In this document: positions 1 to 64,000 of the stretch, piece after piece
How positions within the stretch are numbered: position 1 is the stretch's first letter
Layout: each line of letters starts with the position of its first letter
From: an uncultured Candidatus Melainabacteria bacterium
GTDB lineage: Bacteria; Cyanobacteriota; Vampirovibrionia; Obscuribacterales; Obscuribacteraceae
DNA length: 64,000 nt
Direction: 5' to 3'
NCBI GenBank assembly: GCA_937879965.1
Contig: CALFMP010000054.1
Location: forward strand, 148,909-212,908
Program-made: the position numbers and the translations under genes
Notes under the pieces: model-generated
Told to the model about the DNA's origin: nothing
The model's database searches: none
The model's input: only the letters and a program-made list of their open reading frames with translations

Positions 1-303
1 TTCTGTGTCGGTACGGCGGGGCTGCGCAGCAACTCAGCAACAGTAGACGTGATTGCAGCAGAAGTGCAGCAAGACCCAAGAGAAGCAGGCCGCGACAACC
101 TGTCCAAGTTGGTGGTCAAAGTGTTGGGCACAAGCAATAAAGTCAATGTCAGGCTGACAAACAACACTCCGGACGTTCTGAAAATACAGCGCGGCAATGA
201 GATGCTTGTCACCACTCCTGGTGGCGCCAATAACTCGTTCGTCGTAGGTGTTCAGAGATTGAAGAAGGGCGCTTACAACGTTGAAGCAGTCATTGAGCAA
301 TAG
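1..303 (+). CDS. 3' end of a CDS that enters from upstream; hypothetical beta-rich protein
   Basis: Frame 1 is open from base 1 to the stop at 301-303. The composition is coding-like. No family recognised. Confidence 0.4.
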   Translation, partial: FCVGTAGLRSNSATVDVIAAEVQQDPREAGRDNLSKLVVKVLGTSNKVNVRLTNNTPDVLKIQRGNEMLVTTPGGANNSFVVGVQRLKKGAYNVEAVIEQ

Positions 304-1777
304 TGGTCTAAAACATCAGCGGGCGAGGATTTTCGCTTGCGCAGTTTTGACCAGCGCTAGCCTATGTACAGCTTTAGCGTTACCTGCATTTTCGCAACAA
401 GCAAAAACTAAAACTCCGTCAGAAATAATCAATGATGCTTATCCTCTCTTGCTGAACAGGAAAGCGAATCCGGCAGAACAGCAGTACTGGAGCGGTAGAT
501 TGAAAAATCTGTCGCCTTTCGCTGTGACTGATTTATACGATGGCTTGACGCGTTTGCCTGAATATCGCAAGCGTTTTGCTGGTTTGACGCAGAAAGACCA
601 AATTGCGCTCATGTACAAGACTTTATTGAGCAAAGATTCGGTGGATCCGGACAGCGAGAAGAAATGGCTCGACTACTACAAGAGAGGCGGGTTGGTAGAC
701 ACGGTTGAGACAATTGTCGGCTCTGCCGATCACACAATGTGTGTCTACAAACGTGTCGGACTCTCCACGCAGCAAGAATGGGACGCCGTTCACATGGCTG
801 AGAACATGGCGGCGACGAATAAGCCCAGAGCAACAGAAATGTACAAGAACATCATCAGGACCTCGAAAGTACCCGAGACGTACTATTTTCTTTCCCGCGT
901 GCAGTCTTACTACGATAGCAAGGCGGCCATCGAAACCCTGCAAGGTGAGGTCACGCGCTTTCCTGATGACGCTCTAGCTGAACTGAAATTGTCGTATTAC
1001 ATGAACAACGCAGGAGCTCTGGGAATAGCGTTTGGTCGTGCCACGCACGCCATTAGAGTGAGTGATGAACGCGCCGGAGCGGACACATTGATCAGCTCCA
1101 TGCGAGAAAGACTGGACAAAGCAAAACACATTGAGTGCTTGAGCCGTGAAATGCTTTTAGCACGCGCCGCCGCACACGACCGCGCAGACCAACACGCTTT
1201 TGCCTTACCCGAATTGGAAAGAGCACTCGCGCTTGGACCTGGTGACGGCACCGTATACACTCAACTCTGCAACGCTTACTTCAATCTGGGACATTATGCA
1301 GAAGCTGTCGAATACGGCAAAAAGGCAGAGAAGGTTTTCGGGGTTAACTTCAGTATTCTCTGGCCACGCAGCCTCTGTTACTATGCGCTAGGCAAATACA
1401 AGGAAGCAATCGCAGACTTCGATAAAGTGATTCCTCTTGGTCCTCTGCCAAAGTTTTATGAGACCCGGGCCAAATCTTTTGAGAAACTCGGGAAGTACAA
1501 AGAGGCAATCTCTGACTACAACACACTGATAAAGACTGACCCCAAGGTAATCAAAAATTATGTGGGCCGCGGGCGCAATTACTTGGCTTTGGGGAAAACA
1601 AAAGAAGCAATCGCAGACGCCAATCATGCAATCAAGATCGGACCGCGATTTCGTGACGCGTTCAAATTCAGAGCTGAAATCTACAGAAAGATAGGCAACA
1701 ACGCTGCTGCTGATGCAGACCAGAAAAAATACAATCAGATGATGAAGTTGTATGTGGAGCCCAAAGATTTTGAATAA
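281..1777 (+). CDS. Secreted DUF4214-like plus TPR repeat protein
   Basis: TTG start, with no in-frame ATG near the N-terminus. Signal-peptide-like N-terminus (ACAVLTSASLCTALALPAFSQQ). Two DUF4214-like segments (YPLLLNRKANPAEQQYWSGRL; MYKTLLSKDSVDPDSEKKWLDYY). C-terminal tandem TPRs (repeated GKYKEAIADF/SDY pattern). Confidence 0.7.
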   Translation: MKQSLSNSGLKHQRARIFACAVLTSASLCTALALPAFSQQAKTKTPSEIINDAYPLLLNRKANPAEQQYWSGRLKNLSPFAVTDLYDGLTRLPEYRKRFAGLTQKDQIALMYKTLLSKDSVDPDSEKKWLDYYKRGGLVDTVETIVGSADHTMCVYKRVGLSTQQEWDAVHMAENMAATNKPRATEMYKNIIRTSKVPETYYFLSRVQSYYDSKAAIETLQGEVTRFPDDALAELKLSYYMNNAGALGIAFGRATHAIRVSDERAGADTLISSMRERLDKAKHIECLSREMLLARAAAHDRADQHAFALPELERALALGPGDGTVYTQLCNAYFNLGHYAEAVEYGKKAEKVFGVNFSILWPRSLCYYALGKYKEAIADFDKVIPLGPLPKFYETRAKSFEKLGKYKEAISDYNTLIKTDPKVIKNYVGRGRNYLALGKTKEAIADANHAIKIGPRFRDAFKFRAEIYRKIGNNAAADADQKKYNQMMKLYVEPKDFE

Positions 1778-1962
1778 TTTGGTTCTTTCTGCGGTCACTT
1801 TTTTAAATTCTGCTCAACCAAGCCATTTCATGTAAAGACCGGTCTTAGAAAATACGAAGCTTCAGGATCGGGAGGCTCGATGTTGTTATTATGCTTGGCA
1901 GCCACAGGCGCTATTGACAACACTCTATTCTAAAGAGAAGTCCCCACCAATACGGCTAGTTT

Positions 1963-2484
1963 ATGAGCCCACAGACCACCGAACCAAAGCCCTCCCAAGC
2001 TAAACCCCAGGCACAGCCGACTGTGAAAACAGAGCGGGTTTGGGAGCCGGAAGACAAAGTCTTTTCGACCGCACCTGCCCTGGGCAGCACTACGCGCACG
2101 AAGGACACTCTGACCATTCTGGTGACTGCCCTGCCAATTGTTGGCGCGCTTGGGACATTCTTCTGCTGGACTGCATCCAATTTCTATGTAGGCGACGTCG
2201 AAGTGCAAACGAGCCGCCCGTACAACGCGATTACTGTAAAGGTTTTCGATAATAAAGGTTCGGAAGCAACTTTCCACACGCCGAAATTTCAATTGATGCC
2301 CGGCAATTACCATTTGGTGATAAACGCCGACAATCTCGGCTCGCAGCATGCAGACACGAATGTTGCGTTCCACGCAAAAACGAAAGTTCAAGTTGAATTG
2401 CCTAGCGATTTGGACAGAAAAGAAGCGCAGGAAGAGCCCAAAGCAAAACGCAAAAACTGGCTCCTTTTCTGGAAGAAGAACTAG
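1963..2484 (+). CDS. Hypothetical single-pass membrane protein
   Basis: 173-aa ORF. P/Q/K-rich N-terminus, one hydrophobic helix (LTILVTALPIVGALGTFFCW), beta-rich C-terminal part. Ends 7 nt before hemL. Confidence 0.5.
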   Translation: MSPQTTEPKPSQAKPQAQPTVKTERVWEPEDKVFSTAPALGSTTRTKDTLTILVTALPIVGALGTFFCWTASNFYVGDVEVQTSRPYNAITVKVFDNKGSEATFHTPKFQLMPGNYHLVINADNLGSQHADTNVAFHAKTKVQVELPSDLDRKEAQEEPKAKRKNWLLFWKKN

Positions 2485-2490
2485 ATAGAA

Positions 2491-3792
2491 ATGGGCAACA
2501 GCCAAAACCTGCAAAGTCAAACTGCAAAGACTGAAAATTCGAAGACCGCATCTAAAGAGATCGCTGAACTGATTCCGGGTGGTGTAAACAGCCCGTTTCG
2601 TTCGTTTCACGAAGTCGGCGGGCACACTATCTTTCTAAAAGATGCGCATGGCTCGAAAGTCACCGATATCGACGGAAACATTTACATCGACTATCTCGGG
2701 GCGTGGGGTCCGGCAATTTTAGGGCATTCGCCGCCCTCGGTCGTAAAAGCATGCCAGGAAGCAGTCAATGCTGGTGCCGTGTTCGGTGCGCCAACGTTGC
2801 TGGAATTGGAAATGGCGAAGAGCGTAATTCGACACTTTCCTAGCATCGATCAAATTCGTTTTGTCAGCAGCGGCACTGAAGCCGTGATGAGTGCAATCCG
2901 CCTGGCAAGAGGATTTACCGGTCGCGATGTAGTTGTGATGTTCGAGGGGGCCTACCACGGACATAGTGATTCAGTTCTCGGTTCAACAACGCACCAATCA
3001 AGCTCTGGGGTGCTTAATGGCACAAAAGAGCGCACAGTGCTTACACCTTTCAACGATTTGGAACGACTGGAAGCCACACTTGAAGAGCACTCCGGCCAAA
3101 CCTCCGCTGTGATAATCGAACCTGTTTGTGGCTCGATGGGTGTTGTCCTGCCTGAACCAGGATTTCTCCAGGGTGTGAGAAAACTCTGCGATAAGCATCA
3201 AGTCGTCCTCATTTTTGACGAAGTATTGACCGGTCTGCGCGTTGCAAAAGGCGGCGCACAGGCACTTTTTGGAGTCAAACCGGACCTGACGACCTTTGGA
3301 AAGGCTCTGGGCGGGGGTATGCCAATCGGAGCATATGGTGGGCGGCGCGACATTATGGATGCGCTTATGCCGATTGGTGAGGTGTATCAAGCGGGAACAT
3401 TCTCGGGCAACCCTGTCACTATGGCCGGTGGCATCGAAGTGCTGCGCCTGTTGGACGATGATGTTGTTTATGAAACACTTGAAGCGCGCTCGGCTCAGCT
3501 TTTCGCGGGAGTCGGCGAGTTTGTAAACGCACGATCTTTGCCCATTCAGTTGCAACGCGCCGGTTCAATGTTCTCGATTATCTTCTGCTCCAAGCCAGTA
3601 AGAAACTTCGCCGATTCAAAAGGAATTGATGCCGAGCGTTTTGCAGTTTTCTTCCACGACCTGCTCGCAAACGGCATCTATCTGCCGCCTTCATCGGTGG
3701 ATGCAGCGTGCGTTTCCGCTGCTCACACTGAGCGTGACATTGAAGAAACCATTGAGAAAGTCGGCGCGGCGTTCAAGAAAGCATTCTCGTAG
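2491..3792 (+). CDS. hemL: Glutamate-1-semialdehyde 2,1-aminomutase
   Basis: 433 aa. GGVNSPFRSF motif near the N-terminus. Class-III aminotransferase layout with PLP-lysine context TFGKALGGG. Collinear with HemL over its full length. Confidence 0.95.
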   Translation: MGNSQNLQSQTAKTENSKTASKEIAELIPGGVNSPFRSFHEVGGHTIFLKDAHGSKVTDIDGNIYIDYLGAWGPAILGHSPPSVVKACQEAVNAGAVFGAPTLLELEMAKSVIRHFPSIDQIRFVSSGTEAVMSAIRLARGFTGRDVVVMFEGAYHGHSDSVLGSTTHQSSSGVLNGTKERTVLTPFNDLERLEATLEEHSGQTSAVIIEPVCGSMGVVLPEPGFLQGVRKLCDKHQVVLIFDEVLTGLRVAKGGAQALFGVKPDLTTFGKALGGGMPIGAYGGRRDIMDALMPIGEVYQAGTFSGNPVTMAGGIEVLRLLDDDVVYETLEARSAQLFAGVGEFVNARSLPIQLQRAGSMFSIIFCSKPVRNFADSKGIDAERFAVFFHDLLANGIYLPPSSVDAACVSAAHTERDIEETIEKVGAAFKKAFS

Positions 3793-3880
3793 GAGCGAAG
3801 CATGGCGTCGCCCCTACAAAAAGAGGGCGCATGCATGGCATCGCCCTACAAAAAAGAGGGCGCGTGCAACGCGCCCCCAC
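3792..3880. repeat. REP-like palindromic hairpin cluster (3 hairpins)
   Basis: GC-rich hairpins include the perfect GGGCGCGTGCAACGCGCCC and imperfect GGGCG(C)ATGC-ATG-GCATCGCCC, flanked by CCCTACAAAAAGA linkers. Lies between the convergent hemL and GT2 genes. Confidence 0.8.
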
Positions 3881-3885
3881 GCTAT

Positions 3886-4635
3886 TTAGCGGAATGTTCT
3901 GCGCATGCTGAACAAGTCGGAGAAAGTCTCCCAGATGACTGAGAGTTTTCCGCCAGAAGCACCGACCGACAAGCGGGGCAGGTGTTCGATTGGAATCTCG
4001 ATGACTCTGTAACCAGCTCTTTCAGCGCGAATGCAGAGTTCTGCATCCACAAAGGGAGTGTGTGACAGCAAGGTGATGCGGTCCACGATTTCGCGGCGGA
4101 AGAGTTTGATTGAGTTGACGTCTTTATGCTTGTGACCATACAAGACACGCAGCATCAAGTTATACACTTGCGATTGAATCTTTCTGCGCGGCGGGTCGTT
4201 GCGGTTGACTCTGTGACCAATGACGAAATCATGGGTCCTGAGTCCTTTGGCCATCGCGAAGATTTCTTTTGGTGCGTACTGATAGTCGCCCGGCAAGGAG
4301 AAGACAAGTTCTTTTTTGCCTGCAAGATAAAGTTCTCGGATGGTGTAGCCGAAGCCTTTGTTCTCAGGGTGATTGATGATCACCACGTTGGGGAACCACT
4401 TCGCACACTGTTGAACTACAGCCAATGTATTGTCGCGACTGCCGTCGTTGCAAACAACGATTTCATAGTCTGAGCATGCTTCTTTGAGAAGCGCGTCGGC
4501 ATCGGTGATCAACTTGCCGATGGTTGTTTCGTCATTATAGGCTGGTATCACAAGCGATACCGAACCCGGAATGGCTTGCATCCGTCTCGGAAGTGTTGCT
4601 GTGTTTGAGCTTTGCTTTACGCTAATGTCACTCAT
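3886..4635 (-). CDS. Family 2 glycosyltransferase (polyprenyl-phosphate sugar transferase-like, DPM1/ArnC-type catalytic domain)
   Basis: 249 aa. VSLVIPAYNDE start of the GT-A fold, CNDGSRDNT DxD-region. No C-terminal TM helices. Confidence 0.85.
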   Translation of the reverse strand: MSDISVKQSSNTATLPRRMQAIPGSVSLVIPAYNDETTIGKLITDADALLKEACSDYEIVVCNDGSRDNTLAVVQQCAKWFPNVVIINHPENKGFGYTIRELYLAGKKELVFSLPGDYQYAPKEIFAMAKGLRTHDFVIGHRVNRNDPPRRKIQSQVYNLMLRVLYGHKHKDVNSIKLFRREIVDRITLLSHTPFVDAELCIRAERAGYRVIEIPIEHLPRLSVGASGGKLSVIWETFSDLFSMRRTFR

Positions 4636-4656
4636 TTGATTTGGCTCCGCTTCAGT

Positions 4657-5805
4657 TTATGAAATCGAGTTGGCAGTTACTTTTGGAGAAGATTTGGAAG
4701 ACTTCTGCTCGCGGCTGTAGTTTCCGATTTCTTCGATGACTGCATCGATTTGATCGTCGGTTAAGCCGGGGTGCATGGGCAGAGAAAGAATTCGGTTGAC
4801 GAGCTTCTCTGTCACTGGAAGCGAACCGGGTTTGTATCCCAGATAGCTGTAGGCTTTCTGCAGATGCGCCGGGTTCGGATAATGAATCAAGGTTTGAATG
4901 CCCTTTTCGAGCAAATAGGCTTGCAGACCATCGCGATCATCGGTCTGAATTACATAAAGGTGATAGACGTGCTTACGTCCTTCTGCCTCGTACGGTGTTA
5001 CAACAATACCTTCGAGACCTTCGTTGTAGCGCTTCGCAATTTCGCGGCGGCGCTCATTCCATTGCTCAACAAAAGGAAGTTGAGCATCGAGAATAGCGGC
5101 TTGCATTTCATCAAGACGGCTGTTGATGCCGATGATGTCGTGATAGTAGCGCTTAGATTGACCGTAATTACGCAGCTTCACGAGCTTGTCGAAGTTTTCG
5201 CTGGAGTTGGTCGATACGGCGCCGCCGTCTCCAAATGCGCCCAGGTTCTTGCTTGGATAAAAACTAAAGGCACCGTAGTCACCCAAAGTTCCAGCAATCG
5301 CACCTTTATAGGTAGCGAGTGTCGATTGCGCACAATCTTCTAAGAGCATGATCTTATGTTTCGCAGCAATCTTCAACAAAGGCTCCAGGTCCACCATTTG
5401 ACCGTAGAGGTGCACAGGCACAAGAGCTTTGGTCTTTTCGGTAATCTTCGCTTCAACCAAATTTACGTCCATGACGTATGTCTTGGGGTCGATGTCTACA
5501 AATACGGGTGTTGCACCGGTCATCGAAATAGCCGAGATGGTGGGCACTGCAGTGTGCGCCACAACAATTACTTCATCGCCCGTCGTCACTCCGGCAGCCG
5601 CCAGAGCGAGATAGATAGCCTCTGTGCCGGAAGCGCAACCAGCAACGTAGCCGGAGCCCAGTGATTTCGCGAACGCAGCTTCGAATTTTTCGAGTTCGCT
5701 ACCCAAAATATAGTGACCACTCTCAAGAACGCGATGGACCGCCTGGTCGATCTGGCTCTTATAAGTTTGGTAGTGCACCTTCATGTCGCCGAATGGGACT
5801 TTCAC
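4657..5805 (-). CDS. DegT/DnrJ/EryC1/StrS family sugar aminotransferase
   Basis: GTG start preceded by AAGGAG. N-terminus VPFGDMKVHYQ...ILGSELEKFEAAFA and PLP-lysine context FSFYPSKNLGAFGDGG are typical of the family. Confidence 0.9.
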   Translation of the reverse strand: MKVPFGDMKVHYQTYKSQIDQAVHRVLESGHYILGSELEKFEAAFAKSLGSGYVAGCASGTEAIYLALAAAGVTTGDEVIVVAHTAVPTISAISMTGATPVFVDIDPKTYVMDVNLVEAKITEKTKALVPVHLYGQMVDLEPLLKIAAKHKIMLLEDCAQSTLATYKGAIAGTLGDYGAFSFYPSKNLGAFGDGGAVSTNSSENFDKLVKLRNYGQSKRYYHDIIGINSRLDEMQAAILDAQLPFVEQWNERRREIAKRYNEGLEGIVVTPYEAEGRKHVYHLYVIQTDDRDGLQAYLLEKGIQTLIHYPNPAHLQKAYSYLGYKPGSLPVTEKLVNRILSLPMHPGLTDDQIDAVIEEIGNYSREQKSSKSSPKVTANSIS

Positions 5806-6066
5806 CGGTTAGCTCCTTTGCTCTGTAGAATCGGGCCCACACATACTAGAAGAAATGGTCAAGAAGCGAATTAAGAGCAACTTAATTGACATCTGACGAG
5901 AAGTGACATGGGCTTGGGATTTCCGCCAATTGTCGCCGGTTTGCGTGGTAAGATCATTGGCTTGGATTTAGCCGGCGGCGTTTTCCGAAACGCGCACAGG
6001 ATCACCGTTTACGCCTGAGTCCAGAATTCCGAAAAGTGAGCGCGAATTTAGAGTTAGACGGAGATC

Positions 6067-7107
6067 ATGATCGAAGTATTCAAAGGTAAGACGGCTCTCA
6101 TAACCGGTGGCATGGGCTTCATCGGCTCCAATCTGGCTGCGAAGCTGGCTGAGCTGGGCGCGAAGGTCACCATCCTGGACGCCATGATTCCGGATTACGG
6201 CGGCAACGTATTCAACGTTCAAGAATCCGACAAAATTCGCATCAACTTTTGCGACATAAGAGACCCTTCAGCCGTCGATTGGCTGGTGCGCGGGCAGGAT
6301 TATGTTTTTCACCTGGCCGGTCAGGTCTGCCACCTGATGAGCCTTTCCAATCCATTTCCCGATATTGAAATGAATATCACCGGCACCGCCATCGTTATGG
6401 AGGCGCTGCGCAAACACAATCCGAATGCAATTGTTGTTTACACAGGTACACGTGGTCAGTACGGCTCCGTCGTTTCCATGCCGGTAAATGAAGAAGCACC
6501 GACCAATCCCAAAGGGATCTACGAGATTTCCAATCTCACCGCCGAAAAAATCATCAAGGTTTACAACGATGTTCACGGCATCCGTTCGTGCTCATTGCGC
6601 TTGAGCAACATTTACGGACCGCGTTCGCAAATGATGCACTCGCGCTTCGGTGTCGCCAACTGGTTTATCCGTCTGGCAATGGACGACGACACCATTCAAC
6701 TCTTCGGCGACGGCAGCATTCTGCGCGACTTCTGCTACGTCGATGATTGCGTCGATGCAATTTTGCGCGTTGCCACCACACCGGAATGCTATGGCGAGAT
6801 TTTCAACGTCGGCTCCGACATTCCAGTCAGCTTCAGAGAATTGTGCGACGCCATCGTCAAAGTTGCGAAGTCGGGTCGCTGGCAGTTCGCCGAGTTTTCG
6901 CCGGAAAGAAAAGCGCAAGAGCCTGGCGATTTCTATTCGGATATCTCCAAGATCGAACGCTTCACAGGCTGGCGCCCCAACACCGAGTTGGAAGAGGGCA
7001 TCGCGAAGACAATCGAATACTACGCGAAACACCGCGATCACTATTGGACCAAGCCGGAAAAAACTTTGCCCGCAGACAAAGAAACGGTCACTGCGACAAA
7101 GCGTTAG
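6067..7107 (+). CDS. NAD-dependent epimerase/dehydratase (extended SDR, UDP-sugar decarboxylase/epimerase-like)
   Basis: Rossmann motif TGGMGFIGSNL. Extended-SDR layout. The expected YxxxK reads YEISN (Lys to Asn), see findings. Confidence 0.85.
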   Translation: MIEVFKGKTALITGGMGFIGSNLAAKLAELGAKVTILDAMIPDYGGNVFNVQESDKIRINFCDIRDPSAVDWLVRGQDYVFHLAGQVCHLMSLSNPFPDIEMNITGTAIVMEALRKHNPNAIVVYTGTRGQYGSVVSMPVNEEAPTNPKGIYEISNLTAEKIIKVYNDVHGIRSCSLRLSNIYGPRSQMMHSRFGVANWFIRLAMDDDTIQLFGDGSILRDFCYVDDCVDAILRVATTPECYGEIFNVGSDIPVSFRELCDAIVKVAKSGRWQFAEFSPERKAQEPGDFYSDISKIERFTGWRPNTELEEGIAKTIEYYAKHRDHYWTKPEKTLPADKETVTATKR

Positions 7108-7258
7108 ACTCTGCGGTCAAAGGTTATTCAGGCGTTCGTCACCGTCAAGCAAGAGCTTGTTGGAACGACAATCAGTCCTTAATCACGAGCCTGCTTGCGG
7201 GTTAACCCCAGTGCGTTTTTTCACGACTGCGTGAAGAATGAGCGCTGAGGTACTTAGT

Positions 7259-8194
7259 ATGCAGCGAAAGACTCCGAGACGAACCAAATCCGAACGCTCT
7301 CTCGCATACCTGCTCGCATTCTCATTTGCCGCGTGCACCCCTGCAGTGCTGGCTGACCAACGTGATGTTCTGAACGCACAGAAATACGTCAAAGAAGTGG
7401 GAGAGAATCAGGAGGAGTCTATAACGGCGCACTTCGATCTCGCGTGCGCCTACCTCGAAGACGAAAAGTATCAAAAGGCGGACGATGCTTTCAACAAGGC
7501 GGTTGCCATAGAAAAACGAGTAGGGCTTACCACTCATGGCATAGTGACGCTGTACATGGATTGGGCAGAACGTCTCGTTGAGCACTACGAATTTAAGAAG
7601 AATCCCGAGCTGTTGAAACAAGCAACCCAAGCAATCGCAGGTGCCACACTCGCAACAAAAAGAATCCCATTGCACGACTCCGTCTACTACCATCAGCAGA
7701 TGATTGATTTTTTTCGCAAGGTCGGAATGAAGGCAGAAGAGAAGAAGCAGATTCAGATTTTTGACAATAGTTTGTCAGCCGTTGAGCAAGGACCACTCGA
7801 AAGCCACGAAATAACCCAGATTGGATTTGCTCTGAAACAACTTGCGGCGATGCACGCACGCGCGCTCTCGGTGCATGAAATCCACCACGGAACAAAACCC
7901 ACCGAGCAAGTGACAAGCGACAACACGCCAAGCAAGCCAAAAACAATAAAACAGTCGAAGTTTTCGAAAGCAGAATGTTATATGCTCCGAGCAAATCAAG
8001 TTTTTAGCAGGCTTGCGGAAAATTCGCACATAAGGCTACAGGAGCAACGCGAGCTTATATTCTGGTTTCGATACTACGGCAGAAAGTCTCAAGAAGAATT
8101 TCAAACGAGACAGCTAGCAAAACTTGTCCATTCAAACGATCTGAAAATCATGTTTCCGCCGGTGGAGCGTTGTTTAGGGTGCGGGCGAGGGTAG
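7259..8194 (+). CDS. Secreted protein, paralog 1 of a family ending in CxxCGRG; candidate DUF692 substrate
   Basis: ATG at 7259 with GAGG 9 nt upstream (the longer ORF starts at 7238). Signal/lipobox-like N-terminus (LLAFSFAACTPAVLA). The last ~75 aa are collinear with the two downstream paralogs. Ends ...FPPVERCLGCGRG-stop. Confidence 0.7.
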   Translation: MQRKTPRRTKSERSLAYLLAFSFAACTPAVLADQRDVLNAQKYVKEVGENQEESITAHFDLACAYLEDEKYQKADDAFNKAVAIEKRVGLTTHGIVTLYMDWAERLVEHYEFKKNPELLKQATQAIAGATLATKRIPLHDSVYYHQQMIDFFRKVGMKAEEKKQIQIFDNSLSAVEQGPLESHEITQIGFALKQLAAMHARALSVHEIHHGTKPTEQVTSDNTPSKPKTIKQSKFSKAECYMLRANQVFSRLAENSHIRLQEQRELIFWFRYYGRKSQEEFQTRQLAKLVHSNDLKIMFPPVERCLGCGRG

Positions 8195-8229
8195 AATTGA
8201 AGACAGGCATTTCAAAGGGCGGGGAGAGA

Positions 8230-8829
8230 ATGAACAACAAATCTTCTAAGGTTATCAATTCATTGGTTGCACTGGGAGTGGTAGTCAGTGCGTTGCCTGC
8301 CTACGCCGATGAAACACCACTCGCGCGCGCATTGAAGCACTACGAAGAAATCAGTAAGAAGCAGGGAGCAAGCATACAGGCATCGCAGCTTGCTAAACTG
8401 GAGAAAGAATTGAAAGCGCTTGAAGCAGATGAAAAGCTGGATCGCAACGGCATTTTGTCCACCGCGATGATATTTCAAAGGCTCGCACAAAAGCATGCTC
8501 CCTCGCTTAACTTCCGCGGCTCCCGAATGGTGCCGCAGGTCCAGGTTGTAGCCGATGATGCACCTGCTAAGGACGGAAATATTAAGCAAAAGAACTACAA
8601 TGCGGCTGAAGGCTATAGGCTGCGTGCAATGGCTCTGTACAACAGACTTCCGGAAACAGATCCGACACGAATCAACGAACAGCGAAATTTAGCGTCCTGG
8701 TACTACCACTATGGTCAAAAGCAGCAGGAAGAACTTCAAACTCAGCAGTTGAGCAAGTTGCTGCATACAACCGACCGAGATAAACTGTTTCCGCCGCCAC
8801 CGCCTTGCCCTGCGTGTGGAATGGGTTAG
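8230..8829 (+). CDS. Secreted protein, paralog 2 of the family, ending in CPACGMG; candidate DUF692 substrate
   Basis: ATG at 8230 preceded by GGGGAGAG. Sec signal with AYA-DE cleavage context. Conserved C-terminal module ...LFPPPPPCPACGMG-stop. Confidence 0.75.
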   Translation: MNNKSSKVINSLVALGVVVSALPAYADETPLARALKHYEEISKKQGASIQASQLAKLEKELKALEADEKLDRNGILSTAMIFQRLAQKHAPSLNFRGSRMVPQVQVVADDAPAKDGNIKQKNYNAAEGYRLRAMALYNRLPETDPTRINEQRNLASWYYHYGQKQQEELQTQQLSKLLHTTDRDKLFPPPPPCPACGMG

Positions 8830-8871
8830 GTAGTGCAAACAGCAACTGTGAAAACTCGGAATAAGGAAGTG

Positions 8872-9882
8872 ATGCGAAAGAAGACCATCCTGGCAATCGC
8901 ATTCGCGAGTAGCGTACTTTGCCCTACACTCCCGACTCTAGCAGAGAAGGCTCTTGATTCGTCGGATCCCGAGATACAGGAAATACCGAATGAAAAGAAT
9001 ACAGATCCAAGATCACGGGCAGAATCACTGCTTAGATACGCGAGCAAGCACCTGCCAGAAAGTGTGCAATACGATGTCGACCTTCAACTATTGCGCATGC
9101 ATTACGTTGAAACGCGAAAGGCACGGTTTAAGAAATACCGTCGGTGGGATTTACTAGACCTCGGCAACCGGGAAATCCTTTCAGAAATCGATGCAAGAAA
9201 AAAATTTGCCTATAAAGATCGGGACCTTCAGAAGTTCCAAAACGAAGAAAAGCGAACCCTGGCAAACCAGGCAACTCAGCAGGCATTGAATCAAATAGCA
9301 AATTGCAATGACAGGTACGTTCGACTTTACCTCTACTTAGTCGCCCTGCAATTATTTCATCAAACAGACAATATAGATGGAATGCAGCAATGCAATGGTT
9401 TTCTTGAAAAAGAGTTCCAGAGATGCGAGAAGAATGCACATGTTGACGAGATTGAGATTGACGAATCAATCTCGGTCCTAAATCAGATGGCAAACAATTT
9501 GATTCATACATATATCTCGACCATTGACCTAAAGACTTATCCGCTTTTGACTTCTACTCTAAAGAGGTCACCTCCGCCGACAATAGAACCGTTTACTGAA
9601 GAGGATTTCGTAGAAAGCGAGAAGCTAAGACTTAGAGCACTTGCTATCGCAGACCGACTACCACCCGAACATCACCTGAGAAGACGCGCGCACCGAGATT
9701 TAGTTCTTTGGTATCAACAGTTAGGCAAAAACGAAAAAGCTGAAAATGAAAAATCGATTTTATTCGATTTGGTCGGAATTAGGGACGATAGTATTCTATA
9801 TCCCCAACCAGGAATGTGTGGGCGTCATGTTTGGTGGCAAAAGGTTGGAACAGTAGCGGAGTTTGGTTGTGGAATGGGTTAG
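8872..9882 (+). CDS. Secreted protein, paralog 3 of the family, ending in GCGMG; candidate DUF692 substrate
   Basis: ATG at 8872 preceded by AAGGAAG (a GTG alternative lies at 8833). Signal peptide MRKKTILAIAFASSVLCPTLPTLA. Same C-terminal module, but 16 aa lie between the two Cys (C-GRHVWWQKVGTVAEFG-C-GMG-stop). Confidence 0.7.
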   Translation: MRKKTILAIAFASSVLCPTLPTLAEKALDSSDPEIQEIPNEKNTDPRSRAESLLRYASKHLPESVQYDVDLQLLRMHYVETRKARFKKYRRWDLLDLGNREILSEIDARKKFAYKDRDLQKFQNEEKRTLANQATQQALNQIANCNDRYVRLYLYLVALQLFHQTDNIDGMQQCNGFLEKEFQRCEKNAHVDEIEIDESISVLNQMANNLIHTYISTIDLKTYPLLTSTLKRSPPPTIEPFTEEDFVESEKLRLRALAIADRLPPEHHLRRRAHRDLVLWYQQLGKNEKAENEKSILFDLVGIRDDSILYPQPGMCGRHVWWQKVGTVAEFGCGMG

Positions 9883-9980
9883 TTTTAGCGAATGAGAATT
9901 GTGATGGAAGGCGGCAGTTATGAAATCCAAGCAAGAAAGAGCTTTAGTAGAGTGCGAGCGAAGAGAGATGGATAAGTTTC

Positions 9981-10859
9981 ATGCCTAGTAAACCGAAACT
10001 TGGACTATCGCTGATGCCGACGGAAGATTTCGAGCAGGCGACTGTTCCGCTGTTTCAAAACAATCAAGTTCAGGCAATTGAGTGGAGTTTTGACTTCTCC
10101 TGGAATGGTGCGGTCGTCAGCGAATGGTGCGACGGTATTCTTCACGAGTTTAGTAATCGAGGCGCGTTGACCGGACACGGCGTCAATCTTTCTCCCCTAT
10201 CAGCGCGGTTTTCAAAGAGGCAAGAAGAGTGGCTTGCGAATGCGAAGGAAGAGTTTAAAAATCGAAAGTACGTGCACGCGACTGAGCATTTTGGTTTTTC
10301 TGAAGCAGGTCCGATTGCGCAAGGTGCACCATTGGGAGTGCCAATGAATGCTGAGTCTTTGCGCAAAGGCAAAGATATGATGAAGCGTTATGCGGACGCG
10401 ACGCAATGCCCAGTAGGACTGGAGAATCTCGCTTTTGCATTCGGTCTTGAAGATGTGAAACGTCAGGGCGATTTCATCGATCAATTGATTTCCTCGGTCG
10501 ATGGTTTCCTCCTGTTGGATGTGCACAATATTTATTGTCAGCTTGCGAATTTTGGTGTTTCTGAGTTGGAATTGCTGAATTCATATCCGCTCTCAAAAGT
10601 TCGCGAGATACATTTATCCGGTGGAACATGGAGTGGGTCTATCTCTGGAAAGAGAGCTGCTGTACGGCGTGACACGCATGACGATGCTATTCCTCAAGAA
10701 GTTTTCAACCTAGCGACATTGGCATTGAAGCTTTGCCCAAACGTCGAGTTTGTGATCATGGAAAGACTCGGATACACCATGATGGATCTAGATTCTCAGC
10801 AAGAATTCCGCGAAGACTTCGAGACAATGGAAGAGATTCTGGAGTTTTGCTATGCCTGA
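9981..10859 (+). CDS. DUF692 family (MbnB/TglH/BufB-like) multinuclear non-heme iron oxidase, TIM-barrel
   Basis: 292 aa. Ordered motifs match MbnB by eye: GHGVNLS, ATEHFGFS, GLENLAF, LLLDVHNIY, IHLSGG, RRDTHDD, VIMER. These align with MbnB AFHIMLS, SDHILYF, YLENYPS, LFDASNAI, FHVAGYG, KADTHDR, ITYERD. Confidence 0.85.
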   Translation: MPSKPKLGLSLMPTEDFEQATVPLFQNNQVQAIEWSFDFSWNGAVVSEWCDGILHEFSNRGALTGHGVNLSPLSARFSKRQEEWLANAKEEFKNRKYVHATEHFGFSEAGPIAQGAPLGVPMNAESLRKGKDMMKRYADATQCPVGLENLAFAFGLEDVKRQGDFIDQLISSVDGFLLLDVHNIYCQLANFGVSELELLNSYPLSKVREIHLSGGTWSGSISGKRAAVRRDTHDDAIPQEVFNLATLALKLCPNVEFVIMERLGYTMMDLDSQQEFREDFETMEEILEFCYA

Positions 10860-11073
10860 GGAAGAAGAGGAAACACTTCAAGACTTCCAAGACGCTCTCA
10901 TAGAGCTGCTTTCGAGTGGACAGCCGGAGCTGGTGATTTTTGAAACTTTGAAAACAGATCCGAGATTCGAAAACTATCGCGACTACATTGCTGAATTCGA
11001 TCCTGACATGGTGGCAGTCGCTTGCGAGCTAATGGGCAAGTGGGCAAAATGGAAAGAACCTGAAGAAATATAG
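10852..11073 (+). CDS. Small acidic protein translationally coupled to the DUF692 gene; candidate minimal partner/recognition subunit
   Basis: The ATG overlaps the DUF692 stop (ATGCCTGA, 8-nt overlap). 73 aa, helical-looking, begins EEEEETLQDFQDALIELL, reminiscent of the N-terminus of DUF2063-type partners. No confident family call. Confidence 0.55.
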   Translation: MPEEEEETLQDFQDALIELLSSGQPELVIFETLKTDPRFENYRDYIAEFDPDMVAVACELMGKWAKWKEPEEI

Positions 11074-11094
11074 ACCGTTGAACAACACTTCTGA

Positions 11095-11128
11095 GCCGGC
11101 GAGCCGCCGGCGCTCCCAGGCTTCGCAC
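11095..11128. repeat. REP-like hairpin (GCCGGCGAGCCGCCGGC subtype)
   Basis: GCCGGCG-AGC-CGCCGGC hairpin followed by GCTCCCAGGC. The same unit recurs at 26257, 57125 and 57205. Lies between convergent genes. Confidence 0.7.
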
Positions 11129-11130
11129 AC

Positions 11131-11457
11131 TTACGATTTGTCCTGAAGTCCGTCGCAAACTTGGCGCATCTCTTCCTCTGAAAGGCAGGCGTGAGACGAG
11201 AGCCTGTTAGAGAGCCAACCAGTCAGTTCTTTGCGTTCATCATCTCGGACAAACAGTTCCGTCATCCGTCCGCGAAACCAACCCACTAGTTCGAACACTT
11301 CTTTGAACGTCACTTTCGTTTCATCATGACGCGTTTCGCAGTGACACGACATCAGCCACGAGGTGAACTCCTTCACCTCAGACGCACTCAAATTGCTTTC
11401 CTTAACTCGGTCTTGCAACCAGCGCTCGAACTCTTGTGCCTCATCTTTGTCGGGCAT
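11131..11457 (-). CDS. Hypothetical protein with three internal E(F/L)xxWL repeats
   Basis: 108 aa. Starts 3 nt after the upstream SUFU-like gene. Repeated EFERWLQDRV / EFTSWLMS / ELTGWLSNRL. Confidence 0.55.
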   Translation of the reverse strand: MPDKDEAQEFERWLQDRVKESNLSASEVKEFTSWLMSCHCETRHDETKVTFKEVFELVGWFRGRMTELFVRDDERKELTGWLSNRLSSHACLSEEEMRQVCDGLQDKS

Positions 11458-11460
11458 GGT

Positions 11461-12549
11461 CTAGCTCTCGAAGGACTCACTACCGTACGCGACGTTTTCC
11501 CTAAAGTTATCCGCGAAGGATTTGGTTTTCAGCAAGGCAAGTCCAATTCCCTCTTGCTCCATCACTGTGCCACGGTATGGATCTGTGACTTGGTCGTGTC
11601 CCATTTGGCGTAAGACTTGCTGTATGCACCACGTTCCATATTCTTCTATTGACTCTGCAAACTGCCTTTCGTCAGGAGTGATGCCGATAGCGATGAAGAG
11701 GCCAAAGCCGCCGGACGGCAGATAGTACCAGCAATCTGGAGCATCATCTGGATACCAAATAAAGATGTTGCTCAACTTGGAATTGGAGCCGGGAATGATG
11801 GGGCCGTTCAAATCAATTCGCACGCCAGGTGAAAGTGTCCCTGCATGATTGAGAATGTAGAACGCCAAAGTGCGCAGTATTTGCGGCGCCCAGGGCATAT
11901 CTTCCTTCGCCTTGATCATGATTTCGCAACCGAAGCCGGTCACTTCTGCAGGAGCATCCTGCAACCATGGACTGCTCAATCCGGCAGTAACATAAGTCCA
12001 ATAGGGGCGCGTCGGATCTGGCGCGTAAACGAGAATATTGAGGTGTTGTTCGTCGAGGTTCGGATTGCCCGGGTCGCCGGTCTCGCCTCTCTCTTTTTCT
12101 TCCTCAGGCAGAATTACATCTTCTAATTTGAGCACCGGAGGCGGTGCATATGGTCCGGGAGTAACATGGTGAGGTTCACCGAACAATTCGCGATAAAGCT
12201 CATCACGAGTATTCCAGGACTCAATCAGCAAGTTTCGCTGCCTAACCGCTGCTTCACGCGCTTCTTCAGGCGAAAGTTGCATCCCTTGCAGCATCTTGAA
12301 GACGCGGGAGTCTTCTAGCTCGATGTACTCGTCAGACTCGTATGTTATTTCCCCGCCAGCCGCTACGAGCTTTTGCGCATCGAGCTGCTCGCGATCGCAT
12401 CCAGGCTCAGATTTAGCTTTTGCAGAAGACTTTGGTGGATCAACTTTCTGCTCAGCAGAACTTGCCGCTTCCATTTTTTCTGTTTTTTCTACAGCTTTCT
12501 TCGGTGCTGATTTCTTCGGCTTCTCATTGCCGGATTTGCCCTTGGGCAT
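11461..12549 (-). CDS. Suppressor-of-fused (SUFU)-like domain protein with Lys-rich disordered N-terminus
   Basis: The C-terminal ~230 aa show the bacterial SUFU-like pattern (HLNILVYAPDPTRPYWTYVTAGLS ... PWAPQILRTLAFYILNHAGTLSPGVRIDLNGPI). The ATG shares one base with the lepA stop (TAATG). Confidence 0.6.
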   Translation of the reverse strand: MPKGKSGNEKPKKSAPKKAVEKTEKMEAASSAEQKVDPPKSSAKAKSEPGCDREQLDAQKLVAAGGEITYESDEYIELEDSRVFKMLQGMQLSPEEAREAAVRQRNLLIESWNTRDELYRELFGEPHHVTPGPYAPPPVLKLEDVILPEEEKERGETGDPGNPNLDEQHLNILVYAPDPTRPYWTYVTAGLSSPWLQDAPAEVTGFGCEIMIKAKEDMPWAPQILRTLAFYILNHAGTLSPGVRIDLNGPIIPGSNSKLSNIFIWYPDDAPDCWYYLPSGGFGLFIAIGITPDERQFAESIEEYGTWCIQQVLRQMGHDQVTDPYRGTVMEQEGIGLALLKTKSFADNFRENVAYGSESFES

Positions 12550-14354
12550 TAGTCTTCCTCAAGCTTAAGCACAGCCATAAATGCTTCCTGCGGAATTTCG
12601 ACACGTCCCACGGACTTCATCCGCTTCTTACCTTCTTTCTGTTTCTCCAAGAGTTTCCGTTTACGAGAAATGTCACCGCCATAGCACTTAGACAATACAT
12701 CTTTGCGTTGGGCAGAAACGGTTTCACGCGCAATAATCTTGCCGCCGATTGCGGCTTGAATTGGAACTTCGAACATCTGGCGAGGGATGAGTTTCTTCAG
12801 TTTCTCTGCCAGCAAACGACCATAGCCCGCAGCACGCTCGCGGTGAACAATCGCGGATAGAGCGTCGCAAGGCTCGCCGCCGATCAGGATATCGAGTTTT
12901 ACAAGGTTCGATTCTCTGTACTCATTGAAGTGATAGTCGAGACTTGCATAACCGCGAGAACGCGACTTCAACTGATCGAAGAAATCGGTGATGATTTCCG
13001 CCAGAGGGAGCTCGTAATGCAGCATGGCACGCCGTGGATCAAGGTATTTCATGTCTTGGAAAATACCGCGACGTCCCTGGCAGAGTTCCATAATCTGCCC
13101 GACAAAATCATTCGGAACCATAATTGATGCAGATACGTACGGCTCTTCAATCATCGTACGATAGTTGGGATCAGGCAGGAATGCTGGGTTCTCAATCATC
13201 AGGACAGAGCCGTCAGTCTTCGTTACGCGATAGACAACAGACGGAGCTGTTGTGATCAAACGCAGGTCGTACTCACGCTCGAGACGCTCCTGGATGATTT
13301 CCATGTGTAGCAATCCAAGGAATCCGCAACGGAATCCGAAGCCGAGAGCCTCTGAAGTCTCTGGTTCGTACTGCAGGGAGGAATCGTTGAGAATCAGCTT
13401 TTCGAGAGCTTCGCGGAGATCGGGATATTGCTCGTTGTCGACTGGATACAAGCCTGCGAACACCATCGGCTTCGCAGGACGATAGCCGGGTAGCGGCTCC
13501 GGCGCAGGTCGTTCTTGGTGCGTAATTGTGTCACCAACGAGCGTTGCAACGTCCTTGATGGAAGCGGCAAGATAACCTACTTCGCCGGGACCAAGTTTAT
13601 CGACTTTGAATTGCTGCGGGCGGAGAACGCCTAATTCGGTGACTTCGAAATCGGATTTGTTTTCCATGAAGCGAATCTTGTCGCCCATTTTGATTTCGCC
13701 GTCTTTCACACGGAAGTAAACAATGATGCCGCGATAGCTTTCAAAATAGCTGTCGAAGACTAGCGCGCGAAGTGGCTTGTCGGCAGTATTCTCCGGTGGA
13801 TGAATATAGTTGACGATCGCTTCGAGAGTTTCTTCGATGCCGATATGATTTTTTGCGGAAGCTAAAACTGCGTGGCTTGCATCCAGACCAATCACCTCTT
13901 CTATCTCGGCGCGGATACGCTCCGGGTCGGCACTCGGCAAATCGATCTTATTGATGATTGGAACAATTTCGAGATTGTTCTCGACCGCGAGGTGAACGTT
14001 TGCCAGCGTCTGCGCTTCAACCCCCTGGCTGGCGTCGACCACCAACAGCGCGCCTTCGCATGCAGCGAGACTGCGTGAAACTTCATAACCGAAATCGACG
14101 TGCCCCGGCGTATCGATTAAATTCAAAATGTAATGCTTGCCGTCCTGCGCTGTGTATTCCATCCGCGCCGGCTGCGCCTTGATGGTGATACCGCGCTCGC
14201 GCTCGATATCCATGGTGTCCAGGATCTGCGCTTGCATGTCGCGCTTGGCGATGGTTTTGGTGTATTCCAAAAGGCGATCCGCCAACGTCGACTTACCGTG
14301 GTCGATGTGAGCGATGATTGAGAAATTGCGGATGAGATTCGGGTCGGCTGTCAC
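12549..14354 (-). CDS. lepA: Translation elongation factor 4 (LepA)
   Basis: 601 aa, GTG start. G-domain motifs [21 protein letters not shown]. The characteristic LepA C-terminal domain is present. Confidence 0.97.
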
Positions 14355-14757
14355 TGGCTTCCAAGTACAACTGCGAGGGCGTAAACGCGTGAGCTCTCAT
14401 TAGCGCGGGCTCAGAAAGACCAGAGCGCGCCCATGTGGTCTACACGAACCGTATGATATCAGGGAAAACCCCGCCAGGTGCCCACCTGAAGGTTTTGACA
14501 CTTAATCAGCAATAAAAGAACAAGGAAGGCTTTCCTCGGAATCGGTCGCCTGCTGTCTTTAGCGGACCTGAGATGTTCCGTAACGCAGGCTGGCGCCCGT
14601 CTCAAAGCTCCTTAACGGCGTGTTAAAATTCGATTTTAGGGTGTTCTTGGGCTTGGGCGTCCGCACGGACGATTCGAGCACTATTTCCGCTCTGGCAACC
14701 ATTGGCGACTTTTGCGACAACTTCCGTTCCAGACCTTTCACCCGACAACCTGTTTTT

Positions 14758-16764
14758 ATGCCAAAAAAAGAAACCCGGAGACACATGACGCATCCCTTCC
14801 TCAAAGAGCTCGCGAAAAGACCGCTACTTGCAGATGGAGGCATAGGCACACTGCTCTATGCACGGGGCGCATCCCCGGAAGCAAGCTTTGAGCACCTCAA
14901 CCTGACCAAGCAGGACGAGATTCAAAAGGTCCACATCGACTACATCAATGCGGGTGCTGATGTAATCGAGACGAATTCTTTCTCAGCAAACAAGTACCGC
15001 CTGGCGACCTTCGGTCTTGAGGCGGACACGCACAAAATCAATTTGTGGGCAGCCAAGGTGGCGCGAAACGCGCGCGAAGTTGGCGGGCAGCCGGTGTTTG
15101 TAGCTGGTTCTGTCGGGCCGACCGGGAAACTGATGGCGCCCATCGGCGATGTCACAGCGCAAGATCTCAAAGACGCTTTTACAGAGCAAATGGAAGCGCT
15201 ATTGGCTGGCGGCGTCGATCTTTTCATTATCGAAACCATGTCATCGCTGGAAGAAACGGCAATTGCAGTTCGTGCAGCCAGAGCAGTTTCAAAACTTCCG
15301 GTCGTAGCACAAATGAGTTTCTCCCCGGACGGACACACACTTCTTGGTGTCACACCCGAAGACGTTGTAAAACTCTACGTCGAACTCGGCGACGATGCGC
15401 CTGATGTTATTGGTATCAATTGCGGTGCTGGTCCTGGTCCCGTTTTCGATTCGCTGCTGCGCATGTCGCATGCATTGAAAGAACGCGGTGTAGACCCGTC
15501 CAAACTCAATTATTCGTGTTTACCAAACGCCGGTCAGCCAAGCTTGAGCGGTGGACGATATCAATTTATGTCCGGTCCGGACTACTGCGCATCTTATGTA
15601 GAACCTTACGTGCGTGCGGGTGCGCGATTGATTGGCGGCTGCTGCGGTACGACCCCGCACCACATCAAAGCGATGCGCGCAGAACTTGACGCATACATCG
15701 AATCGCAAAAATCGGCATCAGCTGCAACAGCACAGCAACTGCCGGCGATGAAGCCGGAGGCGCTCATTACTCCGAAAGATAAAGCGCGCCCGGTCGAAAT
15801 TAAAAAAGAAACTCCCAAGGTTGGTCCCGAACTTCCCGCATTGGCCGCGCGACTTGCCAATTCCAAGGCAAATCCGAAGAACGGTGATTTCTATGTAAGT
15901 GTGGAACTTGATCCCCCAAAAGGCGCCATCGCCAGAAAGATTTTGCAAGCTGCAGAAACACTCAGAGACGCTGGCGCAGATGCCATCAATGTTGGTGACA
16001 GCCCGATGGCGCGTGTGCGCATGTCATCGTTGGCGACCTGCCAGTTGATTTCGACAAAGGTCGGAATCGAAACCATCATCCACTTCACCACACGCGACCG
16101 CAACCTGATGGGCATTCAAGCCGATTTGCTTGGCTGCCAGGCTCTGGGCATCCACAACGTCATCGCACTCACCGGCGATCCGCCTGCATTGGGCAATTAC
16201 GTCCATGCCACTGCTGTATACGATGTGGACTCTGTTGGTCTTATCAAAATCATAAGCCAGCTCAATCAAGGCTTGGACATCGCAGGCAACTCGATTGGAA
16301 CACCCACTTCGCTCTCAATCGCTTGCGCGCTGAATCCTACGCACGAAAATCGCGCGCAAGAACTCGACCGCTTCGGCAAGAAAATCGAGGCAGGTGCTCA
16401 CTTTGCGATGACACAACCGCTCTATCAATTGAGCGATCTCACAAACTTCCTCGATGAATTCGGCGAGTGCAAGATTCCAATTCTCGTCGGTATTATGCCG
16501 CTTCATAGCTTCAAACACGCCGAATATCTGCACAACGAAGTGCCCGGTATCACTATTCCCGACAAGGTCCGCAAAGCCATGGAAAAAGCTGGCGATCAAG
16601 GAGCGTCCGTTGGATTGGAACTGGCGGAAGAATTGCTCGAAGAACTGCGCCCGCTCTGCCAGGGAACATACGTCGTCCCCTCTTTCGGCCGCTACGACGA
16701 CATATGCCAATTCGTAAAACGCATCAAAGAAAAATCACAAACAAAAGCCGCCGCTAAGACGTAG
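14758..16764 (+). CDS. Bifunctional homocysteine S-methyltransferase / 5,10-methylenetetrahydrofolate reductase (YitJ-like fusion)
   Basis: ATG at 14758 (the longer ORF from 14620 is unlikely). N-terminal Hcy-binding domain (LLADGGIGT ... GGCCGTTPHHI), a linker, then a MetF-type MTHFR domain (VSVELDPPKG ... HFTTRDRN ... ALTGDPP). Confidence 0.9.
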   Translation: MPKKETRRHMTHPFLKELAKRPLLADGGIGTLLYARGASPEASFEHLNLTKQDEIQKVHIDYINAGADVIETNSFSANKYRLATFGLEADTHKINLWAAKVARNAREVGGQPVFVAGSVGPTGKLMAPIGDVTAQDLKDAFTEQMEALLAGGVDLFIIETMSSLEETAIAVRAARAVSKLPVVAQMSFSPDGHTLLGVTPEDVVKLYVELGDDAPDVIGINCGAGPGPVFDSLLRMSHALKERGVDPSKLNYSCLPNAGQPSLSGGRYQFMSGPDYCASYVEPYVRAGARLIGGCCGTTPHHIKAMRAELDAYIESQKSASAATAQQLPAMKPEALITPKDKARPVEIKKETPKVGPELPALAARLANSKANPKNGDFYVSVELDPPKGAIARKILQAAETLRDAGADAINVGDSPMARVRMSSLATCQLISTKVGIETIIHFTTRDRNLMGIQADLLGCQALGIHNVIALTGDPPALGNYVHATAVYDVDSVGLIKIISQLNQGLDIAGNSIGTPTSLSIACALNPTHENRAQELDRFGKKIEAGAHFAMTQPLYQLSDLTNFLDEFGECKIPILVGIMPLHSFKHAEYLHNEVPGITIPDKVRKAMEKAGDQGASVGLELAEELLEELRPLCQGTYVVPSFGRYDDICQFVKRIKEKSQTKAAAKT

Positions 16765-16826
16765 AAATGACATAAGCCGGGCCCGGGAGCCCAGCTTGTT
16801 GTCAGCGCGGATAAACTCTTGCGGAC

Positions 16827-17096
16827 CTAATCCACGCGAAAAGAGAGTCCAGCTGAACTCACGACCCAATAGTCGCCGTTGGACGTGTGCGCTGTGACGT
16901 GCGTGTGGTGGAAGGAGACGATAGCGCCTGAAGAGTACTTGGCGTACAGCATGTCTCCATTCTCGTCGAGATAGAAAGTACTGCCATCCGGAGTGATGCT
17001 CGGTGCGACTCCGTCTGGTTCGAATGAAGCAAGAGAGCGACTTTGGAAACGCTCTGGAAGAAGTTTTTTCAAGGGAAATCCGAGACAATCGTGCAA
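16827..17096 (-). CDS. Hypothetical small protein
   Basis: 89-aa ORF with a TTG start. Beta-rich, coding-like composition. No family recognised. Confidence 0.35.
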   Translation of the reverse strand: MHDCLGFPLKKLLPERFQSRSLASFEPDGVAPSITPDGSTFYLDENGDMLYAKYSSGAIVSFHHTHVTAHTSNGDYWVVSSAGLSFRVD

Positions 17097-17262
17097 CGTA
17101 GTTACTCCGTGGACTCGATAGGCTTGAATTGTAGTTTCGATTTGGGAAATTTTTAGGGAGCCCGAAACAAGCTGCTAGCCCGGTTGTTCAAACCGGGCTA
17201 GGCTTCTGCACCGAAACTAATAAAACTTGCTGGCTTTCCGATTTGACTTCAGCGATTCACAC

Positions 17263-17369
17263 GGGCGGCAAGAATGCCGCCCCTACAGCGGAATTGAATG
17301 GAACTGCGGATCTTCCTGGGTGAGTCGGCGGCTCGCCAACGCCGAGCGGCAAGAATGCGCCCCTACAAG
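17263..17369. repeat. REP-like hairpin cluster
   Basis: GGGCGGCAAGAATGCCGCCCCTACAG plus degenerate copies (GGCGGCTCGCC, GGCAAGAATGCGCCCCTACAAG). Immediately downstream of the TPR gene that ends at 17379. Confidence 0.7.
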
Positions 17370-17378
17370 CGCGCGAGA

Positions 17379-18359
17379 CTAACGAACCTTGTCTAATTTG
17401 TACACATCATGCTCGGTTGAAGTATCCGTGCTAATCGCATCTTTGTCGGTTGGATCATTGATTCGGCGCTGAATCTCATCTGCTTTTTCGAAACGATTTG
17501 TCTTCTTCAAGAGGCTGACGTACAGTTCTAACGCATCGATGGTTCTTCTGTGTTGTCTGCCATAAGCTTTGGTGCGGATATTGATCGCACGCTTGAGCAA
17601 TGGCTCTGCAACCGAGTAACGCTCCTGTGCCATGTACACACGCGCCAGATTCTTCAATTCAGTAGAGACGGTGTGATGCTCTTCGCCAAATGTGTTTTCG
17701 CGAATCTGCAGAGCTTCCATGAGCAGCGGCTCCATCTCCTTGTACATTTTCTTACGGCAGTACAAGTCCGCGAGTTTCGTCAACGCATCAGCTACAGAGA
17801 CATTCTGATTGCCAACCATCTGGCGCAACAAAGTAATTTCGGACTGCGCTTCCAAAATCATCGACTCGGTCACTTTTTTCGGCTTGTCAGACTTGCCGCT
17901 CAAATCTGTATGAGACAGCCCCAACTCTTCGTGATCGCTTGTCGCCGATTGGGGTTTGGCAGTCTCGTTGGTAGACTTCATCTTCGCAAAGTACGCATCG
18001 ACTGTCGGGATACCGCCCATCGAAAGCGTTAGCGGAGTGTCTTGAAGAGTGCGGCGCGCGTGCGGCGGAATGGTTCCACCACGACGGGCTGCGGCTGCTT
18101 CCTTCTCTCTTTTCTGTAGACTGATTTCGTATAATTTTTGACCGACGGCGGCAGCACCAGCGCGGTGAGGAGCAGCAGCGACCTCAAGAATACTGAGCGC
18201 GCGTTCGTATATCGATTCTGCCTTGAGCAAATCGCCCTGCTCAAGATATAGCGCCGCTAAACGTTGGAGGGTTATCGCCACCTCTGGGTTGTTCGAGCCC
18301 AACGCTTGTTCTTGAATCGTCAAAAATCTTTCGACATCTTCGATACTATTTACTTTCAT
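17379..18359 (-). CDS. TPR repeat protein (kinesin-light-chain-like TPRs)
   Basis: TPR_10/12-like repeats at both ends (ITLQRLAALYLEQGDLLKAESIYERAL; LKNLARVYMAQERYSVAEPLLKRAINI). Start uncertain: ATG at 18359 preferred, in-frame alternatives at 18419 (ATG) and 18440 (GTG). Confidence 0.7.
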   Translation of the reverse strand: MKVNSIEDVERFLTIQEQALGSNNPEVAITLQRLAALYLEQGDLLKAESIYERALSILEVAAAPHRAGAAAVGQKLYEISLQKREKEAAAARRGGTIPPHARRTLQDTPLTLSMGGIPTVDAYFAKMKSTNETAKPQSATSDHEELGLSHTDLSGKSDKPKKVTESMILEAQSEITLLRQMVGNQNVSVADALTKLADLYCRKKMYKEMEPLLMEALQIRENTFGEEHHTVSTELKNLARVYMAQERYSVAEPLLKRAINIRTKAYGRQHRRTIDALELYVSLLKKTNRFEKADEIQRRINDPTDKDAISTDTSTEHDVYKLDKVR

Positions 18360-18450
18360 GTTGGCACCGGCTTGGAATCCACAATCAAATTTCTTTTGCA
18401 CGGCGCCTGAATTAAACATTGGCGGCGCCCTGAGCACCACGCGCGATGCT

Positions 18451-18770
18451 CTCGCAACTAAGCTGCAAGCAAAACAGTCTTCTTTTGGCTGTCCGGGTCT
18501 CTTGGGGGGAAATTCCTGCCCGCAGGAGGACCCGTTATCATTCTCCCCCGATTATTCCAAGGACGAATTCCCCCATTCTTATAAACATGTACGGGGTAGG
18601 GGATACAAATCGGCAGGGTCAAAAAGGCAAGAGGTCCAACCTGCGGGCATTTCCGTCCAAAATATAGGCTTTCAGGGGGCCTGCTGGGCCAAATTTTCGT
18701 GTACGGGGCGGGTAATCTCCAGATAGGGCGGGCTCTCTCGGCACGAGACTGGAAATACAGCCCCAGACCA
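18451..18770 (-). ncRNA. Candidate structured non-coding RNA, class unresolved (tmRNA-tag-like mini-frame at its 3' part)
   Basis: No credible ORF. Mutually complementary G-runs and C-runs, nested hairpins, a duplicated GTACGGGG motif. A minus-strand frame reads DSQKKTVLLAA-stop, with the stop in a hairpin loop. tRNA-like acceptor and T-arm were not found, so the call is weak. Confidence 0.2.
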
Positions 18771-18787
18771 TCGGAAGTCTGGTGTAG

Positions 18788-18820
18788 AAAAACCGGCACC
18801 ATCGCAAGCTCATATGCCGG
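18788..18820 (-). terminator. Probable intrinsic terminator of metH
   Basis: The minus strand reads CCGGCA...UGCCGG hairpin followed by UUUUU, beginning 23 nt after the metH stop. Confidence 0.55.
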
Positions 18821-18842
18821 CTGGTCCGGCGCTCCGTTCGGT

Positions 18843-21800
18843 CTAAACGCGGGCAGATTCCTGGCGTTTTACATTGAAGTATTTCGCTTCCGGATGTACG
18901 ACAACAACAGCAGATGTTGATTGCTCCGGGACAAGCATAAATTCTTCACTCAAAGACACGCCAATGCGCTCAGGCTCCAGGAGCTGGAATAGTTGAACTT
19001 GATCTTCTAGATTGGGGCACGCTGGATATCCAAAACTATATCTGGTACCACGATATCCTTGCTGGAAGAATTTGTTGCGATCTTCTGCATCGAATTTCAC
19101 GAGTCCAAGTTCTTCACGCACGCGCTTGTGCATCACTTCGGCAAGACCTTCGGCAGATTCCACCGAGAGTCCATGGAAATACAGATAGTCAGTGTATTTA
19201 TCGCTCTTGAACAGCTGCTCGGAATGCACCGATGCACCTGCACCCATGGTGACAATTTGGGCAGGTAAAACATCAATCAATCCTTCAGCGCGCGTGTGGA
19301 AGAAGTCAGAAATGCAAAGATGGCGAGCGTGATCCTGACGTGGGAAATTGAAACGAGTCCACTCTTCGAGATCAGCTATATCTGAGGCTTTCAGCTTCAG
19401 TACTTGGCCTGTCTTAGCATCCAATTCCTTCACGGCTTTGAGGAATGATTCGTTTACTTTGTAGACAATCAAATCATTGCCGTCTGCCAGAACCGGAAAA
19501 TATCCGTAGACTGCTTTCGGAACCAGAAGTTTTTTCTCGATGCATTCTTTCTCTAAGGCGCGAAGAACGGGACGTACCTTCGTATCGAGTAGCTGTTCGT
19601 ACTCGGCTTCGGAAGTATCACCCTGTCGCACTCGCCACTGTCCGCGGATCAGCGCGTTCTCGTTGATGTACTTGAACACCTCAGAAAGTGGAACATCCTC
19701 AACAACTTTGCTGCCCCAAAACGGTGGTGCAAAAGTATCTTCATTGCGTTTCACATCAGAGCTTTCATGCGGCTTTGCACCGTTCTTCGGCGGCTCGGTT
19801 GAAGAAGCGGTACCAGAAGTTGCAGCAGCTTGATCTTCCGGACTGAAATCCAAAGTCGCCGGTTGAGTTTTCTTTTCTGAAACTTTGACAGCGTTGGAAG
19901 TTGCGCTCGATGCCGTCTTTGTTTGCTCGGCAGCAACAACATCATCAGGCTCTCTACCATTGCTATCGTCGTCTGCATCGGGGTTATGCTGTCCGGGCTG
20001 AGCACCCATCATCTTGGTGAGCAAAGCCTGATCTTTGTTTGCCAGCCCTTCCATGATCTTCAAATCGTCAAAAGCGTCTTGACCATAGAAAAGCGTTCCT
20101 TTGTAAACGCGACGACAATCATCTTCGACGTATCGACGAGTAAGCGCAGCTCCGCCGAGAATCACAGGAATTCCGATGCCACGTTGATTGAGAATCTCCA
20201 GATTCTCTTTCATGATGACCGTCGACTTTACCAGCAATCCGCTCATGCCTACGCAATCGGCTTTGTTCTCAATTGCTGATGCGATGATGTTTTCGATCGG
20301 CTGTTTAATACCAAGATTGATTACTTTGTAGCCGTTGTTGCTCAAGATGATGTCGACAAGATTCTTGCCGATATCGTGGACGTCGCCCTTGACTGTCGCC
20401 AACACCATAGTGCCGCGCTGAGAGCCTTCGACCTTCTCCATAAACTGTTCGAGATAAGCAACGGAAGCTTTCATTGTCTCCGCCGATTGCAGCACGAACG
20501 GCAATTGCATTTTGCCTGCACCAAACAAGTCGCCGACAACTTTCATGCCTTCGAGCAAAATAGAGTTGATAATTTCGAGCGGTGCGTATTTCTTCAGCGC
20601 GATATCGAGATCCTTCTCCAATGCGACACGGTTACCGTCGATAATGCGCTCTTTGAGAACATCTTCAATCTCCTGCGGTCCTCTATCTTTGACAGACGCA
20701 GATTTCTTGGTATCGGTATTCTGATAGTACTCAAGCAATTTGAAGAGCGGATCGTAGTCTGGCGTGCGCTCGTCAAAGACCAGCTTTCTGTGCAACTCGC
20801 GCTCGGCTTCGTCAATTTTGTAGAGTGGCAGAATCTTCTGCGCATTGACGATTGCCATATCAAGACCGGCTTCCACAGCGTAATGCAGGAATACCGAATT
20901 CAAAATCTGCCGGATGTGAGGATCAAAACCAAATGAGATGTTGCTGACACCAAGCACGGTCTTAACCCCAGGCAAGGTTTCCTTGATCATGCGAATGCCG
21001 TCTAGAGTCGCCAGCCCAAGCTTGCGATCATCCTCATTACCGGTAGATAGCGTAAATGTGAGGGCATCGAAGATCAAATCTTCCGGGCGCAAACCTTCGG
21101 CAAGCGCAAGATCATAAATCCTTTTTGCAACTTCGAGCTTCTGTTCCGCTTCCTTTGCCATTCCATTTTCGTCAATGGTGAGCGCGATAGTTGCCGCGCC
21201 GAAGCGCTTGATCAGGCGAACCTTCTTGAGCATCTTATCGACGCCGTCTTCGAGGTTGATCGAATTGATAATCGGGCGCCCGGCGATAAGCTTCAACGCT
21301 TCTTCCAAAACTGGAAATTCGGTTGAATCAATTACCTGCGGAATCTGCAATTCAGTGTTCAAACGCTTGATGAAAGTCGACATGTCTTTGACTTCATCGC
21401 GACCAACATAGGCGGTGCAAACGTCTAGCACATGCGCGCCTTCCTTTTCCTGGTCGCGCGCCATCGCCACCATGCCGTCCCAATCTTCTTTGTTGAGCAG
21501 CTGTTTGAATTTGCGGCTGCCATTAGTATTTGTTCGCTCTCCAATGATGAGCGGTGCAGGATCAACATGCAGCGCCACCGATGTGTAAATGCTTGCAGCA
21601 GCAGGAGTGTATTCTGGATGTCGCACTTTCGGCGCAACATGACCGACCACTTCGACCACGCGTTTCAAGTGTGCAGGCGTCGTGCCGCAGCATCCGCCGA
21701 TCACGTTGACGCCCAGTTCGTTGACGAAATATTTGAGCGAATTGGCCAAATCATCCGGCGTAAGCTTGTAAACAGTCTGCCCGTTAACATTTTCAGGCAG

Positions 21801-22556
21801 CCCGGCATTCGGCAAACAGGAAACATACTTGGTCGTGTTCATCGTCAAGTACTGGACCGGATCAATCATTTCGCTCGGGCCAGTCGCACAGTTGATGCCG
21901 ATTACATCAATTGGAAACGCACAGAGAGTGGCGAGCGCAGCAGAGATATCGGTGCCGACCAGCATCGTTCCGAGTGGCGGTGCTTCGATGGTCACTTGCG
22001 TGATAATCGGAACTTTGCGCCCGATCTTCTGGAAATAGTCGACCATCGCAACAACGGCTGCTTTCGCCTGCAGCAAATCCTGTCCGGTTTCGAACTGAAG
22101 ACAATCAACTCCGCCATCCACCAGCCCTGAGACCTGGACATAGTAAGCGGCGCACATCTCATCAAAACTTATATGACCGAGCGAAGGCAGTTTTGTCGTT
22201 GGTCCGATGGAACCGGAAACATAACGCTGTTGCCCGTTTTTCGAATACGCGTCGGCAACTTCTCGAGCCAACTCTGCGGCTCTCTTGTTTAACTCGTAGG
22301 CCCTGTCCTCCAGGCCAAACTCAGCCAGGACCACCGGCGAACCGCCGAACGTATCGGTTTCTACAACATCGCAGCCGACTTTGAAAAATGACTCGTGAAT
22401 TTCTTTGATGACTTCCGGTCGACTCACCACCAGAATTTCCGGGCAATTTTCCGCGCCCTGGTAATCGTCCAGGGTCAGGTCATAAGTGTGAATGGACGTG
22501 CCCATAGCCCCATCGAAGATGAGGACCTTTTCTTTTAGCGCGTCGAGAAATTGCAT
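18843..22556 (-). CDS. metH: Cobalamin-dependent methionine synthase
   Basis: 1237 aa. Hcy-binding domain (GGCCGTTPAHL), pterin-binding domain, B12-binding domain (DVHDIGKN), and a C-terminal AdoMet-activation domain. A low-complexity linker precedes the activation domain. Confidence 0.97.
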   Translation of the reverse strand: MQFLDALKEKVLIFDGAMGTSIHTYDLTLDDYQGAENCPEILVVSRPEVIKEIHESFFKVGCDVVETDTFGGSPVVLAEFGLEDRAYELNKRAAELAREVADAYSKNGQQRYVSGSIGPTTKLPSLGHISFDEMCAAYYVQVSGLVDGGVDCLQFETGQDLLQAKAAVVAMVDYFQKIGRKVPIITQVTIEAPPLGTMLVGTDISAALATLCAFPIDVIGINCATGPSEMIDPVQYLTMNTTKYVSCLPNAGLPENVNGQTVYKLTPDDLANSLKYFVNELGVNVIGGCCGTTPAHLKRVVEVVGHVAPKVRHPEYTPAAASIYTSVALHVDPAPLIIGERTNTNGSRKFKQLLNKEDWDGMVAMARDQEKEGAHVLDVCTAYVGRDEVKDMSTFIKRLNTELQIPQVIDSTEFPVLEEALKLIAGRPIINSINLEDGVDKMLKKVRLIKRFGAATIALTIDENGMAKEAEQKLEVAKRIYDLALAEGLRPEDLIFDALTFTLSTGNEDDRKLGLATLDGIRMIKETLPGVKTVLGVSNISFGFDPHIRQILNSVFLHYAVEAGLDMAIVNAQKILPLYKIDEAERELHRKLVFDERTPDYDPLFKLLEYYQNTDTKKSASVKDRGPQEIEDVLKERIIDGNRVALEKDLDIALKKYAPLEIINSILLEGMKVVGDLFGAGKMQLPFVLQSAETMKASVAYLEQFMEKVEGSQRGTMVLATVKGDVHDIGKNLVDIILSNNGYKVINLGIKQPIENIIASAIENKADCVGMSGLLVKSTVIMKENLEILNQRGIGIPVILGGAALTRRYVEDDCRRVYKGTLFYGQDAFDDLKIMEGLANKDQALLTKMMGAQPGQHNPDADDDSNGREPDDVVAAEQTKTASSATSNAVKVSEKKTQPATLDFSPEDQAAATSGTASSTEPPKNGAKPHESSDVKRNEDTFAPPFWGSKVVEDVPLSEVFKYINENALIRGQWRVRQGDTSEAEYEQLLDTKVRPVLRALEKECIEKKLLVPKAVYGYFPVLADGNDLIVYKVNESFLKAVKELDAKTGQVLKLKASDIADLEEWTRFNFPRQDHARHLCISDFFHTRAEGLIDVLPAQIVTMGAGASVHSEQLFKSDKYTDYLYFHGLSVESAEGLAEVMHKRVREELGLVKFDAEDRNKFFQQGYRGTRYSFGYPACPNLEDQVQLFQLLEPERIGVSLSEEFMLVPEQSTSAVVVVHPEAKYFNVKRQESARV

Positions 22557-22572
22557 TGCTGGCGCGTACCCT

Positions 22573-22599
22573 GGATGCCTCGGATGCCTCGGATGCCTC
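22573..22599. repeat. Perfect 3 x 9-nt tandem repeat (GGATGCCTC) in the metH 5' leader
   Basis: Three exact consecutive copies, 17-43 nt upstream of the metH start codon. On the mRNA strand it reads GAGGCAUCC x3. Confidence 0.9.
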
Positions 22600-22748
22600 G
22601 AAAGTCACGGAAGTCGCGAACGCCAAACCGGCTTCGTTCGAATTCGAGGCGCATCCTGTATCTAGTAAGACAGGCTGATCCTCAGCCTAATTATTGCCTA
22701 TTATTCGCTTTAGAACTCAAACAAGCCAGCGAATGTGAATCTCGCGCT

Positions 22749-22973
22749 TCAAGCTACTGAGCTGTGACCAGGCTTCCAGGTCAGCTCACAAACGCCGTTT
22801 TTACAAACAGGCTGAGGCTCTTGAGACTCTTGAGGTGGATGTTCGATTGAAGGGTTCTGAGGGGCGTGCGCGCCGCATCCATAGCTATCCAAGGTAGTCC
22901 AATCAAGCGAGTTCTCGATTGTGCGCCTGTTCTGCATTATCATCTCAGTGTCCCCCGGGTTCCTTTTAGGCAA
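22749..22973 (-). CDS. Hypothetical small Cys-containing protein
   Basis: 74-aa ORF (a shorter start at MIMQ is possible). No family recognised. Coding status uncertain. Confidence 0.3.
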   Translation of the reverse strand: MPKRNPGDTEMIMQNRRTIENSLDWTTLDSYGCGAHAPQNPSIEHPPQESQEPQPVCKNGVCELTWKPGHSSVA

Positions 22974-23223
22974 AGGCCTAGCAGCAGTTTTGTTCCTCGG
23001 GCATCCGCTCTTTGCAACGTGTCAAGTGGTTAAGTTAGGGAGAGGCAAGATTAAATATCGGACGCGGCATTGTCAGACCAAGCGTGTTTAACACTGAGTA
23101 AAAGAGGCAAGATCAAGAAAGGGAGACACTCATGGGACTTCGAAGCTGAGTTTTTTGATTCGACCTAAAATTGGTTCCTGAACAGTTTGCTTATTACTGC
23201 CCCGCCCGTCACTTAGGAATCTC

Positions 23224-24594
23224 ATGACTGCCAACGAAGAATCCATCAAGGCGCTGCGCGAGGCGCTCAATGTGTCACCCGACAACGCGCCACTTCGTAT
23301 TCACCTGGGTGAATTGCTCAACTCCAGCGCTCGCCACGACGAAGCAGAAAAGGAATTCTCAACGGCGCTCACTCTCTCACCCGGCAACGAGGCAGCAAAG
23401 CTGGGTTTGGCATACAGCTGTTACTACCTGGGCAAATACTCACAGGCTCTGGTTATAGTCGAAGATTTGATCAAGCTGACGAAGCCGCCCGCCAAAGCAT
23501 TTATCATCCACTCGCGTTTGTTGTTCAATGATGGCGAACTGGAGAAAGCTCGGCACGCTTACAGACGCGGAACGGAAATAGACTCGTCCGTTCAAGATGC
23601 AAGCTTGTGTGAGTGGCTTGGTTTGAATGATTCGCCGATAACAACTCCATTGGAGCGTGCGGCCGTTACTTCTGATGGCAAAGTCAGAAACTTTGTCACC
23701 AATGAAGATCCGGACGACCACTCAACTTTCTTAGATATAGAAAGGTCAGATATCAGCTTTGAAAACGTCGGGGGCATGGAAGACGTCAAAGAACAAGTGC
23801 GGATGAAGATAATCTATCCGCTCGAGAACCAGGAAATGTTCAAACAGTACGGAAAGAAGATCGGTGGCGGTATTTTGATGTACGGACCACCTGGGTGTGG
23901 AAAAACATTCTTGGCACGTGCCACCGCCGGTGAAATCAAAGCTAATTTCATGAGCGTCGGAATAAATGACGTTCTCGATATGTTTATCGGAGAAAGCGAA
24001 AGGCATCTTCACGAAATTTTCGAGAGTGCTAGACGCAACACTCCCTGCGTTGTCTTCTTCGATGAGGTCGATGCACTTGCAGCAAGCCGCAGTGACATGC
24101 GCAAGAGCGGAACTCGCCAGACCATCAACCAGTTTCTACAAGAACTGGATGGCGTTGACAATTCAAACGAGGGGGTGCTAATTCTGGCGGCAACTAATGC
24201 ACCATGGCACTTGGACAGCGCGTTTCGACGTCCAGGCAGATTCGACAGAATCATCTTCGTGCCACCACCCGATCAAAAAGCCCGCGCCGATATTCTGCGT
24301 TTAACCCTAAAGGGAAAACCAGTAGACAACATCGAATACGAACTTCTGTCAAAGAAAACAGAAAAATTTTCCGGTGCGGATATTTTCGCCGTAGTCGATC
24401 ACGCAGTTGAAGCTAAACTTTCACAGGCAATGAAAGAAGGTGTGCCCAAGCCAATTACCACAAAGGATTTGGAAAACGCTATTAAAAATGTAAAACCATC
24501 CACGGCAGAATGGTTTGCCACTGCACGCAACTACGCGCTTTATTCCAATCAAGGCGGTGCCTACGATGACATTGTCAAATACATGAAACTCTAG
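23224..24594 (+). CDS. TPR-domain AAA+ ATPase (CDC48/FtsH-type AAA module)
   Basis: N-terminal TPRs, then Walker A GPPGCGKT, Walker B VVFFDEVD, and a second region of homology (ATNAPWHLDSAFRRPGRFDR). Confidence 0.85.
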   Translation: MTANEESIKALREALNVSPDNAPLRIHLGELLNSSARHDEAEKEFSTALTLSPGNEAAKLGLAYSCYYLGKYSQALVIVEDLIKLTKPPAKAFIIHSRLLFNDGELEKARHAYRRGTEIDSSVQDASLCEWLGLNDSPITTPLERAAVTSDGKVRNFVTNEDPDDHSTFLDIERSDISFENVGGMEDVKEQVRMKIIYPLENQEMFKQYGKKIGGGILMYGPPGCGKTFLARATAGEIKANFMSVGINDVLDMFIGESERHLHEIFESARRNTPCVVFFDEVDALAASRSDMRKSGTRQTINQFLQELDGVDNSNEGVLILAATNAPWHLDSAFRRPGRFDRIIFVPPPDQKARADILRLTLKGKPVDNIEYELLSKKTEKFSGADIFAVVDHAVEAKLSQAMKEGVPKPITTKDLENAIKNVKPSTAEWFATARNYALYSNQGGAYDDIVKYMKL

Positions 24595-24606
24595 AGTTAC
24601 CGCTGC

Positions 24607-25824
24607 GTGACTGACCATATTGAACGAGGATCCATTCTCTACGATTCACGCCGTTTCAAAATGGCGGAGGACGAGTTTCGACTGGCGATTGCTGAGAATC
24701 CCACCGACTCGTACGCGCACGGAATGCTTGCCTTAGCGCTTGCGGCGCTAAGACGCTTTGATGAGGCGATCAAAGAAGCAAAAGAGTGCATAAATCTGGA
24801 ACCAGACAACTCCTGGAACCATTACGCAATCTCGTTTGTTTATTATCACTGGGGGCGACAGAAGGAAGCGCTCAACGCAATCGAAGAAGCGCTCAGGTTG
24901 AATCCACACCATGCTACATATTTCGGCATGGCCGCGGAGATTCACTTGATGCGAGACGAATGGCAAAAAGCTCTAGTCATGGCTGAGTTAGGTCTCGAAG
25001 CTTCTGCGCAAAACGTAGACTGCTTGAACTGCCGGGCGATCGCTTTGTCAAAACTCGGCAAACATAAAGAGGCGGAAGTCTCTGTCGATCAGGCCTTAGC
25101 ACACGATCCGGAAAACGACATATCGCATGCAAATAAAGCTTCGATTTTGTTTCGACAGGGAAAACCGACGGAATCTGCCGAACATTATCGCGAAGCTTTG
25201 CGCTTGAACCCGAACTCGAGGTGGGCGCGTGAAGGAATTCTCGAAGCACTGAAGGCGCGCAATCCCATTTATTACCCGTTTGCCTACATCACTGCAAAAA
25301 TCTCAGACATGGACAGACGCGCATCCCTTGCGTTTGCTCTCATTTTGATATTTGTCCCGCCGTTGCGCTCGCTGACGTTCTTCTTATTGATTTTGGCCTT
25401 GGCTGCAAGAAAGTTTTTCAATCTTCTTTTGTTGCTGGATCCCTTCGGGAAACGCATTCTTACTGAAGATGAACGCGCATCCACAGCCTGTTTCGGAGTG
25501 TGGCTGGCAGTTCTAGTTTCTTCAATAATCGTCTTTCTTCTTTTCAAACCGATCGCGATCGTTGCACCTCTAGCGATCGTGTTTCAAGTTCTATTGCTCG
25601 TACCGTTGATGCGAATTTTCGATGTAACTCCAGGTATTCGCCGCGACATCCTCACAGCTATCACCGCAGTTACAGCAATTCTTGGCATTTGGAGCATTGT
25701 CTCAAGTGGTCTGGGCGGACGTGATTTCGATCACGTCACAGAAAGCGAGAAAATGATGTGCGGCGTATTTGTTTTGGTATGCCTGCTATCGATCTTTTAC
25801 CCCAACGGAAAGACAGAAGAGTAG
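24607..25824 (+). CDS. TPR repeat protein with a C-terminal multi-pass membrane domain
   Basis: GTG start 13 nt after the AAA gene stop. About 6 TPRs, followed by 4-5 hydrophobic helices (LAFALILIFVPP..., FFLLILALAA..., VWLAVLVSSIIVFLLF...). Confidence 0.7.
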   Translation: MTDHIERGSILYDSRRFKMAEDEFRLAIAENPTDSYAHGMLALALAALRRFDEAIKEAKECINLEPDNSWNHYAISFVYYHWGRQKEALNAIEEALRLNPHHATYFGMAAEIHLMRDEWQKALVMAELGLEASAQNVDCLNCRAIALSKLGKHKEAEVSVDQALAHDPENDISHANKASILFRQGKPTESAEHYREALRLNPNSRWAREGILEALKARNPIYYPFAYITAKISDMDRRASLAFALILIFVPPLRSLTFFLLILALAARKFFNLLLLLDPFGKRILTEDERASTACFGVWLAVLVSSIIVFLLFKPIAIVAPLAIVFQVLLLVPLMRIFDVTPGIRRDILTAITAVTAILGIWSIVSSGLGGRDFDHVTESEKMMCGVFVLVCLLSIFYPNGKTEE

Positions 25825-25953
25825 AGAGAATAGAATTCAGTCAAAACGCGGAAGCTGTCTCGCTTCAAGTGGGAATTCTACGCTGCCACATTCACGCAAA
25901 GCTCACATGTTTCGCGGGAGTCTATCGATATCCCCCAAGGCAGAGGTCTTTCC

Positions 25954-26238
25954 ATGTCCCAAACCATAGCTACACCTACTTTCGCGCCAACCCCGATGGG
26001 GGAAATCGACGATGACAAAGTGACCTCCATGCTGGCGTCGTTCTTCAGCAATAATTGGGTGAAGGCATGCAACGGCGACGTCAAAGCCGCGGTGGAATTG
26101 CAGCACTACGCCAGTCGCGCAGGACAGTACGGCGACCACTACGAGATGACCAACAAAATTCTCGACAAAATGACTCCTGAAGCCGCCGACAAACTCAGAC
26201 AAGCAATCGAGACAGGAAGCGTAATCTCTTTCGAATAA
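25954..26238 (+). CDS. Hypothetical small protein
   Basis: 94-aa ORF with a GGCAGAGG-like RBS. Helical, coding-like composition. Confidence 0.45.
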   Translation: MSQTIATPTFAPTPMGEIDDDKVTSMLASFFSNNWVKACNGDVKAAVELQHYASRAGQYGDHYEMTNKILDKMTPEAADKLRQAIETGSVISFE

Positions 26239-26256
26239 TAGCCTTCTGATTGAATT

Positions 26257-26447
26257 GCCGGTGAGCCGCCGACGCTCCCAGTAGAACTGCAAAATCAGCA
26301 CAATTACGATTGTAGGGGCGGCATTTTTGCCGCCCGCAGGCGACGCATGGCGTCGCCTCTACAATAACGAGGGCGGCATACACGCATCCCGAGAGAGTCG
26401 CATCGCATTGCCCCGACAATAACGGGCGCGTGCAACGCGCCCCTACG
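26257..26447. repeat. REP-like hairpin cluster (about 5 hairpins)
   Basis: GCCGGTGAGCCGCCGAC, GTAGGGGCGGCATTTTTGCCGCCC, GGCGACGCATGGCGTCGCC, GGGCGCGTGCAACGCGCCCCTAC. Lies between convergent genes. Confidence 0.8.
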
Positions 26448-26448
26448 C

Positions 26449-28005
26449 TCAGCGCATCTCTACAGATGCACCGTAGATAAGTCCTTGACCGTACTCAACG
26501 CCGGTCTCTAGAAGTACTTTCTCGTCGTCTTTGGATTTAACTCCATCGGCGATTATGGTGGCATTCATTGAATTAGCGATTGCTACCAGACGCTCTAACT
26601 GTTTCCGCTTCACCGGCTGCGAACCGATGTGCTGTGACACCGCTTGTCCGATCTTTAGTTGATTCGGTTCCAGAATCATCATATGCTCGATGGTGCTGCG
26701 CCCTGAGCCGATATCGTCGAGAAGAATCTGCGCTCCCATTCGCTTTAACTCTACGATGCGCTCCAGCAGACAGGTGGCATCGGCAAACATCTGGCGTCCG
26801 CTAATCTCGATGCAGAGCCCGCCATTGCTCGACATCTCAGAAAACAACGCGGGAAACTCTTCCACAGGGATATCGAGCAGCGTGCCAGGATAGAGATTCA
26901 AATGCACACGTTTTCCTTTCTCACTGCGCTTGGCAGCGGATAACAAAGTGCGCAAACATTTGAGATCGACAGAGGTCAATTGATTTTGTTCTAGCGCCAA
27001 ACGGAAATAGTTTTCCGGCATCTCAAACGGTCCTGCAGGACCGAGACAATACACTTCAGACGCAACTACCGCACCATCGCGCAAACGAACGATAGGCTGT
27101 TTAAACGGGCGAAAATTCTCTGCACCCGAAAGCAACTGAGCGAGTGGTGTACGTTCCTCTTCAGCACTCTTACCTAAATCCGCAGTCGACACGCGGTTCT
27201 TCCCGCCAGACTTGCTATGCTTGAGCCCCATGCGAGCAGCCGTCAAAATCTCTTCAATCGTGCACAATTCTTTGGGCAACATCGTCACACCGAGACTGGA
27301 AGAAACCATTGTCTCTTTGTCACCAGCCTTCACAGGACCATCACAGATCGACAGCCTGACACGCTCTGCAACTTGCAACGCTGTATCAAGATCAACTTCA
27401 GAGAGCAAAATTATAAACTCATCGCCGCCCACCCGCGAAACATAATCTACAGGCCGAACAGCTTTGCGCATGCGCGCTGCCATCTCTTGCAAAACCGCAT
27501 CACCGCCGGCATGTCCAAGTGTTTCATTGACTGATTTGAAATCGTCGCAATCAACAAGTATTGCTGCGTTCTTTTTTCCGGAACGTTTGGCGCGATTCGT
27601 TTCAGTTGAAAGCGCTTTTTCCAAACCACGGCGATTAAGAACGGATGTTAGCGCGTCAGTCTGAACCAACTGACGAAGCTGGCGATTTTTATCCTCAAGC
27701 TCAGTGCCCATGTCGTGCAGCTTCGACTCGTAGTTGCCGAAGTCTTTGAGATTGCGGCGCGACTCAAGAAAAACCCATGCGAGAAGCCCGATTGGTAGCG
27801 GCAAAAGCCCCGCCAGCACAAAGTTTCCGGTAGCAAGTGCGACAACAACCAGGATACCGAGGGCGCCCAACGCTCCAAAGAAGGCATACGCAATCCGCTT
27901 TCTGGTAGCCGCGCCTCGCTGGTCCGACTCCCAGGCAGACTTAATCGACGCCAGTTTAATTGGCTGAGACTCAAGCAGCCCCTGTCTTGGATTCGGCTTG
28001 TCCAT
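26449..28005 (-). CDS. Membrane-anchored GGDEF diguanylate cyclase fused to a degenerate EAL domain
   Basis: Two N-terminal TM helices. GGDEF motif (RVGGDEF) with an RxxD I-site 5 aa upstream (RPVD). EAL-like domain with DDIGSG, but EVY in place of EAL and LKIG in place of the LKID motif. ATG at 28005 preferred over 28050. Confidence 0.85.
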   Translation of the reverse strand: MDKPNPRQGLLESQPIKLASIKSAWESDQRGAATRKRIAYAFFGALGALGILVVVALATGNFVLAGLLPLPIGLLAWVFLESRRNLKDFGNYESKLHDMGTELEDKNRQLRQLVQTDALTSVLNRRGLEKALSTETNRAKRSGKKNAAILVDCDDFKSVNETLGHAGGDAVLQEMAARMRKAVRPVDYVSRVGGDEFIILLSEVDLDTALQVAERVRLSICDGPVKAGDKETMVSSSLGVTMLPKELCTIEEILTAARMGLKHSKSGGKNRVSTADLGKSAEEERTPLAQLLSGAENFRPFKQPIVRLRDGAVVASEVYCLGPAGPFEMPENYFRLALEQNQLTSVDLKCLRTLLSAAKRSEKGKRVHLNLYPGTLLDIPVEEFPALFSEMSSNGGLCIEISGRQMFADATCLLERIVELKRMGAQILLDDIGSGRSTIEHMMILEPNQLKIGQAVSQHIGSQPVKRKQLERLVAIANSMNATIIADGVKSKDDEKVLLETGVEYGQGLIYGASVEMR

Positions 28006-28224
28006 TTGGCTCTTTCGGGCTTTTATAAGACCGCAAAAATACTGCCCCACAATTACTGTTTACCCAGCCTACCGAGAATCTTTCTTCCGAGTTGAGGTTT
28101 CAACAAAAACTCGACAATAAATCAGTTTCTCGAAGGCTAGAAAAGCGGGTACAACTCATATACGAGGTGTCTCAAGGTCCCTAAAACCAGACAACAGACT
28201 TCGCAAATTGAGGTCATTCCCGAC

Positions 28225-30054
28225 TTGACCGACAACTCCTCCAAAAGCGTTGAATCTCAAGAAAAGCACGGTTCCAAACCGGCTGACAAAAGCAGTCAGC
28301 TCGGCGCAGAAAACGCTGCCGTCAACTCCAGTCAAGTCAAAGAAGCACAGGGCAGAAACAACGACATGCCTAGTGGCTCGGCAGGACCGTCACATGGCGG
28401 TTCAATTGAAGTGGACTTGAATAACGGAATAATTGTCTCGCGAAAGAATCCGCTGACAGAAAACCAAGCTCTAAAGAGAGCAAAAGAAAGTGAGGCTGAG
28501 GGTAAAGTTCACCATGAAGCCAAAGCGCTAAAGCGCGACAACAAAGCGAATACGCACATTCTAAAAGTTCTCTCCGACGACCATTCATTGCCAGATGAAA
28601 CAAAGAAGTTCGTTAAGAACGTGCAGGAGATTCGCGAAAATTCGAAAAAGAAGGGGCTATCCACAGCAGCCTTGGATGAAACAGCGGGTGAAATGCTTTC
28701 GCTAGAAATCAGAGATTTGAAGCTGAGGGAGGCGGCACTCGAGAAATATTCCAGAACAGCAGTGTTCCCCAATGAAGTTCGCTTTCCATTGCCGGACATC
28801 AAAACATTCATGCCTGGCTCAATTCCCGGTTTTGTGAGCATAAAGCTCGGCCCCCAAGACGATAAAGCAATCCAGCAAAAATTCAAGGAGCAGCTTGAAA
28901 AACATGATCAAACCAAGCTCAGCGATTTTGATCGTGAGAAGATACACGACATTGCCGTCTGCGATGTTGTACTCCAAAAGTATCAAGACACGTTAACGCA
29001 ACAAGAAATACAGACTGCAAAGCATTTACCCGTGCTGGAGCAGGCAGGCTTTTTATCAAAAGCGGCGTTAATTGATGGCGCTTGTTTAGGTGCAATGAAA
29101 GAGGTTCTGCACAAAGTCATTGCCGAGAACGAAGTCGAGAATCAGATGACAGGTCTCGCAGTGGGGGTGCTTCTAGGCAAAACTATCGGAGCAATCGCAA
29201 CCTCTTCCAATCTTGCTCTTCGAGGCATCGCAACTGTCTTGCAGGCCGGTGGTATCGCATTGGCTGCGGAGCAGATTGCTCAAATTGGGGGCAAGTATGC
29301 TGAAGCATTTACTAAAACAATTCCCGCATTCTGGGAGTTGAGCAAAGATCCAACCGCACGCAGTTTTGAAAGGACGAAACATCTTGTTGAACAAGAGCTT
29401 GGCCCACCGATTGCGGATACGGCACTCTTTGCGGCCGGACTTGCCGCCGGTCATGCAGCCGACCGACTCCTAGGAAAAGTGGCGCGCAAACGCTCTGAAG
29501 AACTCATGCACGGATCTGCAAAGCAAGCTAGTCAGGCTGGAGCCGGAAAATTCTGGGAGACAATTGAACAGAAAACTGCAAAACCACTTGATCGACTCTT
29601 GCCGGGTGACGTCAGAGTCGTCAAACAACATCATAAAAACTCTTGTGTTGCTGCTGTTGGCGATATGCTAACTAACGGAATTAGATCACAATTGGAGTTG
29701 ATAAAGGAATTAAATCAATGTTGGTGGCCGGAATATCTTGCAAAACATCCAGAACCAACGTCTTCACTAGAAAATTTAGGAATGGAATTGAACCGGCAAG
29801 GGACGAAGAAATGGGATTACGTACCTTTAGAACGGAGCGAGAAAAACCTTGAAATACTAATAGAAAGCAACAAAGAGCCATTTGCGGTCACATTGATGGC
29901 AGAGGGCATGCGCTATTCGCATGCTGTGGTCATTGACGGCGCAACAAAAAATGGACTAATAAAAGTCAGGGATCCTGATGGCACCTATTACAAGATGACC
30001 AAAACAGAATTTCTAGACGCTTGGACGGGAGAAACCTTGCAGGCAAGGAAGTAA
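28225..30054 (+). CDS. Large hypothetical protein with a C-terminal papain-fold cysteine peptidase-like domain; candidate secreted effector/toxin
   Basis: TTG start with GAGG upstream. Disordered N-terminus, Gly/Ala-rich hydrophobic middle. C-terminal ~145 aa carry a Cys...His...Asp order (HHKNSCVAAVGD ... RYSHAVVIDG ... VRDPDG). Confidence 0.6.
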   Translation: MTDNSSKSVESQEKHGSKPADKSSQLGAENAAVNSSQVKEAQGRNNDMPSGSAGPSHGGSIEVDLNNGIIVSRKNPLTENQALKRAKESEAEGKVHHEAKALKRDNKANTHILKVLSDDHSLPDETKKFVKNVQEIRENSKKKGLSTAALDETAGEMLSLEIRDLKLREAALEKYSRTAVFPNEVRFPLPDIKTFMPGSIPGFVSIKLGPQDDKAIQQKFKEQLEKHDQTKLSDFDREKIHDIAVCDVVLQKYQDTLTQQEIQTAKHLPVLEQAGFLSKAALIDGACLGAMKEVLHKVIAENEVENQMTGLAVGVLLGKTIGAIATSSNLALRGIATVLQAGGIALAAEQIAQIGGKYAEAFTKTIPAFWELSKDPTARSFERTKHLVEQELGPPIADTALFAAGLAAGHAADRLLGKVARKRSEELMHGSAKQASQAGAGKFWETIEQKTAKPLDRLLPGDVRVVKQHHKNSCVAAVGDMLTNGIRSQLELIKELNQCWWPEYLAKHPEPTSSLENLGMELNRQGTKKWDYVPLERSEKNLEILIESNKEPFAVTLMAEGMRYSHAVVIDGATKNGLIKVRDPDGTYYKMTKTEFLDAWTGETLQARK

Positions 30055-30057
30055 TAA

Positions 30058-30663
30058 ATGATTCGCATACAACCTCTATCCATCAGTGCAAACGGCAAAG
30101 ATACGTATGTCGTACGCTTCAAGCGATTAGCATCCGAACATCCAGAATGTGGGGTTGGTCCATTTGAAAAACCCGATGGCTTCGTCGAGTATCCATTTAA
30201 GCTTGAAACACTCCCGGATGGATTTAGAAGTTGGAGTGGTCCCAAGCAGTTTGATTGGGATACTCATGATGATTACACTGGTGCTATGTGGCTCAGAAAC
30301 TCAGTCCTCTTCCTAGATTTAGCAAGGATAGATGGACAAAAATCTCACTCCGATGAAACCGGTGAGCCCGTTGAAATAATCGTTAGCGCACTAAACGACA
30401 ATCTAGAACACACCTACTTGGTAGGTTTTGAATCTGATGGATCCGCAATCCAATTGCCATTCGTTGTATCCGGAGATGATCAGCAACTGACCATCCGCTG
30501 GAAGGAAAACTCATACCAAGCCAGCAGAGGAAACCAATGGAAACTGATAGGTAAAGCCAATTCGGAACCAGAAGAAAACCTTGTGCTCGCTATCGCTATG
30601 CTTCATGCCGCACGCAATTTCATATACGGACCCGACAAGGAAAGAGAGTCATCGGCGACATAG
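30058..30663 (+). CDS. Hypothetical protein; candidate cognate immunity/partner of the upstream effector
   Basis: 201-aa ORF starting 3 nt after the upstream stop. No signal peptide and no recognised family. Confidence 0.5.
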   Translation: MIRIQPLSISANGKDTYVVRFKRLASEHPECGVGPFEKPDGFVEYPFKLETLPDGFRSWSGPKQFDWDTHDDYTGAMWLRNSVLFLDLARIDGQKSHSDETGEPVEIIVSALNDNLEHTYLVGFESDGSAIQLPFVVSGDDQQLTIRWKENSYQASRGNQWKLIGKANSEPEENLVLAIAMLHAARNFIYGPDKERESSAT

Positions 30664-30717
30664 GGTTACGACAGAACGACTAGAGCTTCGACAAACGATC
30701 CGCAATCGAACTGATGG

Positions 30718-31656
30718 CTACTTCCGATCGATACTGGAAAATCCGGCTGTTTCAACCAACTTCTGACCTTCGTCGCTTAAGCAGAAATCGACAAACTTCT
30801 GAGCGGATGGCTTGGGGTCTTGATCCATAAACATGAACAGCGGGCGACTCAAAGGATAACCCCCAATCGCGGTCGCGGCGGTGGCACCAACTGCGGTACC
30901 ACCATTGATCAATTGCAACTTCAAAGATTTCACTTTGCCCGGCGCTTCACTCAAAGCACCCATGCCTGCATATCCGATCGCATTCTTGTTGTTCGCAATC
31001 GAATCCATCATCGTCTCGATGGAAGGAACAGTCGTAGCCGTTTTTGACATCTTTGATCGTTTCAATACATGCGATAAAAAGAATTTGCTTGTGCCTGAGC
31101 CCTCTTCGCGAATAATGATATCAATCTCGCCGTCGCTTCCGCCCAACTTCGACCAGTTAGTTGTCTCCCCTGCGAACACGGACTTCAACTCTTCCATGGT
31201 CATGTCGTTGACTGGATTTTCGGCATTGACAATGACTGCTACGGAGTCGCGGGCAACAGGGATTTTTTTCAAGCGAACTTTGTGTTTGTGAGCCAATACA
31301 ACTTCCTCGTCAGAAAGATCCCGAGAGGCTGAAGCAAGGTCGGTAGTTCGGCTAATCAAAGCCGCTATGCCCTGAGAGGTATCGCCTTTGTTGATGGATA
31401 CCGGCACATCAGGGTTTCTCTTCATAAACTCGTCCGCCCAGACCTTGAGCAAATCGCCCATCGTGTCAGATCCTTCGACCGAAACCATCGGTGTCAGTTT
31501 GCGCGGATCAGGCTGCTGGGGCTGTTGGCAGCCGGAAATGAATGGTATGGACGCGAGAACAACGAGCAAAGGGAGGCTCAAATACAGAGATTTGAGAAAA
31601 TGCTTTGCTCGCACACGGTCTGACGGAGGGAACTGTCCGAATTCCATAAGCCCCAT
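30718..31656 (-). CDS. PstS-family phosphate-binding lipoprotein (ABC substrate-binding protein)
   Basis: Lipobox (FISGC). PBP-like-2 pattern GSDTMGDLL...W...F, GDTSQGIAAL, ASRDLSDEE, EGSGT. No pstCAB genes adjacent. Confidence 0.8.
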   Translation of the reverse strand: MGLMEFGQFPPSDRVRAKHFLKSLYLSLPLLVVLASIPFISGCQQPQQPDPRKLTPMVSVEGSDTMGDLLKVWADEFMKRNPDVPVSINKGDTSQGIAALISRTTDLASASRDLSDEEVVLAHKHKVRLKKIPVARDSVAVIVNAENPVNDMTMEELKSVFAGETTNWSKLGGSDGEIDIIIREEGSGTSKFFLSHVLKRSKMSKTATTVPSIETMMDSIANNKNAIGYAGMGALSEAPGKVKSLKLQLINGGTAVGATAATAIGGYPLSRPLFMFMDQDPKPSAQKFVDFCLSDEGQKLVETAGFSSIDRK

Positions 31657-31850
31657 TCTTCAAATTCGGCAATAGTCACGGGATTCCTTCTTCGGCTATT
31701 AGATAGCCAAGAAGAATGTAATCCCAAAAACCTTTCATGGCGCATTTATCGATGCAGAGTAGAACAAATATTCACTGAAGCAGAACGGCCTCCCGTTAGT
31801 TCGGGAAGCCGTCGCTTGAATTTTCGACTTTGGGTTATCAGAAGCGCGAT

Positions 31851-32048
31851 TTAGAAGTCTTCTTCTTCGTCGCCCTCGTCTTCCCAGACTTCTTCGGTTG
31901 TAGCCACACCAGCAGCGATAAAGAAATCGCTTGTGCATTTGGCGGCAGTGTCGGGGGAAACGCCGACGTCTTTCAAGGTTTTAATCCAGTGAACCATTTC
32001 ATCCAAAATGGAAGTATCCACAGAAGTTTCAGTTTCAGCGGTTGGCAT
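31851..32048 (-). CDS. Hypothetical small acidic protein
   Basis: 65-aa ORF with a very acidic C-terminus (WEDEGDEEEDF). Coding status uncertain. Confidence 0.35.
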   Translation of the reverse strand: MPTAETETSVDTSILDEMVHWIKTLKDVGVSPDTAAKCTSDFFIAAGVATTEEVWEDEGDEEEDF

Positions 32049-32179
32049 GCCAAATATCTCCGTTGTGCTGCGACAAGTTGGCAGATCCTAGCCAGCTTGG
32101 CTGAGAATTTATAGGCCAAGCATTTAATTCATCTTGCGGCTTGCAGTAGTACAGGTCTTGATGAACGCCGCCAGACGCG

Positions 32180-32773
32180 TTAGGAGCGTTTGGCGTCACT
32201 TTGAGAAAGCCGCTTAAGCCTTCTCAAAAATGCCGGGTCAACCAGGCAAACGCCGTCCTGACAGCTGCTTCCGGCAATGCTGCCAAGCAATTCCGCCTCA
32301 TCGGTAGACAACATGCCGGATTGCGAGATATTTCCTTGCGCCTGCCTCTGATTGGAAGCGTCAAGCACAATTCGAGCAATTCCCGGGTCCAGCCAAACGG
32401 AGCCAACCCTTACCGAGCGGATTGCCACTTCCAGATTTGCTGCCAAATCACCCTTCAGTACGTAGCCATCAGCTCCTGCGTCGAGAGAAGCAAAGATGTC
32501 GCGCGCGTCATCGCTTGAAGTGAGCATTAAAACCTTACAACAGGGCAATTCCGCCTTCACCCTGCGAGTGACTTCGATGCCGTTAATGCGCGGAAGACCA
32601 ATGTCGACGAGCGCAACAGCGGGCGAAAGGTCAAGAATAGATTCGACTGCAGCGTTTCCGTCTTCAGCTTCGCCGACCAATTCGAAGTCTTCGAATTTTT
32701 TCAAAAAATGACGCAGGCAAGTGCGAACGACTCGATCGTCGTCGACGAAAAAGACTCTCGTCTGTGTACTCAT
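32180..32773 (-). CDS. Response regulator, NarL-like receiver with an atypical short C-terminal region
   Basis: Receiver motifs VFFVDDD, ALVDIGLP, MLTSSDD, DAGADGYVLKG. The C-terminal ~60 aa lack a recognisable LuxR-type HTH. ATG at 32773 preferred over GTG at 32794. Confidence 0.8.
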   Translation of the reverse strand: MSTQTRVFFVDDDRVVRTCLRHFLKKFEDFELVGEAEDGNAAVESILDLSPAVALVDIGLPRINGIEVTRRVKAELPCCKVLMLTSSDDARDIFASLDAGADGYVLKGDLAANLEVAIRSVRVGSVWLDPGIARIVLDASNQRQAQGNISQSGMLSTDEAELLGSIAGSSCQDGVCLVDPAFLRRLKRLSQSDAKRS

Positions 32774-32881
32774 TTCGCTGCAACCTTTGCCCACACATCT
32801 GATAGTCGTATTTTAGCAGCACACTTTAGAGTAGGCGGAAAGCATCTTATCTGCAATTCTCTACCTTACAAATGGCACTTT

Positions 32882-33832
32882 TCAATCGTATGCCAACTTC
32901 ATTGCTTGAGTTCCGCGCGCACCATTAGCGCCACCACTATCAGATCCATTATCTTCGCCGACTTTCTTGAACAATTCCTGCGCAAGCTTCGTGCCGGGCA
33001 AAGAGTCGCTGTTTCCATCAATGTTTTCAAAGACGAGCCGCAAATCTTTGAGCATATGCTTCAATGCAAATCCAGGGGCAAAATCATCTTTCAAGATTCT
33101 CGGACCCAAGTTGGATAACGCCCAAGAACCACCAGCTCCCGCCGAAAGTACGTCAACCACAAAGTTTTCGTCCACTCCCAAACGTTTCGCTAATTGCAAC
33201 GCTTCGCATACGGAAATCATATTTACAGCGCAGAGAATTTGATTGCAGAGTTTCAATGCCTGCCCTGCCCCTGAAGGTCCGCACAGTTTGACGTTTTTAC
33301 CCATTTTTTCCAATGCCGGCAATGCTTTCTGAAACGCAGTTTCATCACCGCCTACCATTATTGTCAAAGTTCCATTGCGAGCACCAACATCTCCGCCAGT
33401 AACCGGCGCATCGAGAAAGTACATCCCCTTTGCTTTCAACGAGTCGTAAATGCGCTTAGCCGCATCGGGACCAATCGTAGAAAAATCAGCAATGACCGCT
33501 CCGTTCGGCGCGTAGTCACAAACTCCACCCTTCTCTATCAAAACCTGTTCGACATCCCCGACGTCACCAAGACAAGTGAAAATTACCGCGGCATCTTTCA
33601 CTGCATCTTCAATCGTCTTCTCGACTTTTCCGCCAGCCGCAATCAACGCGGCGGCGCCGGGCTTGCCGGGTGTTCGATTCCAGCCAACCACGTTCAGTCC
33701 GGCTTTGGCGAGATTGACGGCCATCGCCTCACCCATCAAACCTAGCCCCAGGTATGCGATTTTGTCGTTACCCACGCGATTAGAACCAGAGTTATGCTCC
33801 GAGTTTTCAATTCCCTTGCTCAAGTGATTCAC
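32882..33832 (-). CDS. NAD(P)-dependent beta-hydroxyacid dehydrogenase (3-hydroxyisobutyrate / 6-phosphogluconate dehydrogenase family)
   Basis: Rossmann motif IAYLGLGLMGEAMAVNL, DAPVTGG, and the family C-terminal helical domain (LKHMLKDLRL). Confidence 0.85.
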   Translation of the reverse strand: MNHLSKGIENSEHNSGSNRVGNDKIAYLGLGLMGEAMAVNLAKAGLNVVGWNRTPGKPGAAALIAAGGKVEKTIEDAVKDAAVIFTCLGDVGDVEQVLIEKGGVCDYAPNGAVIADFSTIGPDAAKRIYDSLKAKGMYFLDAPVTGGDVGARNGTLTIMVGGDETAFQKALPALEKMGKNVKLCGPSGAGQALKLCNQILCAVNMISVCEALQLAKRLGVDENFVVDVLSAGAGGSWALSNLGPRILKDDFAPGFALKHMLKDLRLVFENIDGNSDSLPGTKLAQELFKKVGEDNGSDSGGANGARGTQAMKLAYD

Positions 33833-33996
33833 CTGCCGCGATTTCGACCATACGAATATAAAAGTTCAATTTTGCCAGATTAACTAATTGCTGAACCCTT
33901 GGAAAACGTACAATTTACAGGATCGGCACAGGGAACCTAATTTTTCCCAGGGCATCTTTTGATAAGTACGCGTTCTCTCGGAAACGGAAGTGTCTC

Positions 33997-34512
33997 ATGA
34001 AGAAAAGTCTTGGTCTTCTGGCTACGTTGGCGATTTGTTCTTTTAATGCGAATGCGGCATTCTGCCAGGCGCCGTCTGACGGTGTCACGGGGAAAGTCGA
34101 AATCACCGCGCCTGCGCAAGCGGTATGGGATGCGGTGCACCACGAACGTCAATCAGATCCGGATCTCAGCTACAGCAAAGTTGTCGAACAAAAGGGCAAT
34201 CGCATCTTGCTCGAGCAAAAGTTCAACTCAATACCTATAGTTGGCGAAGCAACCTGCCTTTTGGTCCAGGAAGAAACACCACTCAAGCGCATTGATTACA
34301 AGATGGTGCGCTCTGATAAATTCAAAGAGATGTGGGGCAGCTGGGTAATTGAAGAAAACCCGAACGGCGTCAGCCTCTCGCTGCACTCAGTGTTGGACAC
34401 CGGACTTCCGTACGCACAGAGCGTCACCAATCAATTCCTCAAAGGCAAGATTGACGCTCGCCTCAACAGAGTTAAAACAGCAGCAGAAAAACTGGCTCAA
34501 AAGCCGCAGTAG
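33997..34512 (+). CDS. Secreted SRPBCC-fold (polyketide cyclase/START-like) protein
   Basis: Signal peptide (LLATLAICSFNANA). The pattern VEITAPAQAVWDAVHH...W is typical of the SRPBCC N-terminal strand-helix. Confidence 0.65.
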   Translation: MKKSLGLLATLAICSFNANAAFCQAPSDGVTGKVEITAPAQAVWDAVHHERQSDPDLSYSKVVEQKGNRILLEQKFNSIPIVGEATCLLVQEETPLKRIDYKMVRSDKFKEMWGSWVIEENPNGVSLSLHSVLDTGLPYAQSVTNQFLKGKIDARLNRVKTAAEKLAQKPQ

Positions 34513-34614
34513 AACTCGACCCCTTCAATCCGGGACGTGTTGCCGAGCCTTTGGTAGAATCATGAGCTTGGTCGCGCCCGGGACGTAAATCAGACTCCAG
34601 AAAGAGAGGCTTTT

Positions 34615-35292
34615 ATGAAGAGTGCGTTGAAGGCATCCGTTATGGTCGCCGTGTGCTCCTCGCTGCTCGGCACAAGCGCTTTTGCGCAGTCGATTCTAAA
34701 CCAGAGCAAAGACGATTTACTCAAAGATTTTGATGTGGGCAAGTCGCTAACAGCGCCGCCAGGCCCGCAGTTTTCAGGCACCGCCAATCCGCCGCCGCCA
34801 GCTACTTGGGCTCCGAAAACCCCGCCTGGTGCCGCTGCACAAAGCCAGCCAGCCCCGGCGCCGCAGAGCCAGGCCGGTTCAAGACCTCAAACTCAGCCCG
34901 GTTTAGCGACACATGGAGCATCCGCACCCCCTTCGACTCAACCGCTAAGTCCGCAAGCGGCAGGACTGATCGGAAACTACACGCAAGGACCTGATCAAAA
35001 CCCGCAGCAAAAACGATTACTGCAGCGCATCATTGAAGGAGCTATGAATGCAGTAAACGTTTCGAACTCAGAAGCAAATGGAACCCACGTGAAAGTGCCA
35101 TTTGTGGACGTCAACGTGGGCGGGCCTGATGGCGTGAGAGTGAAGGCACCCTTCGTCAAGTACAATTGCGATGAAGGCGCACAAGTCAAAGCGCCATTCG
35201 TCAAGTACAACAGTGCTGACGGTGCAAAAATCAAAGCACCATTTGTGAACATCAATCAACCAAGTTCAAATCAAGATAGCTCACTGAAGTAA
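34615..35292 (+). CDS. Secreted Pro/Gln-rich protein with tandem VKAPFV(K/N)(Y/I)N repeats
   Basis: Signal peptide, P/Q/A-rich spacer, then 4-5 repeats (VKVPFVDVN, VKAPFVKYN x2, IKAPFVNIN). Confidence 0.6.
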   Translation: MKSALKASVMVAVCSSLLGTSAFAQSILNQSKDDLLKDFDVGKSLTAPPGPQFSGTANPPPPATWAPKTPPGAAAQSQPAPAPQSQAGSRPQTQPGLATHGASAPPSTQPLSPQAAGLIGNYTQGPDQNPQQKRLLQRIIEGAMNAVNVSNSEANGTHVKVPFVDVNVGGPDGVRVKAPFVKYNCDEGAQVKAPFVKYNSADGAKIKAPFVNINQPSSNQDSSLK

Positions 35293-35990
35293 GTTGTAGC
35301 AAGCGACGTCGAATAGTATTCGCCACAAATTTCGCGCCCATACCTGGCACCGCATTTAGTACCAGCAGCGAAATGAGGTGAATCGGCAATAGGCTTAGGA
35401 GGAAAAGAGCAGAATTTCAAATGGAGGGAGAGGCATGAGCTTTACCGATCAGGAAGCATGCGCCCTTCCCACAAAATGTTCGCTCCCGTAAGATTTCCAA
35501 ATTAAGGCCTATATTTCTACATATGAGCTTATGTCCAATTTGGGCTTTAACTCGTATAGATCTCCTCGGACCATAAACCCTTCACCAAATAGCACAGGAT
35601 TTTAAGCGCTCCACGGCGTTTAACGACTCCAACACAACTGAAGTCTAGGGTGTTAAGCACCTTCAGCGCTTCAAAAGTGCCGTGGGCGAGGTTTATCGCA
35701 TCCGGAATACCATGTCCGTTTTCTGCCAAAAGTGACCGCTATCATGTCCGCAATGCCCCAAATGGTGGGGGTTTTCTACGAAAGAGGGTGCGGGTTATAC
35801 GTAGTAAAAACCCAACAAACGCCCAAAATTCGAACCACTCAAAATCAGACACCCCAATCTGCGCAAGACTTTAGGGATATTAATGAATCCGAAATCAAGC
35901 CTGAGAAGCGACCCAAAAATCAGCGGGATTAATTTGCTAATGCCGCAATGGCGCTGTTATAAATGGCTCAGTCCCTCTTGCTCCCGCAAA

Positions 35991-36872
35991 ATGAATATCA
36001 CCCGCATCGCCTACATCCTAGTCTCGCTCGCCTCAATGGCAATTTCTGCCATTCCGGCTGAAGCGCGCAGTTATTACGTGCGCGAGACGCAGGGCACGGT
36101 GGAAATCAGAGGCTGGGAAAAGGGCATCATCAAAAAGAATCCCAACCTGAAGCGTTGGCATTGGATGCCGATAACGGCAAGCTATAACCATATGAAACCA
36201 GTCGCTCCTTCCAAAAAACCTTGGAAGGTTCAACGTGTTCTGCGCAAGGCTCCTGTTGATCGCATTGTTCAAAATCCTCACTACGTTCGCATGAATCACG
36301 CGTCGCTTCCGACTGCCCGCAATAACGACGGCAGCATGCGTCGCAACCCACGCGTCAGCAATCCGCTCGTCACGCACGATGTCGACGGTTCTATAAGAGC
36401 GCGCGATGTGGAAGCAAAACTCCGCATGCAACGCACAAACCCACAACTGGCTATGCGCGATGTCAATGCAGGTCTTTCAGTTCCAGTAGTGCGAGGACAG
36501 TACAGACTGGCGAAACATGAAGTTGCGGGCTATCTCGCAAACAAGAAAACAGATATCAAACTGGCATCGCACGATCTCAACGGTCAACTCGCAAACCACG
36601 CCGTCGCTGGTCAATTGGCTAACCGTGCGGTCGCAGGTCAATTGGCATCACGCAATGTAGACGGTCGCTTGATCTCGCAAAACGTCGCCGGCACGATCGC
36701 ATCGAAAACAGTTTCAGCAGATCTGATAACACCGATTGAACGCCGCTACGAGTTCGACTATCGCGGACCAGCCGGCGGATTCGATGACACCCTGGTCTTC
36801 TCCAGCGGATACCAATCCGTAAGAAGCGGGGTCGCAGCCAGACTGGCAAAGAGAAATAACCGCAAGTTCTAG
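35991..36872 (+). CDS. Secreted repeat protein (tandem short x-(D/N)-(V/L)-x-G-x-(L/I)-A repeats)
   Basis: ATG at 35991 gives a signal peptide (ILVSLASMAISAIPAEA). The C-terminal half has more than 10 degenerate ~10-aa repeats (HDLNGQLANHAVAGQLANRAVAGQLASRNVDGRLISQNVAGTIAS). Confidence 0.55.
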   Translation: MNITRIAYILVSLASMAISAIPAEARSYYVRETQGTVEIRGWEKGIIKKNPNLKRWHWMPITASYNHMKPVAPSKKPWKVQRVLRKAPVDRIVQNPHYVRMNHASLPTARNNDGSMRRNPRVSNPLVTHDVDGSIRARDVEAKLRMQRTNPQLAMRDVNAGLSVPVVRGQYRLAKHEVAGYLANKKTDIKLASHDLNGQLANHAVAGQLANRAVAGQLASRNVDGRLISQNVAGTIASKTVSADLITPIERRYEFDYRGPAGGFDDTLVFSSGYQSVRSGVAARLAKRNNRKF

Positions 36873-36910
36873 TTCTTTTCGAAGAAACACACGATGTAAA
36901 TCGCCTTGTT

Positions 36911-37087
36911 GTAGGGCGGCATTTCTGCCGCACGCCGGGCGATGCATGGCATCGCCCCTACAGAAGCCGAAACCGCAGGGGCGGCATTTTTGCCGCCCGT
37001 CTGGCGATGCATGGCATCGCCCCTACAGAAGCCGAAACGTAGGGGCGGCATTTTTGCCGCCCGTCTGGCGATGCATGGCATCGCCCC
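36911..37087. repeat. Tandem array of a 64-nt composite REP unit (2.75 copies)
   Basis: The unit is GTAGGGGCGGCATTTTTGCCGCCC-GTCT-GGCGATGCATGGCATCGCCCCTACAGAAGCCGAAAC, starting at 36911, 36975 and 37039. Lies between convergent genes. Confidence 0.9.
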
Positions 37088-37089
37088 TT

Positions 37090-38292
37090 TTATTTAGCGG
37101 GCGTCAGCTCTTTCACCGTCGCAAGAGCGTTCTTCAGGTCTTCCATCAGATCATCGAGGTCTTCGATACCGACCGAGAGGCGGACGAGACCATCGACGAA
37201 CCCGCGTGCCTCACGCTCTTCTCTGGGTACTGCGCCGTGCGTCATAACTGCCGGGTGGGTCATCAGTGACTCAACACCGCCGAGGCTCTCTGCGAGAACA
37301 AACAGCTTAGTTGCACCCATGACTTTCTTGGCATTGTCCAATCCGCCTTTGACGACGAAGGTAACCATGCCACCGAATCCGCGCATCTGCTTTTTGGCAA
37401 GCTCATGTTGTGGATGCGATTTGAGACCAGGGTAGAGAACACGCTCGACCGCCGGGTGGCTTTCGAGGAATTTGGCAATCTCAGCAGCATTCTTCTCGTG
37501 TGCTTGCATTCTGATAGCCAGCGTCTTCAAGCCACGCATAGTCAGGTAGCAGTCCATTGGACCAGGCGTTCCACCAATTGCGTTTTGGTGGAATTTGACT
37601 TGTTCGTAGACTTGCTCGTCGTTTGTGATAACGGCACCGCCGACAACATCACTGTGTCCGCCGATGAATTTTGTGGTCGAATGAACCACTACATCAATGC
37701 CGTAATCCAGCGGATTTTGCAGGTATGGGCTGGCGAATGTGTTGTCGATGACAGTCAAAAGTTTGCGTTCTTTTGTGCTGTGCTTTTTAGCGATATCGAC
37801 AAGCGCTTTCAAGTCGACGAGACGGAGAAGCGGGTTGGTTGGAGTTTCAAACCAGAGCATTTTGGTGTTCGGTTTGATCGCCTTTTCAATGTTCTCCGGC
37901 TTCGAACCATCTACATAGGTGAAGGTTAAACCATAGCGGGTCAGCACTTTCTCGAACAAACGATAAGTACCGCCGTAAACATCTTCTTCGCAAACAACGT
38001 GGTCGCCGGATTGCAGGAGGTTCATCGTTGCCGATGTTGCAGCCATACCGGAAGCAAAACACAAGCCGTGTTTGCCGTTTTCCAGTGAAGCGAGACAGGT
38101 TTCCAATGCAGTTCTGGTCGGATTGTTGCTGCGTCCGTACCAGTAACCTTTAGCTTTATATTGATCGAGTTCTTCGTGCACATAGGTCGATGTAAAAAAC
38201 ACCGGCACGTTTACTGCACCTGAAGTCGGCTCCGGGTCTTGACCGGCGTGAATCGCACGAGTCGAGAATTTCATTTTGTCTGTACCGGACAT
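37090..38292 (-). CDS. Cystathionine gamma-lyase/gamma-synthase family PLP enzyme (Cys/Met metabolism)
   Basis: 400 aa. Family layout with the PLP-lysine context HSTTKFIGGHSD. Abuts the CBS gene with no spacer, suggesting a reverse transsulfuration pair. Confidence 0.9.
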   Translation of the reverse strand: MSGTDKMKFSTRAIHAGQDPEPTSGAVNVPVFFTSTYVHEELDQYKAKGYWYGRSNNPTRTALETCLASLENGKHGLCFASGMAATSATMNLLQSGDHVVCEEDVYGGTYRLFEKVLTRYGLTFTYVDGSKPENIEKAIKPNTKMLWFETPTNPLLRLVDLKALVDIAKKHSTKERKLLTVIDNTFASPYLQNPLDYGIDVVVHSTTKFIGGHSDVVGGAVITNDEQVYEQVKFHQNAIGGTPGPMDCYLTMRGLKTLAIRMQAHEKNAAEIAKFLESHPAVERVLYPGLKSHPQHELAKKQMRGFGGMVTFVVKGGLDNAKKVMGATKLFVLAESLGGVESLMTHPAVMTHGAVPREEREARGFVDGLVRLSVGIEDLDDLMEDLKNALATVKELTPAK

Positions 38293-39729
38293 TTACTTCT
38301 TCGCCCCCATTTTGGTTTCTTCTTTCTTGTGCTTAACGAGTTCTTTCTCGACATCTTCATGGCTGCCGACGGCCTCGCGCAAGTGAGTCATGATGTCGAA
38401 TTTGGTGACTACGCCTACCGCTTTGCCCTCTTTGGTCAAAACGACGAGCGAATTTCCGAGGCGGAAGGTCTTGTAGAGCTGGTCGATTTCAGTGCGAACA
38501 TCAAGTTGCGGGAATGGTCTGCCCATGATCGAGCTGACAGCAATTTTGGCTGGATCTTTACGCTCAAAAACAACTTGCATGGCAACGAGATCATTGATGT
38601 GTCCGACGTTCTGACCATCTTCGGTAACTACAGGAATTTGGTCGACTTGATGCAATTCCATCAGTTCGATGGCGTGCTGAACGTTTTCACCGGGGCTAAC
38701 CACAATCATGTCAGGCAATTTACCGCGTTTGCGTTTGCGCTCGATCAAATCGCTGGCGTAATAAGTATGCCCCGGAGCAGGCAGGAAGCCATTCTCCATC
38801 ATCCATTCATCCGAGAATACTTTGCTCAGATAGCCGCGTCCACCATCAGGAAGAAGAACAACCACTACGTCGTTTTCCGTCAACTTCTCAGCGATACGCA
38901 GAGCTGCTGCTGTTGCCGTACCGGACGAACCGCCAACAAGAATGCCCTCTTCTTGAGCCAAGCGACGGGCAGTGACGAACGAATCTTTGTCACCGATTCG
39001 GACGAATTCGTCGATCAGTTTCAAATCAGCGTTGCGAGGCAGGAAGTCTTCGCCGATGCCTTCGACCTTGTACGGTTGCGCCATATCGCCGGAGTAGATA
39101 GAACCTTCCGGATCCACTCCGATGACTTTGATATTCGGGTTCTTCTCTTTCAAATATCTGCCGATACCGGATATGGTGCCACCGGTTCCGACGCCGGCAA
39201 CAAAGTGTGTGATCTTGCCGCCGGTTTGCTCCCAAATTTCGGGGCCGGTAGTGATGACGTGCGCGCCGGGATTGTTGGGATTTGCGAACTGGTTGGGCTG
39301 GAATGCTCCGGGAATCTCGGCGGTCATTCTGTTGGCAACCGAATAGTAGCTCTCATGAGAGCTAGCGGAAACGGAGGTTGGAACCATCACGACTTCCGCG
39401 CCGTAAGCCCGCAGAAGGTTGATCTTCTCTTGGGCAACTTTGTCAGGGCAAATCAAAATGCAGCGATAGCCTTTTACAGCCGCTATCTGAGCCAGACCCG
39501 TGCCGGTATTGCCGGAAGTCGGTTCGATGATTGTGCCGCCCGGCTTGAGCAGCCCAGCCTTCTCAGCCTCTTCAATCATCTTGAGGGCAGGCCTGTCCTT
39601 CACGGAACCACCTGGATTGAAACACTCCACTTTCGCGAGAATAAGCGGCTTCAGCCCCTTCGAAAGCTTGTTCAGCTTCACCAGCGGCGTTGAACCCACC
39701 GTCTCCAGGATGTTCTCGTAGTACTTCAC
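38293..39729 (-). CDS. Cystathionine beta-synthase (PALP catalytic domain plus C-terminal CBS-pair/Bateman domain)
   Basis: GTG start preceded by AGAGGAGG. PLP-lysine context FNPGGSVKDR, GTGGT loop. The C-terminal ~130 aa form a tandem CBS-domain pattern. Confidence 0.9.
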   Translation of the reverse strand: MKYYENILETVGSTPLVKLNKLSKGLKPLILAKVECFNPGGSVKDRPALKMIEEAEKAGLLKPGGTIIEPTSGNTGTGLAQIAAVKGYRCILICPDKVAQEKINLLRAYGAEVVMVPTSVSASSHESYYSVANRMTAEIPGAFQPNQFANPNNPGAHVITTGPEIWEQTGGKITHFVAGVGTGGTISGIGRYLKEKNPNIKVIGVDPEGSIYSGDMAQPYKVEGIGEDFLPRNADLKLIDEFVRIGDKDSFVTARRLAQEEGILVGGSSGTATAAALRIAEKLTENDVVVVLLPDGGRGYLSKVFSDEWMMENGFLPAPGHTYYASDLIERKRKRGKLPDMIVVSPGENVQHAIELMELHQVDQIPVVTEDGQNVGHINDLVAMQVVFERKDPAKIAVSSIMGRPFPQLDVRTEIDQLYKTFRLGNSLVVLTKEGKAVGVVTKFDIMTHLREAVGSHEDVEKELVKHKKEETKMGAKK

Positions 39730-39822
39730 GTGAAGCAGCCTCCTCTATGAGTCGAGAGTAGGGCGCTTACTAAACGCCCTTTAAAAAACAGATACTAATT
39801 ATATGGGAGCAAGCTAGAATTG

Positions 39823-41439
39823 ATGCCGTATTTAGGATTTACGAATAAACAGCAAATAGCGATGACAAGCGAAAAACACGTCTACGGGCCAGACGATCTG
39901 GCTTCTTTCGAAGAAGAATCCGCCCTCGGGCAGCCGGGTGAATATCCGTTCACCCGAGGAATCTATCGCGATATGTACAGAAGTCGCGGTTGGACTATGA
40001 GACAGTACGCGGGATTCGGCAATGCGCGCGAGACAAACAAAAGATTTCGTTATCTTTTGTCCAACGGACAGACAGGACTTTCAACGGCTTTCGACCTGCC
40101 GACTCAGATGGGCTATGACTCAGACGATCCGCTTGCGCTTGGAGAAGTAGGCAAGACCGGCGTCGCGATCGACAGCCTGGCAGACATGGAAGTGCTGTTC
40201 GACCAAATCGACCTCGGCAAAGTCTCCACGTCCATGACCATCAATGCGACAAGCGCTATTTTGCTTGCTATGTACCGCGCCGTCGGCAAGAAGCAGGGAG
40301 TCGACTCGAAGCTCTTGCAAGGGACCATACAAAACGACATCCTCAAAGAGTACGAAGCGCGCAACACCTACATCTACCCACCAGCGCAGTCAATGCGCCT
40401 GATTACCGACATTTTCGAATTCTGCGCAAAAGAAATGCCGAAGTGGAATACGATTTCCATCAGCGGCTATCACATTCGAGAAGCGGGCGCCACAGCCGTT
40501 CAAGAGCTAGCCTTCACTTTTGCTAATGGGATTGCTTACGTAGAACAAGCTCGCTCGCGTGGTCTCGACGTCGACGTCTTCGCGCCTCAGCTGAGCTTCT
40601 TCTTTGTCGCTCAGATGGACCTTTTTGAAGAGGTGGCGAAATTCCGTGCCGCCCGCAGACTGTGGGCTCGCATCATGAAGGAGAGATTCGGAGCAAAAAA
40701 TCCCAAGTCGATGATGCTGCGCTTCCACGTTCAGACAGCTGGATCCAGCCTCACTCCACAACAGCCGGACAACAACATCGTCCGCACGACAATCGAAGCA
40801 ATGGCAGCCGTACTGGGCGGTGCACAGTCATTGCACACCAACTCGAAGGACGAAGCGCTTTCACTACCGACCGAAGCATCGGCGCTCACAGCCTTGCGTA
40901 CGCAGCAAATCATTGCCTTCGAAACCGGACTCACGTCTGTCGTAGATCCTTTTGCCGGCTCCTATTACGTCGAAGATTTGACGAACAGACTCGAACAGGA
41001 AGTCATCGAATACCTGGATAAAATCGAGAAGATGGGCGGCGCCATGCGCGCGGTTGAAAGCGGTTTCATCCAAAAAGAAATTCAAGATTCGGCATACGAA
41101 TTCCATAAGGATGTCGAGAGCGGGCGCCGCACAGTAGTGGGTGTCAATAAATTCATCGACGAAAAAACCGAGCAGGACAAACTGCATAAAGTAGATCCCA
41201 AACTCGAAGACGAGCAAAAAAAATCGCTGGCTGCATTGAAGGCGAAGCGAGACAACAAGCGAGTCGAGCAGACTCTGGCAAAACTCAGCGAGCTGGCAAA
41301 GCCCCAGGAAGGCGAAACAAAGTCGGAAAACCTCCTGCCCTACATCTGCGAAGCGGTGGAAAGCTACGCCACGGTGGGCGAGATCAGCAACACTCTTCGC
41401 AAAGCTTTCGGCAAGTACCGCCCAACGCCCACGTTGTAA
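39823..41439 (+). CDS. Methylmalonyl-CoA mutase family, large (substrate-binding) subunit without a B12-binding domain
   Basis: Motifs [43 protein letters not shown]. Ends before the cobalamin-binding module. Start uncertain (39820 TTG, 39823 ATG or 39862 ATG). Confidence 0.9.
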
Positions 41440-41631
41440 GCTTGCATGCCGGCTTTCAGAGGTCGAAAAGCAGCTTCTAGGCTGTACATTTCGGTTTCTG
41501 CAAAGCGCTATGCAGTTCCCCTGACCGGCGACATATATGAGTCCACTATGGACCGGTATATACAGCCGAACATAAAGAACCGCATAACGGGCGGCTCATG
41601 TGCCCATGGCAGACAGTAATATAATTACCTA

Positions 41632-42522
41632 ATGCCAAATCCGCGCGTCTCTGTCGTCATAGTTAATTGGAAAACCCCGGCGCTTCTGGCGCGGTGCCTT
41701 GATTCAATAAAGCTCGAGCCCCAAGCCGACAACTTTGAAATCTGGGTAGTCGACAACAACTCAGGCGACGAGTCAGTCGAAATGCTGAAGACTCGCTATC
41801 CCTACGTCCATCTGATTGAAAACAAAGACAATCTGGGTTTCTCGAAAGCTTGCAATCAAGCCATTCCGGAAAGCAAGGGCGACTACGTACTGCTGCTCAA
41901 TCCGGACACGGAAGTCAAAGACGGCGCCATCGGGAAGCTTTCCGATTTCCTGGTCGAGCATCCTGAGTGCGGGGCGGTCGGACCGAAAGTTCTAAACACA
42001 GACGGCTCCTTGCAACTTGCCTGCCGCCGCTCGTTTCCTTCCGTAAAGGCGGCTTTCTTCCGCATTACTTACCTGAGCAGGTTGTTCCCGAAAAGCAAAA
42101 TGATGTCGGAATACAACCTTACTTTTCAAGACCCAGACAAGACAGTTGAGGTCGATGCACTTTCCGGCTCGTGCATGATGGTTACTCGTCAAGCGATAAA
42201 CAAAATCGGGCTGCTCGATGAGGACATATTCATGTTCGGGGAAGACATCGACTGGTGTTGGCGAATCAAACAAGCGGGCTGGTCGGTTTTTTACCTTCCC
42301 TCTTCGGTCATCTATCACGTTCATGGAGCCTCCAGCCGGCTACGGCCGGTGGGCGCTACAATAAACCTTCACAAAGGCATGGAAGTCTTCTATCGGAAGC
42401 ACTTGGCGGCGAACCACTCGCCAATCTTTAATGCCTTCGTGTATGCTGCAATCTGGGCGCGGGCTTTGCTGTTTATACTTGTAAATCTCGTGCGCGGGCT
42501 TGTGCCAAGGCGAGTGCATTAG
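41632..42522 (+). CDS. Family 2 glycosyltransferase (rhamnosyltransferase-like)
   Basis: VSVVIVNWKT, VDNNSGD, LLNPDT, GSCMMVTR, FGEDIDWCWR: typical GT2 (WbbL-like) motifs. Confidence 0.85.
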   Translation: MPNPRVSVVIVNWKTPALLARCLDSIKLEPQADNFEIWVVDNNSGDESVEMLKTRYPYVHLIENKDNLGFSKACNQAIPESKGDYVLLLNPDTEVKDGAIGKLSDFLVEHPECGAVGPKVLNTDGSLQLACRRSFPSVKAAFFRITYLSRLFPKSKMMSEYNLTFQDPDKTVEVDALSGSCMMVTRQAINKIGLLDEDIFMFGEDIDWCWRIKQAGWSVFYLPSSVIYHVHGASSRLRPVGATINLHKGMEVFYRKHLAANHSPIFNAFVYAAIWARALLFILVNLVRGLVPRRVH

Positions 42523-42586
42523 GGCATATTGACGACGATATGTTGAAAACTGGAACATTTAATTCCAAAGAAGCAATAAAATAACT

Positions 42587-42637
42587 GTAGGGGCGATGCC
42601 ATGCATCGCCCGGGCAACGCTTGGCGTCGCCGCTACG
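42587..42637. repeat. REP-like hairpin pair
   Basis: GTAGGGGCGATGCCATGCATCGCCC followed by GGCGTCGCCGCTAC. Lies between two co-oriented genes. Confidence 0.75.
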
Positions 42638-42698
42638 CAACCCCCCGCAAAACGAATTCTTTAAGGCAACCTCTCATTTATTCAGGCAACTAATTGAA

Positions 42699-43709
42699 AT
42701 GGGTTTCACTGGTCAACGGAAAACGGTACTAGTCACGGGCGCATCGGGCATGATCGGCAGGACGGTGGTTCAGGCGTTGTCTGCCTCACCTGAATGGGAC
42801 ATCCGAGCGCAAGCGCGCAATCCTCAAGAAACCCGAGCCATTCTCGGCGAGATTTGCGACGTCACCCAGGTTTTGATCAGAGAAGCGGACTTCACGCGCA
42901 CCGGCGAACGTGAGATGCGCATGTTGACAAAGGACTGCCACACGATCATTCATTGCGCAGGACTGGTCCACAGACCAGACGCGCCATACCAAGAATATGA
43001 AGTGATGAACGTGCGCGCGACACAATCGCTCGCCGAGGCGGCCGCGTCTAATGGCGTCAACACATTTGTATTTTTAAGCACACAAGCAATTTACGGATTG
43101 GGTCCCTACAATCAAATTGAAGAGAATGGTGCGCTGCAAGCCAAGACACCATATGCGGTATCAAAGGTAACCAGTGAAAAGTTCCTTGAGATGTTCCGCA
43201 ACATCCCCCGCACTGTCACATTGCGCCCATCGCTGGTATATGGCGAAGGCGATCGCGGCAACCTGCTCAACATGATCAAAGAAATCAAAGCAGGCAGATT
43301 TGTTCAAATCGGCGGCGGAACCACAGAGAAAAGCATCATCTACTCTAGAGATCTCGCCGAAGCGATCTTGATGGTGCTGGGACTGCCTGAAGGCTATCAC
43401 GTCTTCAACGTTGCCAATCCAAAACCTTCGACAGTCAAAGAATTAGTCGACACCATTCAAGACTGCTTGGGCGCTCCCAAGAAAGTCTCTTCGATGCCCG
43501 AGCCACTACTCAGATTCGGCGTAAAAGCTGCCGAGTTGCTGATGAAGGAGAAAGCGCCGGTCACGTCAGAGCAAGTGAACAAACTGACCACAACGACAAC
43601 TTGCTCCGTCAACAAGCTCGTACAGGCAACCGGATTCCAACAGCGAACCGGCTTGCGTGAAGGAATCCGTGCAGAGATAGCCTGGGCCAACGCCAAGAAT
43701 CTCCTCTAG
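42699..43709 (+). CDS. NAD-dependent epimerase/dehydratase (extended SDR)
   Basis: ATG at 42699 gives VLVTGASGMIG 10 aa from the N-terminus; the longer ORF from 42621 begins inside the REP element. Canonical YAVSK catalytic motif. Confidence 0.85.
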   Translation: MGFTGQRKTVLVTGASGMIGRTVVQALSASPEWDIRAQARNPQETRAILGEICDVTQVLIREADFTRTGEREMRMLTKDCHTIIHCAGLVHRPDAPYQEYEVMNVRATQSLAEAAASNGVNTFVFLSTQAIYGLGPYNQIEENGALQAKTPYAVSKVTSEKFLEMFRNIPRTVTLRPSLVYGEGDRGNLLNMIKEIKAGRFVQIGGGTTEKSIIYSRDLAEAILMVLGLPEGYHVFNVANPKPSTVKELVDTIQDCLGAPKKVSSMPEPLLRFGVKAAELLMKEKAPVTSEQVNKLTTTTTCSVNKLVQATGFQQRTGLREGIRAEIAWANAKNLL

Positions 43710-43712
43710 TAG

Positions 43713-45107
43713 ATGGCAGCAGGGCTGGCCGAGCTTCTGGACAAACGCTTCGCAATAACCGAGCGCGGTTCATCCATTCGCACTGAATTCGTTGGCGGCG
43801 CCACTACCTTCATGACGATGGCATACATCATCGTCGTCAATCCAGCCATACTGTCATTCGCCGGGTTCCCGGTCGAGCCTTCAACCGTAGCAACGATTGT
43901 CACTGCCGTCTTCGGCTGTTTCCTCATGGGTCTCTACGCCAATCGTCCGCTTGCGGTGGCGCCTTACATGGGAGAAAACGCTTTCATCGCTTTCGGTTTA
44001 GCCGCGATGGCGCTTGGGTGGGAAACCCGCCTGGGGGCTGTATTCGTCAGTGGTATCGCGTTTCTAGTATTGTCTCTGGCAAAGATCCGCCCCTGGTTGG
44101 CAAACTCGATCTCGCAGAGCATGAAACACAGTTTTGCTTGCGGCATTGGCCTGTTTCTTACCCTGATTGGACTTTACGAAACAGGCATTATCACAAGCTC
44201 TGCTAAAGGCATGCCTGCATCCGTCTTGATGGTCCCGGGCACAGGCATCCTGCGCAATCCCGATGTGCCGCTCAAACTTGGCGATTTGCACGACCCACAA
44301 GTGCTGCTTTCGATACTTGGATTTCTCATTATCGTCTGTCTTCTGTACCGGCGCGTCAAAGGGGCGATTCTCATCGGCATGGTCGTTACCGCAGCTATCG
44401 GTTTCATTTGTGGGTTTGGCATGGCGCCGCAAGCCATATTTGGCATGCCGTTCGTGCCTCCATACGACCTCGCGCCGATTGCTTTCAAGCTCGACATACT
44501 TGGCGTTTTGACACTGAAACACCTGCCAATTCTCCTGACACTCTTTCTGATGGGCTTCCTCGACACACTTGGAACCTTGGTCGGCGTCGGTGCAGCCGGC
44601 AACATGCTCGACAAAGAAGGCAACTTCATCGACGTAGAAAAACCGATGATCGTCGATGCTATTTCTTGTATCTTCAGTTCTCTGATCGGCTCTTCCACCA
44701 GCGGCGCATATATTGAATCAGCCGCCGGTGTGAGAGAAGGGGCGCGTACCGGCTTCGCGACCATCATCACCGGACTTCTCTTTGCCAGCTGTCTGTTTTT
44801 CATTCCGTTGCTCACGCCACTGCAGCATCTCAAATATGCTTACGCTCCCGCGCTTATGGCGGTCGGATTGCTAATGCTAGGCTCGATAACGCGAATTGAT
44901 ATGGACGACTTGACCGAATCAACACCTGCTCTTGCCACAATCGCGATGATGATTTTCTCTTACAACATTGCCAACGGATTGACCGCCGGGCTCGTTCTCT
45001 ACACCGTGATCAAAATCGGCACGGGGCGCTGGAAAGACATCAACTCCGGCTCCGTGATCCTCAGCCTGATGTGCCTGACATACTTCATTTTTGGATTGCC
45101 GCACTAG
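43713..45107 (+). CDS. NCS2/AzgA-family purine (adenine/guanine/hypoxanthine) permease
   Basis: 464 aa, 12-14 hydrophobic helices. N-terminus LLDKRFAITERGSSIRTEFVGGATTFMTMAYII is typical of AzgA-like permeases. Confidence 0.9.
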   Translation: MAAGLAELLDKRFAITERGSSIRTEFVGGATTFMTMAYIIVVNPAILSFAGFPVEPSTVATIVTAVFGCFLMGLYANRPLAVAPYMGENAFIAFGLAAMALGWETRLGAVFVSGIAFLVLSLAKIRPWLANSISQSMKHSFACGIGLFLTLIGLYETGIITSSAKGMPASVLMVPGTGILRNPDVPLKLGDLHDPQVLLSILGFLIIVCLLYRRVKGAILIGMVVTAAIGFICGFGMAPQAIFGMPFVPPYDLAPIAFKLDILGVLTLKHLPILLTLFLMGFLDTLGTLVGVGAAGNMLDKEGNFIDVEKPMIVDAISCIFSSLIGSSTSGAYIESAAGVREGARTGFATIITGLLFASCLFFIPLLTPLQHLKYAYAPALMAVGLLMLGSITRIDMDDLTESTPALATIAMMIFSYNIANGLTAGLVLYTVIKIGTGRWKDINSGSVILSLMCLTYFIFGLPH

Positions 45108-46384
45108 TGGGTAAACAAATTTTCCGAGGAATATCACTTGTAGTTCCGCTTACGGCCGTGCTTTGCCAACCTTCGGAAGCTCAGGCTGGGAGCCAATCTA
45201 AACCGCAGTTGATAATTCCTTTGGTAACAATTGAAAGAAAGTTTTTTGTCGAGCCCATGGAAGTGAAGCCCAACACCGTTTTGGAGAGTCTAGTCAACAA
45301 AGCTGGACTAGCAAAGGCGGAAGGACGTTTCGAGGAAGCACGACTACTGTATTGCAGTGCACTGAAAGAAGCTGAGAGTTGCAAGGATAAGAGCAAGATT
45401 CACATGCTCCTGTCGTGCCAAATGGCAGACTGCTTGTTTTTGAGCGGAAGGACACAATCTGCAGAAGCACAATATGCTCAATCCTTGGAACTATATCGTG
45501 TCATGCGCGACAAAGGCTCCTCGGAAAATTTTGCACCACATATGGGATTGGGTTATCTGTATTTGCGCGACGGACGGTACAACGACGCAATTGAAGAATT
45601 CAAGCTCGTGCTTTCTCAAACGCTGGACAAGACGACATTTGAAGGCTTAAAAGCGAGAGAGGGATTAGGCATTGCTTACGCGAAACAAGGAAATTTGTCG
45701 CTGGCTCGCCAATGTTTTGAAAAGACGGTGAAAGACATAGAAGAGGAGATGGAGGACGATGAGGATTCCGACTCTTCCGAAAATCTGGATGAGAAGGAAG
45801 GTTATAGAGCAACAAATTTTGCGAACCTCGCGTATTGCGAATATGCAGCCGGTCAAATGGATGAAGCGGACAAACACTACGCAAAGGCAGAGACTTTCAC
45901 AGGAAACAAGGCGCCTACCGAGTGTAAAAGTGCAATTGCGATTCTCGAAAGCCACATAGCCCTATTGGTAAATATGGGGCGCGAAGATGATGCGAAAAAA
46001 CTCGCTGGCAGAGTAAGAGAACTGGAGGCAAGACCCACCTCTTTTGTTAAAGCGTGCTATCCGAACAAAGCAAAGGGACCGGACTTTGGGCCATACATGA
46101 GCAAGCTTCAGAAGAAAATCAAAGCAAAATGGGATCTGCCGGACGAAACATTGCCAAACCGGTTAGTTTTGAAGTTTAAGATCTACCGCGACGGCAGTGT
46201 AAAAAAACTAGCTATTCTCAGGTCATCCGGAACGAAAGAAGCTGACGAAGGCGGAATAAAAGCTATACAGGAGGCAGCCCCTTTCGCGACATTGCCAGAG
46301 GGTTTTAAAGGAAAAGCCATAACCATCCAATTCACCTTCGACTACAACGTTCTTAAACCAAATGCAACCCGACGTCTCTTCTAA
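45107..46384 (+). CDS. Secreted TPR protein with a TonB C-terminal-like domain
   Basis: GTG at 45107 gives a signal peptide (ISLVVPLTAVLCQPSEAQA). TPRs in the middle. The last ~90 aa resemble TonB_C (YMSKLQKKIKAKW...LKFKIYRDGSV...ILRSSG...AIQEAAPFATLP). Confidence 0.65.
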   Translation: MGKQIFRGISLVVPLTAVLCQPSEAQAGSQSKPQLIIPLVTIERKFFVEPMEVKPNTVLESLVNKAGLAKAEGRFEEARLLYCSALKEAESCKDKSKIHMLLSCQMADCLFLSGRTQSAEAQYAQSLELYRVMRDKGSSENFAPHMGLGYLYLRDGRYNDAIEEFKLVLSQTLDKTTFEGLKAREGLGIAYAKQGNLSLARQCFEKTVKDIEEEMEDDEDSDSSENLDEKEGYRATNFANLAYCEYAAGQMDEADKHYAKAETFTGNKAPTECKSAIAILESHIALLVNMGREDDAKKLAGRVRELEARPTSFVKACYPNKAKGPDFGPYMSKLQKKIKAKWDLPDETLPNRLVLKFKIYRDGSVKKLAILRSSGTKEADEGGIKAIQEAAPFATLPEGFKGKAITIQFTFDYNVLKPNATRRLF

Positions 46385-46835
46385 ATTCCTAGTCGGAACC
46401 ACGCTCAAATTGCCTTCCTTTGACGAGGCAAGGAGACATCAGTACAAAAAATTCTGGGAAGAGCGCGGGTTCAAATTCATTCTCACTGACGAGAAAATGC
46501 ATCTCGCGCGGCGGGGTGCGTTCTTCAAAACGTTCTTCTCAATGAGCCCTCAGTACCTTGAGACAAAGCTCACCGCAAGCTGGGTGAACAAAGAACTCGA
46601 ATGCATTATGGAAGTGAATCTGCTTCTCCAGCAGGTGACTGAATGGCATAAAGCATTCCTGGAGCTGGAGATGATCACCTTTGAGAGCTACATGCAGAGC
46701 GACGACAAAAAGCTTTCGCTTTGGCGAGAGTTCGAAGAAGACCTCAAGGACGCTGATACGAAGTACACATGGACCTGCGGACTCTTTGGCAAGAAGATGC
46801 CGGCAGACAAGAAACGCAAGTATCTAGGGCGTTGA
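46362..46835 (+). CDS. Hypothetical protein
   Basis: 157-aa ORF overlapping the upstream stop by 23 nt. Coding-like composition, no family recognised. Confidence 0.45.
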   Translation: MQPDVSSKFLVGTTLKLPSFDEARRHQYKKFWEERGFKFILTDEKMHLARRGAFFKTFFSMSPQYLETKLTASWVNKELECIMEVNLLLQQVTEWHKAFLELEMITFESYMQSDDKKLSLWREFEEDLKDADTKYTWTCGLFGKKMPADKKRKYLGR

Positions 46836-47067
46836 GGTCAATGCAATTATAGATGTGATTAGGGCGTCAACCAACCCTGCCGCAGTGAACCGCTGCCGCT
46901 TTCGCATGCTGGGCGGAACTTTTGGGCGGCAGACCAGTCAAGTGTGAGTACTCATCACCTGTACAGGGGAGTGAATAAACCACACTTTGGGAGAATTACC
47001 CGAAACGCATGCACCCTCTAAGATCGAAATGGAGGGCGTTCCCTTGCTAACAACCAGAACCGCCGAC

Positions 47068-48186
47068 ATGTCCAGAACCACGCAGCGCATTCGATTGCTC
47101 TTAATCGAAGACAACCCTGATGACGTGACCTTTATTGAGGAAGTGCTTAAACTTCAGGACACATATTCCGGAATTGATATCGCATGCGCAGCCAAATTAC
47201 GAGATGGACTAGCCTTCCTCGCACAGGAGAGCTTCGACGTGGTGCTGCTCGACTTGAGCCTTCCCGATGCATCGTCGACCAATAGCGTAACGCGTGTGCT
47301 TTCTCTTGCCCCCCAAGCGCCCATTATTGTACTGACGGGATTGGATGATAGAGACACAGCACTCGATGCGCTGCAAAAAGGCGCGCAAGACTACTTGATC
47401 AAAGACAGCGTATCCGGCGACCTGCTAATCCGCGCAATAAGATATGCAGTTGAGCGACGGCGTGCCGAACGAAGGGCACGAGTGAGTGCGGCGGAAGAGC
47501 GCGAAGACTTGATTTTCACTCTGGCAAATGATCTGCGCGTGCCGCATATCGGAGCGATGAGAGCATTCGATTTGCTCGTGGCTGAGACACTTGGACCACT
47601 GAATGATGATCAGAAGGATCTGCTCCTGAAAGTAAAACAGAGCAATCACGAGATTCTGCACATGCTGCAAAATCTTGTCCATTTATACCGCATTGAGCAG
47701 AACGGGCAAAAGATCCTCGCGTCACCAACTGATTTGAATGGACTCATCAAGCAAGCGATGGATGACTGGGCTTATTGCGCCAAGCAGAGCAACATAGAAG
47801 TAAAACTCGAATCAGAGCTAACTGAACCGATTTGGCTGGACGGCACGATGTTCAAAAAAGCGATCAGTAACCTCATCCACAACGCGATCAAATTCTCCTA
47901 TGTCAATGGAGTTGTCACCTTATCCTGCAAGAGTGAAGGGAATTGGCTCTACTTGCGGGTTATGGATAGTGGCAAAGGTATCACGGTCAGCGAGCAAGAA
48001 AGACTCTTTCAAAGATTTTGGAACGACAATGACACCATGCGGCATTCAAACGGCAGTGGCGTCGGCTTGTATGTCTGCAAACAAATCGTGGAAGCGCACG
48101 GAGGTGAAATCAGCTGCTCGAGCGAAGAAGGAAAGGGAACAACCGTCACAATTCGCATGCTGAAGGCGGGACAAGCAAGCTCCTGA
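47068..48186 (+). CDS. Hybrid receiver-histidine kinase (REC, HisKA-like, HATPase_c)
   Basis: Receiver motifs LLLIEDNPDD, VLLDLSLPD, VLTGLDD. Kinase N-box LIHNAIKFS, G-boxes MDSGKGI and GSGVGLYVCK. Start uncertain (46987 TTG, 47029 ATG or 47068 ATG). Confidence 0.85.
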   Translation: MSRTTQRIRLLLIEDNPDDVTFIEEVLKLQDTYSGIDIACAAKLRDGLAFLAQESFDVVLLDLSLPDASSTNSVTRVLSLAPQAPIIVLTGLDDRDTALDALQKGAQDYLIKDSVSGDLLIRAIRYAVERRRAERRARVSAAEEREDLIFTLANDLRVPHIGAMRAFDLLVAETLGPLNDDQKDLLLKVKQSNHEILHMLQNLVHLYRIEQNGQKILASPTDLNGLIKQAMDDWAYCAKQSNIEVKLESELTEPIWLDGTMFKKAISNLIHNAIKFSYVNGVVTLSCKSEGNWLYLRVMDSGKGITVSEQERLFQRFWNDNDTMRHSNGSGVGLYVCKQIVEAHGGEISCSSEEGKGTTVTIRMLKAGQASS

Positions 48187-48188
48187 TC

Positions 48189-49985
48189 TCAGTTTCCCGA
48201 CTTCTGCACCGCATCCAAAAGTTTGAGAGCGGAGTCAGTAAGCGGCTCAATTTCCAGAGCCCTCCTTGCTGACTCACTAGCACGTTCATTTTCATTCATT
48301 GAATGAAACAGCCAACCGGACTCGGCAAATAAGAGGGCGTCGCCGTCAGCCAATTGCATCGCGCGTTCAACAGCTCTTTGCGCTTTTTTGTTGTCGCCAT
48401 TCAAGTGTGAAATATTTGCCTGCAAAAGATTAGCCCACGGATCATCAGCAGCGAAGGCCAAAAGCCGCTCAACATAACCTGTCGCTTCGCCAGCATTCTT
48501 TCTGGCGACGCTTATGCGGGCGAGTTGAATCAATATGTCTCTGCTGTCACCGGCACGCCGCTGCGCTTCTAACGCGGTGTTACGCGCCGATTTCAAATCC
48601 CCAAGGTTGAGCAATGCATCTGATTTGGCGAGCAACCATAACGTCCGATTGAATTCACTCTCGTTGAAATGCTTCGCGAAAGTATCAAGCTTTTTCAGCC
48701 CATCTCTAGGCTTCCCTGAACGAATCAAACCTTCTGCCAGTATGCATTGTGCTGTATAAACGGGACGCTTCTCCTTTTCCTCTTTCGAAATGACACTGGT
48801 CGCATCTGACATTGCCGATTTGAGATTGCCGGTGCGAAGGAAGTAATCAGCACGGTTCACCAATGCATGCGAATTCAAAGGTGCAAGCAATAGAGCAGAA
48901 TTGATGAGCTTTTCTGCCTTTGCGTACTCGCCTTTTTGCAGGTGCAAGTAAGATATTGAAATCATTGGTTCAACGAAATCCGGCTTCAGTCCAATAGCCT
49001 TTTCCCAATGTGCAAGAGCTTGTTTAAACTCCCCACGGCGGAATTCCATATTTGCCAGGTTATTGAACGGTGCATAGAACCAAGGATCGATTTCCGTAGC
49101 GAGGCGGTAAAGACGCTCGGCTTCGGCAAGGTTATTCGCAGCCAGCGCATGGTTGCCCGAATTGTAGACATAGTTGACGGCAGCTTTTCGACCAAGGAGA
49201 CCAACCAATCCTATGGCGATCAAAATGGTTACAAGTATCTGCTGGTAGCGAAGTGCCTTATAAGTTGTCTTTAGCGGCGGTTGCGTTTGCGGAAACGCAA
49301 AAATGCCATTGATAGAATCAGGCGCCAAATCAAACTTTCGAGAGATAATCGAATGCACCATACTCTCGAAAACTTCCGGCTTAAAGAAAAACGATGGCAC
49401 CGGTTGCGGTACCAGAATCTTTCTAAAAATCTTCTTGTCGGACAAGAACTTGGAGTAGAGCGTCAGTTTTCGCGCTGTGGTGTCCAGGGAAAAAAGTTTG
49501 GAAAAAACGACCTGAGGCTCTACGGCTATTGCTTCGAGTTTGTCCCAGGGGATGGGCTTTGCCAATCGCCAAAGTTTCACTCCGTAAGGTCCGACAGAGA
49601 CGCCCCGGACGATAAGGCGCACGGCTTGCAGAATGCCGAGAAACCCGACAAACCAAAGTACAGCAGCCGATATCCAAACACCGATCAGTCGCAATAACCA
49701 ACCAAGCGGCGATGTTGCTCCCGGGATGAGCGCCACCGCATCCGGTATCGCCAGAAGAGAGGCAATCAAAACTGAACTGCCCTGGGCGAGTTTCGCCAAA
49801 CATTGTGAGTCAATTGCAAAAAGCTCTTCCGCACGCCCTTGTCGCGCGGTCGACGAAGCATCGTCTTCGTTCGATTGCTTATGTACTCCGAATTTGTTGT
49901 CCGTATTATCAGACTGACTGCCGGCTCCCGCTCCTTGCCGCGTTTTGTCGTCTCCGGTTTCTTTCGCGTGACGATCGGTTTCCAT
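48189..49985 (-). CDS. Membrane protein with a C-terminal TPR array
   Basis: 598 aa. Charged N-terminus, 3-4 TM helices, then about 8 TPRs (LANMEFRRGEFKQALAHWEKAIGLKPD and similar). Confidence 0.7.
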   Translation of the reverse strand: METDRHAKETGDDKTRQGAGAGSQSDNTDNKFGVHKQSNEDDASSTARQGRAEELFAIDSQCLAKLAQGSSVLIASLLAIPDAVALIPGATSPLGWLLRLIGVWISAAVLWFVGFLGILQAVRLIVRGVSVGPYGVKLWRLAKPIPWDKLEAIAVEPQVVFSKLFSLDTTARKLTLYSKFLSDKKIFRKILVPQPVPSFFFKPEVFESMVHSIISRKFDLAPDSINGIFAFPQTQPPLKTTYKALRYQQILVTILIAIGLVGLLGRKAAVNYVYNSGNHALAANNLAEAERLYRLATEIDPWFYAPFNNLANMEFRRGEFKQALAHWEKAIGLKPDFVEPMISISYLHLQKGEYAKAEKLINSALLLAPLNSHALVNRADYFLRTGNLKSAMSDATSVISKEEKEKRPVYTAQCILAEGLIRSGKPRDGLKKLDTFAKHFNESEFNRTLWLLAKSDALLNLGDLKSARNTALEAQRRAGDSRDILIQLARISVARKNAGEATGYVERLLAFAADDPWANLLQANISHLNGDNKKAQRAVERAMQLADGDALLFAESGWLFHSMNENERASESARRALEIEPLTDSALKLLDAVQKSGN

Positions 49986-50323
49986 AAGAGCGATTTGTTC
50001 TTAAATCGGGGAATGTAATTTGGGGGGTCATGGAACTGTTTGGTCTTGACTGCGGGTTACCAAACCGTACCGCTTGAAAACCTGTATCAGTATACGTAGA
50101 TTACAAATTTCCACATACTGATAACTAACCCCTTTCCTGAACATTAAACACCTGCTAGATTCGTTAAGCAATTAATGGCGAGGCGGTCGAAGGACTTGCG
50201 TCAGATAACTCGCAATTTTCTGATCTGGACCCCAAAAAGGTTGCTCTGTCAGGCTTATTACGATTCACAAGCGTCAGACAAATAGATTAGAATAAAGCAG
50301 AATTGAACGGAGGTTAAGGAAAC

Positions 50324-51025
50324 GTGGCAGTAGGCAGCGAGGTTAGTTCGTTGAAAATCCTCATCATTGAAGATGATGTGAATATCGCTCGATTGATCGA
50401 ACTCGAGCTTGGCTACGAAGGTTATCAAGTCTCCGTAGCTCACGAAGGCAATCAGGGCATCGACCTCTTCAAGAAGGATCAGCCGGACCTGGTACTGCTG
50501 GACGTTATGCTCCCCGGTCTCGACGGCATCGAAGTGTGCAAGAGACTGAGAGCGATGTCGAAAGTGCCGGTCATCATGCTCACGGCAAAAGACGGCGTCG
50601 GAGACCGCGTACAAGGTCTGGACAGCGGCGCTGATGACTACTTGACCAAGCCTTTCGCGACAGAAGAATTGCTTGCTCGTATCAGAGCAGTCATGAGACG
50701 GAAGCCGCAAGAAGGCATCCTTACTTATTCAGATTTGTGGATGGACCAGCTCAACCGTATCGTCAAGCGCGGCGAAAAGCAGCTTGACCTGAGAGCTAAA
50801 GAGTTCGACCTGCTCAGACTCTTCATGCAATACCCAGAGCAAGTTCTCTCCAGAGAATTCATTTTCGACAAGGTTTGGGGATACGACTTCATCGGCGAAT
50901 CAAACGTCATCGAAGTGTACATCCGTTATCTCCGCTCCAAGCTGGAAGATGGCAACACCAAGCGCCTCATTCAAACAGTACGCGGCGAAGGCTACGTATT
51001 GCGCGAAGAAGAGCCTTCCAGATAG
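50324..51025 (+). CDS. OmpR/PhoB-family response regulator
   Basis: GTG start after GGAGGTTAAGGAAAC. Receiver (ILIIEDD, VLLDVMLPGLDG, MLTAKD) plus a winged-helix output (LTYSDLWMD...EFDLL...VRGEGYVL). Confidence 0.92.
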   Translation: MAVGSEVSSLKILIIEDDVNIARLIELELGYEGYQVSVAHEGNQGIDLFKKDQPDLVLLDVMLPGLDGIEVCKRLRAMSKVPVIMLTAKDGVGDRVQGLDSGADDYLTKPFATEELLARIRAVMRRKPQEGILTYSDLWMDQLNRIVKRGEKQLDLRAKEFDLLRLFMQYPEQVLSREFIFDKVWGYDFIGESNVIEVYIRYLRSKLEDGNTKRLIQTVRGEGYVLREEEPSR

Positions 51026-51072
51026 AAGCACTTTAGGTCCGATGCCCTGCATCGCCCGAGCGAAAACTTGAT

Positions 51073-51104
51073 AAAGGCGGCGCCGAAGCGTCGCCTTTCT
51101 TTTT
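51073..51104 (+). terminator. Intrinsic terminator downstream of the OmpR-family regulator
   Basis: AAAGGCGGCGC-CGAA-GCGTCGCCTTT (11-bp stem with one G-U) followed by CTTTTT. Confidence 0.7.
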
Positions 51105-51176
51105 GATTGTGTTGCCGAGTACAAGGCTTCAAGGGGAACGCGCGCAGAACTTTGTATAAAGGCGGCAATCAAAACC

Positions 51177-51240
51177 GGGCGATACATGGCATCGCCTCTA
51201 CAACACCCTATCAAACGGGACGATGAATGGCATCGCCCCA
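51177..51240. repeat. REP-like hairpins (degenerate GGCGATxCATGGCATCGCC subtype)
   Basis: GGGCGATACATGGCATCGCCTCTACA and GGGACGATGAATGGCATCGCCCC. Lies between convergent genes. Confidence 0.7.
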
Positions 51241-51246
51241 AATCCT

Positions 51247-51774
51247 TCAACGAAGCCGGTCTTGCTGCTGCTGAATGATCAGCTTCAAGCGAGTCTGAAC
51301 GTCTGGAGCCAGCATCTGAAGCGTCTTCAGCGCACGGCAACGAATATACGGATTGTCGTCTTGGCTAAGCTCAACCAGAATGTCCTCGGGCATGTGCGGG
51401 TTTTCAGCAACCCCATAACGCACATCCATATCTTCATCGGCAGAAAGCACACAAAGAATCTCTTGCGGCGTGTGGACGTTTTCAGCCACAGCCAGGCGAA
51501 CGTCTGTCTCCCTGTCTTCTGCAAGCCTGCGCAAAGTGTCGACAGGAGTCTTAGGATTGAGCGCGACATGACGCCGGATCACTGCAGACTCCTCACCAGC
51601 TAAACGCTCCAGTACTTGCTGTGGCGTATTTGGGTTGCTGGCAACCACGCGGCGCACGTGCAACGCATCAAATTCAGAGGTTTTGAAAACAGGATGCGTC
51701 CTGACATTACTTTCGGACTCTTTTACATTCGAGGTTCCGGCGTCTCCAGATTCCATTTGCTTCGTTTTTGCCAT
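51247..51774 (-). CDS. Leucine-rich-repeat-variant / HEAT-like repeat protein
   Basis: ATG at 51774 preceded by GGAGG. Five to six ~24-aa repeats of the type VRRxVAxNPxTPxxxLxxLAxD. Confidence 0.6.
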   Translation of the reverse strand: MAKTKQMESGDAGTSNVKESESNVRTHPVFKTSEFDALHVRRVVASNPNTPQQVLERLAGEESAVIRRHVALNPKTPVDTLRRLAEDRETDVRLAVAENVHTPQEILCVLSADEDMDVRYGVAENPHMPEDILVELSQDDNPYIRCRALKTLQMLAPDVQTRLKLIIQQQQDRLR

Positions 51775-52145
51775 ATCCGGCACCTCCGGAAACTATGAAT
51801 CTGAGCTGTCAGGCAGCTCTCCCACAAAGATGTTTCCTTTAATGGATGTACCCATAGTGAGGAGGTCAATACCAAAAGGGCGGATTGTAAAGCAATCGGG
51901 TCCGCGTCCCGTCTGCATTTGAGTGCGATTTATTACGAAAATCGGGTTACCCCGAGAACACTTATCAGGAAAACAGCATTTTCAGTGGGCAAAACCGCAT
52001 GAAAATCCTCAAAATTGCCAAGAAGTGGCGCCTATAGACCTTGCAATTGTCAAGAGTGTAAAGTTATGATAACGCAGGATGATTTACATCTAACCAACGC
52101 TTCGGCGTTTCTGAATTTGCGCCACATCTCTGCTCAGGTAACCGA

Positions 52146-52430
52146 ATGACAGCGACGACACTAACTCACTCAATGACGACTTCTGTCCCTCAAAGACAGC
52201 AGCCTCACTATTTCGAAGAAATCCTGACTCAGTCAGGAGGCTCGCAGTGGACATTGTCACTGCCGGCTCCACTAAAAGCACACCAGCATGAATTGGAATC
52301 CTTATTGACCAAAGTGTTCCGCGGACGTTGCTCGCCGGAAAATCTTCCACTTGCGCAGCAGCTTTCACTCAATTGGTGCATGTCGAAGTGTCGGCAAGCC
52401 GGGCTTTCGTTCGACGACTGCATTCGCTAA
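52146..52430 (+). CDS. Hypothetical small protein
   Basis: 94-aa ORF with no family recognised. Coding status uncertain. Confidence 0.3.
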   Translation: MTATTLTHSMTTSVPQRQQPHYFEEILTQSGGSQWTLSLPAPLKAHQHELESLLTKVFRGRCSPENLPLAQQLSLNWCMSKCRQAGLSFDDCIR

Positions 52431-52601
52431 TGTCAGTCCACTGTTCCCAGTTAAATCTGCAATTTGAAACGCGCTGAAGATCAGCGTTTCATTGCTGTGC
52501 AATCGCAAGAATGAGCATCGAAGTAGAGCGGCGTTTTACGTCGCTCTTTTTGTTTGAACCAGTTCAGCAGAATGAAAGGAAGTAGCACCTGAACGGAAAA
52601 A

Positions 52602-52712
52602 GGGCGCATGCAATGCGCCCCCACGGGTGCTTCGTAGAGAATAGGGCGCATGCAATGCGCCCCCACCGGTGCTTCGTAGAGAAAAGGGCGACGCATGGCG
52701 TCGCCCCTACAG
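52602..52712. repeat. REP-like array (2 copies of a 42-nt unit plus one terminal hairpin)
   Basis: GGGCGCATGCAATGCGCCCCCAC(G/C)GGTGCTTCGTAGAGA repeated at 52602 and 52644, then GGGCGACGCATGGCGTCGCCCCTACAG. Directly downstream of gyrA. Confidence 0.85.
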
Positions 52713-52721
52713 TTTTTGGAA

Positions 52722-55250
52722 CTAGGCGCTTTCGCCGTTTTCCGCTTCGATACCGACTGGCTCGACAATCGGGCTGACCGAAACGACCGAGTCGTCTTCA
52801 CCCAACTGCTGAATGCGAACACCGGTAGCCATGCGGCCTTGTGAGCTGATCTCATCGACCGACTGGCGAACGACTATGCCGTTTGCCGTAGCGATAACGA
52901 TTTGCTCGCCATCGGCAGTGACACGAAGCGCAGCCAATCTGGATTGAGCATTCTTGAACTTGGTAGCGATGAGACCGATGCCGCCGCGTCCTTGTTGTCT
53001 GAATTCGTCCAGTTTGACGCGCTTGCCGAAGCCGTCGTTGGTGATGACCAAGACATAGGCGTCGTCTCCGCCTTCGGTGACGTCAAATCCAACGATCTTG
53101 TCGCCTTCTCTGAGAGTGATTGCTCGCACACCGCGGGCGGTGCGGCCCATTGGGCGCAATTCGTCTTCGGAATAGCGAATGCACATACCGTCGCCGGTTC
53201 CAATAATGACATCGGACTTGCCACCGGAAGGTCTGACCCAACCAAGTTGATCGCCTTCGCCAAGCGTAATAGCGATGATGCCGGAACGACGAATATTCGA
53301 GAAATCGGACATCTGGACTTTCTTGATGTAAGCCAAACGTGTAACCATGACCAGATATGAGTCTTCTCTGAATTCCGAAACAGGGATGACGGCCGTCACT
53401 GTTTCATCCTGTCCAATCGGCAACAGGTTGACGAGAGCCAGTCCGCGAGCAGTTCTTCCACCTTCCGGAAGATCCATGACCTCAAGCGAGTAGACCTGCC
53501 CACCAGATGTAAATACGAGCAAGCGATCGTGCATATTGGCGGTGAAGAAGTGTTGGAGGTCGTCCTCTTCCCTCGTCTTCATGCCGGTTACGCCACGCGT
53601 ATTGCGCTTTTGCCGCTTGAACGAATCGAGCGGGATGCGCTTGACGTAGTTTTGCTGAGTAATGAAAACAGCCATCGGCTCATTAGGAATCAAGTCTTTG
53701 TTGCTCAATTCCGTAGCGCCCGAAGCTTCGATGCGAGTGCGGCGCTCGTCGCCGTACTTGTTCTTAATTTCGGTGAGCTCTTCTTTGATGATTACGAGCA
53801 CTTTCTCGCGGCTGCCGAGAATAGCTTTGTATTCGGCAATTTGCTTTTGAATCTTCTCGTATTCTTCCTGGATCTTGCCGCGTTCCAATCCTACCAATCT
53901 GCGCAATTGCATTTCGAGGATGGCGTTGGCTTGGTCTTCGTCCAGGGAGAACGACTTCATCAAGGCTTGGCGCGCTTCTTCGGTAGACTCGGCACCACGA
54001 ATAATCTTGATGACCTTGTCGATATTTTCGAGAGCCTTGAGATAGCCTTCGAGGATGTGCGCTCTTGCTTGCGCTTTCTTGAGTTGATACTCAGTGCGTC
54101 TGGTGATGACCTCGATTCGGTGGTCGATGAATTCTTGAAGAATGTTCGCCAAGGACAAAGTCATCGGTCTGAATTGATCAGACGCTCCAGCTTTTTTGTT
54201 TCTTACAAGCGCAAGCGTGTTCACCGGGAATGATTGTTGGAGCTGGGTGAACTTATAAAGGTTATTGAGTACGACATCCGGGTGCGCGTCGCGTTTCAAC
54301 TCGATAACCACGCGGATTCCGTGGCGGTTTGTTTCATCGCAGACATCACTGATGCCGGTAAGTTTTTCGTCGCGAACCATATCAGCTACGCGCTTGGCGA
54401 ATGCTTCCGGACCGACGGTGTACGGTAATGAAGTAACGACAATGCCCATGCGCTGCTGTCTTCCGCCAGAGCCGGGGATTTGTTCGATTGTTGCTTCACC
54501 GCGTACTGGGATTGAGCCCTTACCGGTTTCGAATGCTTCTTCAATTCCTTCAGTGCCCATGATGACACCGCCCGACGGGAAGTCAGGTCCCTTAATCCAC
54601 TGCATGAGCTCTTTGGAAGTGAGCTCCGGATTGTCGATTTTGGCAATCGTGCCTTCCAAAACTTCAGTAAGGTTGTGAGGCGGAATGTTGGTAGCCATGC
54701 CCACGGCGATACCGGTAGAACCGTTGAGCAGCAGCATTGGCACTTTCGACGGAAGAACGATAGGTTCTTTCCTGGTGTCGTCGAAGTTGGCGCGCATGTC
54801 GACGGTTTCGGCATCGATATCGGCAAGCATTTCCATCGAGATACGAGCCAATCTGGCTTCTGTATATCGCATTGCCGCAGCGGGGTTATCGAGGTCGCCG
54901 AAGTTGCCATGTCCGTCTACCAACACGTATCGGCTGGAGCCGGGCTGCGCCATACGGACCAAAGATTCATAGATTGCTGAGTCGCCGTGCGGGTGATAAT
55001 TACCCATCACATATCCAACGGTCTTAGCGGACTTCTGGTAGCGCTGAGTGGGATCCAGACCGCTTTCGTACATACCGTAAATAATGCGTCTGTGAACGGG
55101 CTTCAAGCCGTCGCGCACATCGGGAATGGCTCGGCTGACGATTACCGACATCGCATAATCGATAAACGACTTGCGCATCTCGTCGCGAACTTCAATGGGA
55201 ACGATTCTTTCTCCAGATCCGCCGCCTGAAGGATTGGTCGGTTCAGCCAC
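52722..55250 (-). CDS. gyrA: DNA gyrase subunit A
   Basis: Motifs [16 protein letters not shown], the active-site region [10 protein letters not shown], and the C-terminal beta-pinwheel repeats. GTG at 55250 (AGGGAG 9 nt upstream) preferred over TTG at 55256. Confidence 0.97.
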
Positions 55251-55607
55251 CTGCAATTACTCCCTGATATCGTCGTCGTATATGTGATTCCGCATTCGCA
55301 GCAAATTTGCGAAGTTTGCCTGGAACTCGCCTTTCATGCGCGTTTGACGACGCTTGAACAACGCGCACACTTGTCCCGAAACATAACACCGGTAAGTATA
55401 ACATGCAGGTTTATTCAAGTCCCAGAGCGGCTTTCGCTTAATTCAAAGCAAGGTGGAAAGCGTAGAAATTCTTAACGAAACTTCCTATATATCCCACTTG
55501 GCACCCGCATATTTACATGTATGAATTACGATGATTCGGGATCTCGAATCCTTACATGTAGTTTCACCATAGGTTTTCTCATCATGACTCAAGGGAGCCT
55601 CGTAAAA

Positions 55608-57089
55608 ATGACGTCGGAATTAGACGATTCAAGGCTTAGGCAAGAAAGACTGCGCAAACTGGAGCAGTTGAAGGAGCAGGGAGTAAATCCCTATCCGTAC
55701 AGCTTCACCCGCACTCACAAGGCTGTGGAACTGCAAGAGAAATACAAAGACCTCCCGGCTGACACCGAGACTGAGGATGTCGTGCGCGTTTGCGGCAAAG
55801 TTCTCAACGAGAGAAATACCTGGATGTTCGTAGATTTGTACGACGACTCCGGCAAAATCCAGCTTTTCTGCCACAAGCAGAACATTCCGGAAGAAGAGCT
55901 GAAGCGCTTGAGACTGCTCGATAAGGGCGATTTCCTTGGTGCTGAAGGAACAATCCGCCGCACAAAACAAGGCGAGCTGTCAGTAAAAGTGACCAGCTAT
56001 GAGATTCTCGGCAAGACACTGCAACCGTTGCCGGACAGCTGGGATGGCTTCACCGATGTAGAAGCGCGCTACCGCCATCGCTACGTCGATATGATCATGA
56101 ACCCGAATGTGCGCGACACTCTAAGAAAGCGCAGCATCGCCATTCGCACTATTCGTGAGTTTCTCGACTCGCGTGGATGCATCGAAGTGGAAACACCGGT
56201 GTTGCAAGTTGAAGCCGGAGGCGCCGATGCACGCCCGTTCATCACGCATCACAACACTCTCGACATTGACCTTTATTTGAGAATTGCCACCGAACTTCAC
56301 CTGAAGAGAATGATCGTAGGCGGCTTTGAGCGCGTTTACGAAATCGGTCGCATTTTCCGCAACGAAGGCATCAGTACCAGACACAATCCGGAATTCACAA
56401 TGCTGGAGCTGTATTGGGCATATGGCGACTACAACCAACTTATGGATATGACCGAAGAATTGCTGCGCGAAACAGCAATGAAAGTGGCTGGGACACTCAA
56501 ACTAACATACCAAGGCGTAGATATAGATTTCGAAAAGCCATTCAAAAGATTGCGCATGAACGACGCAATCAAAGAAGCCACAGGACTGGATGTCGACTCG
56601 ATCAAAACATACGAAGAGATGAAAGCAGCCGCTGTCAAATTGGGCGGAGTTGACCTCACACACTGCGATACGCGTGGTCACGTGATCAACGCCATTTTCG
56701 AGCACAAGGCAGAATCAACGCTTATACAGCCGACCTTCCTAATCGACTACCCGGTCGAGATGTCGCCTTTGACCAAACCGCATCGCCAAAATCCTGGTGA
56801 GGTTGAGCGTTTTGAACTGTTTGCATATGGCAGAGAATTGGCCAACGGCTACAGCGAATTGACGGACCCACTGGATCAAAGAAGCAGACTGGAAGACCAA
56901 GCTGCCAAGAAAGCTGCAGGCAACGAGGAAGCAATGCCTCTGGACCTCGACTTCATCATGGCTATGGAATACGGAATGCCGCCCACCATGGGCATCGGCA
57001 TCGGAATCGACCGCCTGGTAATGCTGCTGACCGACAGCGCCTCAATTCGCGACGTCATTGCCTTCCCGACCATGAAACCGCGGGTTTAG
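55608..57089 (+). CDS. lysS: Lysyl-tRNA synthetase, class II
   Basis: OB-fold anticodon-binding region, then class II motifs (FRNEGIS...HNPEFTMLE; GIGIGIDRLVMLL). ATG at 55608 (AAGGGAG upstream) preferred over 55521 and 55584. Confidence 0.95.
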   Translation: MTSELDDSRLRQERLRKLEQLKEQGVNPYPYSFTRTHKAVELQEKYKDLPADTETEDVVRVCGKVLNERNTWMFVDLYDDSGKIQLFCHKQNIPEEELKRLRLLDKGDFLGAEGTIRRTKQGELSVKVTSYEILGKTLQPLPDSWDGFTDVEARYRHRYVDMIMNPNVRDTLRKRSIAIRTIREFLDSRGCIEVETPVLQVEAGGADARPFITHHNTLDIDLYLRIATELHLKRMIVGGFERVYEIGRIFRNEGISTRHNPEFTMLELYWAYGDYNQLMDMTEELLRETAMKVAGTLKLTYQGVDIDFEKPFKRLRMNDAIKEATGLDVDSIKTYEEMKAAAVKLGGVDLTHCDTRGHVINAIFEHKAESTLIQPTFLIDYPVEMSPLTKPHRQNPGEVERFELFAYGRELANGYSELTDPLDQRSRLEDQAAKKAAGNEEAMPLDLDFIMAMEYGMPPTMGIGIGIDRLVMLLTDSASIRDVIAFPTMKPRV

Positions 57090-57096
57090 GAATTAC

Positions 57097-57250
57097 GTAG
57101 GGGCGATACCGTGCATCGCCCGAAGCCGGCGAGCCGCCGGCGCCCCCAGGCGTTTTGCAGAACTCGCAGAAATCCGCTGTAGGGGCGGCATTCTTGCCGC
57201 CCGAAGCCGGCGAGCGGCCGGCGCTCCCAGGCGTTTTGCAGAACTCGCAG
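57097..57250. repeat. Tandem array of an 82-nt composite REP unit (about 1.9 copies)
   Basis: The unit is GTAGGGGCG..CGCCC hairpin, then GAAGCCGGCGAGC(C/G)GCCGGCGC(C/T)CCCAGGCGTTTTGCAGAACTCGCAGA. Copies start at 57097 and 57179. Confidence 0.9.
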
Positions 57251-57315
57251 ATCTTCGCTTTTGAACTGCGCTAAACTGAACTAAGTGCAGCTGCAAGTTT
57301 CCAGGAATTCCAGGC

Positions 57316-57801
57316 ATGGGACTTTTTCGCTTCTACTTCCACCAGGGAAAGCTCATTACTCCCAGTGTCTGCCAGACGGAAGCCGGTTTTTTCGTGGACC
57401 AGGGACCGCTTACGGTGACATCCGTAAAAGATCCGTCAAAGGTCCGCCAGGCGATTATCAAAGCATTTAATAAAGGCAACATCGTCATACCCACGCCGGA
57501 TGGCTCGGAAGCCGCCGGATCGATCATTCTCGAAAGGCTGGTCATCGACAGCTGGAGCAAGTTCGAAAAAGATGCCGTCCTTTATACGGTTCACTTGGGG
57601 GGGCGATATACGACCTTTCACGTGACTGGTCGCAAAGATGACGGTATGTGGACGATGGATGAAAGCACGACACGCAAATTCGACTGCAAAGCCACCTATG
57701 ACACGCTCGCCGAAGCAATAATTGAAGACGTCAGGCGGCAGTCACTGCCCAAACCGGAGTCAGTAAAGCCGATGCTGCTGCTGCCGAAAATCGACGCTTA
57801 G
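57316..57801 (+). CDS. Hypothetical protein
   Basis: 161-aa ORF with coding-like composition. No family recognised. Confidence 0.5.
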   Translation: MGLFRFYFHQGKLITPSVCQTEAGFFVDQGPLTVTSVKDPSKVRQAIIKAFNKGNIVIPTPDGSEAAGSIILERLVIDSWSKFEKDAVLYTVHLGGRYTTFHVTGRKDDGMWTMDESTTRKFDCKATYDTLAEAIIEDVRRQSLPKPESVKPMLLLPKIDA

Positions 57802-57910
57802 TGCACGAACGTTGACGGGCGAACGGTGGTCACCGAGGAGGCGTCCGAAGAGAGTTTAGGTGCGCAAGGAGGGCAGCGCGCAGCAAAGCCCGGAGCGCTT
57901 GCACAAAACT

Positions 57911-58007
57911 CGCACGCAATGCGCCCCTACGCCGATTCCGAACGAAAAAGGGCGCATGCAATGCGCCCCCACGCTAATCAATGCGCCCCCACGCTAATCA
58001 ATGCGCC
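57911..58007. repeat. REP-like cluster with an internal 21-nt tandem duplication
   Basis: GCAATGCGCCCCTAC, GGGCGCATGCAATGCGCCCCCACGCTAATCA, then a repeat of ATGCGCCCCCACGCTAATCA. Lies between convergent genes. Confidence 0.8.
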
Positions 58008-58027
58008 TGACCACTCGTAGCGTCTGA

Positions 58028-58351
58028 TTACTCGTCGCCTTCGGCTTCGTCTTCGCTCATGCGAGCGAGTTCTTCGACGTGTGCGACTACTTTGTCAAAC
58101 TCTTCATCGCTTTCGATAGTCTGGAAAATAGACTGATCGTCGCGTTGGATAAGGCGCATGATGACGAGCGAACCATCGTCTTCATCATCAGCCTTCGACT
58201 CGCCCTTTTCGCCGCCCATCTTCAGAAGCAGCGCATATTCCTGTTCTTCGAAATCGAATATGTCAAGGATCTGACATGTATACGACTGACCATCTTCTCC
58301 CTCAAGAGTGATCATCGCTTCTTCAGATTGTGCAGGGGCTTCGTTGCTCAT
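58028..58351 (-). CDS. DUF1292-family small acidic protein
   Basis: 107 aa. The pattern ITLEGEDGQSYTCQILDIFDFEEQEYALLL ... LVIMRL is typical of DUF1292/UPF0473 proteins. Confidence 0.7.
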   Translation of the reverse strand: MSNEAPAQSEEAMITLEGEDGQSYTCQILDIFDFEEQEYALLLKMGGEKGESKADDEDDGSLVIMRLIQRDDQSIFQTIESDEEFDKVVAHVEELARMSEDEAEGDE

Positions 58352-58396
58352 TGTTCCGTCTTATCCTTTATAAGCCAAGTTGCCGGCCGTTTCAGC

Positions 58397-59455
58397 CTAG
58401 TCCTTACGGATACCTGCAAGCGCCGCGAGCTTCTTCAGCTCTTCTTCTGTTCCCAGCGCGATCAGGATATCTCCGCTACAAAACACCTGGTCCGGCAGCG
58501 GATTGGTTATCAGCTTACCACTTTGATTTAGCGCCAAGATCATCGCCCCAGACTGTTGTTTTATATTTGCATCCTTTAAAGATTTGCCGACAAGCACGCA
58601 ATTCTCGCTCAGATTGACCTGGTCGATGCGCAGGTCGTACTCGGGAGCGTGCATTACAACGTCGAGAAATTCAGTTACAAGCGGATGTGTAACCGCGGTA
58701 GCCATCCTCCGTCCGGCAATTACATATGGCGAAATCACCATGTTTGCGCCAGCCCGCCGGAGCTTCGATTCAGAGCCGGGATTAGCAGCTCTTGACACGA
58801 TCGTAACGTTGGCGTTGAGTTCCTTCGCCGACAACACAATAAATGTATTAGCTGCGTCATCGGGTAGACCGCATATAACACCTGCCGCTTTCTTGATTTG
58901 TGCCTGCAAGAGGATGTCGTCGGAAGTGGCGTCCCCCTCGATGACAAGCAGTTCAGCATCACGCGCACGCCGCGCCAACACCGGATCGGACTCGACAACA
59001 ACGAACGGTATTTTCTTGACCATGAAGTGATCCGTCACTTCTTGACCTGTTCGCCCCCAGCCGCAAACGATGTAATGGCCTGTAAGTTTGGCAATCTGGT
59101 CTTTCATGCGCCTGAGCTCGAAATTGAAACTAACGAACAGTTCTACCATGTCGCCAAGCACATACACGACTGTGGAGGCACCGGCAAAGATTACAAACAT
59201 TGCGAAGATTTTTCCGGCGTCGGTCAGCGGTCTGACTTCGCCATAACCGACAGTCGTGAGCGTGATTACAGTCATGAACAAAGCGTCAAGAATGCGCCAA
59301 TGTTCAATGAGCATAAACCCGAAAGTGCCCATGAGCACAAGGACAGCGACTGCGCCGACATCGCGCAAAATGCGTCGCGCGATGTTTCTTTTATGAAGCC
59401 TTTTTATTCGAGCCGCTGATTTACGAGAGTCCACGAATGATTTATGAGGGGACAC
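58397..59455 (-). CDS. Potassium channel with RCK (TrkA-N/TrkA-C) domains
   Basis: Two TM helices flank the selectivity filter TTVGYGE. A Rossmann-like RCK-N (IVCGWGRTG) is followed by an RCK-C. Confidence 0.85.
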   Translation of the reverse strand: MSPHKSFVDSRKSAARIKRLHKRNIARRILRDVGAVAVLVLMGTFGFMLIEHWRILDALFMTVITLTTVGYGEVRPLTDAGKIFAMFVIFAGASTVVYVLGDMVELFVSFNFELRRMKDQIAKLTGHYIVCGWGRTGQEVTDHFMVKKIPFVVVESDPVLARRARDAELLVIEGDATSDDILLQAQIKKAAGVICGLPDDAANTFIVLSAKELNANVTIVSRAANPGSESKLRRAGANMVISPYVIAGRRMATAVTHPLVTEFLDVVMHAPEYDLRIDQVNLSENCVLVGKSLKDANIKQQSGAMILALNQSGKLITNPLPDQVFCSGDILIALGTEEELKKLAALAGIRKD

Positions 59456-59559
59456 TAAGTGTCGATCATACTGAAAGTAACATAAACGAGCCCTCCTATC
59501 GAGCCTTTAGCCTTTATCCTTAGCAGGTAAACTCAGGCTTCTCGTAAAAGCCTTTATAG

Positions 59560-61029
<1,470 letters not shown>

Positions 61030-61042
61030 TTCGAATACTTGC

Positions 61043-61768
61043 ATGAAAAAGAAGAATCAGGAAGCTACAAACGAAAAACCGCAAACGCCTGCGGCTCCAA
61101 AACCGAGTAATCGAGACATTTTTGTCTTCGGCCGGTTGGAAAACGAAGTGGCGCTACCGGTAATTCGTCGCATCCTGAAATTGAATCAGAGCGATCCGAC
61201 AAAACCGATCAATCTGTATATCAATTCTTCCGGCGGCAACGGCTACAACGCTGACGCTATCATCGCAATCATGTCTCAAATCGAGGCGAAGGTTAACACC
61301 ATCTGCCTTGGTCACGCTTTATCCGGTGCTTGTGAAATTTTGGCAGCCGGCACCGGTGAGCGTGTGGCATACGAATTTGCCACTTTGATGTTCCACCAAA
61401 CGCTCTGGGAAGCTGATGGTGACATCACCAATTTGGAAATTCAAGCCGCTCAGGGACAGCGTTTTCGCAATGCACAAATCGAAGTTTTGCACCGCTGCAC
61501 GGGACAAAGCAGAGAACGCCTTCGCAAAGACATCGAGCGCGATCATTATATGACTGCGCAAGAAGCTCTCGAATACGGGATGATCGATCGCATTTGCGCT
61601 CACAAGAAAAAGAGCAAAAGTGATAAGGCATCTTCGAATCACAAGAATCACGAACACAAAGGACTGGACTTGATCGCCGAATCGACAGTCAAAGGTGTAA
61701 AACAACAAAAATTGGCATCAGCTCTTGCAATGAAGAAGAAAACAGCAAGAGCAAAGAAAGGCAAATAA
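61043..61768 (+). CDS. ClpP/ClpR-like serine protease family protein with a basic C-terminal tail
   Basis: ClpP-collinear core: LYINSSGGN, ICLGHALSGA (Ser), LMFHQT (His), DIERDHYMTAQEALEYGMIDRI (Asp). N-terminal ~25-aa and C-terminal ~55-aa Lys-rich extensions. Confidence 0.8.
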   Translation: MKKKNQEATNEKPQTPAAPKPSNRDIFVFGRLENEVALPVIRRILKLNQSDPTKPINLYINSSGGNGYNADAIIAIMSQIEAKVNTICLGHALSGACEILAAGTGERVAYEFATLMFHQTLWEADGDITNLEIQAAQGQRFRNAQIEVLHRCTGQSRERLRKDIERDHYMTAQEALEYGMIDRICAHKKKSKSDKASSNHKNHEHKGLDLIAESTVKGVKQQKLASALAMKKKTARAKKGK

Positions 61769-61780
61769 GAGGACGGTTCA

Positions 61781-62296
61781 ATGACTGCTGGCACAATGTT
61801 TCTCAAAATCATCACTCCTGAGCGCATCGTTTTAGAAGCGCCCGTGAAAAAAGTGACTGCCCGAGCAGTTGATGGAGAGTTGACCATATTGCCCGACCAC
61901 GAGCCAATCGTCACTGCACTCGCAATCGACATCGTCGAATTCCAAGGCGAAAGCTCATTTGATACCGCCGCCGTCATCGGTGGTGTCATGGAAGTGAAGA
62001 AGGGCGAAGATGCGCTCAAAGAAAGAAGCGCCAGAGAAAAAGAGACTAAAGAAAAAGAGCTGGACAACATCATTCCGGATGCGACTTACGTAACCATTGT
62101 CAGCAACATGGCTGAACTCGACACTGAAATCGACGAAGCCAGAGCGAAACAAGCGAAAGATCGCCTCGAGGCAGAAAAGACGCAGAAGACCGACAAGCTC
62201 GAAGTTCAAGTCGCAGAAATGGCATTGTCCAGAGCGATGGCACGACTCAAAGCAGTCGAACTCACCAAGCGCAGAAAAGGCGGTCACAACCGCTAG
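61781..62296 (+). CDS. atpC: F1 ATP synthase epsilon subunit with an internal charged insertion
   Basis: N-terminal beta-sandwich pattern (IITPERIVLEAPVKKVTARAVDGELTILPDHEP...) and C-terminal helical hairpin. A ~29-aa K/E-rich insert follows GGVMEV. Confidence 0.85.
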   Translation: MTAGTMFLKIITPERIVLEAPVKKVTARAVDGELTILPDHEPIVTALAIDIVEFQGESSFDTAAVIGGVMEVKKGEDALKERSAREKETKEKELDNIIPDATYVTIVSNMAELDTEIDEARAKQAKDRLEAEKTQKTDKLEVQVAEMALSRAMARLKAVELTKRRKGGHNR

Positions 62297-62384
62297 GAAG
62301 CAAAGCAGAGATGCCCTGCTGCCGCGACACGCATTGGGCGACGCTGCAGCGAAGCTCCGGAGGGGCTACCCTGCCGCGAGTCTC

Positions 62385-62449
62385 GTAGGGGCGATGCCAT
62401 GCATCGCCCGGTTAGAACGATTCGACAGGGCGCAGTCAATGCGCCCCTG
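62385..62449. repeat. REP-like hairpin pair
   Basis: GTAGGGGCGATGCCATGCATCGCCC and GGGCGCAGTCAATGCGCCCCTG. Lies between the convergent atpC and histidine kinase genes. Confidence 0.8.
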
Positions 62450-62559
62450 TTTTCAGCCTAAATCGGAACGCACCAGACCAAAGCTCAAAACTCACTCGAA
62501 AGTGTGATTTCTAGAAAAGGGTTACCCCTAAAGCGGCCCGAATAGTGAGAATTTATCGG

Positions 62560-63777
62560 TTACTTTCTCGGCAAGCTGATACTGAATGTCGCGCCCTCGC
62601 CATCTACGCTCGAGCATTCGAGGGTTCCACGATGCAAGTTAACGATGTTCTTCGTCAGATACAAGCCAAGACCAGTACCTATCTGGTTCTCAACATCTCT
62701 CTTTCCCTGCCAGAATTGCTCAAATAGCTTCTCCCTTTGTTCGAATGGAATTCCCCTACCAGAATCACGAACCGAGAGACGGACCGTCTCATTATCGAAT
62801 TCACCAAAGACCTCAATATAGCCATCTTCAGGCGTGAATTTGATTGCATTATCGATCAAGTTGAAGAGAGCTCTTCGCAGCAAAATCGCATCGGCTTGAA
62901 TATCAGGAAATGACGCTGCAATTTCCAGTTTTGCAAGCTGGCGTTTCGATGCCATATGAAACGAAAACTCTCCCAGGATTGCGTGCAACAATGCAACCAG
63001 ATTGACTTGCTTGAGCTGAGGAACCAGCGCACCGGAGTGATGCTTGTAGGTATCGAGCAAATTCCAAATCATATGCAGCATAAAGTTGTTGCTGCTATGA
63101 ATTTGCTGAAGCAAGGGCTGTTGATCTTCAGGACTCACCCCGCCGGACAATATCGCTTCAAGGATGCGATTGACTCCTATCAATGGGTTCTTCAGGTCGT
63201 GAGTCAAGGACGCCACAAAGTCATCCCGCTGGCGAAGCAATTCATTCAACTCACTGTTGGTTTCTATCAGTTGGAGGTTTCGTTTCTCCAATTCGACAGT
63301 TTTGCTCTCGGAGAGCTCATTCAAGATGACGAGTTCAGCAGTAATTCGAGACAATTCCAACGCCGAAGAAGCGAGCTGCGCACTACGTTCGACTAAGTCG
63401 ACGTGGCGATGTTGGAGCTCCGCTTTGCCATCAGCAATCGTCAGCTGGGAAATTCTGTTTTCTTCGTCTTTGGTCTGTAGTAAATCAGTTGCTTCCTGCA
63501 CTTGTTGTCGCTCATGCAACAGAGCAACGTTCGTCTCTGTGAGCAGCTCCCGAGTCAGGCTCAAGTCTTTCTGATTGGACTCAAGGGACCTAGAAGCAAG
63601 TGCAAGTTGTGTATTCGTATCGGCCAGACCGCTCTTCGTTTTGTTCAGTTCGGCGACTTTGTCTTTAAGCTCCTTCAGCGCGCTATCGCGCTCTATCGTA
63701 CGTGCACTTAGCGCAGCCTTAGTTTCGCTAAGAACCTTTAGCAAGTCTTCTGACACAGAGACACCATATTTGCGCAA
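62560..63777 (-). CDS. Histidine kinase with a long N-terminal coiled coil (no TM segment seen)
   Basis: TTG start. About 190 aa of heptad-like, Leu/Glu/Gln-rich sequence, then the H-box FVASLTHDLKNP, N-box LIDNAIKFT, and G-boxes RDSGRGI and GTGLGL. Confidence 0.85.
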   Translation of the reverse strand: MRKYGVSVSEDLLKVLSETKAALSARTIERDSALKELKDKVAELNKTKSGLADTNTQLALASRSLESNQKDLSLTRELLTETNVALLHERQQVQEATDLLQTKDEENRISQLTIADGKAELQHRHVDLVERSAQLASSALELSRITAELVILNELSESKTVELEKRNLQLIETNSELNELLRQRDDFVASLTHDLKNPLIGVNRILEAILSGGVSPEDQQPLLQQIHSSNNFMLHMIWNLLDTYKHHSGALVPQLKQVNLVALLHAILGEFSFHMASKRQLAKLEIAASFPDIQADAILLRRALFNLIDNAIKFTPEDGYIEVFGEFDNETVRLSVRDSGRGIPFEQREKLFEQFWQGKRDVENQIGTGLGLYLTKNIVNLHRGTLECSSVDGEGATFSISLPRK

Positions 63778-63930
63778 TCAGCCCACTTTTCGATTTAATC
63801 ATGGAGGTGAATGTACAAGATATTACCCATTCGGGGGATTCACACACACCCTAACTGCAGACGTCTTGACGAATTTGCAGGTTGTTTTATGTAATAAGTG
63901 TACAAAGGGGACGGGGGGCAACTTGTCAAT

Positions 63931-64000
63931 ATGCCAAAGCGATTGGTAGAACACTTGAAGCGCTTAACGGAAGCGCGAAAACAGCTAGCAGAGCAGATAA
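63931..64000 (+). CDS. Possible 5' end of a CDS running off the window
   Basis: ATG at 63931, with the frame open to the end of the window (MPKRLVEHLKRLTEARKQLAEQI...). Too short to judge. Confidence 0.2.
   Translation, partial: MPKRLVEHLKRLTEARKQLAEQI

Follow-up and report, generated by a model that had tools for sequence, protein, structure and literature searches.

In two recent works (PMC12636315, November 2025, and PMC13056109, March 2026), Melainabacteria were shown to encode 30-40 kDa TPR precursors with SPI signal peptides and CPACGMG ends, as well as MelH, an MNIO, and MelHc, a ~7.8 kDa protein that has its own gene and is required for activity. MelH and MelHc modify MelA1, a 34-kDa secreted TPR protein, at its terminal CPACGMG with a mass change of -4 Da, and NMR analysis of the homologue DybA revealed a macrocycle plus a hydantoin (PMC13056109 and its preprint); for MelA1 itself the datum is a mass shift only, and the product structure was carried over from DybA (PMC13056109). 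The characterised products of the ChrH clade are a thioaminal macrocycle and a hydantoin, with no UV chromophore (PMC13056109, PMC12636315). For ChrH-type orthologues, a 7-residue tag is sufficient for modification, and the experimentally tested ring expansion was +1 residue only (CPAACGMG) (PMC13056109, PMC12636315, PMC10214503).

Within the window (i.e., the whole analysed stretch of DNA, 64 kb), five plus-strand genes, g1-g5, form one co-oriented series (Table 1), with spacers of 35 nt (g1/g2), 42 nt (g2/g3), and 98 nt (g3/g4) and an 8-nt overlap of g4 and g5. The original prediction of a single five-gene unit, with the start of g5 overlapping the g4 stop codon, agrees with the coordinates, strand, and spacing, and with gene predictions made independently for eight public contigs with an identical g4, in which the same five genes were called. 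For g1, an alternative start is located at 7238; gene callers on the other contigs take 7259. According to the comparisons presented below, the five genes very probably constitute a mel-type MNIO protein-modification cluster of the ChrH subfamily, located on the chromosome of a Candidatus Melainabacteria/Obscuribacterales bacterium. The system had been proposed as undescribed, which turned out to be incorrect: the same architecture is reported in PMC12636315 and PMC13056109, and our genome scan recovered the locus studied in PMC13056109 (L013, contig JADYYD010000159.1 of isolate SJ512), whose MelH and MelHc are 76% and ~66% identical to g4 and g5, respectively. An enzyme with 97% identity also appears to be included in the family table of that work.

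Table 1. Features of the mel-type locus (positions within the 64-kb window)
Feature	Position	Strand	Basis
g1, predicted precursor, 311 aa	7259..8194	+	ORF, tail, weak TPR matches, paralogy with g2 and g3
g1 tail motif CLGCGRG	8171..8191	+	ORF translation
g2, predicted precursor, 199 aa, tail LFPPPPPCPACGMG	8230..8829	+	ORF, signal peptide, MelA1 similarity
g2 tail motif CPACGMG	8806..8826	+	ORF translation, literature motif
g3, predicted precursor, 336 aa, long-loop class	8872..9882	+	ORF, family alignment, AF2
g3 long-loop tail CGRHVWWQKVGTVAEFGCGMG	9817..9879	+	ORF, 84-representative consensus
g4, MNIO (DUF692) TIM-barrel iron enzyme, 292 aa, MelH orthologue	9981..10859	+	PF05114, NF050165, ligand columns
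g5, MelHc orthologue, 73 aa	10852..11073	+	~66% identity to MelHc, fused homologues
Strain-variable cassette slot, g3 and flanking spacers	8830..9947	.	blastn of the window vs L088

The mel cluster of SJ512 follows the same gene logic, with partly shared flanks (DegT, epimerase, SUFU-domain gene, and LepA), secreted TPR-like precursors of ~20-37 kDa ending in CPACGMG, an MNIO of 292-293 aa, and an Hc protein of 68-73 aa overlapping the enzyme stop codon; its second precursor is also of the long-loop type described below. The two loci differ in the order of the precursors (here three upstream, with CxGCGRG, CPACGMG, and long-loop tails; in the mel locus one upstream and one downstream) and in the size of g2 (199 aa vs. 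~306 aa for MelA1), and the mel modification assay covered MelA1 (CPACGMG) only, not CLGCGRG or long-loop tails. ChrH/ChrA (chryseobasin, Chryseobacterium) and DybH/DybA (Dyadobacter) belong to the same MNIO subfamily (49-50% identity); ChrA and DybA share the CPACGMG tail with g2 and also bear signal peptides, and their enzymes recognise the tail alone. In contrast to the locus studied here, the helical C-domain of these enzymes is fused (364-365 aa) and not split off, the precursors are peptides of 60-80 aa, unlike the large g1-g3, ChrA is S-methylated (+10 Da) and encoded in a cluster with the DUF1772 membrane protein ChrI (neither feature is present here), and DybA is a lipoprotein (SPII), a feature likewise absent. 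The MbnB/MbnC (methanobactin), BufB/BufC (bufferins), and HvfB/HvfC (oxazolins) systems share the MNIO TIM-barrel with conserved iron ligands and likewise oxidise Cys in a ribosomal substrate encoded next to them; bufferin precursors are Sec-exported as well. However, they represent a different subfamily (g4 scores 13-80 bits, vs. 332 for ChrH), they need a DUF2063/MbnC-type partner, absent here, and their products are aromatic heterocycles, whereas those of ChrH-type enzymes are not.

The classification of g4 as a DUF692/MNIO enzyme was borne out by profile search (Pfam PF05114, MbnB_TglH_ChrH, 4e-27). By far the best NCBIfam match was NF050165 MNIO_ChrH (332 bits, E 3e-99, profile positions 1-283 of 363), compared with BufB (80 bits, 2e-22), HvfB (65 bits, 1e-17), and MbnB (13 bits, 0.06); g4 is devoid of the ChrH C-terminal domain. 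In the alignment with ChrH homologues, H66, H103, E148, D180, H182, N183, H211, D231, H233, and E261 occupy invariant columns, on which the motif residues named in the original prediction (H/E/D/N/H/D/H/E) are found, while LEN, LDxHN, HLxGG, and DxHD of g4 align with TglH, whose structure was matched. The g4 protein shows 49-50% identity to Chryseobacterium ChrH and 60-90% to ~90 Obscuribacterales proteins. Since 332 bits for g4 alone and 336 bits with g5 are below the NCBIfam equivalog cut-off for ChrH (NF050165; 600 bits), g4 should be considered a subfamily relative and not ChrH proper.

Sequence comparison identifies g5 as the helical C-terminal domain of ChrH-type enzymes, encoded here by a gene of its own, and as an orthologue of MelHc, for which the same stop/start overlap is observed in L013. 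In alignments, g5 matches the C-terminal end of ChrH proteins with a fused domain as well as that of Obscuribacterales homologues in which the fusion occurs naturally (E 7e-6 for the C-terminus of the fused MNIOs in L034 and L060), and a profile-profile comparison gave E 9e-5. The g4+g5 concatenation spans positions 1-361 of 363 of NF050165, appending g5 raises the ChrH-model score by just ~4 bits, and g5 alone fails against the Chryseobacterium C-terminal-domain profile (probability 3%); it is the intermediate sequences and the natural fusions that point to this identity. AF2 modelled g5 as four helices (pLDDT 75), and the 81 clusters of its homologues are all annotated as "hypothetical", without a Pfam domain. 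The earlier view of g5 as a mini partner, i.e., a shrunken analogue of MbnC, DUF2063, or TglI, was ruled out by its match to the split-off ChrH domain and its similarity to MelHc, and Pfam/NCBIfam profile searches revealed no DUF2063/MbnC partner at the locus.

As anticipated, g1-g3 are paralogs (28-34% mutual identity), best conserved over the last ~75 aa, where both tail Cys, G309, and G311 are invariant. The expected N-terminal signal sequences were recognised in each of them (positively charged n-region, hydrophobic core, and AxA-like site) by a crude heuristic, which found no signal peptide in g4 or g5. All three proteins indeed terminate at Cys-Gly-(Arg/Met)-Gly (CLGCGRG, CPACGMG, and ...FGCGMG, respectively), and no other stop-to-stop ORF in any of the six frames of the window ends in CGxG. 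The more specific claim of three CxxCG[M/R]G tails stands for g1 and g2, but not for g3, in which 16 residues separate CGMG from the closest Cys upstream. The g1 body is helical and TPR-like, with weak TPR matches and 29% identity to MelA1 over 311 aa (E 7e-41); its tail has the CxxCGxG form but not the Pro that the published consensus (CPxCGxG) contains, and a C-x-G-CGRG tail is also present in the first precursor of the syntenic loci L007-L009. The g2 protein has an SPI-type signal peptide (site between AYA and DE) and 43% identity to MelA1 over 183 aa (E 1e-42); its tail weakly matches the NCBIfam ChrA and ChrA-related RiPP models, and its CPACGMG is the very motif for which modification was demonstrated experimentally in ChrA, DybA, and MelA1. 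We infer that g1 and g2 receive a MelA1-type modification.

The postulated co-occurrence of the tail module with DUF692 genes holds across genomes in both directions. In 23 of 23 Obscuribacterales loci, 1-6 CGxG-ending genes flank the MNIO gene, mostly directly upstream, and reciprocally, an MNIO gene lies directly downstream in six of the nine metagenome loci that the precursor profile retrieved; among the remaining three, two contigs end within ~120 bp of the precursor, and in L094 no MNIO was found in the ~540 bp downstream of it. Flanking genes vary between loci, and thus the precursors, MNIO, and Hc constitute a conserved module. Homologous enzymes in Bacteroidota, Planctomycetota, and Cyanobacteria are encoded next to short peptides bearing the same tail. 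This two-way linkage supports the initial idea that large signal-peptide proteins are the likely substrates of g4, via their C-terminal Cys motif.

Taken with the published data, these comparisons suggest that g4 and g5 most likely cyclise the Cys motif at the tails of the three secreted proteins. In the cytoplasm, g4 (a multinuclear non-haem iron TIM-barrel) would form a complex with g5, its own C-terminal helical bundle provided as a separate protein, and this complex, using O2, would perform a four-electron oxidation of the Cys-x-x-Cys-Gly-x-Gly tail. The second tail Cys and the following backbone amides would yield a hydantoin (imidazolidinedione), to which the thiol of the first tail Cys would be joined as a thioaminal, resulting in a small macrocycle and a net change of -4 Da. 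The enzyme would recognise the tail only, so that the substrate body could be a whole folded TPR-like protein, and the modified precursors would undergo Sec export and signal peptidase I cleavage.

The tail of g3 follows the pattern C-G-x-x-x-W-W-x10-CGMG, with 16 residues between the two Cys. The consensus of 84 representatives of the long-loop family is C (100%), G (96%), W (96%), W (97%), a variable 10-mer, and C-G-M-G (100, 100, 88, and 100%). This type accounts for ~3/4 of the precursor genes in Obscuribacterales clusters, and in the mel locus it is the second precursor (L013, 5395-6366) that resembles g3 (31% identity, E 2e-48). In the AF2 model, the helical core (pLDDT 80-95), with generic TPR/14-3-3-like fold matches only, is followed by a disordered tail (pLDDT <55; 36-55). 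Strains that are ~99% identical differ by a cassette swap at the g3 slot: in the L088 contig, otherwise 98.7-98.9% identical (blastn), it is replaced by 4.3 kb with four different precursor genes.

The original prediction favoured an oxazolone/thioamide or thiooxazole product, i.e., g4 acting like MbnB, BufB, or HvfB and converting the tail Cys into a copper-binding group on the exported proteins. Such chemistry is very unlikely, because MelA1 is modified at CPACGMG, the DybA product is a macrocycle with a hydantoin, and g2 has the same motif. It is true that g4 belongs to the same superfamily with conserved iron ligands, that bufferin precursors have Sec signal peptides too, and that the -4 Da shift, the sole MelA1 datum, is also compatible, as an oxazolone-thioamide formed by MbnB chemistry would likewise give -4 Da. 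However, g4 is placed in the ChrH clade by the profile scores given above, the locus is without a DUF2063/MbnC partner, the DybA product (NMR) shows no UV-vis absorbance feature, and the invariance of both Cys, not one, fits cross-linking. It is scarcely conceivable that the CGxG tail is a sorting/anchoring signal or a metal/haem ligand of TPR scaffolds, next to which the MNIO merely happens to be encoded while acting on an unseen small peptide. Large folded proteins are unusual as RiPP precursors, and domain and fold searches revealed no evident leader or recognition element in g1-g3, but MelH with MelHc was directly shown to modify MelA1 at its CGxG tail, and both the linkage through changing genomic contexts and the short peptides of other phyla speak against mere neighbourhood.

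That g3 is a substrate at all we infer, and its tail falls outright outside the CPxCGxG motif, which, like the missing Pro in g1, counts against the cyclisation of all three tails. It is possible, though rather unlikely, that only g1 and g2 are substrates and that g3, a structural paralog or decoy, stays unprocessed or forms an ordinary periplasmic C316-C333 disulfide. The published motif, the ring expansion tested by a single residue, and the AF2 model, in which no confident structure joins the two Cys, would agree with this. Nevertheless, in 17 of 24 Obscuribacterales loci, every CGxG-ending gene up to 6 kb from the MNIO is of the long-loop type, and the enzyme would otherwise be left there without a neighbouring substrate. 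Moreover, it is the strongly conserved CGMG that rearranges to form the hydantoin, the distal Cys and the first Cys of CPACGMG are equally far from the LxP motif, and two family members (P0135 and P0167) lost the distal Cys and have CxxCGMG instead.

Cyclisation of the tails by g4 and g5 remains the preferred reading. New relative to the published mel work are the long-loop tail type of g3, its prevalence among Obscuribacterales precursor genes, and the cassette swap at the g3 slot; no mention of this tail type was found in the main text of PMC13056109 or by term search of the preprint SI. As a 76%-identical system was demonstrated experimentally in 2025-26, only this one of the three tail types is still unexplored. 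If g3 is a substrate, its product would be a ring of ~18 residues or something else.

Five open reading frames (ORFs) of the same orientation, i.e., those of three precursor proteins (g1, g2, and g3), an MNIO (DUF692) enzyme (g4), and a 73-aa protein (g5), are present on the plus strand at the coordinates of the original prediction, and the same five genes were called independently on eight public contigs carrying an identical g4 protein. The spacers between g1, g2, g3, and g4 are 35, 42, and 98 nt long, respectively, whereas an 8-nt overlap exists between g4 and g5. A scan of the region 6900-11600 for promoters and terminators gave fewer matches than shuffled sequences and none at a meaningful position; therefore, spacing and co-orientation are the only arguments for an operon structure. 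Neither DUF1772 (ChrI) nor any other membrane protein is encoded within the five-gene unit.

Coordinates of the five-gene unit and of other features discussed in the text
Feature	Position in window	Strand	Basis or remark
g1, precursor	7259-8194	+	ORF analysis of the window; 311 aa
g2, precursor	8230-8829	+	ORF analysis; 199 aa
g3, precursor with long-loop tail	8872-9882	+	ORF analysis; 336 aa
g4, MNIO enzyme	9981-10859	+	ORF analysis
g5, separate helical domain (Hc)	10852-11073	+	ORF analysis
Lipobox-like FAAC of g1	7325-7336		g1 residues 23-26
108-aa ORF	11131-11457	-	no family match
SUFU-domain protein	11461-12549	-	PF05076 at 5e-19
Unrelated TPR protein	281-1777		strongly scoring
Unrelated TPR protein	17379-18440		strongly scoring
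Unrelated TPR protein	23224-25824		strongly scoring

The g4 protein matched PF05114 (MbnB_TglH_ChrH) at 4e-27, and with the NCBIfam MNIO models it scored 332 bits for NF050165 (ChrH; E 3e-99), 80 for BufB, 65 for HvfB, 32 for ApyH, and 13 for MbnB. The His, Glu, Asp, and Asn residues originally proposed as metal ligands fall on invariant columns (H66, H103, E148, D180, H182, N183, H211, D231, H233, and E261) in alignments with Chryseobacterium ChrH and Obscuribacterales homologues, and the ligand motifs also align with those of TglH (PDB 8HCI), which together with the PF05114 match confirms g4 as an MNIO/DUF692 TIM-barrel enzyme. Its closest homologues (60-90% identity, ~293 aa) originate from Candidatus Obscuribacterales/Melainabacteria MAGs, and Chryseobacterium ChrH proteins (364-365 aa) are 49-50% identical to it; a PDB sequence search with g4 retrieved only TglH and 3BWW, and no ChrH-type structure. 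By these sequence comparisons, ChrH is the nearest of the characterised MNIO subfamilies to g4. It differs, however, from ChrH proper, the chryseobasin maturase, as the 600-bit cut-off of the NF050165 equivalog is missed by g4 and also by g4 and g5 taken together (336 bits). Moreover, ChrH proper is a fused 364-aa enzyme with ChrI (DUF1772) in its cluster, whereas here the enzyme is split and ChrI is lacking. The MbnBC, BufBC, and HvfBC systems have an MbnC or DUF2063 partner, which is absent here, and the scores of g4 for their subfamilies are far below the respective cut-offs.

The match of g4 covers positions 1-283 of the 363-position NF050165 profile, and concatenation of g4 with g5 extends the alignment to positions 1-361. 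Searched alone against Pfam and NCBIfam (E<=10), g5 gave no match, and its comparison with a profile of six Chryseobacterium ChrH C-domains was not significant (probability 3%); a 15-sequence profile of the separately encoded C-terminal helical domain (Hc) matched the Chryseobacterium C-domain profile with an hhalign E of 9e-5 (probability 60%). In a multiple alignment, g5 aligned with the last ~65 residues of fused ChrH, as well as with five Obscuribacterales homologues (377-429 aa) that are fused in nature; the positions shared and invariant are L, Q, L, F, D, M, A, and W. In each Obscuribacterales locus, the tblastn search with g5 found the ORF that immediately follows MNIO, and it also found the C-terminal end of the fused MNIO ORFs in two loci (L034 and L060; E 7e-6), and the AF2 model of g5 consists of four helices (mean pLDDT 75). 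Taken together, the profile extension, alignments, tblastn matches, profile match, and modelled helices identify g5 as the enzyme's own helical domain, split off as a separate protein, and not as a miniature MbnC/DUF2063/TglI partner. The exact g5 protein also occurs, labelled as hypothetical, in a Candidatus Melainabacteria MAG.

Some Obscuribacterales genomes (loci L034, L040, L060, and L082) encode an additional ChrH-like enzyme, more distantly related and 367-392 aa long, in which the helical domain is fused; the precursor paired with it (~199-226 aa) ends in CLGCGMG and is located ~3 kb upstream. The genome JAGOSY01 carries both a split (L017) and a fused (L082) system, and other close g4 homologues (P0030, P0057, P0066, P0077, and P0078) are fused via long variable linkers. 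Both forms therefore coexist within Obscuribacterales.

The ChrH subfamily was recently analysed in a preprint (PMC12636315, bioRxiv, Nov 2025) and a subsequent paper (PMC13056109, PNAS, Mar 2026). In "Cyanobacteria" (Melainabacteria), the helical domain of ChrH is a separate polypeptide, MelHc, which is pulled down by MelH, and the TPR proteins of the mel-type clusters are 30-40 kDa in size, carry SPI signal peptides, and end in CPACGMG (PMC13056109, PMC12636315). The precursor MelA1 showed a -4 Da shift at CPACGMG only when MelH and MelHc were both co-expressed, and the product of the homologous DybA was found by NMR to contain a thioaminal macrocycle and a hydantoin, a single thiol being left free and a UV chromophore being absent; moreover, the 7-residue tag alone suffices on GFP, with CPPCGMG and CPAACGMG being tolerated (PMC13056109, PMC12636315). 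The Hc-dependent -4 Da macrocycle/hydantoin modification is known from MelA1 (mass spectrometry) and DybA (NMR) only.

The mel contig itself (isolate SJ512, L013) was recovered by our genome scan. MelH is 76% identical to g4 and MelHc ~66% identical to g5, MelA1 matches g2 (E 1e-42) and g1 (E 7e-41), and the second precursor of the mel locus matches g3 (E 2e-48). In addition, HIA55772.1, an entry of the family table in the preprint SI (OCR text), carries substitutions seen in the enzyme of locus L088, which is 97% identical to g4. As the mel system is published and orthologous, the view of this unit as an undescribed system does not hold; the locus is a further representative of the system published for MNIO tag macrocyclisation on whole secreted proteins, and not new biology. 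The system was re-found from raw sequence by sound reasoning, its biology being already published.

Based on orthology to this experimentally characterised system, it is highly probable that g4 and g5 would form a cytoplasmic complex oxidising the tail of g2, and probably that of g1 too, to a macrocycle and a hydantoin, after which the modified proteins would be exported by Sec and cleaved at the SPI site. The original prediction had proposed an oxazolone/thioamide- or thiooxazole-type group, or another Cys-derived modification. Because of the placement of g4 in the ChrH subfamily, with hardly any score for MbnB, and the published product data for DybA, an oxazolone/thioamide product is very improbable.

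The CGxG-ending ORFs (62 ORFs of ~150-375 aa) flank MNIO in 24 loci, i.e., in the window and 23 Obscuribacterales loci, and are mostly situated directly upstream of it in the same orientation. Reciprocally, a precursor profile was used to retrieve nine metagenome loci, and MNIO was found immediately downstream of the precursor in six of them, plus Hc where the contig allows, and two contigs stop within ~120 bp of the precursor. The last locus (L094, tail CGAG) has no MNIO within 540 bp downstream and possibly carries an orphan copy. The anticipated association of the C-terminal CGxG tail with DUF692 across genomes was thus found in both directions. Flanking genes are conserved in a subset of loci only, so the module comprises the precursors, MNIO, and Hc. 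Distant ChrH-like loci of Cyanobacteria, Planctomycetota, and Bacteroidota encode 65-240-aa precursors ending in CPxCGxG. Obscuribacterales-type clusters with long-loop precursors and 62-73% identity to g4 were also found on two MAG contigs labelled as other groups, Planktothrix sp. (L024, DATNPN010000020.1) and Cryomorphaceae (L028, WGNM01000057.1), which probably reflects mis-binning or mislabelling rather than horizontal transfer.

Otherwise, the gene content of the window is that of an ordinary chromosome, with LepA, MetH, MTHFR, and many TPR proteins. The unit is followed immediately, on the opposite strand, by a 108-aa ORF that contains three internal E-[FL]-x-x-W-L repeats and has a relative in L008 only (57%). 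Adjoining it is a SUFU-domain gene whose synteny with LepA is kept in several relatives; neither of the two accompanies the MNIO module in other genomic contexts.

The precursors g1-g3 are paralogs with 28-34% pairwise identity overall and a far better conserved stretch of the last ~75 residues, including two invariant Cys and a terminal G-x-G, and they are the only CGxG-ending ORFs in all frames of the 64-kb window. The expectation of three CxxC tails was borne out for g2, whose CPACGMG end matches CPxCGxG, and for g1 (CLGCGRG, i.e., CxxCGxG without Pro), but not for g3, in which 16 residues separate the terminal CGMG from the nearest upstream Cys. Each precursor has a basic n-region, followed by a hydrophobic core and an AxA-like site of cleavage, all of which are absent from g4 and g5; these putative signal peptides were assigned by a crude heuristic and homology to MelA1. 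A lipobox-like FAAC occurs in g1, and no lipobox is present in g2 and g3. The reading of g1 as a lipoprotein similar to DAG-RiPPs (RiPP-lipoprotein hybrids, PMC13056109) was rejected because the FAAC Cys is not kept in g1-class orthologues, which have an ALA|D-type SPI site; the conserved lipobox Cys at the SPII site, characteristic of DAG-RiPPs, is thus not shared by g1-g3.

The TPR matches of the precursors were below threshold, and their sizes (311, 199, and 336 aa for g1, g2, and g3) may be compared with the >30 kDa of the published type. Several unrelated TPR proteins with strong scores are also scattered over the window, including one that is fused to an AAA ATPase. As TPR proteins abound in this genome in general, the weak TPR signal of g1-g3 is not distinctive on its own. 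The AF2 model of g3 has a helical-repeat core and a disordered tail, and a Foldseek search with this model against the PDB gave only generic TPR/14-3-3/alpha-solenoid matches (E>0.01, TM<0.35); the precursor body, as modelled, appears to have no specific structural relative in the PDB. AF2 yielded no confident conformation of the g3 long loop, so it offers no structural argument for a pre-organised Cys pair.

The tail of g3 (CG-x-x-x-WW-x10-CGMG) represents the long-loop class, which is the majority precursor class in Obscuribacterales. Among the 62 precursor ORFs, 13 end in CxxCGxG, three have an inter-Cys gap of 3-5, and 46 a gap of 15-19 (mode 16), the latter sharing the conserved CG-x-x-x-WW segment. 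A word-indexed homologue search with g3 gave 10 matches only, and an exhaustive profile search was needed, which yielded 236 family members at E<=1e-3 among 1.84 billion cluster representatives. The CGxG end was present in 143 of the 155 family proteins examined, and the gap of 15-19 in 130. The gap-16 consensus (n=84) is DD-x-I-L-Y-P-Q-x-x-x-C(100%)-G(96)-x-x-x-W(96)-W(97)-[variable 10]-C(100)-G(100)-M(88)-G(100). The L-[FY]-P motif is as far from the distal Cys as it is from the first Cys of CPACGMG; therefore, the long loop resembles an insertion of ~14 residues that separates the two reactive Cys. Other tail variants, with an inter-Cys gap of 3 or 5 (CPGMCGLG, CNGRCGMG, and CGNGRFCGMG), are encoded in L007 (4021-5970) and L012 (3269-4279), the gap-3 tails corresponding in nature to the ring expansion engineered as CPAACGMG.

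Comparison of closely related loci revealed a rapid turnover of the precursors. The metagenome contig L088 shows 98.7-98.9% DNA identity to window positions 5906-8829 and 9948-17041, and the 1.1 kb holding g3 (8830-9947) is replaced there by 4.3 kb (L088 2925-7225) with four other precursor genes (three long-loop, one CHGRCGMG), 35-38% identical to g3. One breakpoint coincides with the stop codon of g2 and the other lies 33 bp upstream of g4, and the L088 cassette and the g3 stretch have only 69 bp in common, in the signal-peptide region. In L007-L009, the identities to the window are 98-99% for LepA, 96-97% for an epimerase, 89-90% for g4, 76-80% for g5, 55-63% for g2, 26-61% for g3, and 26-30% for g1, and they are lower throughout in the more distant L012, L013, and L026 (syntenic block, window 4657-14354). 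Within this block, the precursor bodies diverge far faster than all their neighbours. The cassette exchange between near-identical strains suggests diversifying selection on an extracellular function; fast divergence and cassette swaps between ~99%-identical strains are a rare clue to the role of the modified proteins.

For these proteins, the text of PMC13056109 gives CPxCGxG/CPACGMG tails only; its main text has no mention of MelA2, ring size, or spacing, and MelA2 is also absent from the preprint SI as far as its text, as distinct from the BGC drawing, is concerned. We tentatively propose the long-loop tail of g3 as a second natural substrate class of MelH/MelHc, whose product would be either a new large ring or distinct in some other way. 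Should g3 undergo ChrH chemistry, a ~18-residue thioaminal-closed ring and a hydantoin would be formed at the end of a secreted protein; alternatively, a different modification may be introduced, and either outcome would go far beyond the rings of 4-5 residues demonstrated to date. It seems rather unlikely that g3 is not processed by g4/g5 at all; in 17 of the 24 loci, the 6 kb retrieved contained long-loop genes only, with the caveat that genes of the short class could be located further upstream. What probability remains falls to processing of g3 without involvement of the distal Cys. Two family members (P0135 and P0167) have kept the WW segment but not the distal Cys, and their tails read CLGCGMG or CFGCGMG; the CxxCGMG of these sequences suggests that a partner Cys is required.

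Regardless of which of these readings applies, most natural precursors of the clade are without the published CPxCGxG tag and carry a conserved Cx15-19C "CG..WW...CGMG" tail instead. The fate of the long loop bears on the ring-size and substrate scope of the enzyme family, and hence on the use of the tag for protein cyclisation and labelling.

Follow-up and report, generated by a model that had tools for sequence, protein, structure and literature searches.

What are three consecutive genes whose products all end in two cysteines and a terminal CG[MR]G doing directly upstream of a DUF692 (MNIO) gene? The window, which is the whole 64,000-nucleotide stretch of DNA analysed, contains these genes co-oriented with the MNIO gene, with gaps of 3-98 nt. 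Paralog A1 (7238..8194, + strand) encodes 318 aa and 36.5 kDa, or 311 aa from the ATG at 7259, and its ORF translation ends in CLGCGRG. Paralog A2 (8230..8829, + strand) encodes 199 aa from its ATG (22.2 kDa) and ends in the canonical CPACGMG. Paralog A3 (8833..9882, + strand), a member of the long-loop class, encodes 349 aa from the GTG at 8833; the alternative start used in public data, the ATG at 8872, gives 336 aa and 39.1 kDa, and across both starts the mass is 39-40.6 kDa. Its C-terminus is CGRHVWWQKVGTVAEFGCGMG, and the public protein P0002 is 100% identical to it over 336 aa. The tails quoted in the initial annotation are the exact C-termini of these three + strand ORFs, and no further ORF within the 64-kb window ends in this way. 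By inspection, each protein begins with a signal-like segment consisting of a basic n-region, a hydrophobic core (KD approximately 2-2.5) and an A-x-A-like site. In A1 this segment covers residues 1-39 and ends TPAVLA/DQ, in A2 it is MNNKSSKVINSLVALGVVVSALPAYA followed by DE, and in A3 it is MRKKTILAIAFASSVLCPTLPTLA followed by EK. The promoter and terminator scan of 6900-11600 was uninformative, because the counts were under the shuffled expectation. We believe that the three ORFs are, with high probability, tandem paralogous precursors and the probable substrates of a ChrH-subfamily MNIO, forming a mel-type system of Melainabacteria/Obscuribacterales.

The three tandem ORFs share a C-terminal module, as had been proposed by eye. 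BLASTP gave E values of 3e-21 (A1/A2), 6e-10 (A1/A3) and 1e-10 (A2/A3), and a formal MAFFT alignment reproduced the earlier consensus, with 21 invariant columns among the last 96. The proposed length of about 75 aa did not hold, as the similarity of A1 and A2 spans approximately 150 aa (BLASTP). The module was placed at F242-G318 in A1 (7961..8191, + strand; AF2 helices 239-256, 264-279 and 283-297), at Y123-G199 in A2 (8596..8826, + strand; from BLASTP and the alignments) and at F246-G336 in A3 (9607..9879, + strand; 336-aa numbering; AF2 helices 243-260, 268-283 and 287-301). After the helices, A1 continues with an LFP-x4 linker and the C-x2-CGRG core, and A3 with an ILYPQ linker and its core. 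The predicted shape was right: in the AF2 models of A3 and A1, the three helices lead into an extended tail that is modelled with lower confidence.

The initial annotation had also described the N-terminal bodies as unalignable and as otherwise different carrier domains. The first statement is true by eye and fails at the profile level, where hhalign finds the bodies homologous. The second has to be given up, since hhalign matches the long-loop with the short-loop family over the full length (99.9%, E 1.5e-36, 300 columns). From this full-length profile alignment, A1, A2 and A3 are therefore tandem whole-gene paralogs. The bodies alone, without signal peptide and C-terminal module, still align (hhalign 98%, E 2e-13), which rules out a module shuffled onto unrelated carriers. 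The AF2 model of A1 is all helical (mean pLDDT 89.9), and that of A3 is an all-alpha solenoid (mean pLDDT 84.3). The TPR matches of A1 and A3 in Pfam are sub-threshold (A3 with TPR_12, E 2.5e-5). A Foldseek search of the A3 model against the PDB returned nothing under E 0.075, and its matches were generic TPR or 14-3-3-like solenoids. The shared module of approximately 90 aa consists of the final TPR_12-like repeat of a single homologous fold and a linker. In the long family, 13 of the 14 invariant columns lie in the last 76 aa and 20 of the 36 near-invariant columns within the last 76-91 residues; judging by these alignments, the C-terminal end is the slowest-evolving part of the paralogs.

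The gene that follows (9981..10859, + strand, 292 aa) encodes a ChrH-subfamily, MelH-like MNIO. It matches PF05114 with an E value of 4.4e-27 and 95 bits (cut-off 25), and its best NCBIfam model is MNIO_ChrH (E 3e-99, 332 bits, model positions 1-283 of 363). The other NCBIfam subfamilies, ApyH included, reach 80 bits or less (BufB 80, HvfB 65, MbnB 13). Because the score of 332-336 bits is under the ChrH equivalog cut-off of 600, the enzyme is a subfamily relative of ChrH and no equivalog, which one would expect of the cyanobacterial branch. Among solved structures, the DUF692 protein 8hci is the nearest relative (E 1e-9), and the HNIY, HL(S/A)GG and HD motifs are aligned with it. The enzyme is probably cytoplasmic, since it is without an N-terminal hydrophobic segment.

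Overlapping the MNIO stop codon by 8 nt, a MelHc-like acidic ORF of 73 aa and 8.6 kDa follows (10852..11073, + strand). When the two proteins were joined, they aligned in one stretch over ChrH model positions 1-361 of 363 with 336.3 bits, to which the small ORF contributed only about 4 bits. BLASTP found no significant pairwise similarity between this ORF and the C-terminal domain of a fused Bacteroidota (Saprospiraceae) ChrH homologue. It has been reported that the C-terminal helical domain of ChrH is split off in Cyanobacteria (PMC13056109). The 73-aa ORF is probably this domain, separately encoded; we make the assignment only because of the collinear HMM alignment and that paper's structural statement. 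No RRE-type (PqqD-like), DUF2063 or MbnC partner was found by Pfam and NCBIfam in any cluster ORF.

The relatives of this cluster come from Melainabacteria/Obscuribacterales MAGs. In seven Obscuribacterales MAG loci (L001-L007), one to six such paralogs lie immediately upstream of the MNIO gene, the MNIO is 75-90% identical, and the 73-aa ORF follows directly 3' of it in all seven (66-80% identity). With a Bacteroidota homologue, the MNIO shares no more than about 42% identity. The small ORF also follows the MNIO gene in L013 and L014, giving nine related loci altogether, and the precursors are co-oriented beside the MNIO gene in all of these.

This kind of system is already known, namely MelA-type precursors of a ChrH-subfamily MNIO. 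Chen, Zhu, Zhang, Berthold and van der Donk (PNAS 2026, PMC13056109; preprint PMC12636315) characterised MelA1/MelH/MelHc of 'Candidatus Melainabacteria bacterium SJ512', which belongs to the same lineage as our cluster and is another genome. Melainabacterial precursors were described there as TPR proteins of 30-40 kDa with an SPI signal and a CPACGMG end, MelHc as a separate and required gene without which MelH is inactive, and the product as carrying a loss of 4 Da at the motif (PMC13056109). In our cluster, too, the MNIO gene lies directly ahead of a separate gene for a small, probably helical protein, and the precursors are likewise TPR-like, with a putative signal for secretion at the N-terminus and a Cys motif at the C-terminus, which in A2 is the identical CPACGMG. 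The earlier idea of an inverted RiPP precursor, a full-size protein with a short C-terminal core beside a DUF692/MNIO gene, thus agrees with what has been demonstrated experimentally for MelA1/MelH/MelHc (PMC13056109). The modification of whole proteins by RiPP enzymes has been proposed only recently and is demonstrated in few cases, the mel system among them. The published MelA1 LysC fragment of 1388.62 Da had no match among the CPACGMG proteins collected, so the characterised MelA1 lies outside our set. Compared with mel, for which the main text of PMC13056109 gives only CPACGMG-ended proteins in this clade, the array here has three paralogs with three cores (CLGCGRG, CPACGMG and C-x16-CGMG). 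The window adds a natural three-member array, one enzyme beside three different cores.

By analogy with these homologues, each precursor would be synthesised in the cytoplasm, its TPR-like, all-helical body preceded by a signal peptide of the Sec type and followed by a flexible two-Cys CGxG tail. There the MNIO (9981-10859) and the small helical protein (10852-11073) would take the tail into the iron site, where a four-electron oxidation (-4 Da) would join the thiol of the upstream Cys with the downstream Cys, itself rearranged, in a thioaminal macrocycle and form a hydantoin ring across the backbone of the Gly-Met/Arg that follows. The modified protein would then be exported by Sec and its signal peptide removed. 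Gene order, family assignments, motif conservation and fold models were obtained here; published work on homologues supplies the chemistry, the requirement for the small partner and the secretion through signal peptidase I.

ChrA/ChrH of Chryseobacterium (chryseobasin; Ayikpoe et al., ACS Cent Sci 2023, PMC10214503) and DybA/DybH of Dyadobacter belong to the same MNIO subfamily by best NCBIfam model and have the same C-terminal CxxCGxG core, and the expected chemistry, macrocycle plus hydantoin, would be the same. In contrast to the precursors here, ChrA and DybA have the size of peptides (56-71 aa), and DybA receives a lipid via SPII; in ChrH and DybH the C-terminal helical bundle and the MNIO domain form one protein (here the bundle is probably encoded separately), and ChrH products are additionally S-methylated. 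Bufferins and oxazolins (BufA/BufBC, HvfA/HvfBC) and methanobactin (MbnA/MbnBC) are similar in that MNIOs act on Cys of signal-peptide-bearing precursors, and oxazolins share the Cys-Gly context (EGKCG), whereas the motif and product chemistry differ. Bufferin, oxazolin, methanobactin, pearlin and aminopyruvatide readings were ruled out by the model scores and the absent partner proteins. A lipoprotein (DAG-RiPP) reading was rejected because the signal-region Cys (FAAC in A1, SVLC in A3) is conserved neither among orthologues nor in the consensus of the family (KALLAIAFAGGxLxSQLPA), which has no lipobox Cys.

C-terminal Cys motifs can serve as lipidation or anchoring signals, and these proteins bear putative export signals. 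The tails might on this account be sorting or anchoring signals (lipidation, cell-surface attachment) or plain CxxC metal sites, the link with the MNIO being coincidental. We consider this very improbable, as a ChrH-type MNIO gene adjoins in every locus examined, the distant ones included, and for ChrA, DybA and MelA1 it has been demonstrated that an MNIO acts on the identical motif (PMC13056109).

The published motif is CPxCGxG, and the three precursors follow it to different degrees. A2 fits, and NCBIfam ChrA-related RiPP models match its last 12-33 residues below threshold. A1 has the CxxCGxG spacing without the proline; its orthologues by position in L001-L003 end in C[YH]GCGRG. A3, with C-x16-CGMG, does not fit. 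The missing motif proline of A1 and the position of A3 outside CPxCGxG count against the substrate reading. We infer for A1 the same processing as for A2, and for A3 that its long-loop tail is genuinely modified, with a much larger ring as the product.

The long-loop core of A3, C316-G-R-H-V-W-W-x10-C333-G-M-G336 by translation (9817..9879, + strand), is kept in 67/67 A3 homologues. The third copy had been said to carry an insert of 16 residues between its cysteines. There are indeed 16 residues between them; the net insertion is 14, because A1 and A2 have two residues at this place. The terminal CG[MR]G is retained in relatives as anticipated, since all 67 homologues end in C...CG[MR]G, and the spacing between the cysteines is 16 in 49 of them. 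In the whole family set, 186/199 collected sequences end in C-x(n)-CGxG, and the remaining 13 comprise truncated fragments and long TPR proteins of a generic kind. A word-indexed profile search with the three tails had returned one fragment only and was superseded by single-sequence and exhaustive HMMER searches. The exhaustive HMMER search gave 793 representatives at E<=1e-3; among the best 150 of these, 137 end in C...CGxG and 108 belong to the subclass C-G-[HQ]-x-V-W-W-x10-CGMG. The profile also picks up generic TPR proteins with many repeats, in which 7-15 stretches are matched. On the sequences collected, the long-loop C-x16-CGMG core is the commonest natural form and no oddity. The main texts of PMC13056109 and of the preprint PMC12636315 give only CPxCGxG, the wide-spaced subclass being absent from both; the A3 type of tail is a conserved subclass that may be new.

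It had been suggested that the ultimate Cys is the essential one. The alignments do not support this, since both cysteines are conserved; in the long-loop class the upstream Cys is invariant in 152/152 sequences. No sequence among the 199 collected ends in CGxG without a second Cys. Two natural hybrids have lost the upstream Cys and regained CxGCGMG at the end; therefore, two cysteines are always kept.

Copy 3 and its class may be no MNIO substrates at all, or only the terminal CGMG may be altered without ring closure, with the Cys pair serving as a disulfide or metal site after export. A3 fails the published CPxCGxG definition, and studies on DybH have shown that it tolerates CPPCGMG and a ring expansion to CPAACGMG (PMC12636315), i.e., by one residue, the only expansion shown experimentally, against 14 residues in A3. 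The predicted export into an oxidising compartment and the presence of another conserved Cys in A3 (C174, near-invariant in the long family) point in the same direction. Nevertheless, long-loop proteins are the only precursor type, and hence the sole candidate substrates, beside an intact MNIO and small ORF at five loci (L004, L006, L007, L013 and L014), and the members in L013 and L014 are distant (31-32% identity) and again adjoin both genes. Across the 152 long-loop sequences, conservation reaches 97-100% for the terminal CGMG, for the upstream Cys-Gly and for the WW pair, the MNIO of L001, with short-type precursors only, is 92% identical to that of L002, with both types, and the hybrids exchanged the upstream Cys for CxGCGMG with two Cys retained. 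We regard the non-substrate explanation as rather unlikely. The split MelH/MelHc enzymes of Obscuribacterales may have the long-loop tail as their main class of natural substrate and turn it, at the end of a secreted 39-kDa TPR protein, into a thioaminal ring of approximately 18-19 residues plus hydantoin, or into a different product; to this tentative proposal we give slightly less than even chances. If it is true, the published CPxCGxG rule would be widened far past the expansion by one residue. If the long ring of A3 is closed, the enzyme family could serve for making large C-terminal protein macrocycles; if it is not closed, most 'precursors' of the clade have another role.

How would so distant a Cys pair reach the active site? 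The initial annotation had taken the module for a recognition element, and the helical module may be a follower-type element for the MNIO complex with the last residues as the core, so that more than the 7-aa motif would be needed. Conservation is concentrated in the module, both in the 13/14 invariant columns and in a polar patch (D261, R270, R271, H274, R275, D276, W280, Y281) common to the long- and short-loop classes. Among positional orthologues the secreted bodies share 26-61% identity while the enzyme stands at 90%, and MelH depends on MelHc. On the other side, the 7-aa CPACGMG tag alone suffices for DybH, even on GFP (preprint PMC12636315), and much of the pattern L-x2-WY-x3-G-x4-A is an ordinary TPR_12 structural signature. 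Pfam TPR_12 covers the same region, the profile matches generic TPR proteins, and the cluster encodes no RRE-type domain. A requirement for the module as a follower seems doubtful to us. A docking role is possible in this clade because the conservation sits in the module and MelH needs MelHc, and if the long-loop tail is a substrate, the conserved polar three-helix module might be a docking surface that makes the distant Cys pair addressable.

That the secreted bodies diverge very fast while the neighbouring enzyme stays 90% conserved hints at some ecological interaction. The bodies also differ in length within the array. With 36.5 kDa and 39-40.6 kDa, A1 and A3 fit the size of mel-type precursors (approximately 30-40 kDa), whereas A2 is a shortened form of only 22 kDa, without approximately 110 internal residues that are present in its 316-aa orthologue in L002.

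Five tightly packed genes on the + strand make up the cluster, with an NAD-dependent epimerase gene (6067-7107) on one flank and a convergent SUFU-like/LepA block on the other. The candidate precursor paralogs A1 (7238-8194, 318 aa), A2 (8230-8829, 199 aa) and A3 (8833 or 8872-9882, 349 or 336 aa) end in CLGCGRG, CPACGMG and CGRHVWWQKVGTVAEFGCGMG, respectively, and are followed by the genes of the DUF692 enzyme (MNIO; 9981-10859, 292 aa) and of a small 73-aa protein (10852-11073). The intergenic gaps were 35, 3-42 and 98 nt, and the last two genes overlapped by 8 nt. None of the other ORFs of the window had a C...CGxG ending. In A1, A2 and A3, the N-terminus starts with basic residues and continues into a hydrophobic segment and an A-x-A-like site, a combination absent from the MNIO and the small ORF. 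A loosely lipobox-like Cys was also seen in the signal-peptide regions of A1 (FAAC; 7238-7354) and A3 (SVLC; 8872-8943). Because this Cys is not kept in the orthologues, lipidation of A1 and A3 is unlikely.

The 292-aa protein belongs to the MNIO family (PF05114, E 4e-27). MNIO_ChrH was by far its top NCBIfam model (E 3e-99, 332 bits), with a score below the equivalog cut-off and a match spanning only model positions 1-283 of 363. When the 73-aa ORF was appended to the MNIO, the alignment formed a single stretch over positions 1-361 of 363 (336 bits), so that the small ORF corresponds in position to the C-terminal ChrH domain that the MNIO itself lacks. It adds about 4 bits to the score, and BLAST found no similarity between it and a fused Bacteroidota homologue, so that the sequence support for this correspondence is thin. 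The last residues of A2 were matched by the NCBIfam ChrA-type RiPP models below threshold.

Studies have shown that precursors of the ChrH subfamily end in CPxCGxG (Chen et al., PNAS 2026, PMC13056109; preprint PMC12636315). In Cyanobacteria and Melainabacteria, the C-terminal helical bundle of ChrH is split off as the small protein MelHc, the melainabacterial precursors are TPR-containing proteins of 30-40 kDa with an SPI secretion signal and a CPACGMG ending, and the modification of MelA1 (-4 Da: macrocycle + hydantoin) requires both MelH and MelHc (PMC13056109). This kind of system gains new members in A1, A2, the enzyme and the small ORF, whereas the A3 core lies outside the published CPxCGxG definition. 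We consider a mel-type reading of the cluster highly probable: the MNIO and its small partner would oxidise the two-Cys tail of the precursors in the cytoplasm, and the oxidised precursor would then be exported via Sec, with the chemistry carried over from what is known of the homologues. The initial annotation described a genuine finding and a published kind of system, and its outline holds; its details on the carriers, the ultimate Cys and the insert size do not.

The C-terminal module that it had aligned by eye is real. BLASTP gave E values of 3e-21 (A1/A2, across 151 aa), 6e-10 (A1/A3) and 1e-10 (A2/A3), and the MAFFT alignment of the tails had 21 invariant columns and recovered the proposed pattern. 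A3 has 16 residues between the two Cys, compared with 2 in A1 and A2; the insertion is therefore a net 14 residues instead of 16. With A3 as the query, 67 full-length homologues were recovered, at 30-100% identity and a coverage of about 96%. All of them end in C-x(8-28)-CG[MR]G, as had been expected for the terminal motif, with a spacing of exactly 16 in 49. Searched exhaustively by HMMER with a profile built from the three tails, a set of 1.84 billion representatives yielded 793 matches with E<=1e-3, of which 245 had E<=1e-10. The best 150 of the 793 comprised 108 long-loop tails (wide Cys spacing, as in A3), 29 short-loop tails (x1-x5) and 13 generic long TPR proteins or truncated sequences. 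By its sequence, A3 thus represents a conserved variant of the core motif, numerically dominant among the matches listed. The main text of Chen et al. makes no mention of a wide-spaced Cys variant (PMC13056109), and this core outside CPxCGxG is the only part of the finding with some novelty.

The consensus of both classes is F-x3-E-x3-LRA-x4-DRLP-x5-R-x3-AHR-x-L-x2-WY-x3-G-x11-L-x2-L-x4-D-x3-L[FY]P-x4-C...CGxG, and the long loop carries an additional, almost invariant C-G and W-W. Every collected CGxG-ending sequence keeps a second upstream Cys, which does not support the view that the ultimate Cys is the essential one. In two hybrid homologues (P0111 and P0128), the long-loop upstream Cys is replaced (N-G-R-L-I-W-W...) and C-x-G-CGMG is regained at the end, which suggests evolutionary switching between long and short loops with two Cys always kept. 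In the body of A3, C174 (336-aa numbering) is near-invariant in the long-loop family within a C-x10-CE pattern with C185; this could be a structural disulfide of the exported protein, unrelated to the C-terminal core.

The bodies of the precursors had been taken for otherwise different carrier domains, but they are homologous. With hhalign, the long-loop family (62 sequences) matched the short-loop family (22 sequences) over 300 collinear columns (99.9%, E 1.5e-36). Unrelated bodies with a grafted module were rejected on the comparison without signal peptide and C-terminal module (98%, E 2e-13, 155 columns), a score that may partly reflect general TPR-to-TPR profile similarity. AF2 predicted all-alpha solenoids for A3 (pLDDT 84.3) and A1 (pLDDT 89.9). 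In both, the last three helices form the module and the chain then runs out into an extended tail (pLDDT of the terminal block 58 in A3 and 75 in A1), in agreement with the proposed helical element with a free tail. Pfam TPR_12 matched A3 below threshold and the module profile also matched multi-repeat TPR proteins; the helical part of the module is a TPR_12-like repeat. In the long-loop family, 13 of the 14 invariant columns fall within the last 76 residues. A1-A3 are therefore whole-gene tandem paralogs, most constrained at the C-terminal end. Two more TPR-rich proteins, at 281-1777 (+; signal-like N-terminus) and 17379-18440 (-), have no Cys motif at the C-terminus. TPR proteins seem to be abundant in this genome, and the precursor fold probably derives from them.

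The conserved polar patch of the module might be where the split enzyme docks, a reading compatible with the pattern of conservation and with the need for MelHc. We regard this as rather unlikely; the data on DybH of Bacteroidota, for which a 7-aa tag alone on GFP suffices and which accepts CPPCGMG and the one-residue-larger CPAACGMG (preprint PMC12636315), argue against it.

When genomes were scanned with the MNIO, matches at 75-90% identity came from seven MAG loci of Melainabacteria/Obscuribacterales, three of them (L001-L003) syntenic with the window; one further match (43%) came from a Saprospiraceae peptide-type locus. In each of the seven, the small ORF (66-80% identity) directly follows the MNIO gene, which is preceded by a tandem array of 1-6 precursor paralogs. 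The array order is kept: C-x-G-CGRG protein, CPACGMG protein, optional extras, long-loop proteins, enzyme. Long-loop proteins are the sole precursor type in L004, L006 and L007, and also in two distant loci (L013 and L014) found via long-loop homologues that are 31-32% identical. A ring spanning 16 intervening residues goes far beyond the range tested in the literature, and the long-loop tail may not be truly cyclised. We hold this to be rather unlikely; the genomic association and the fact that both Cys are almost perfectly conserved speak for this tail as a substrate. L001 has no long-loop protein; its enzyme, with short-type precursors only, is 92% identical to that of L002, which has both types, and nothing therefore points to enzymes specialised for one class. 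Two L001 proteins (8021-8938 and 8957-9970 of that locus) have C-x3-C cores, CPGMCGLG and CNGRCGMG, natural one-residue ring expansions comparable to the engineered CPAACGMG.

Positional orthologues of A1 are 26% identical, compared with 90% for the adjacent enzyme. Residues 1-46 and 25-199 of A2 align to 1-46 and 136-316 of a 316-aa orthologue (L002:5580-6530); A2 has therefore lost about 110 residues from its interior, the equivalent of some two helical repeats, and has retained its signal peptide and C-terminal module.

Convergent to the cluster lie a 108-aa ORF (11131-11457, -), in which a W-L...S-x-x-E motif is repeated, and the gene of a 362-aa protein with a SUFU domain (11461-12549, -; PF05076, E 5e-19). 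Nothing evident ties the two to the MNIO system. The SUFU-like gene is also present in L001-L003, and the 108-aa ORF in L002 and the short contigs L010-L012. From inspection of the translations, a 714-aa ORF (14620-16764, +) resembles a fusion of a homocysteine S-methyltransferase and an MTHFR-like domain, and a 1237-aa MetH-like methionine synthase (18843-22556, -) lies near it. This methionine/one-carbon neighbourhood is kept in L001-L003.
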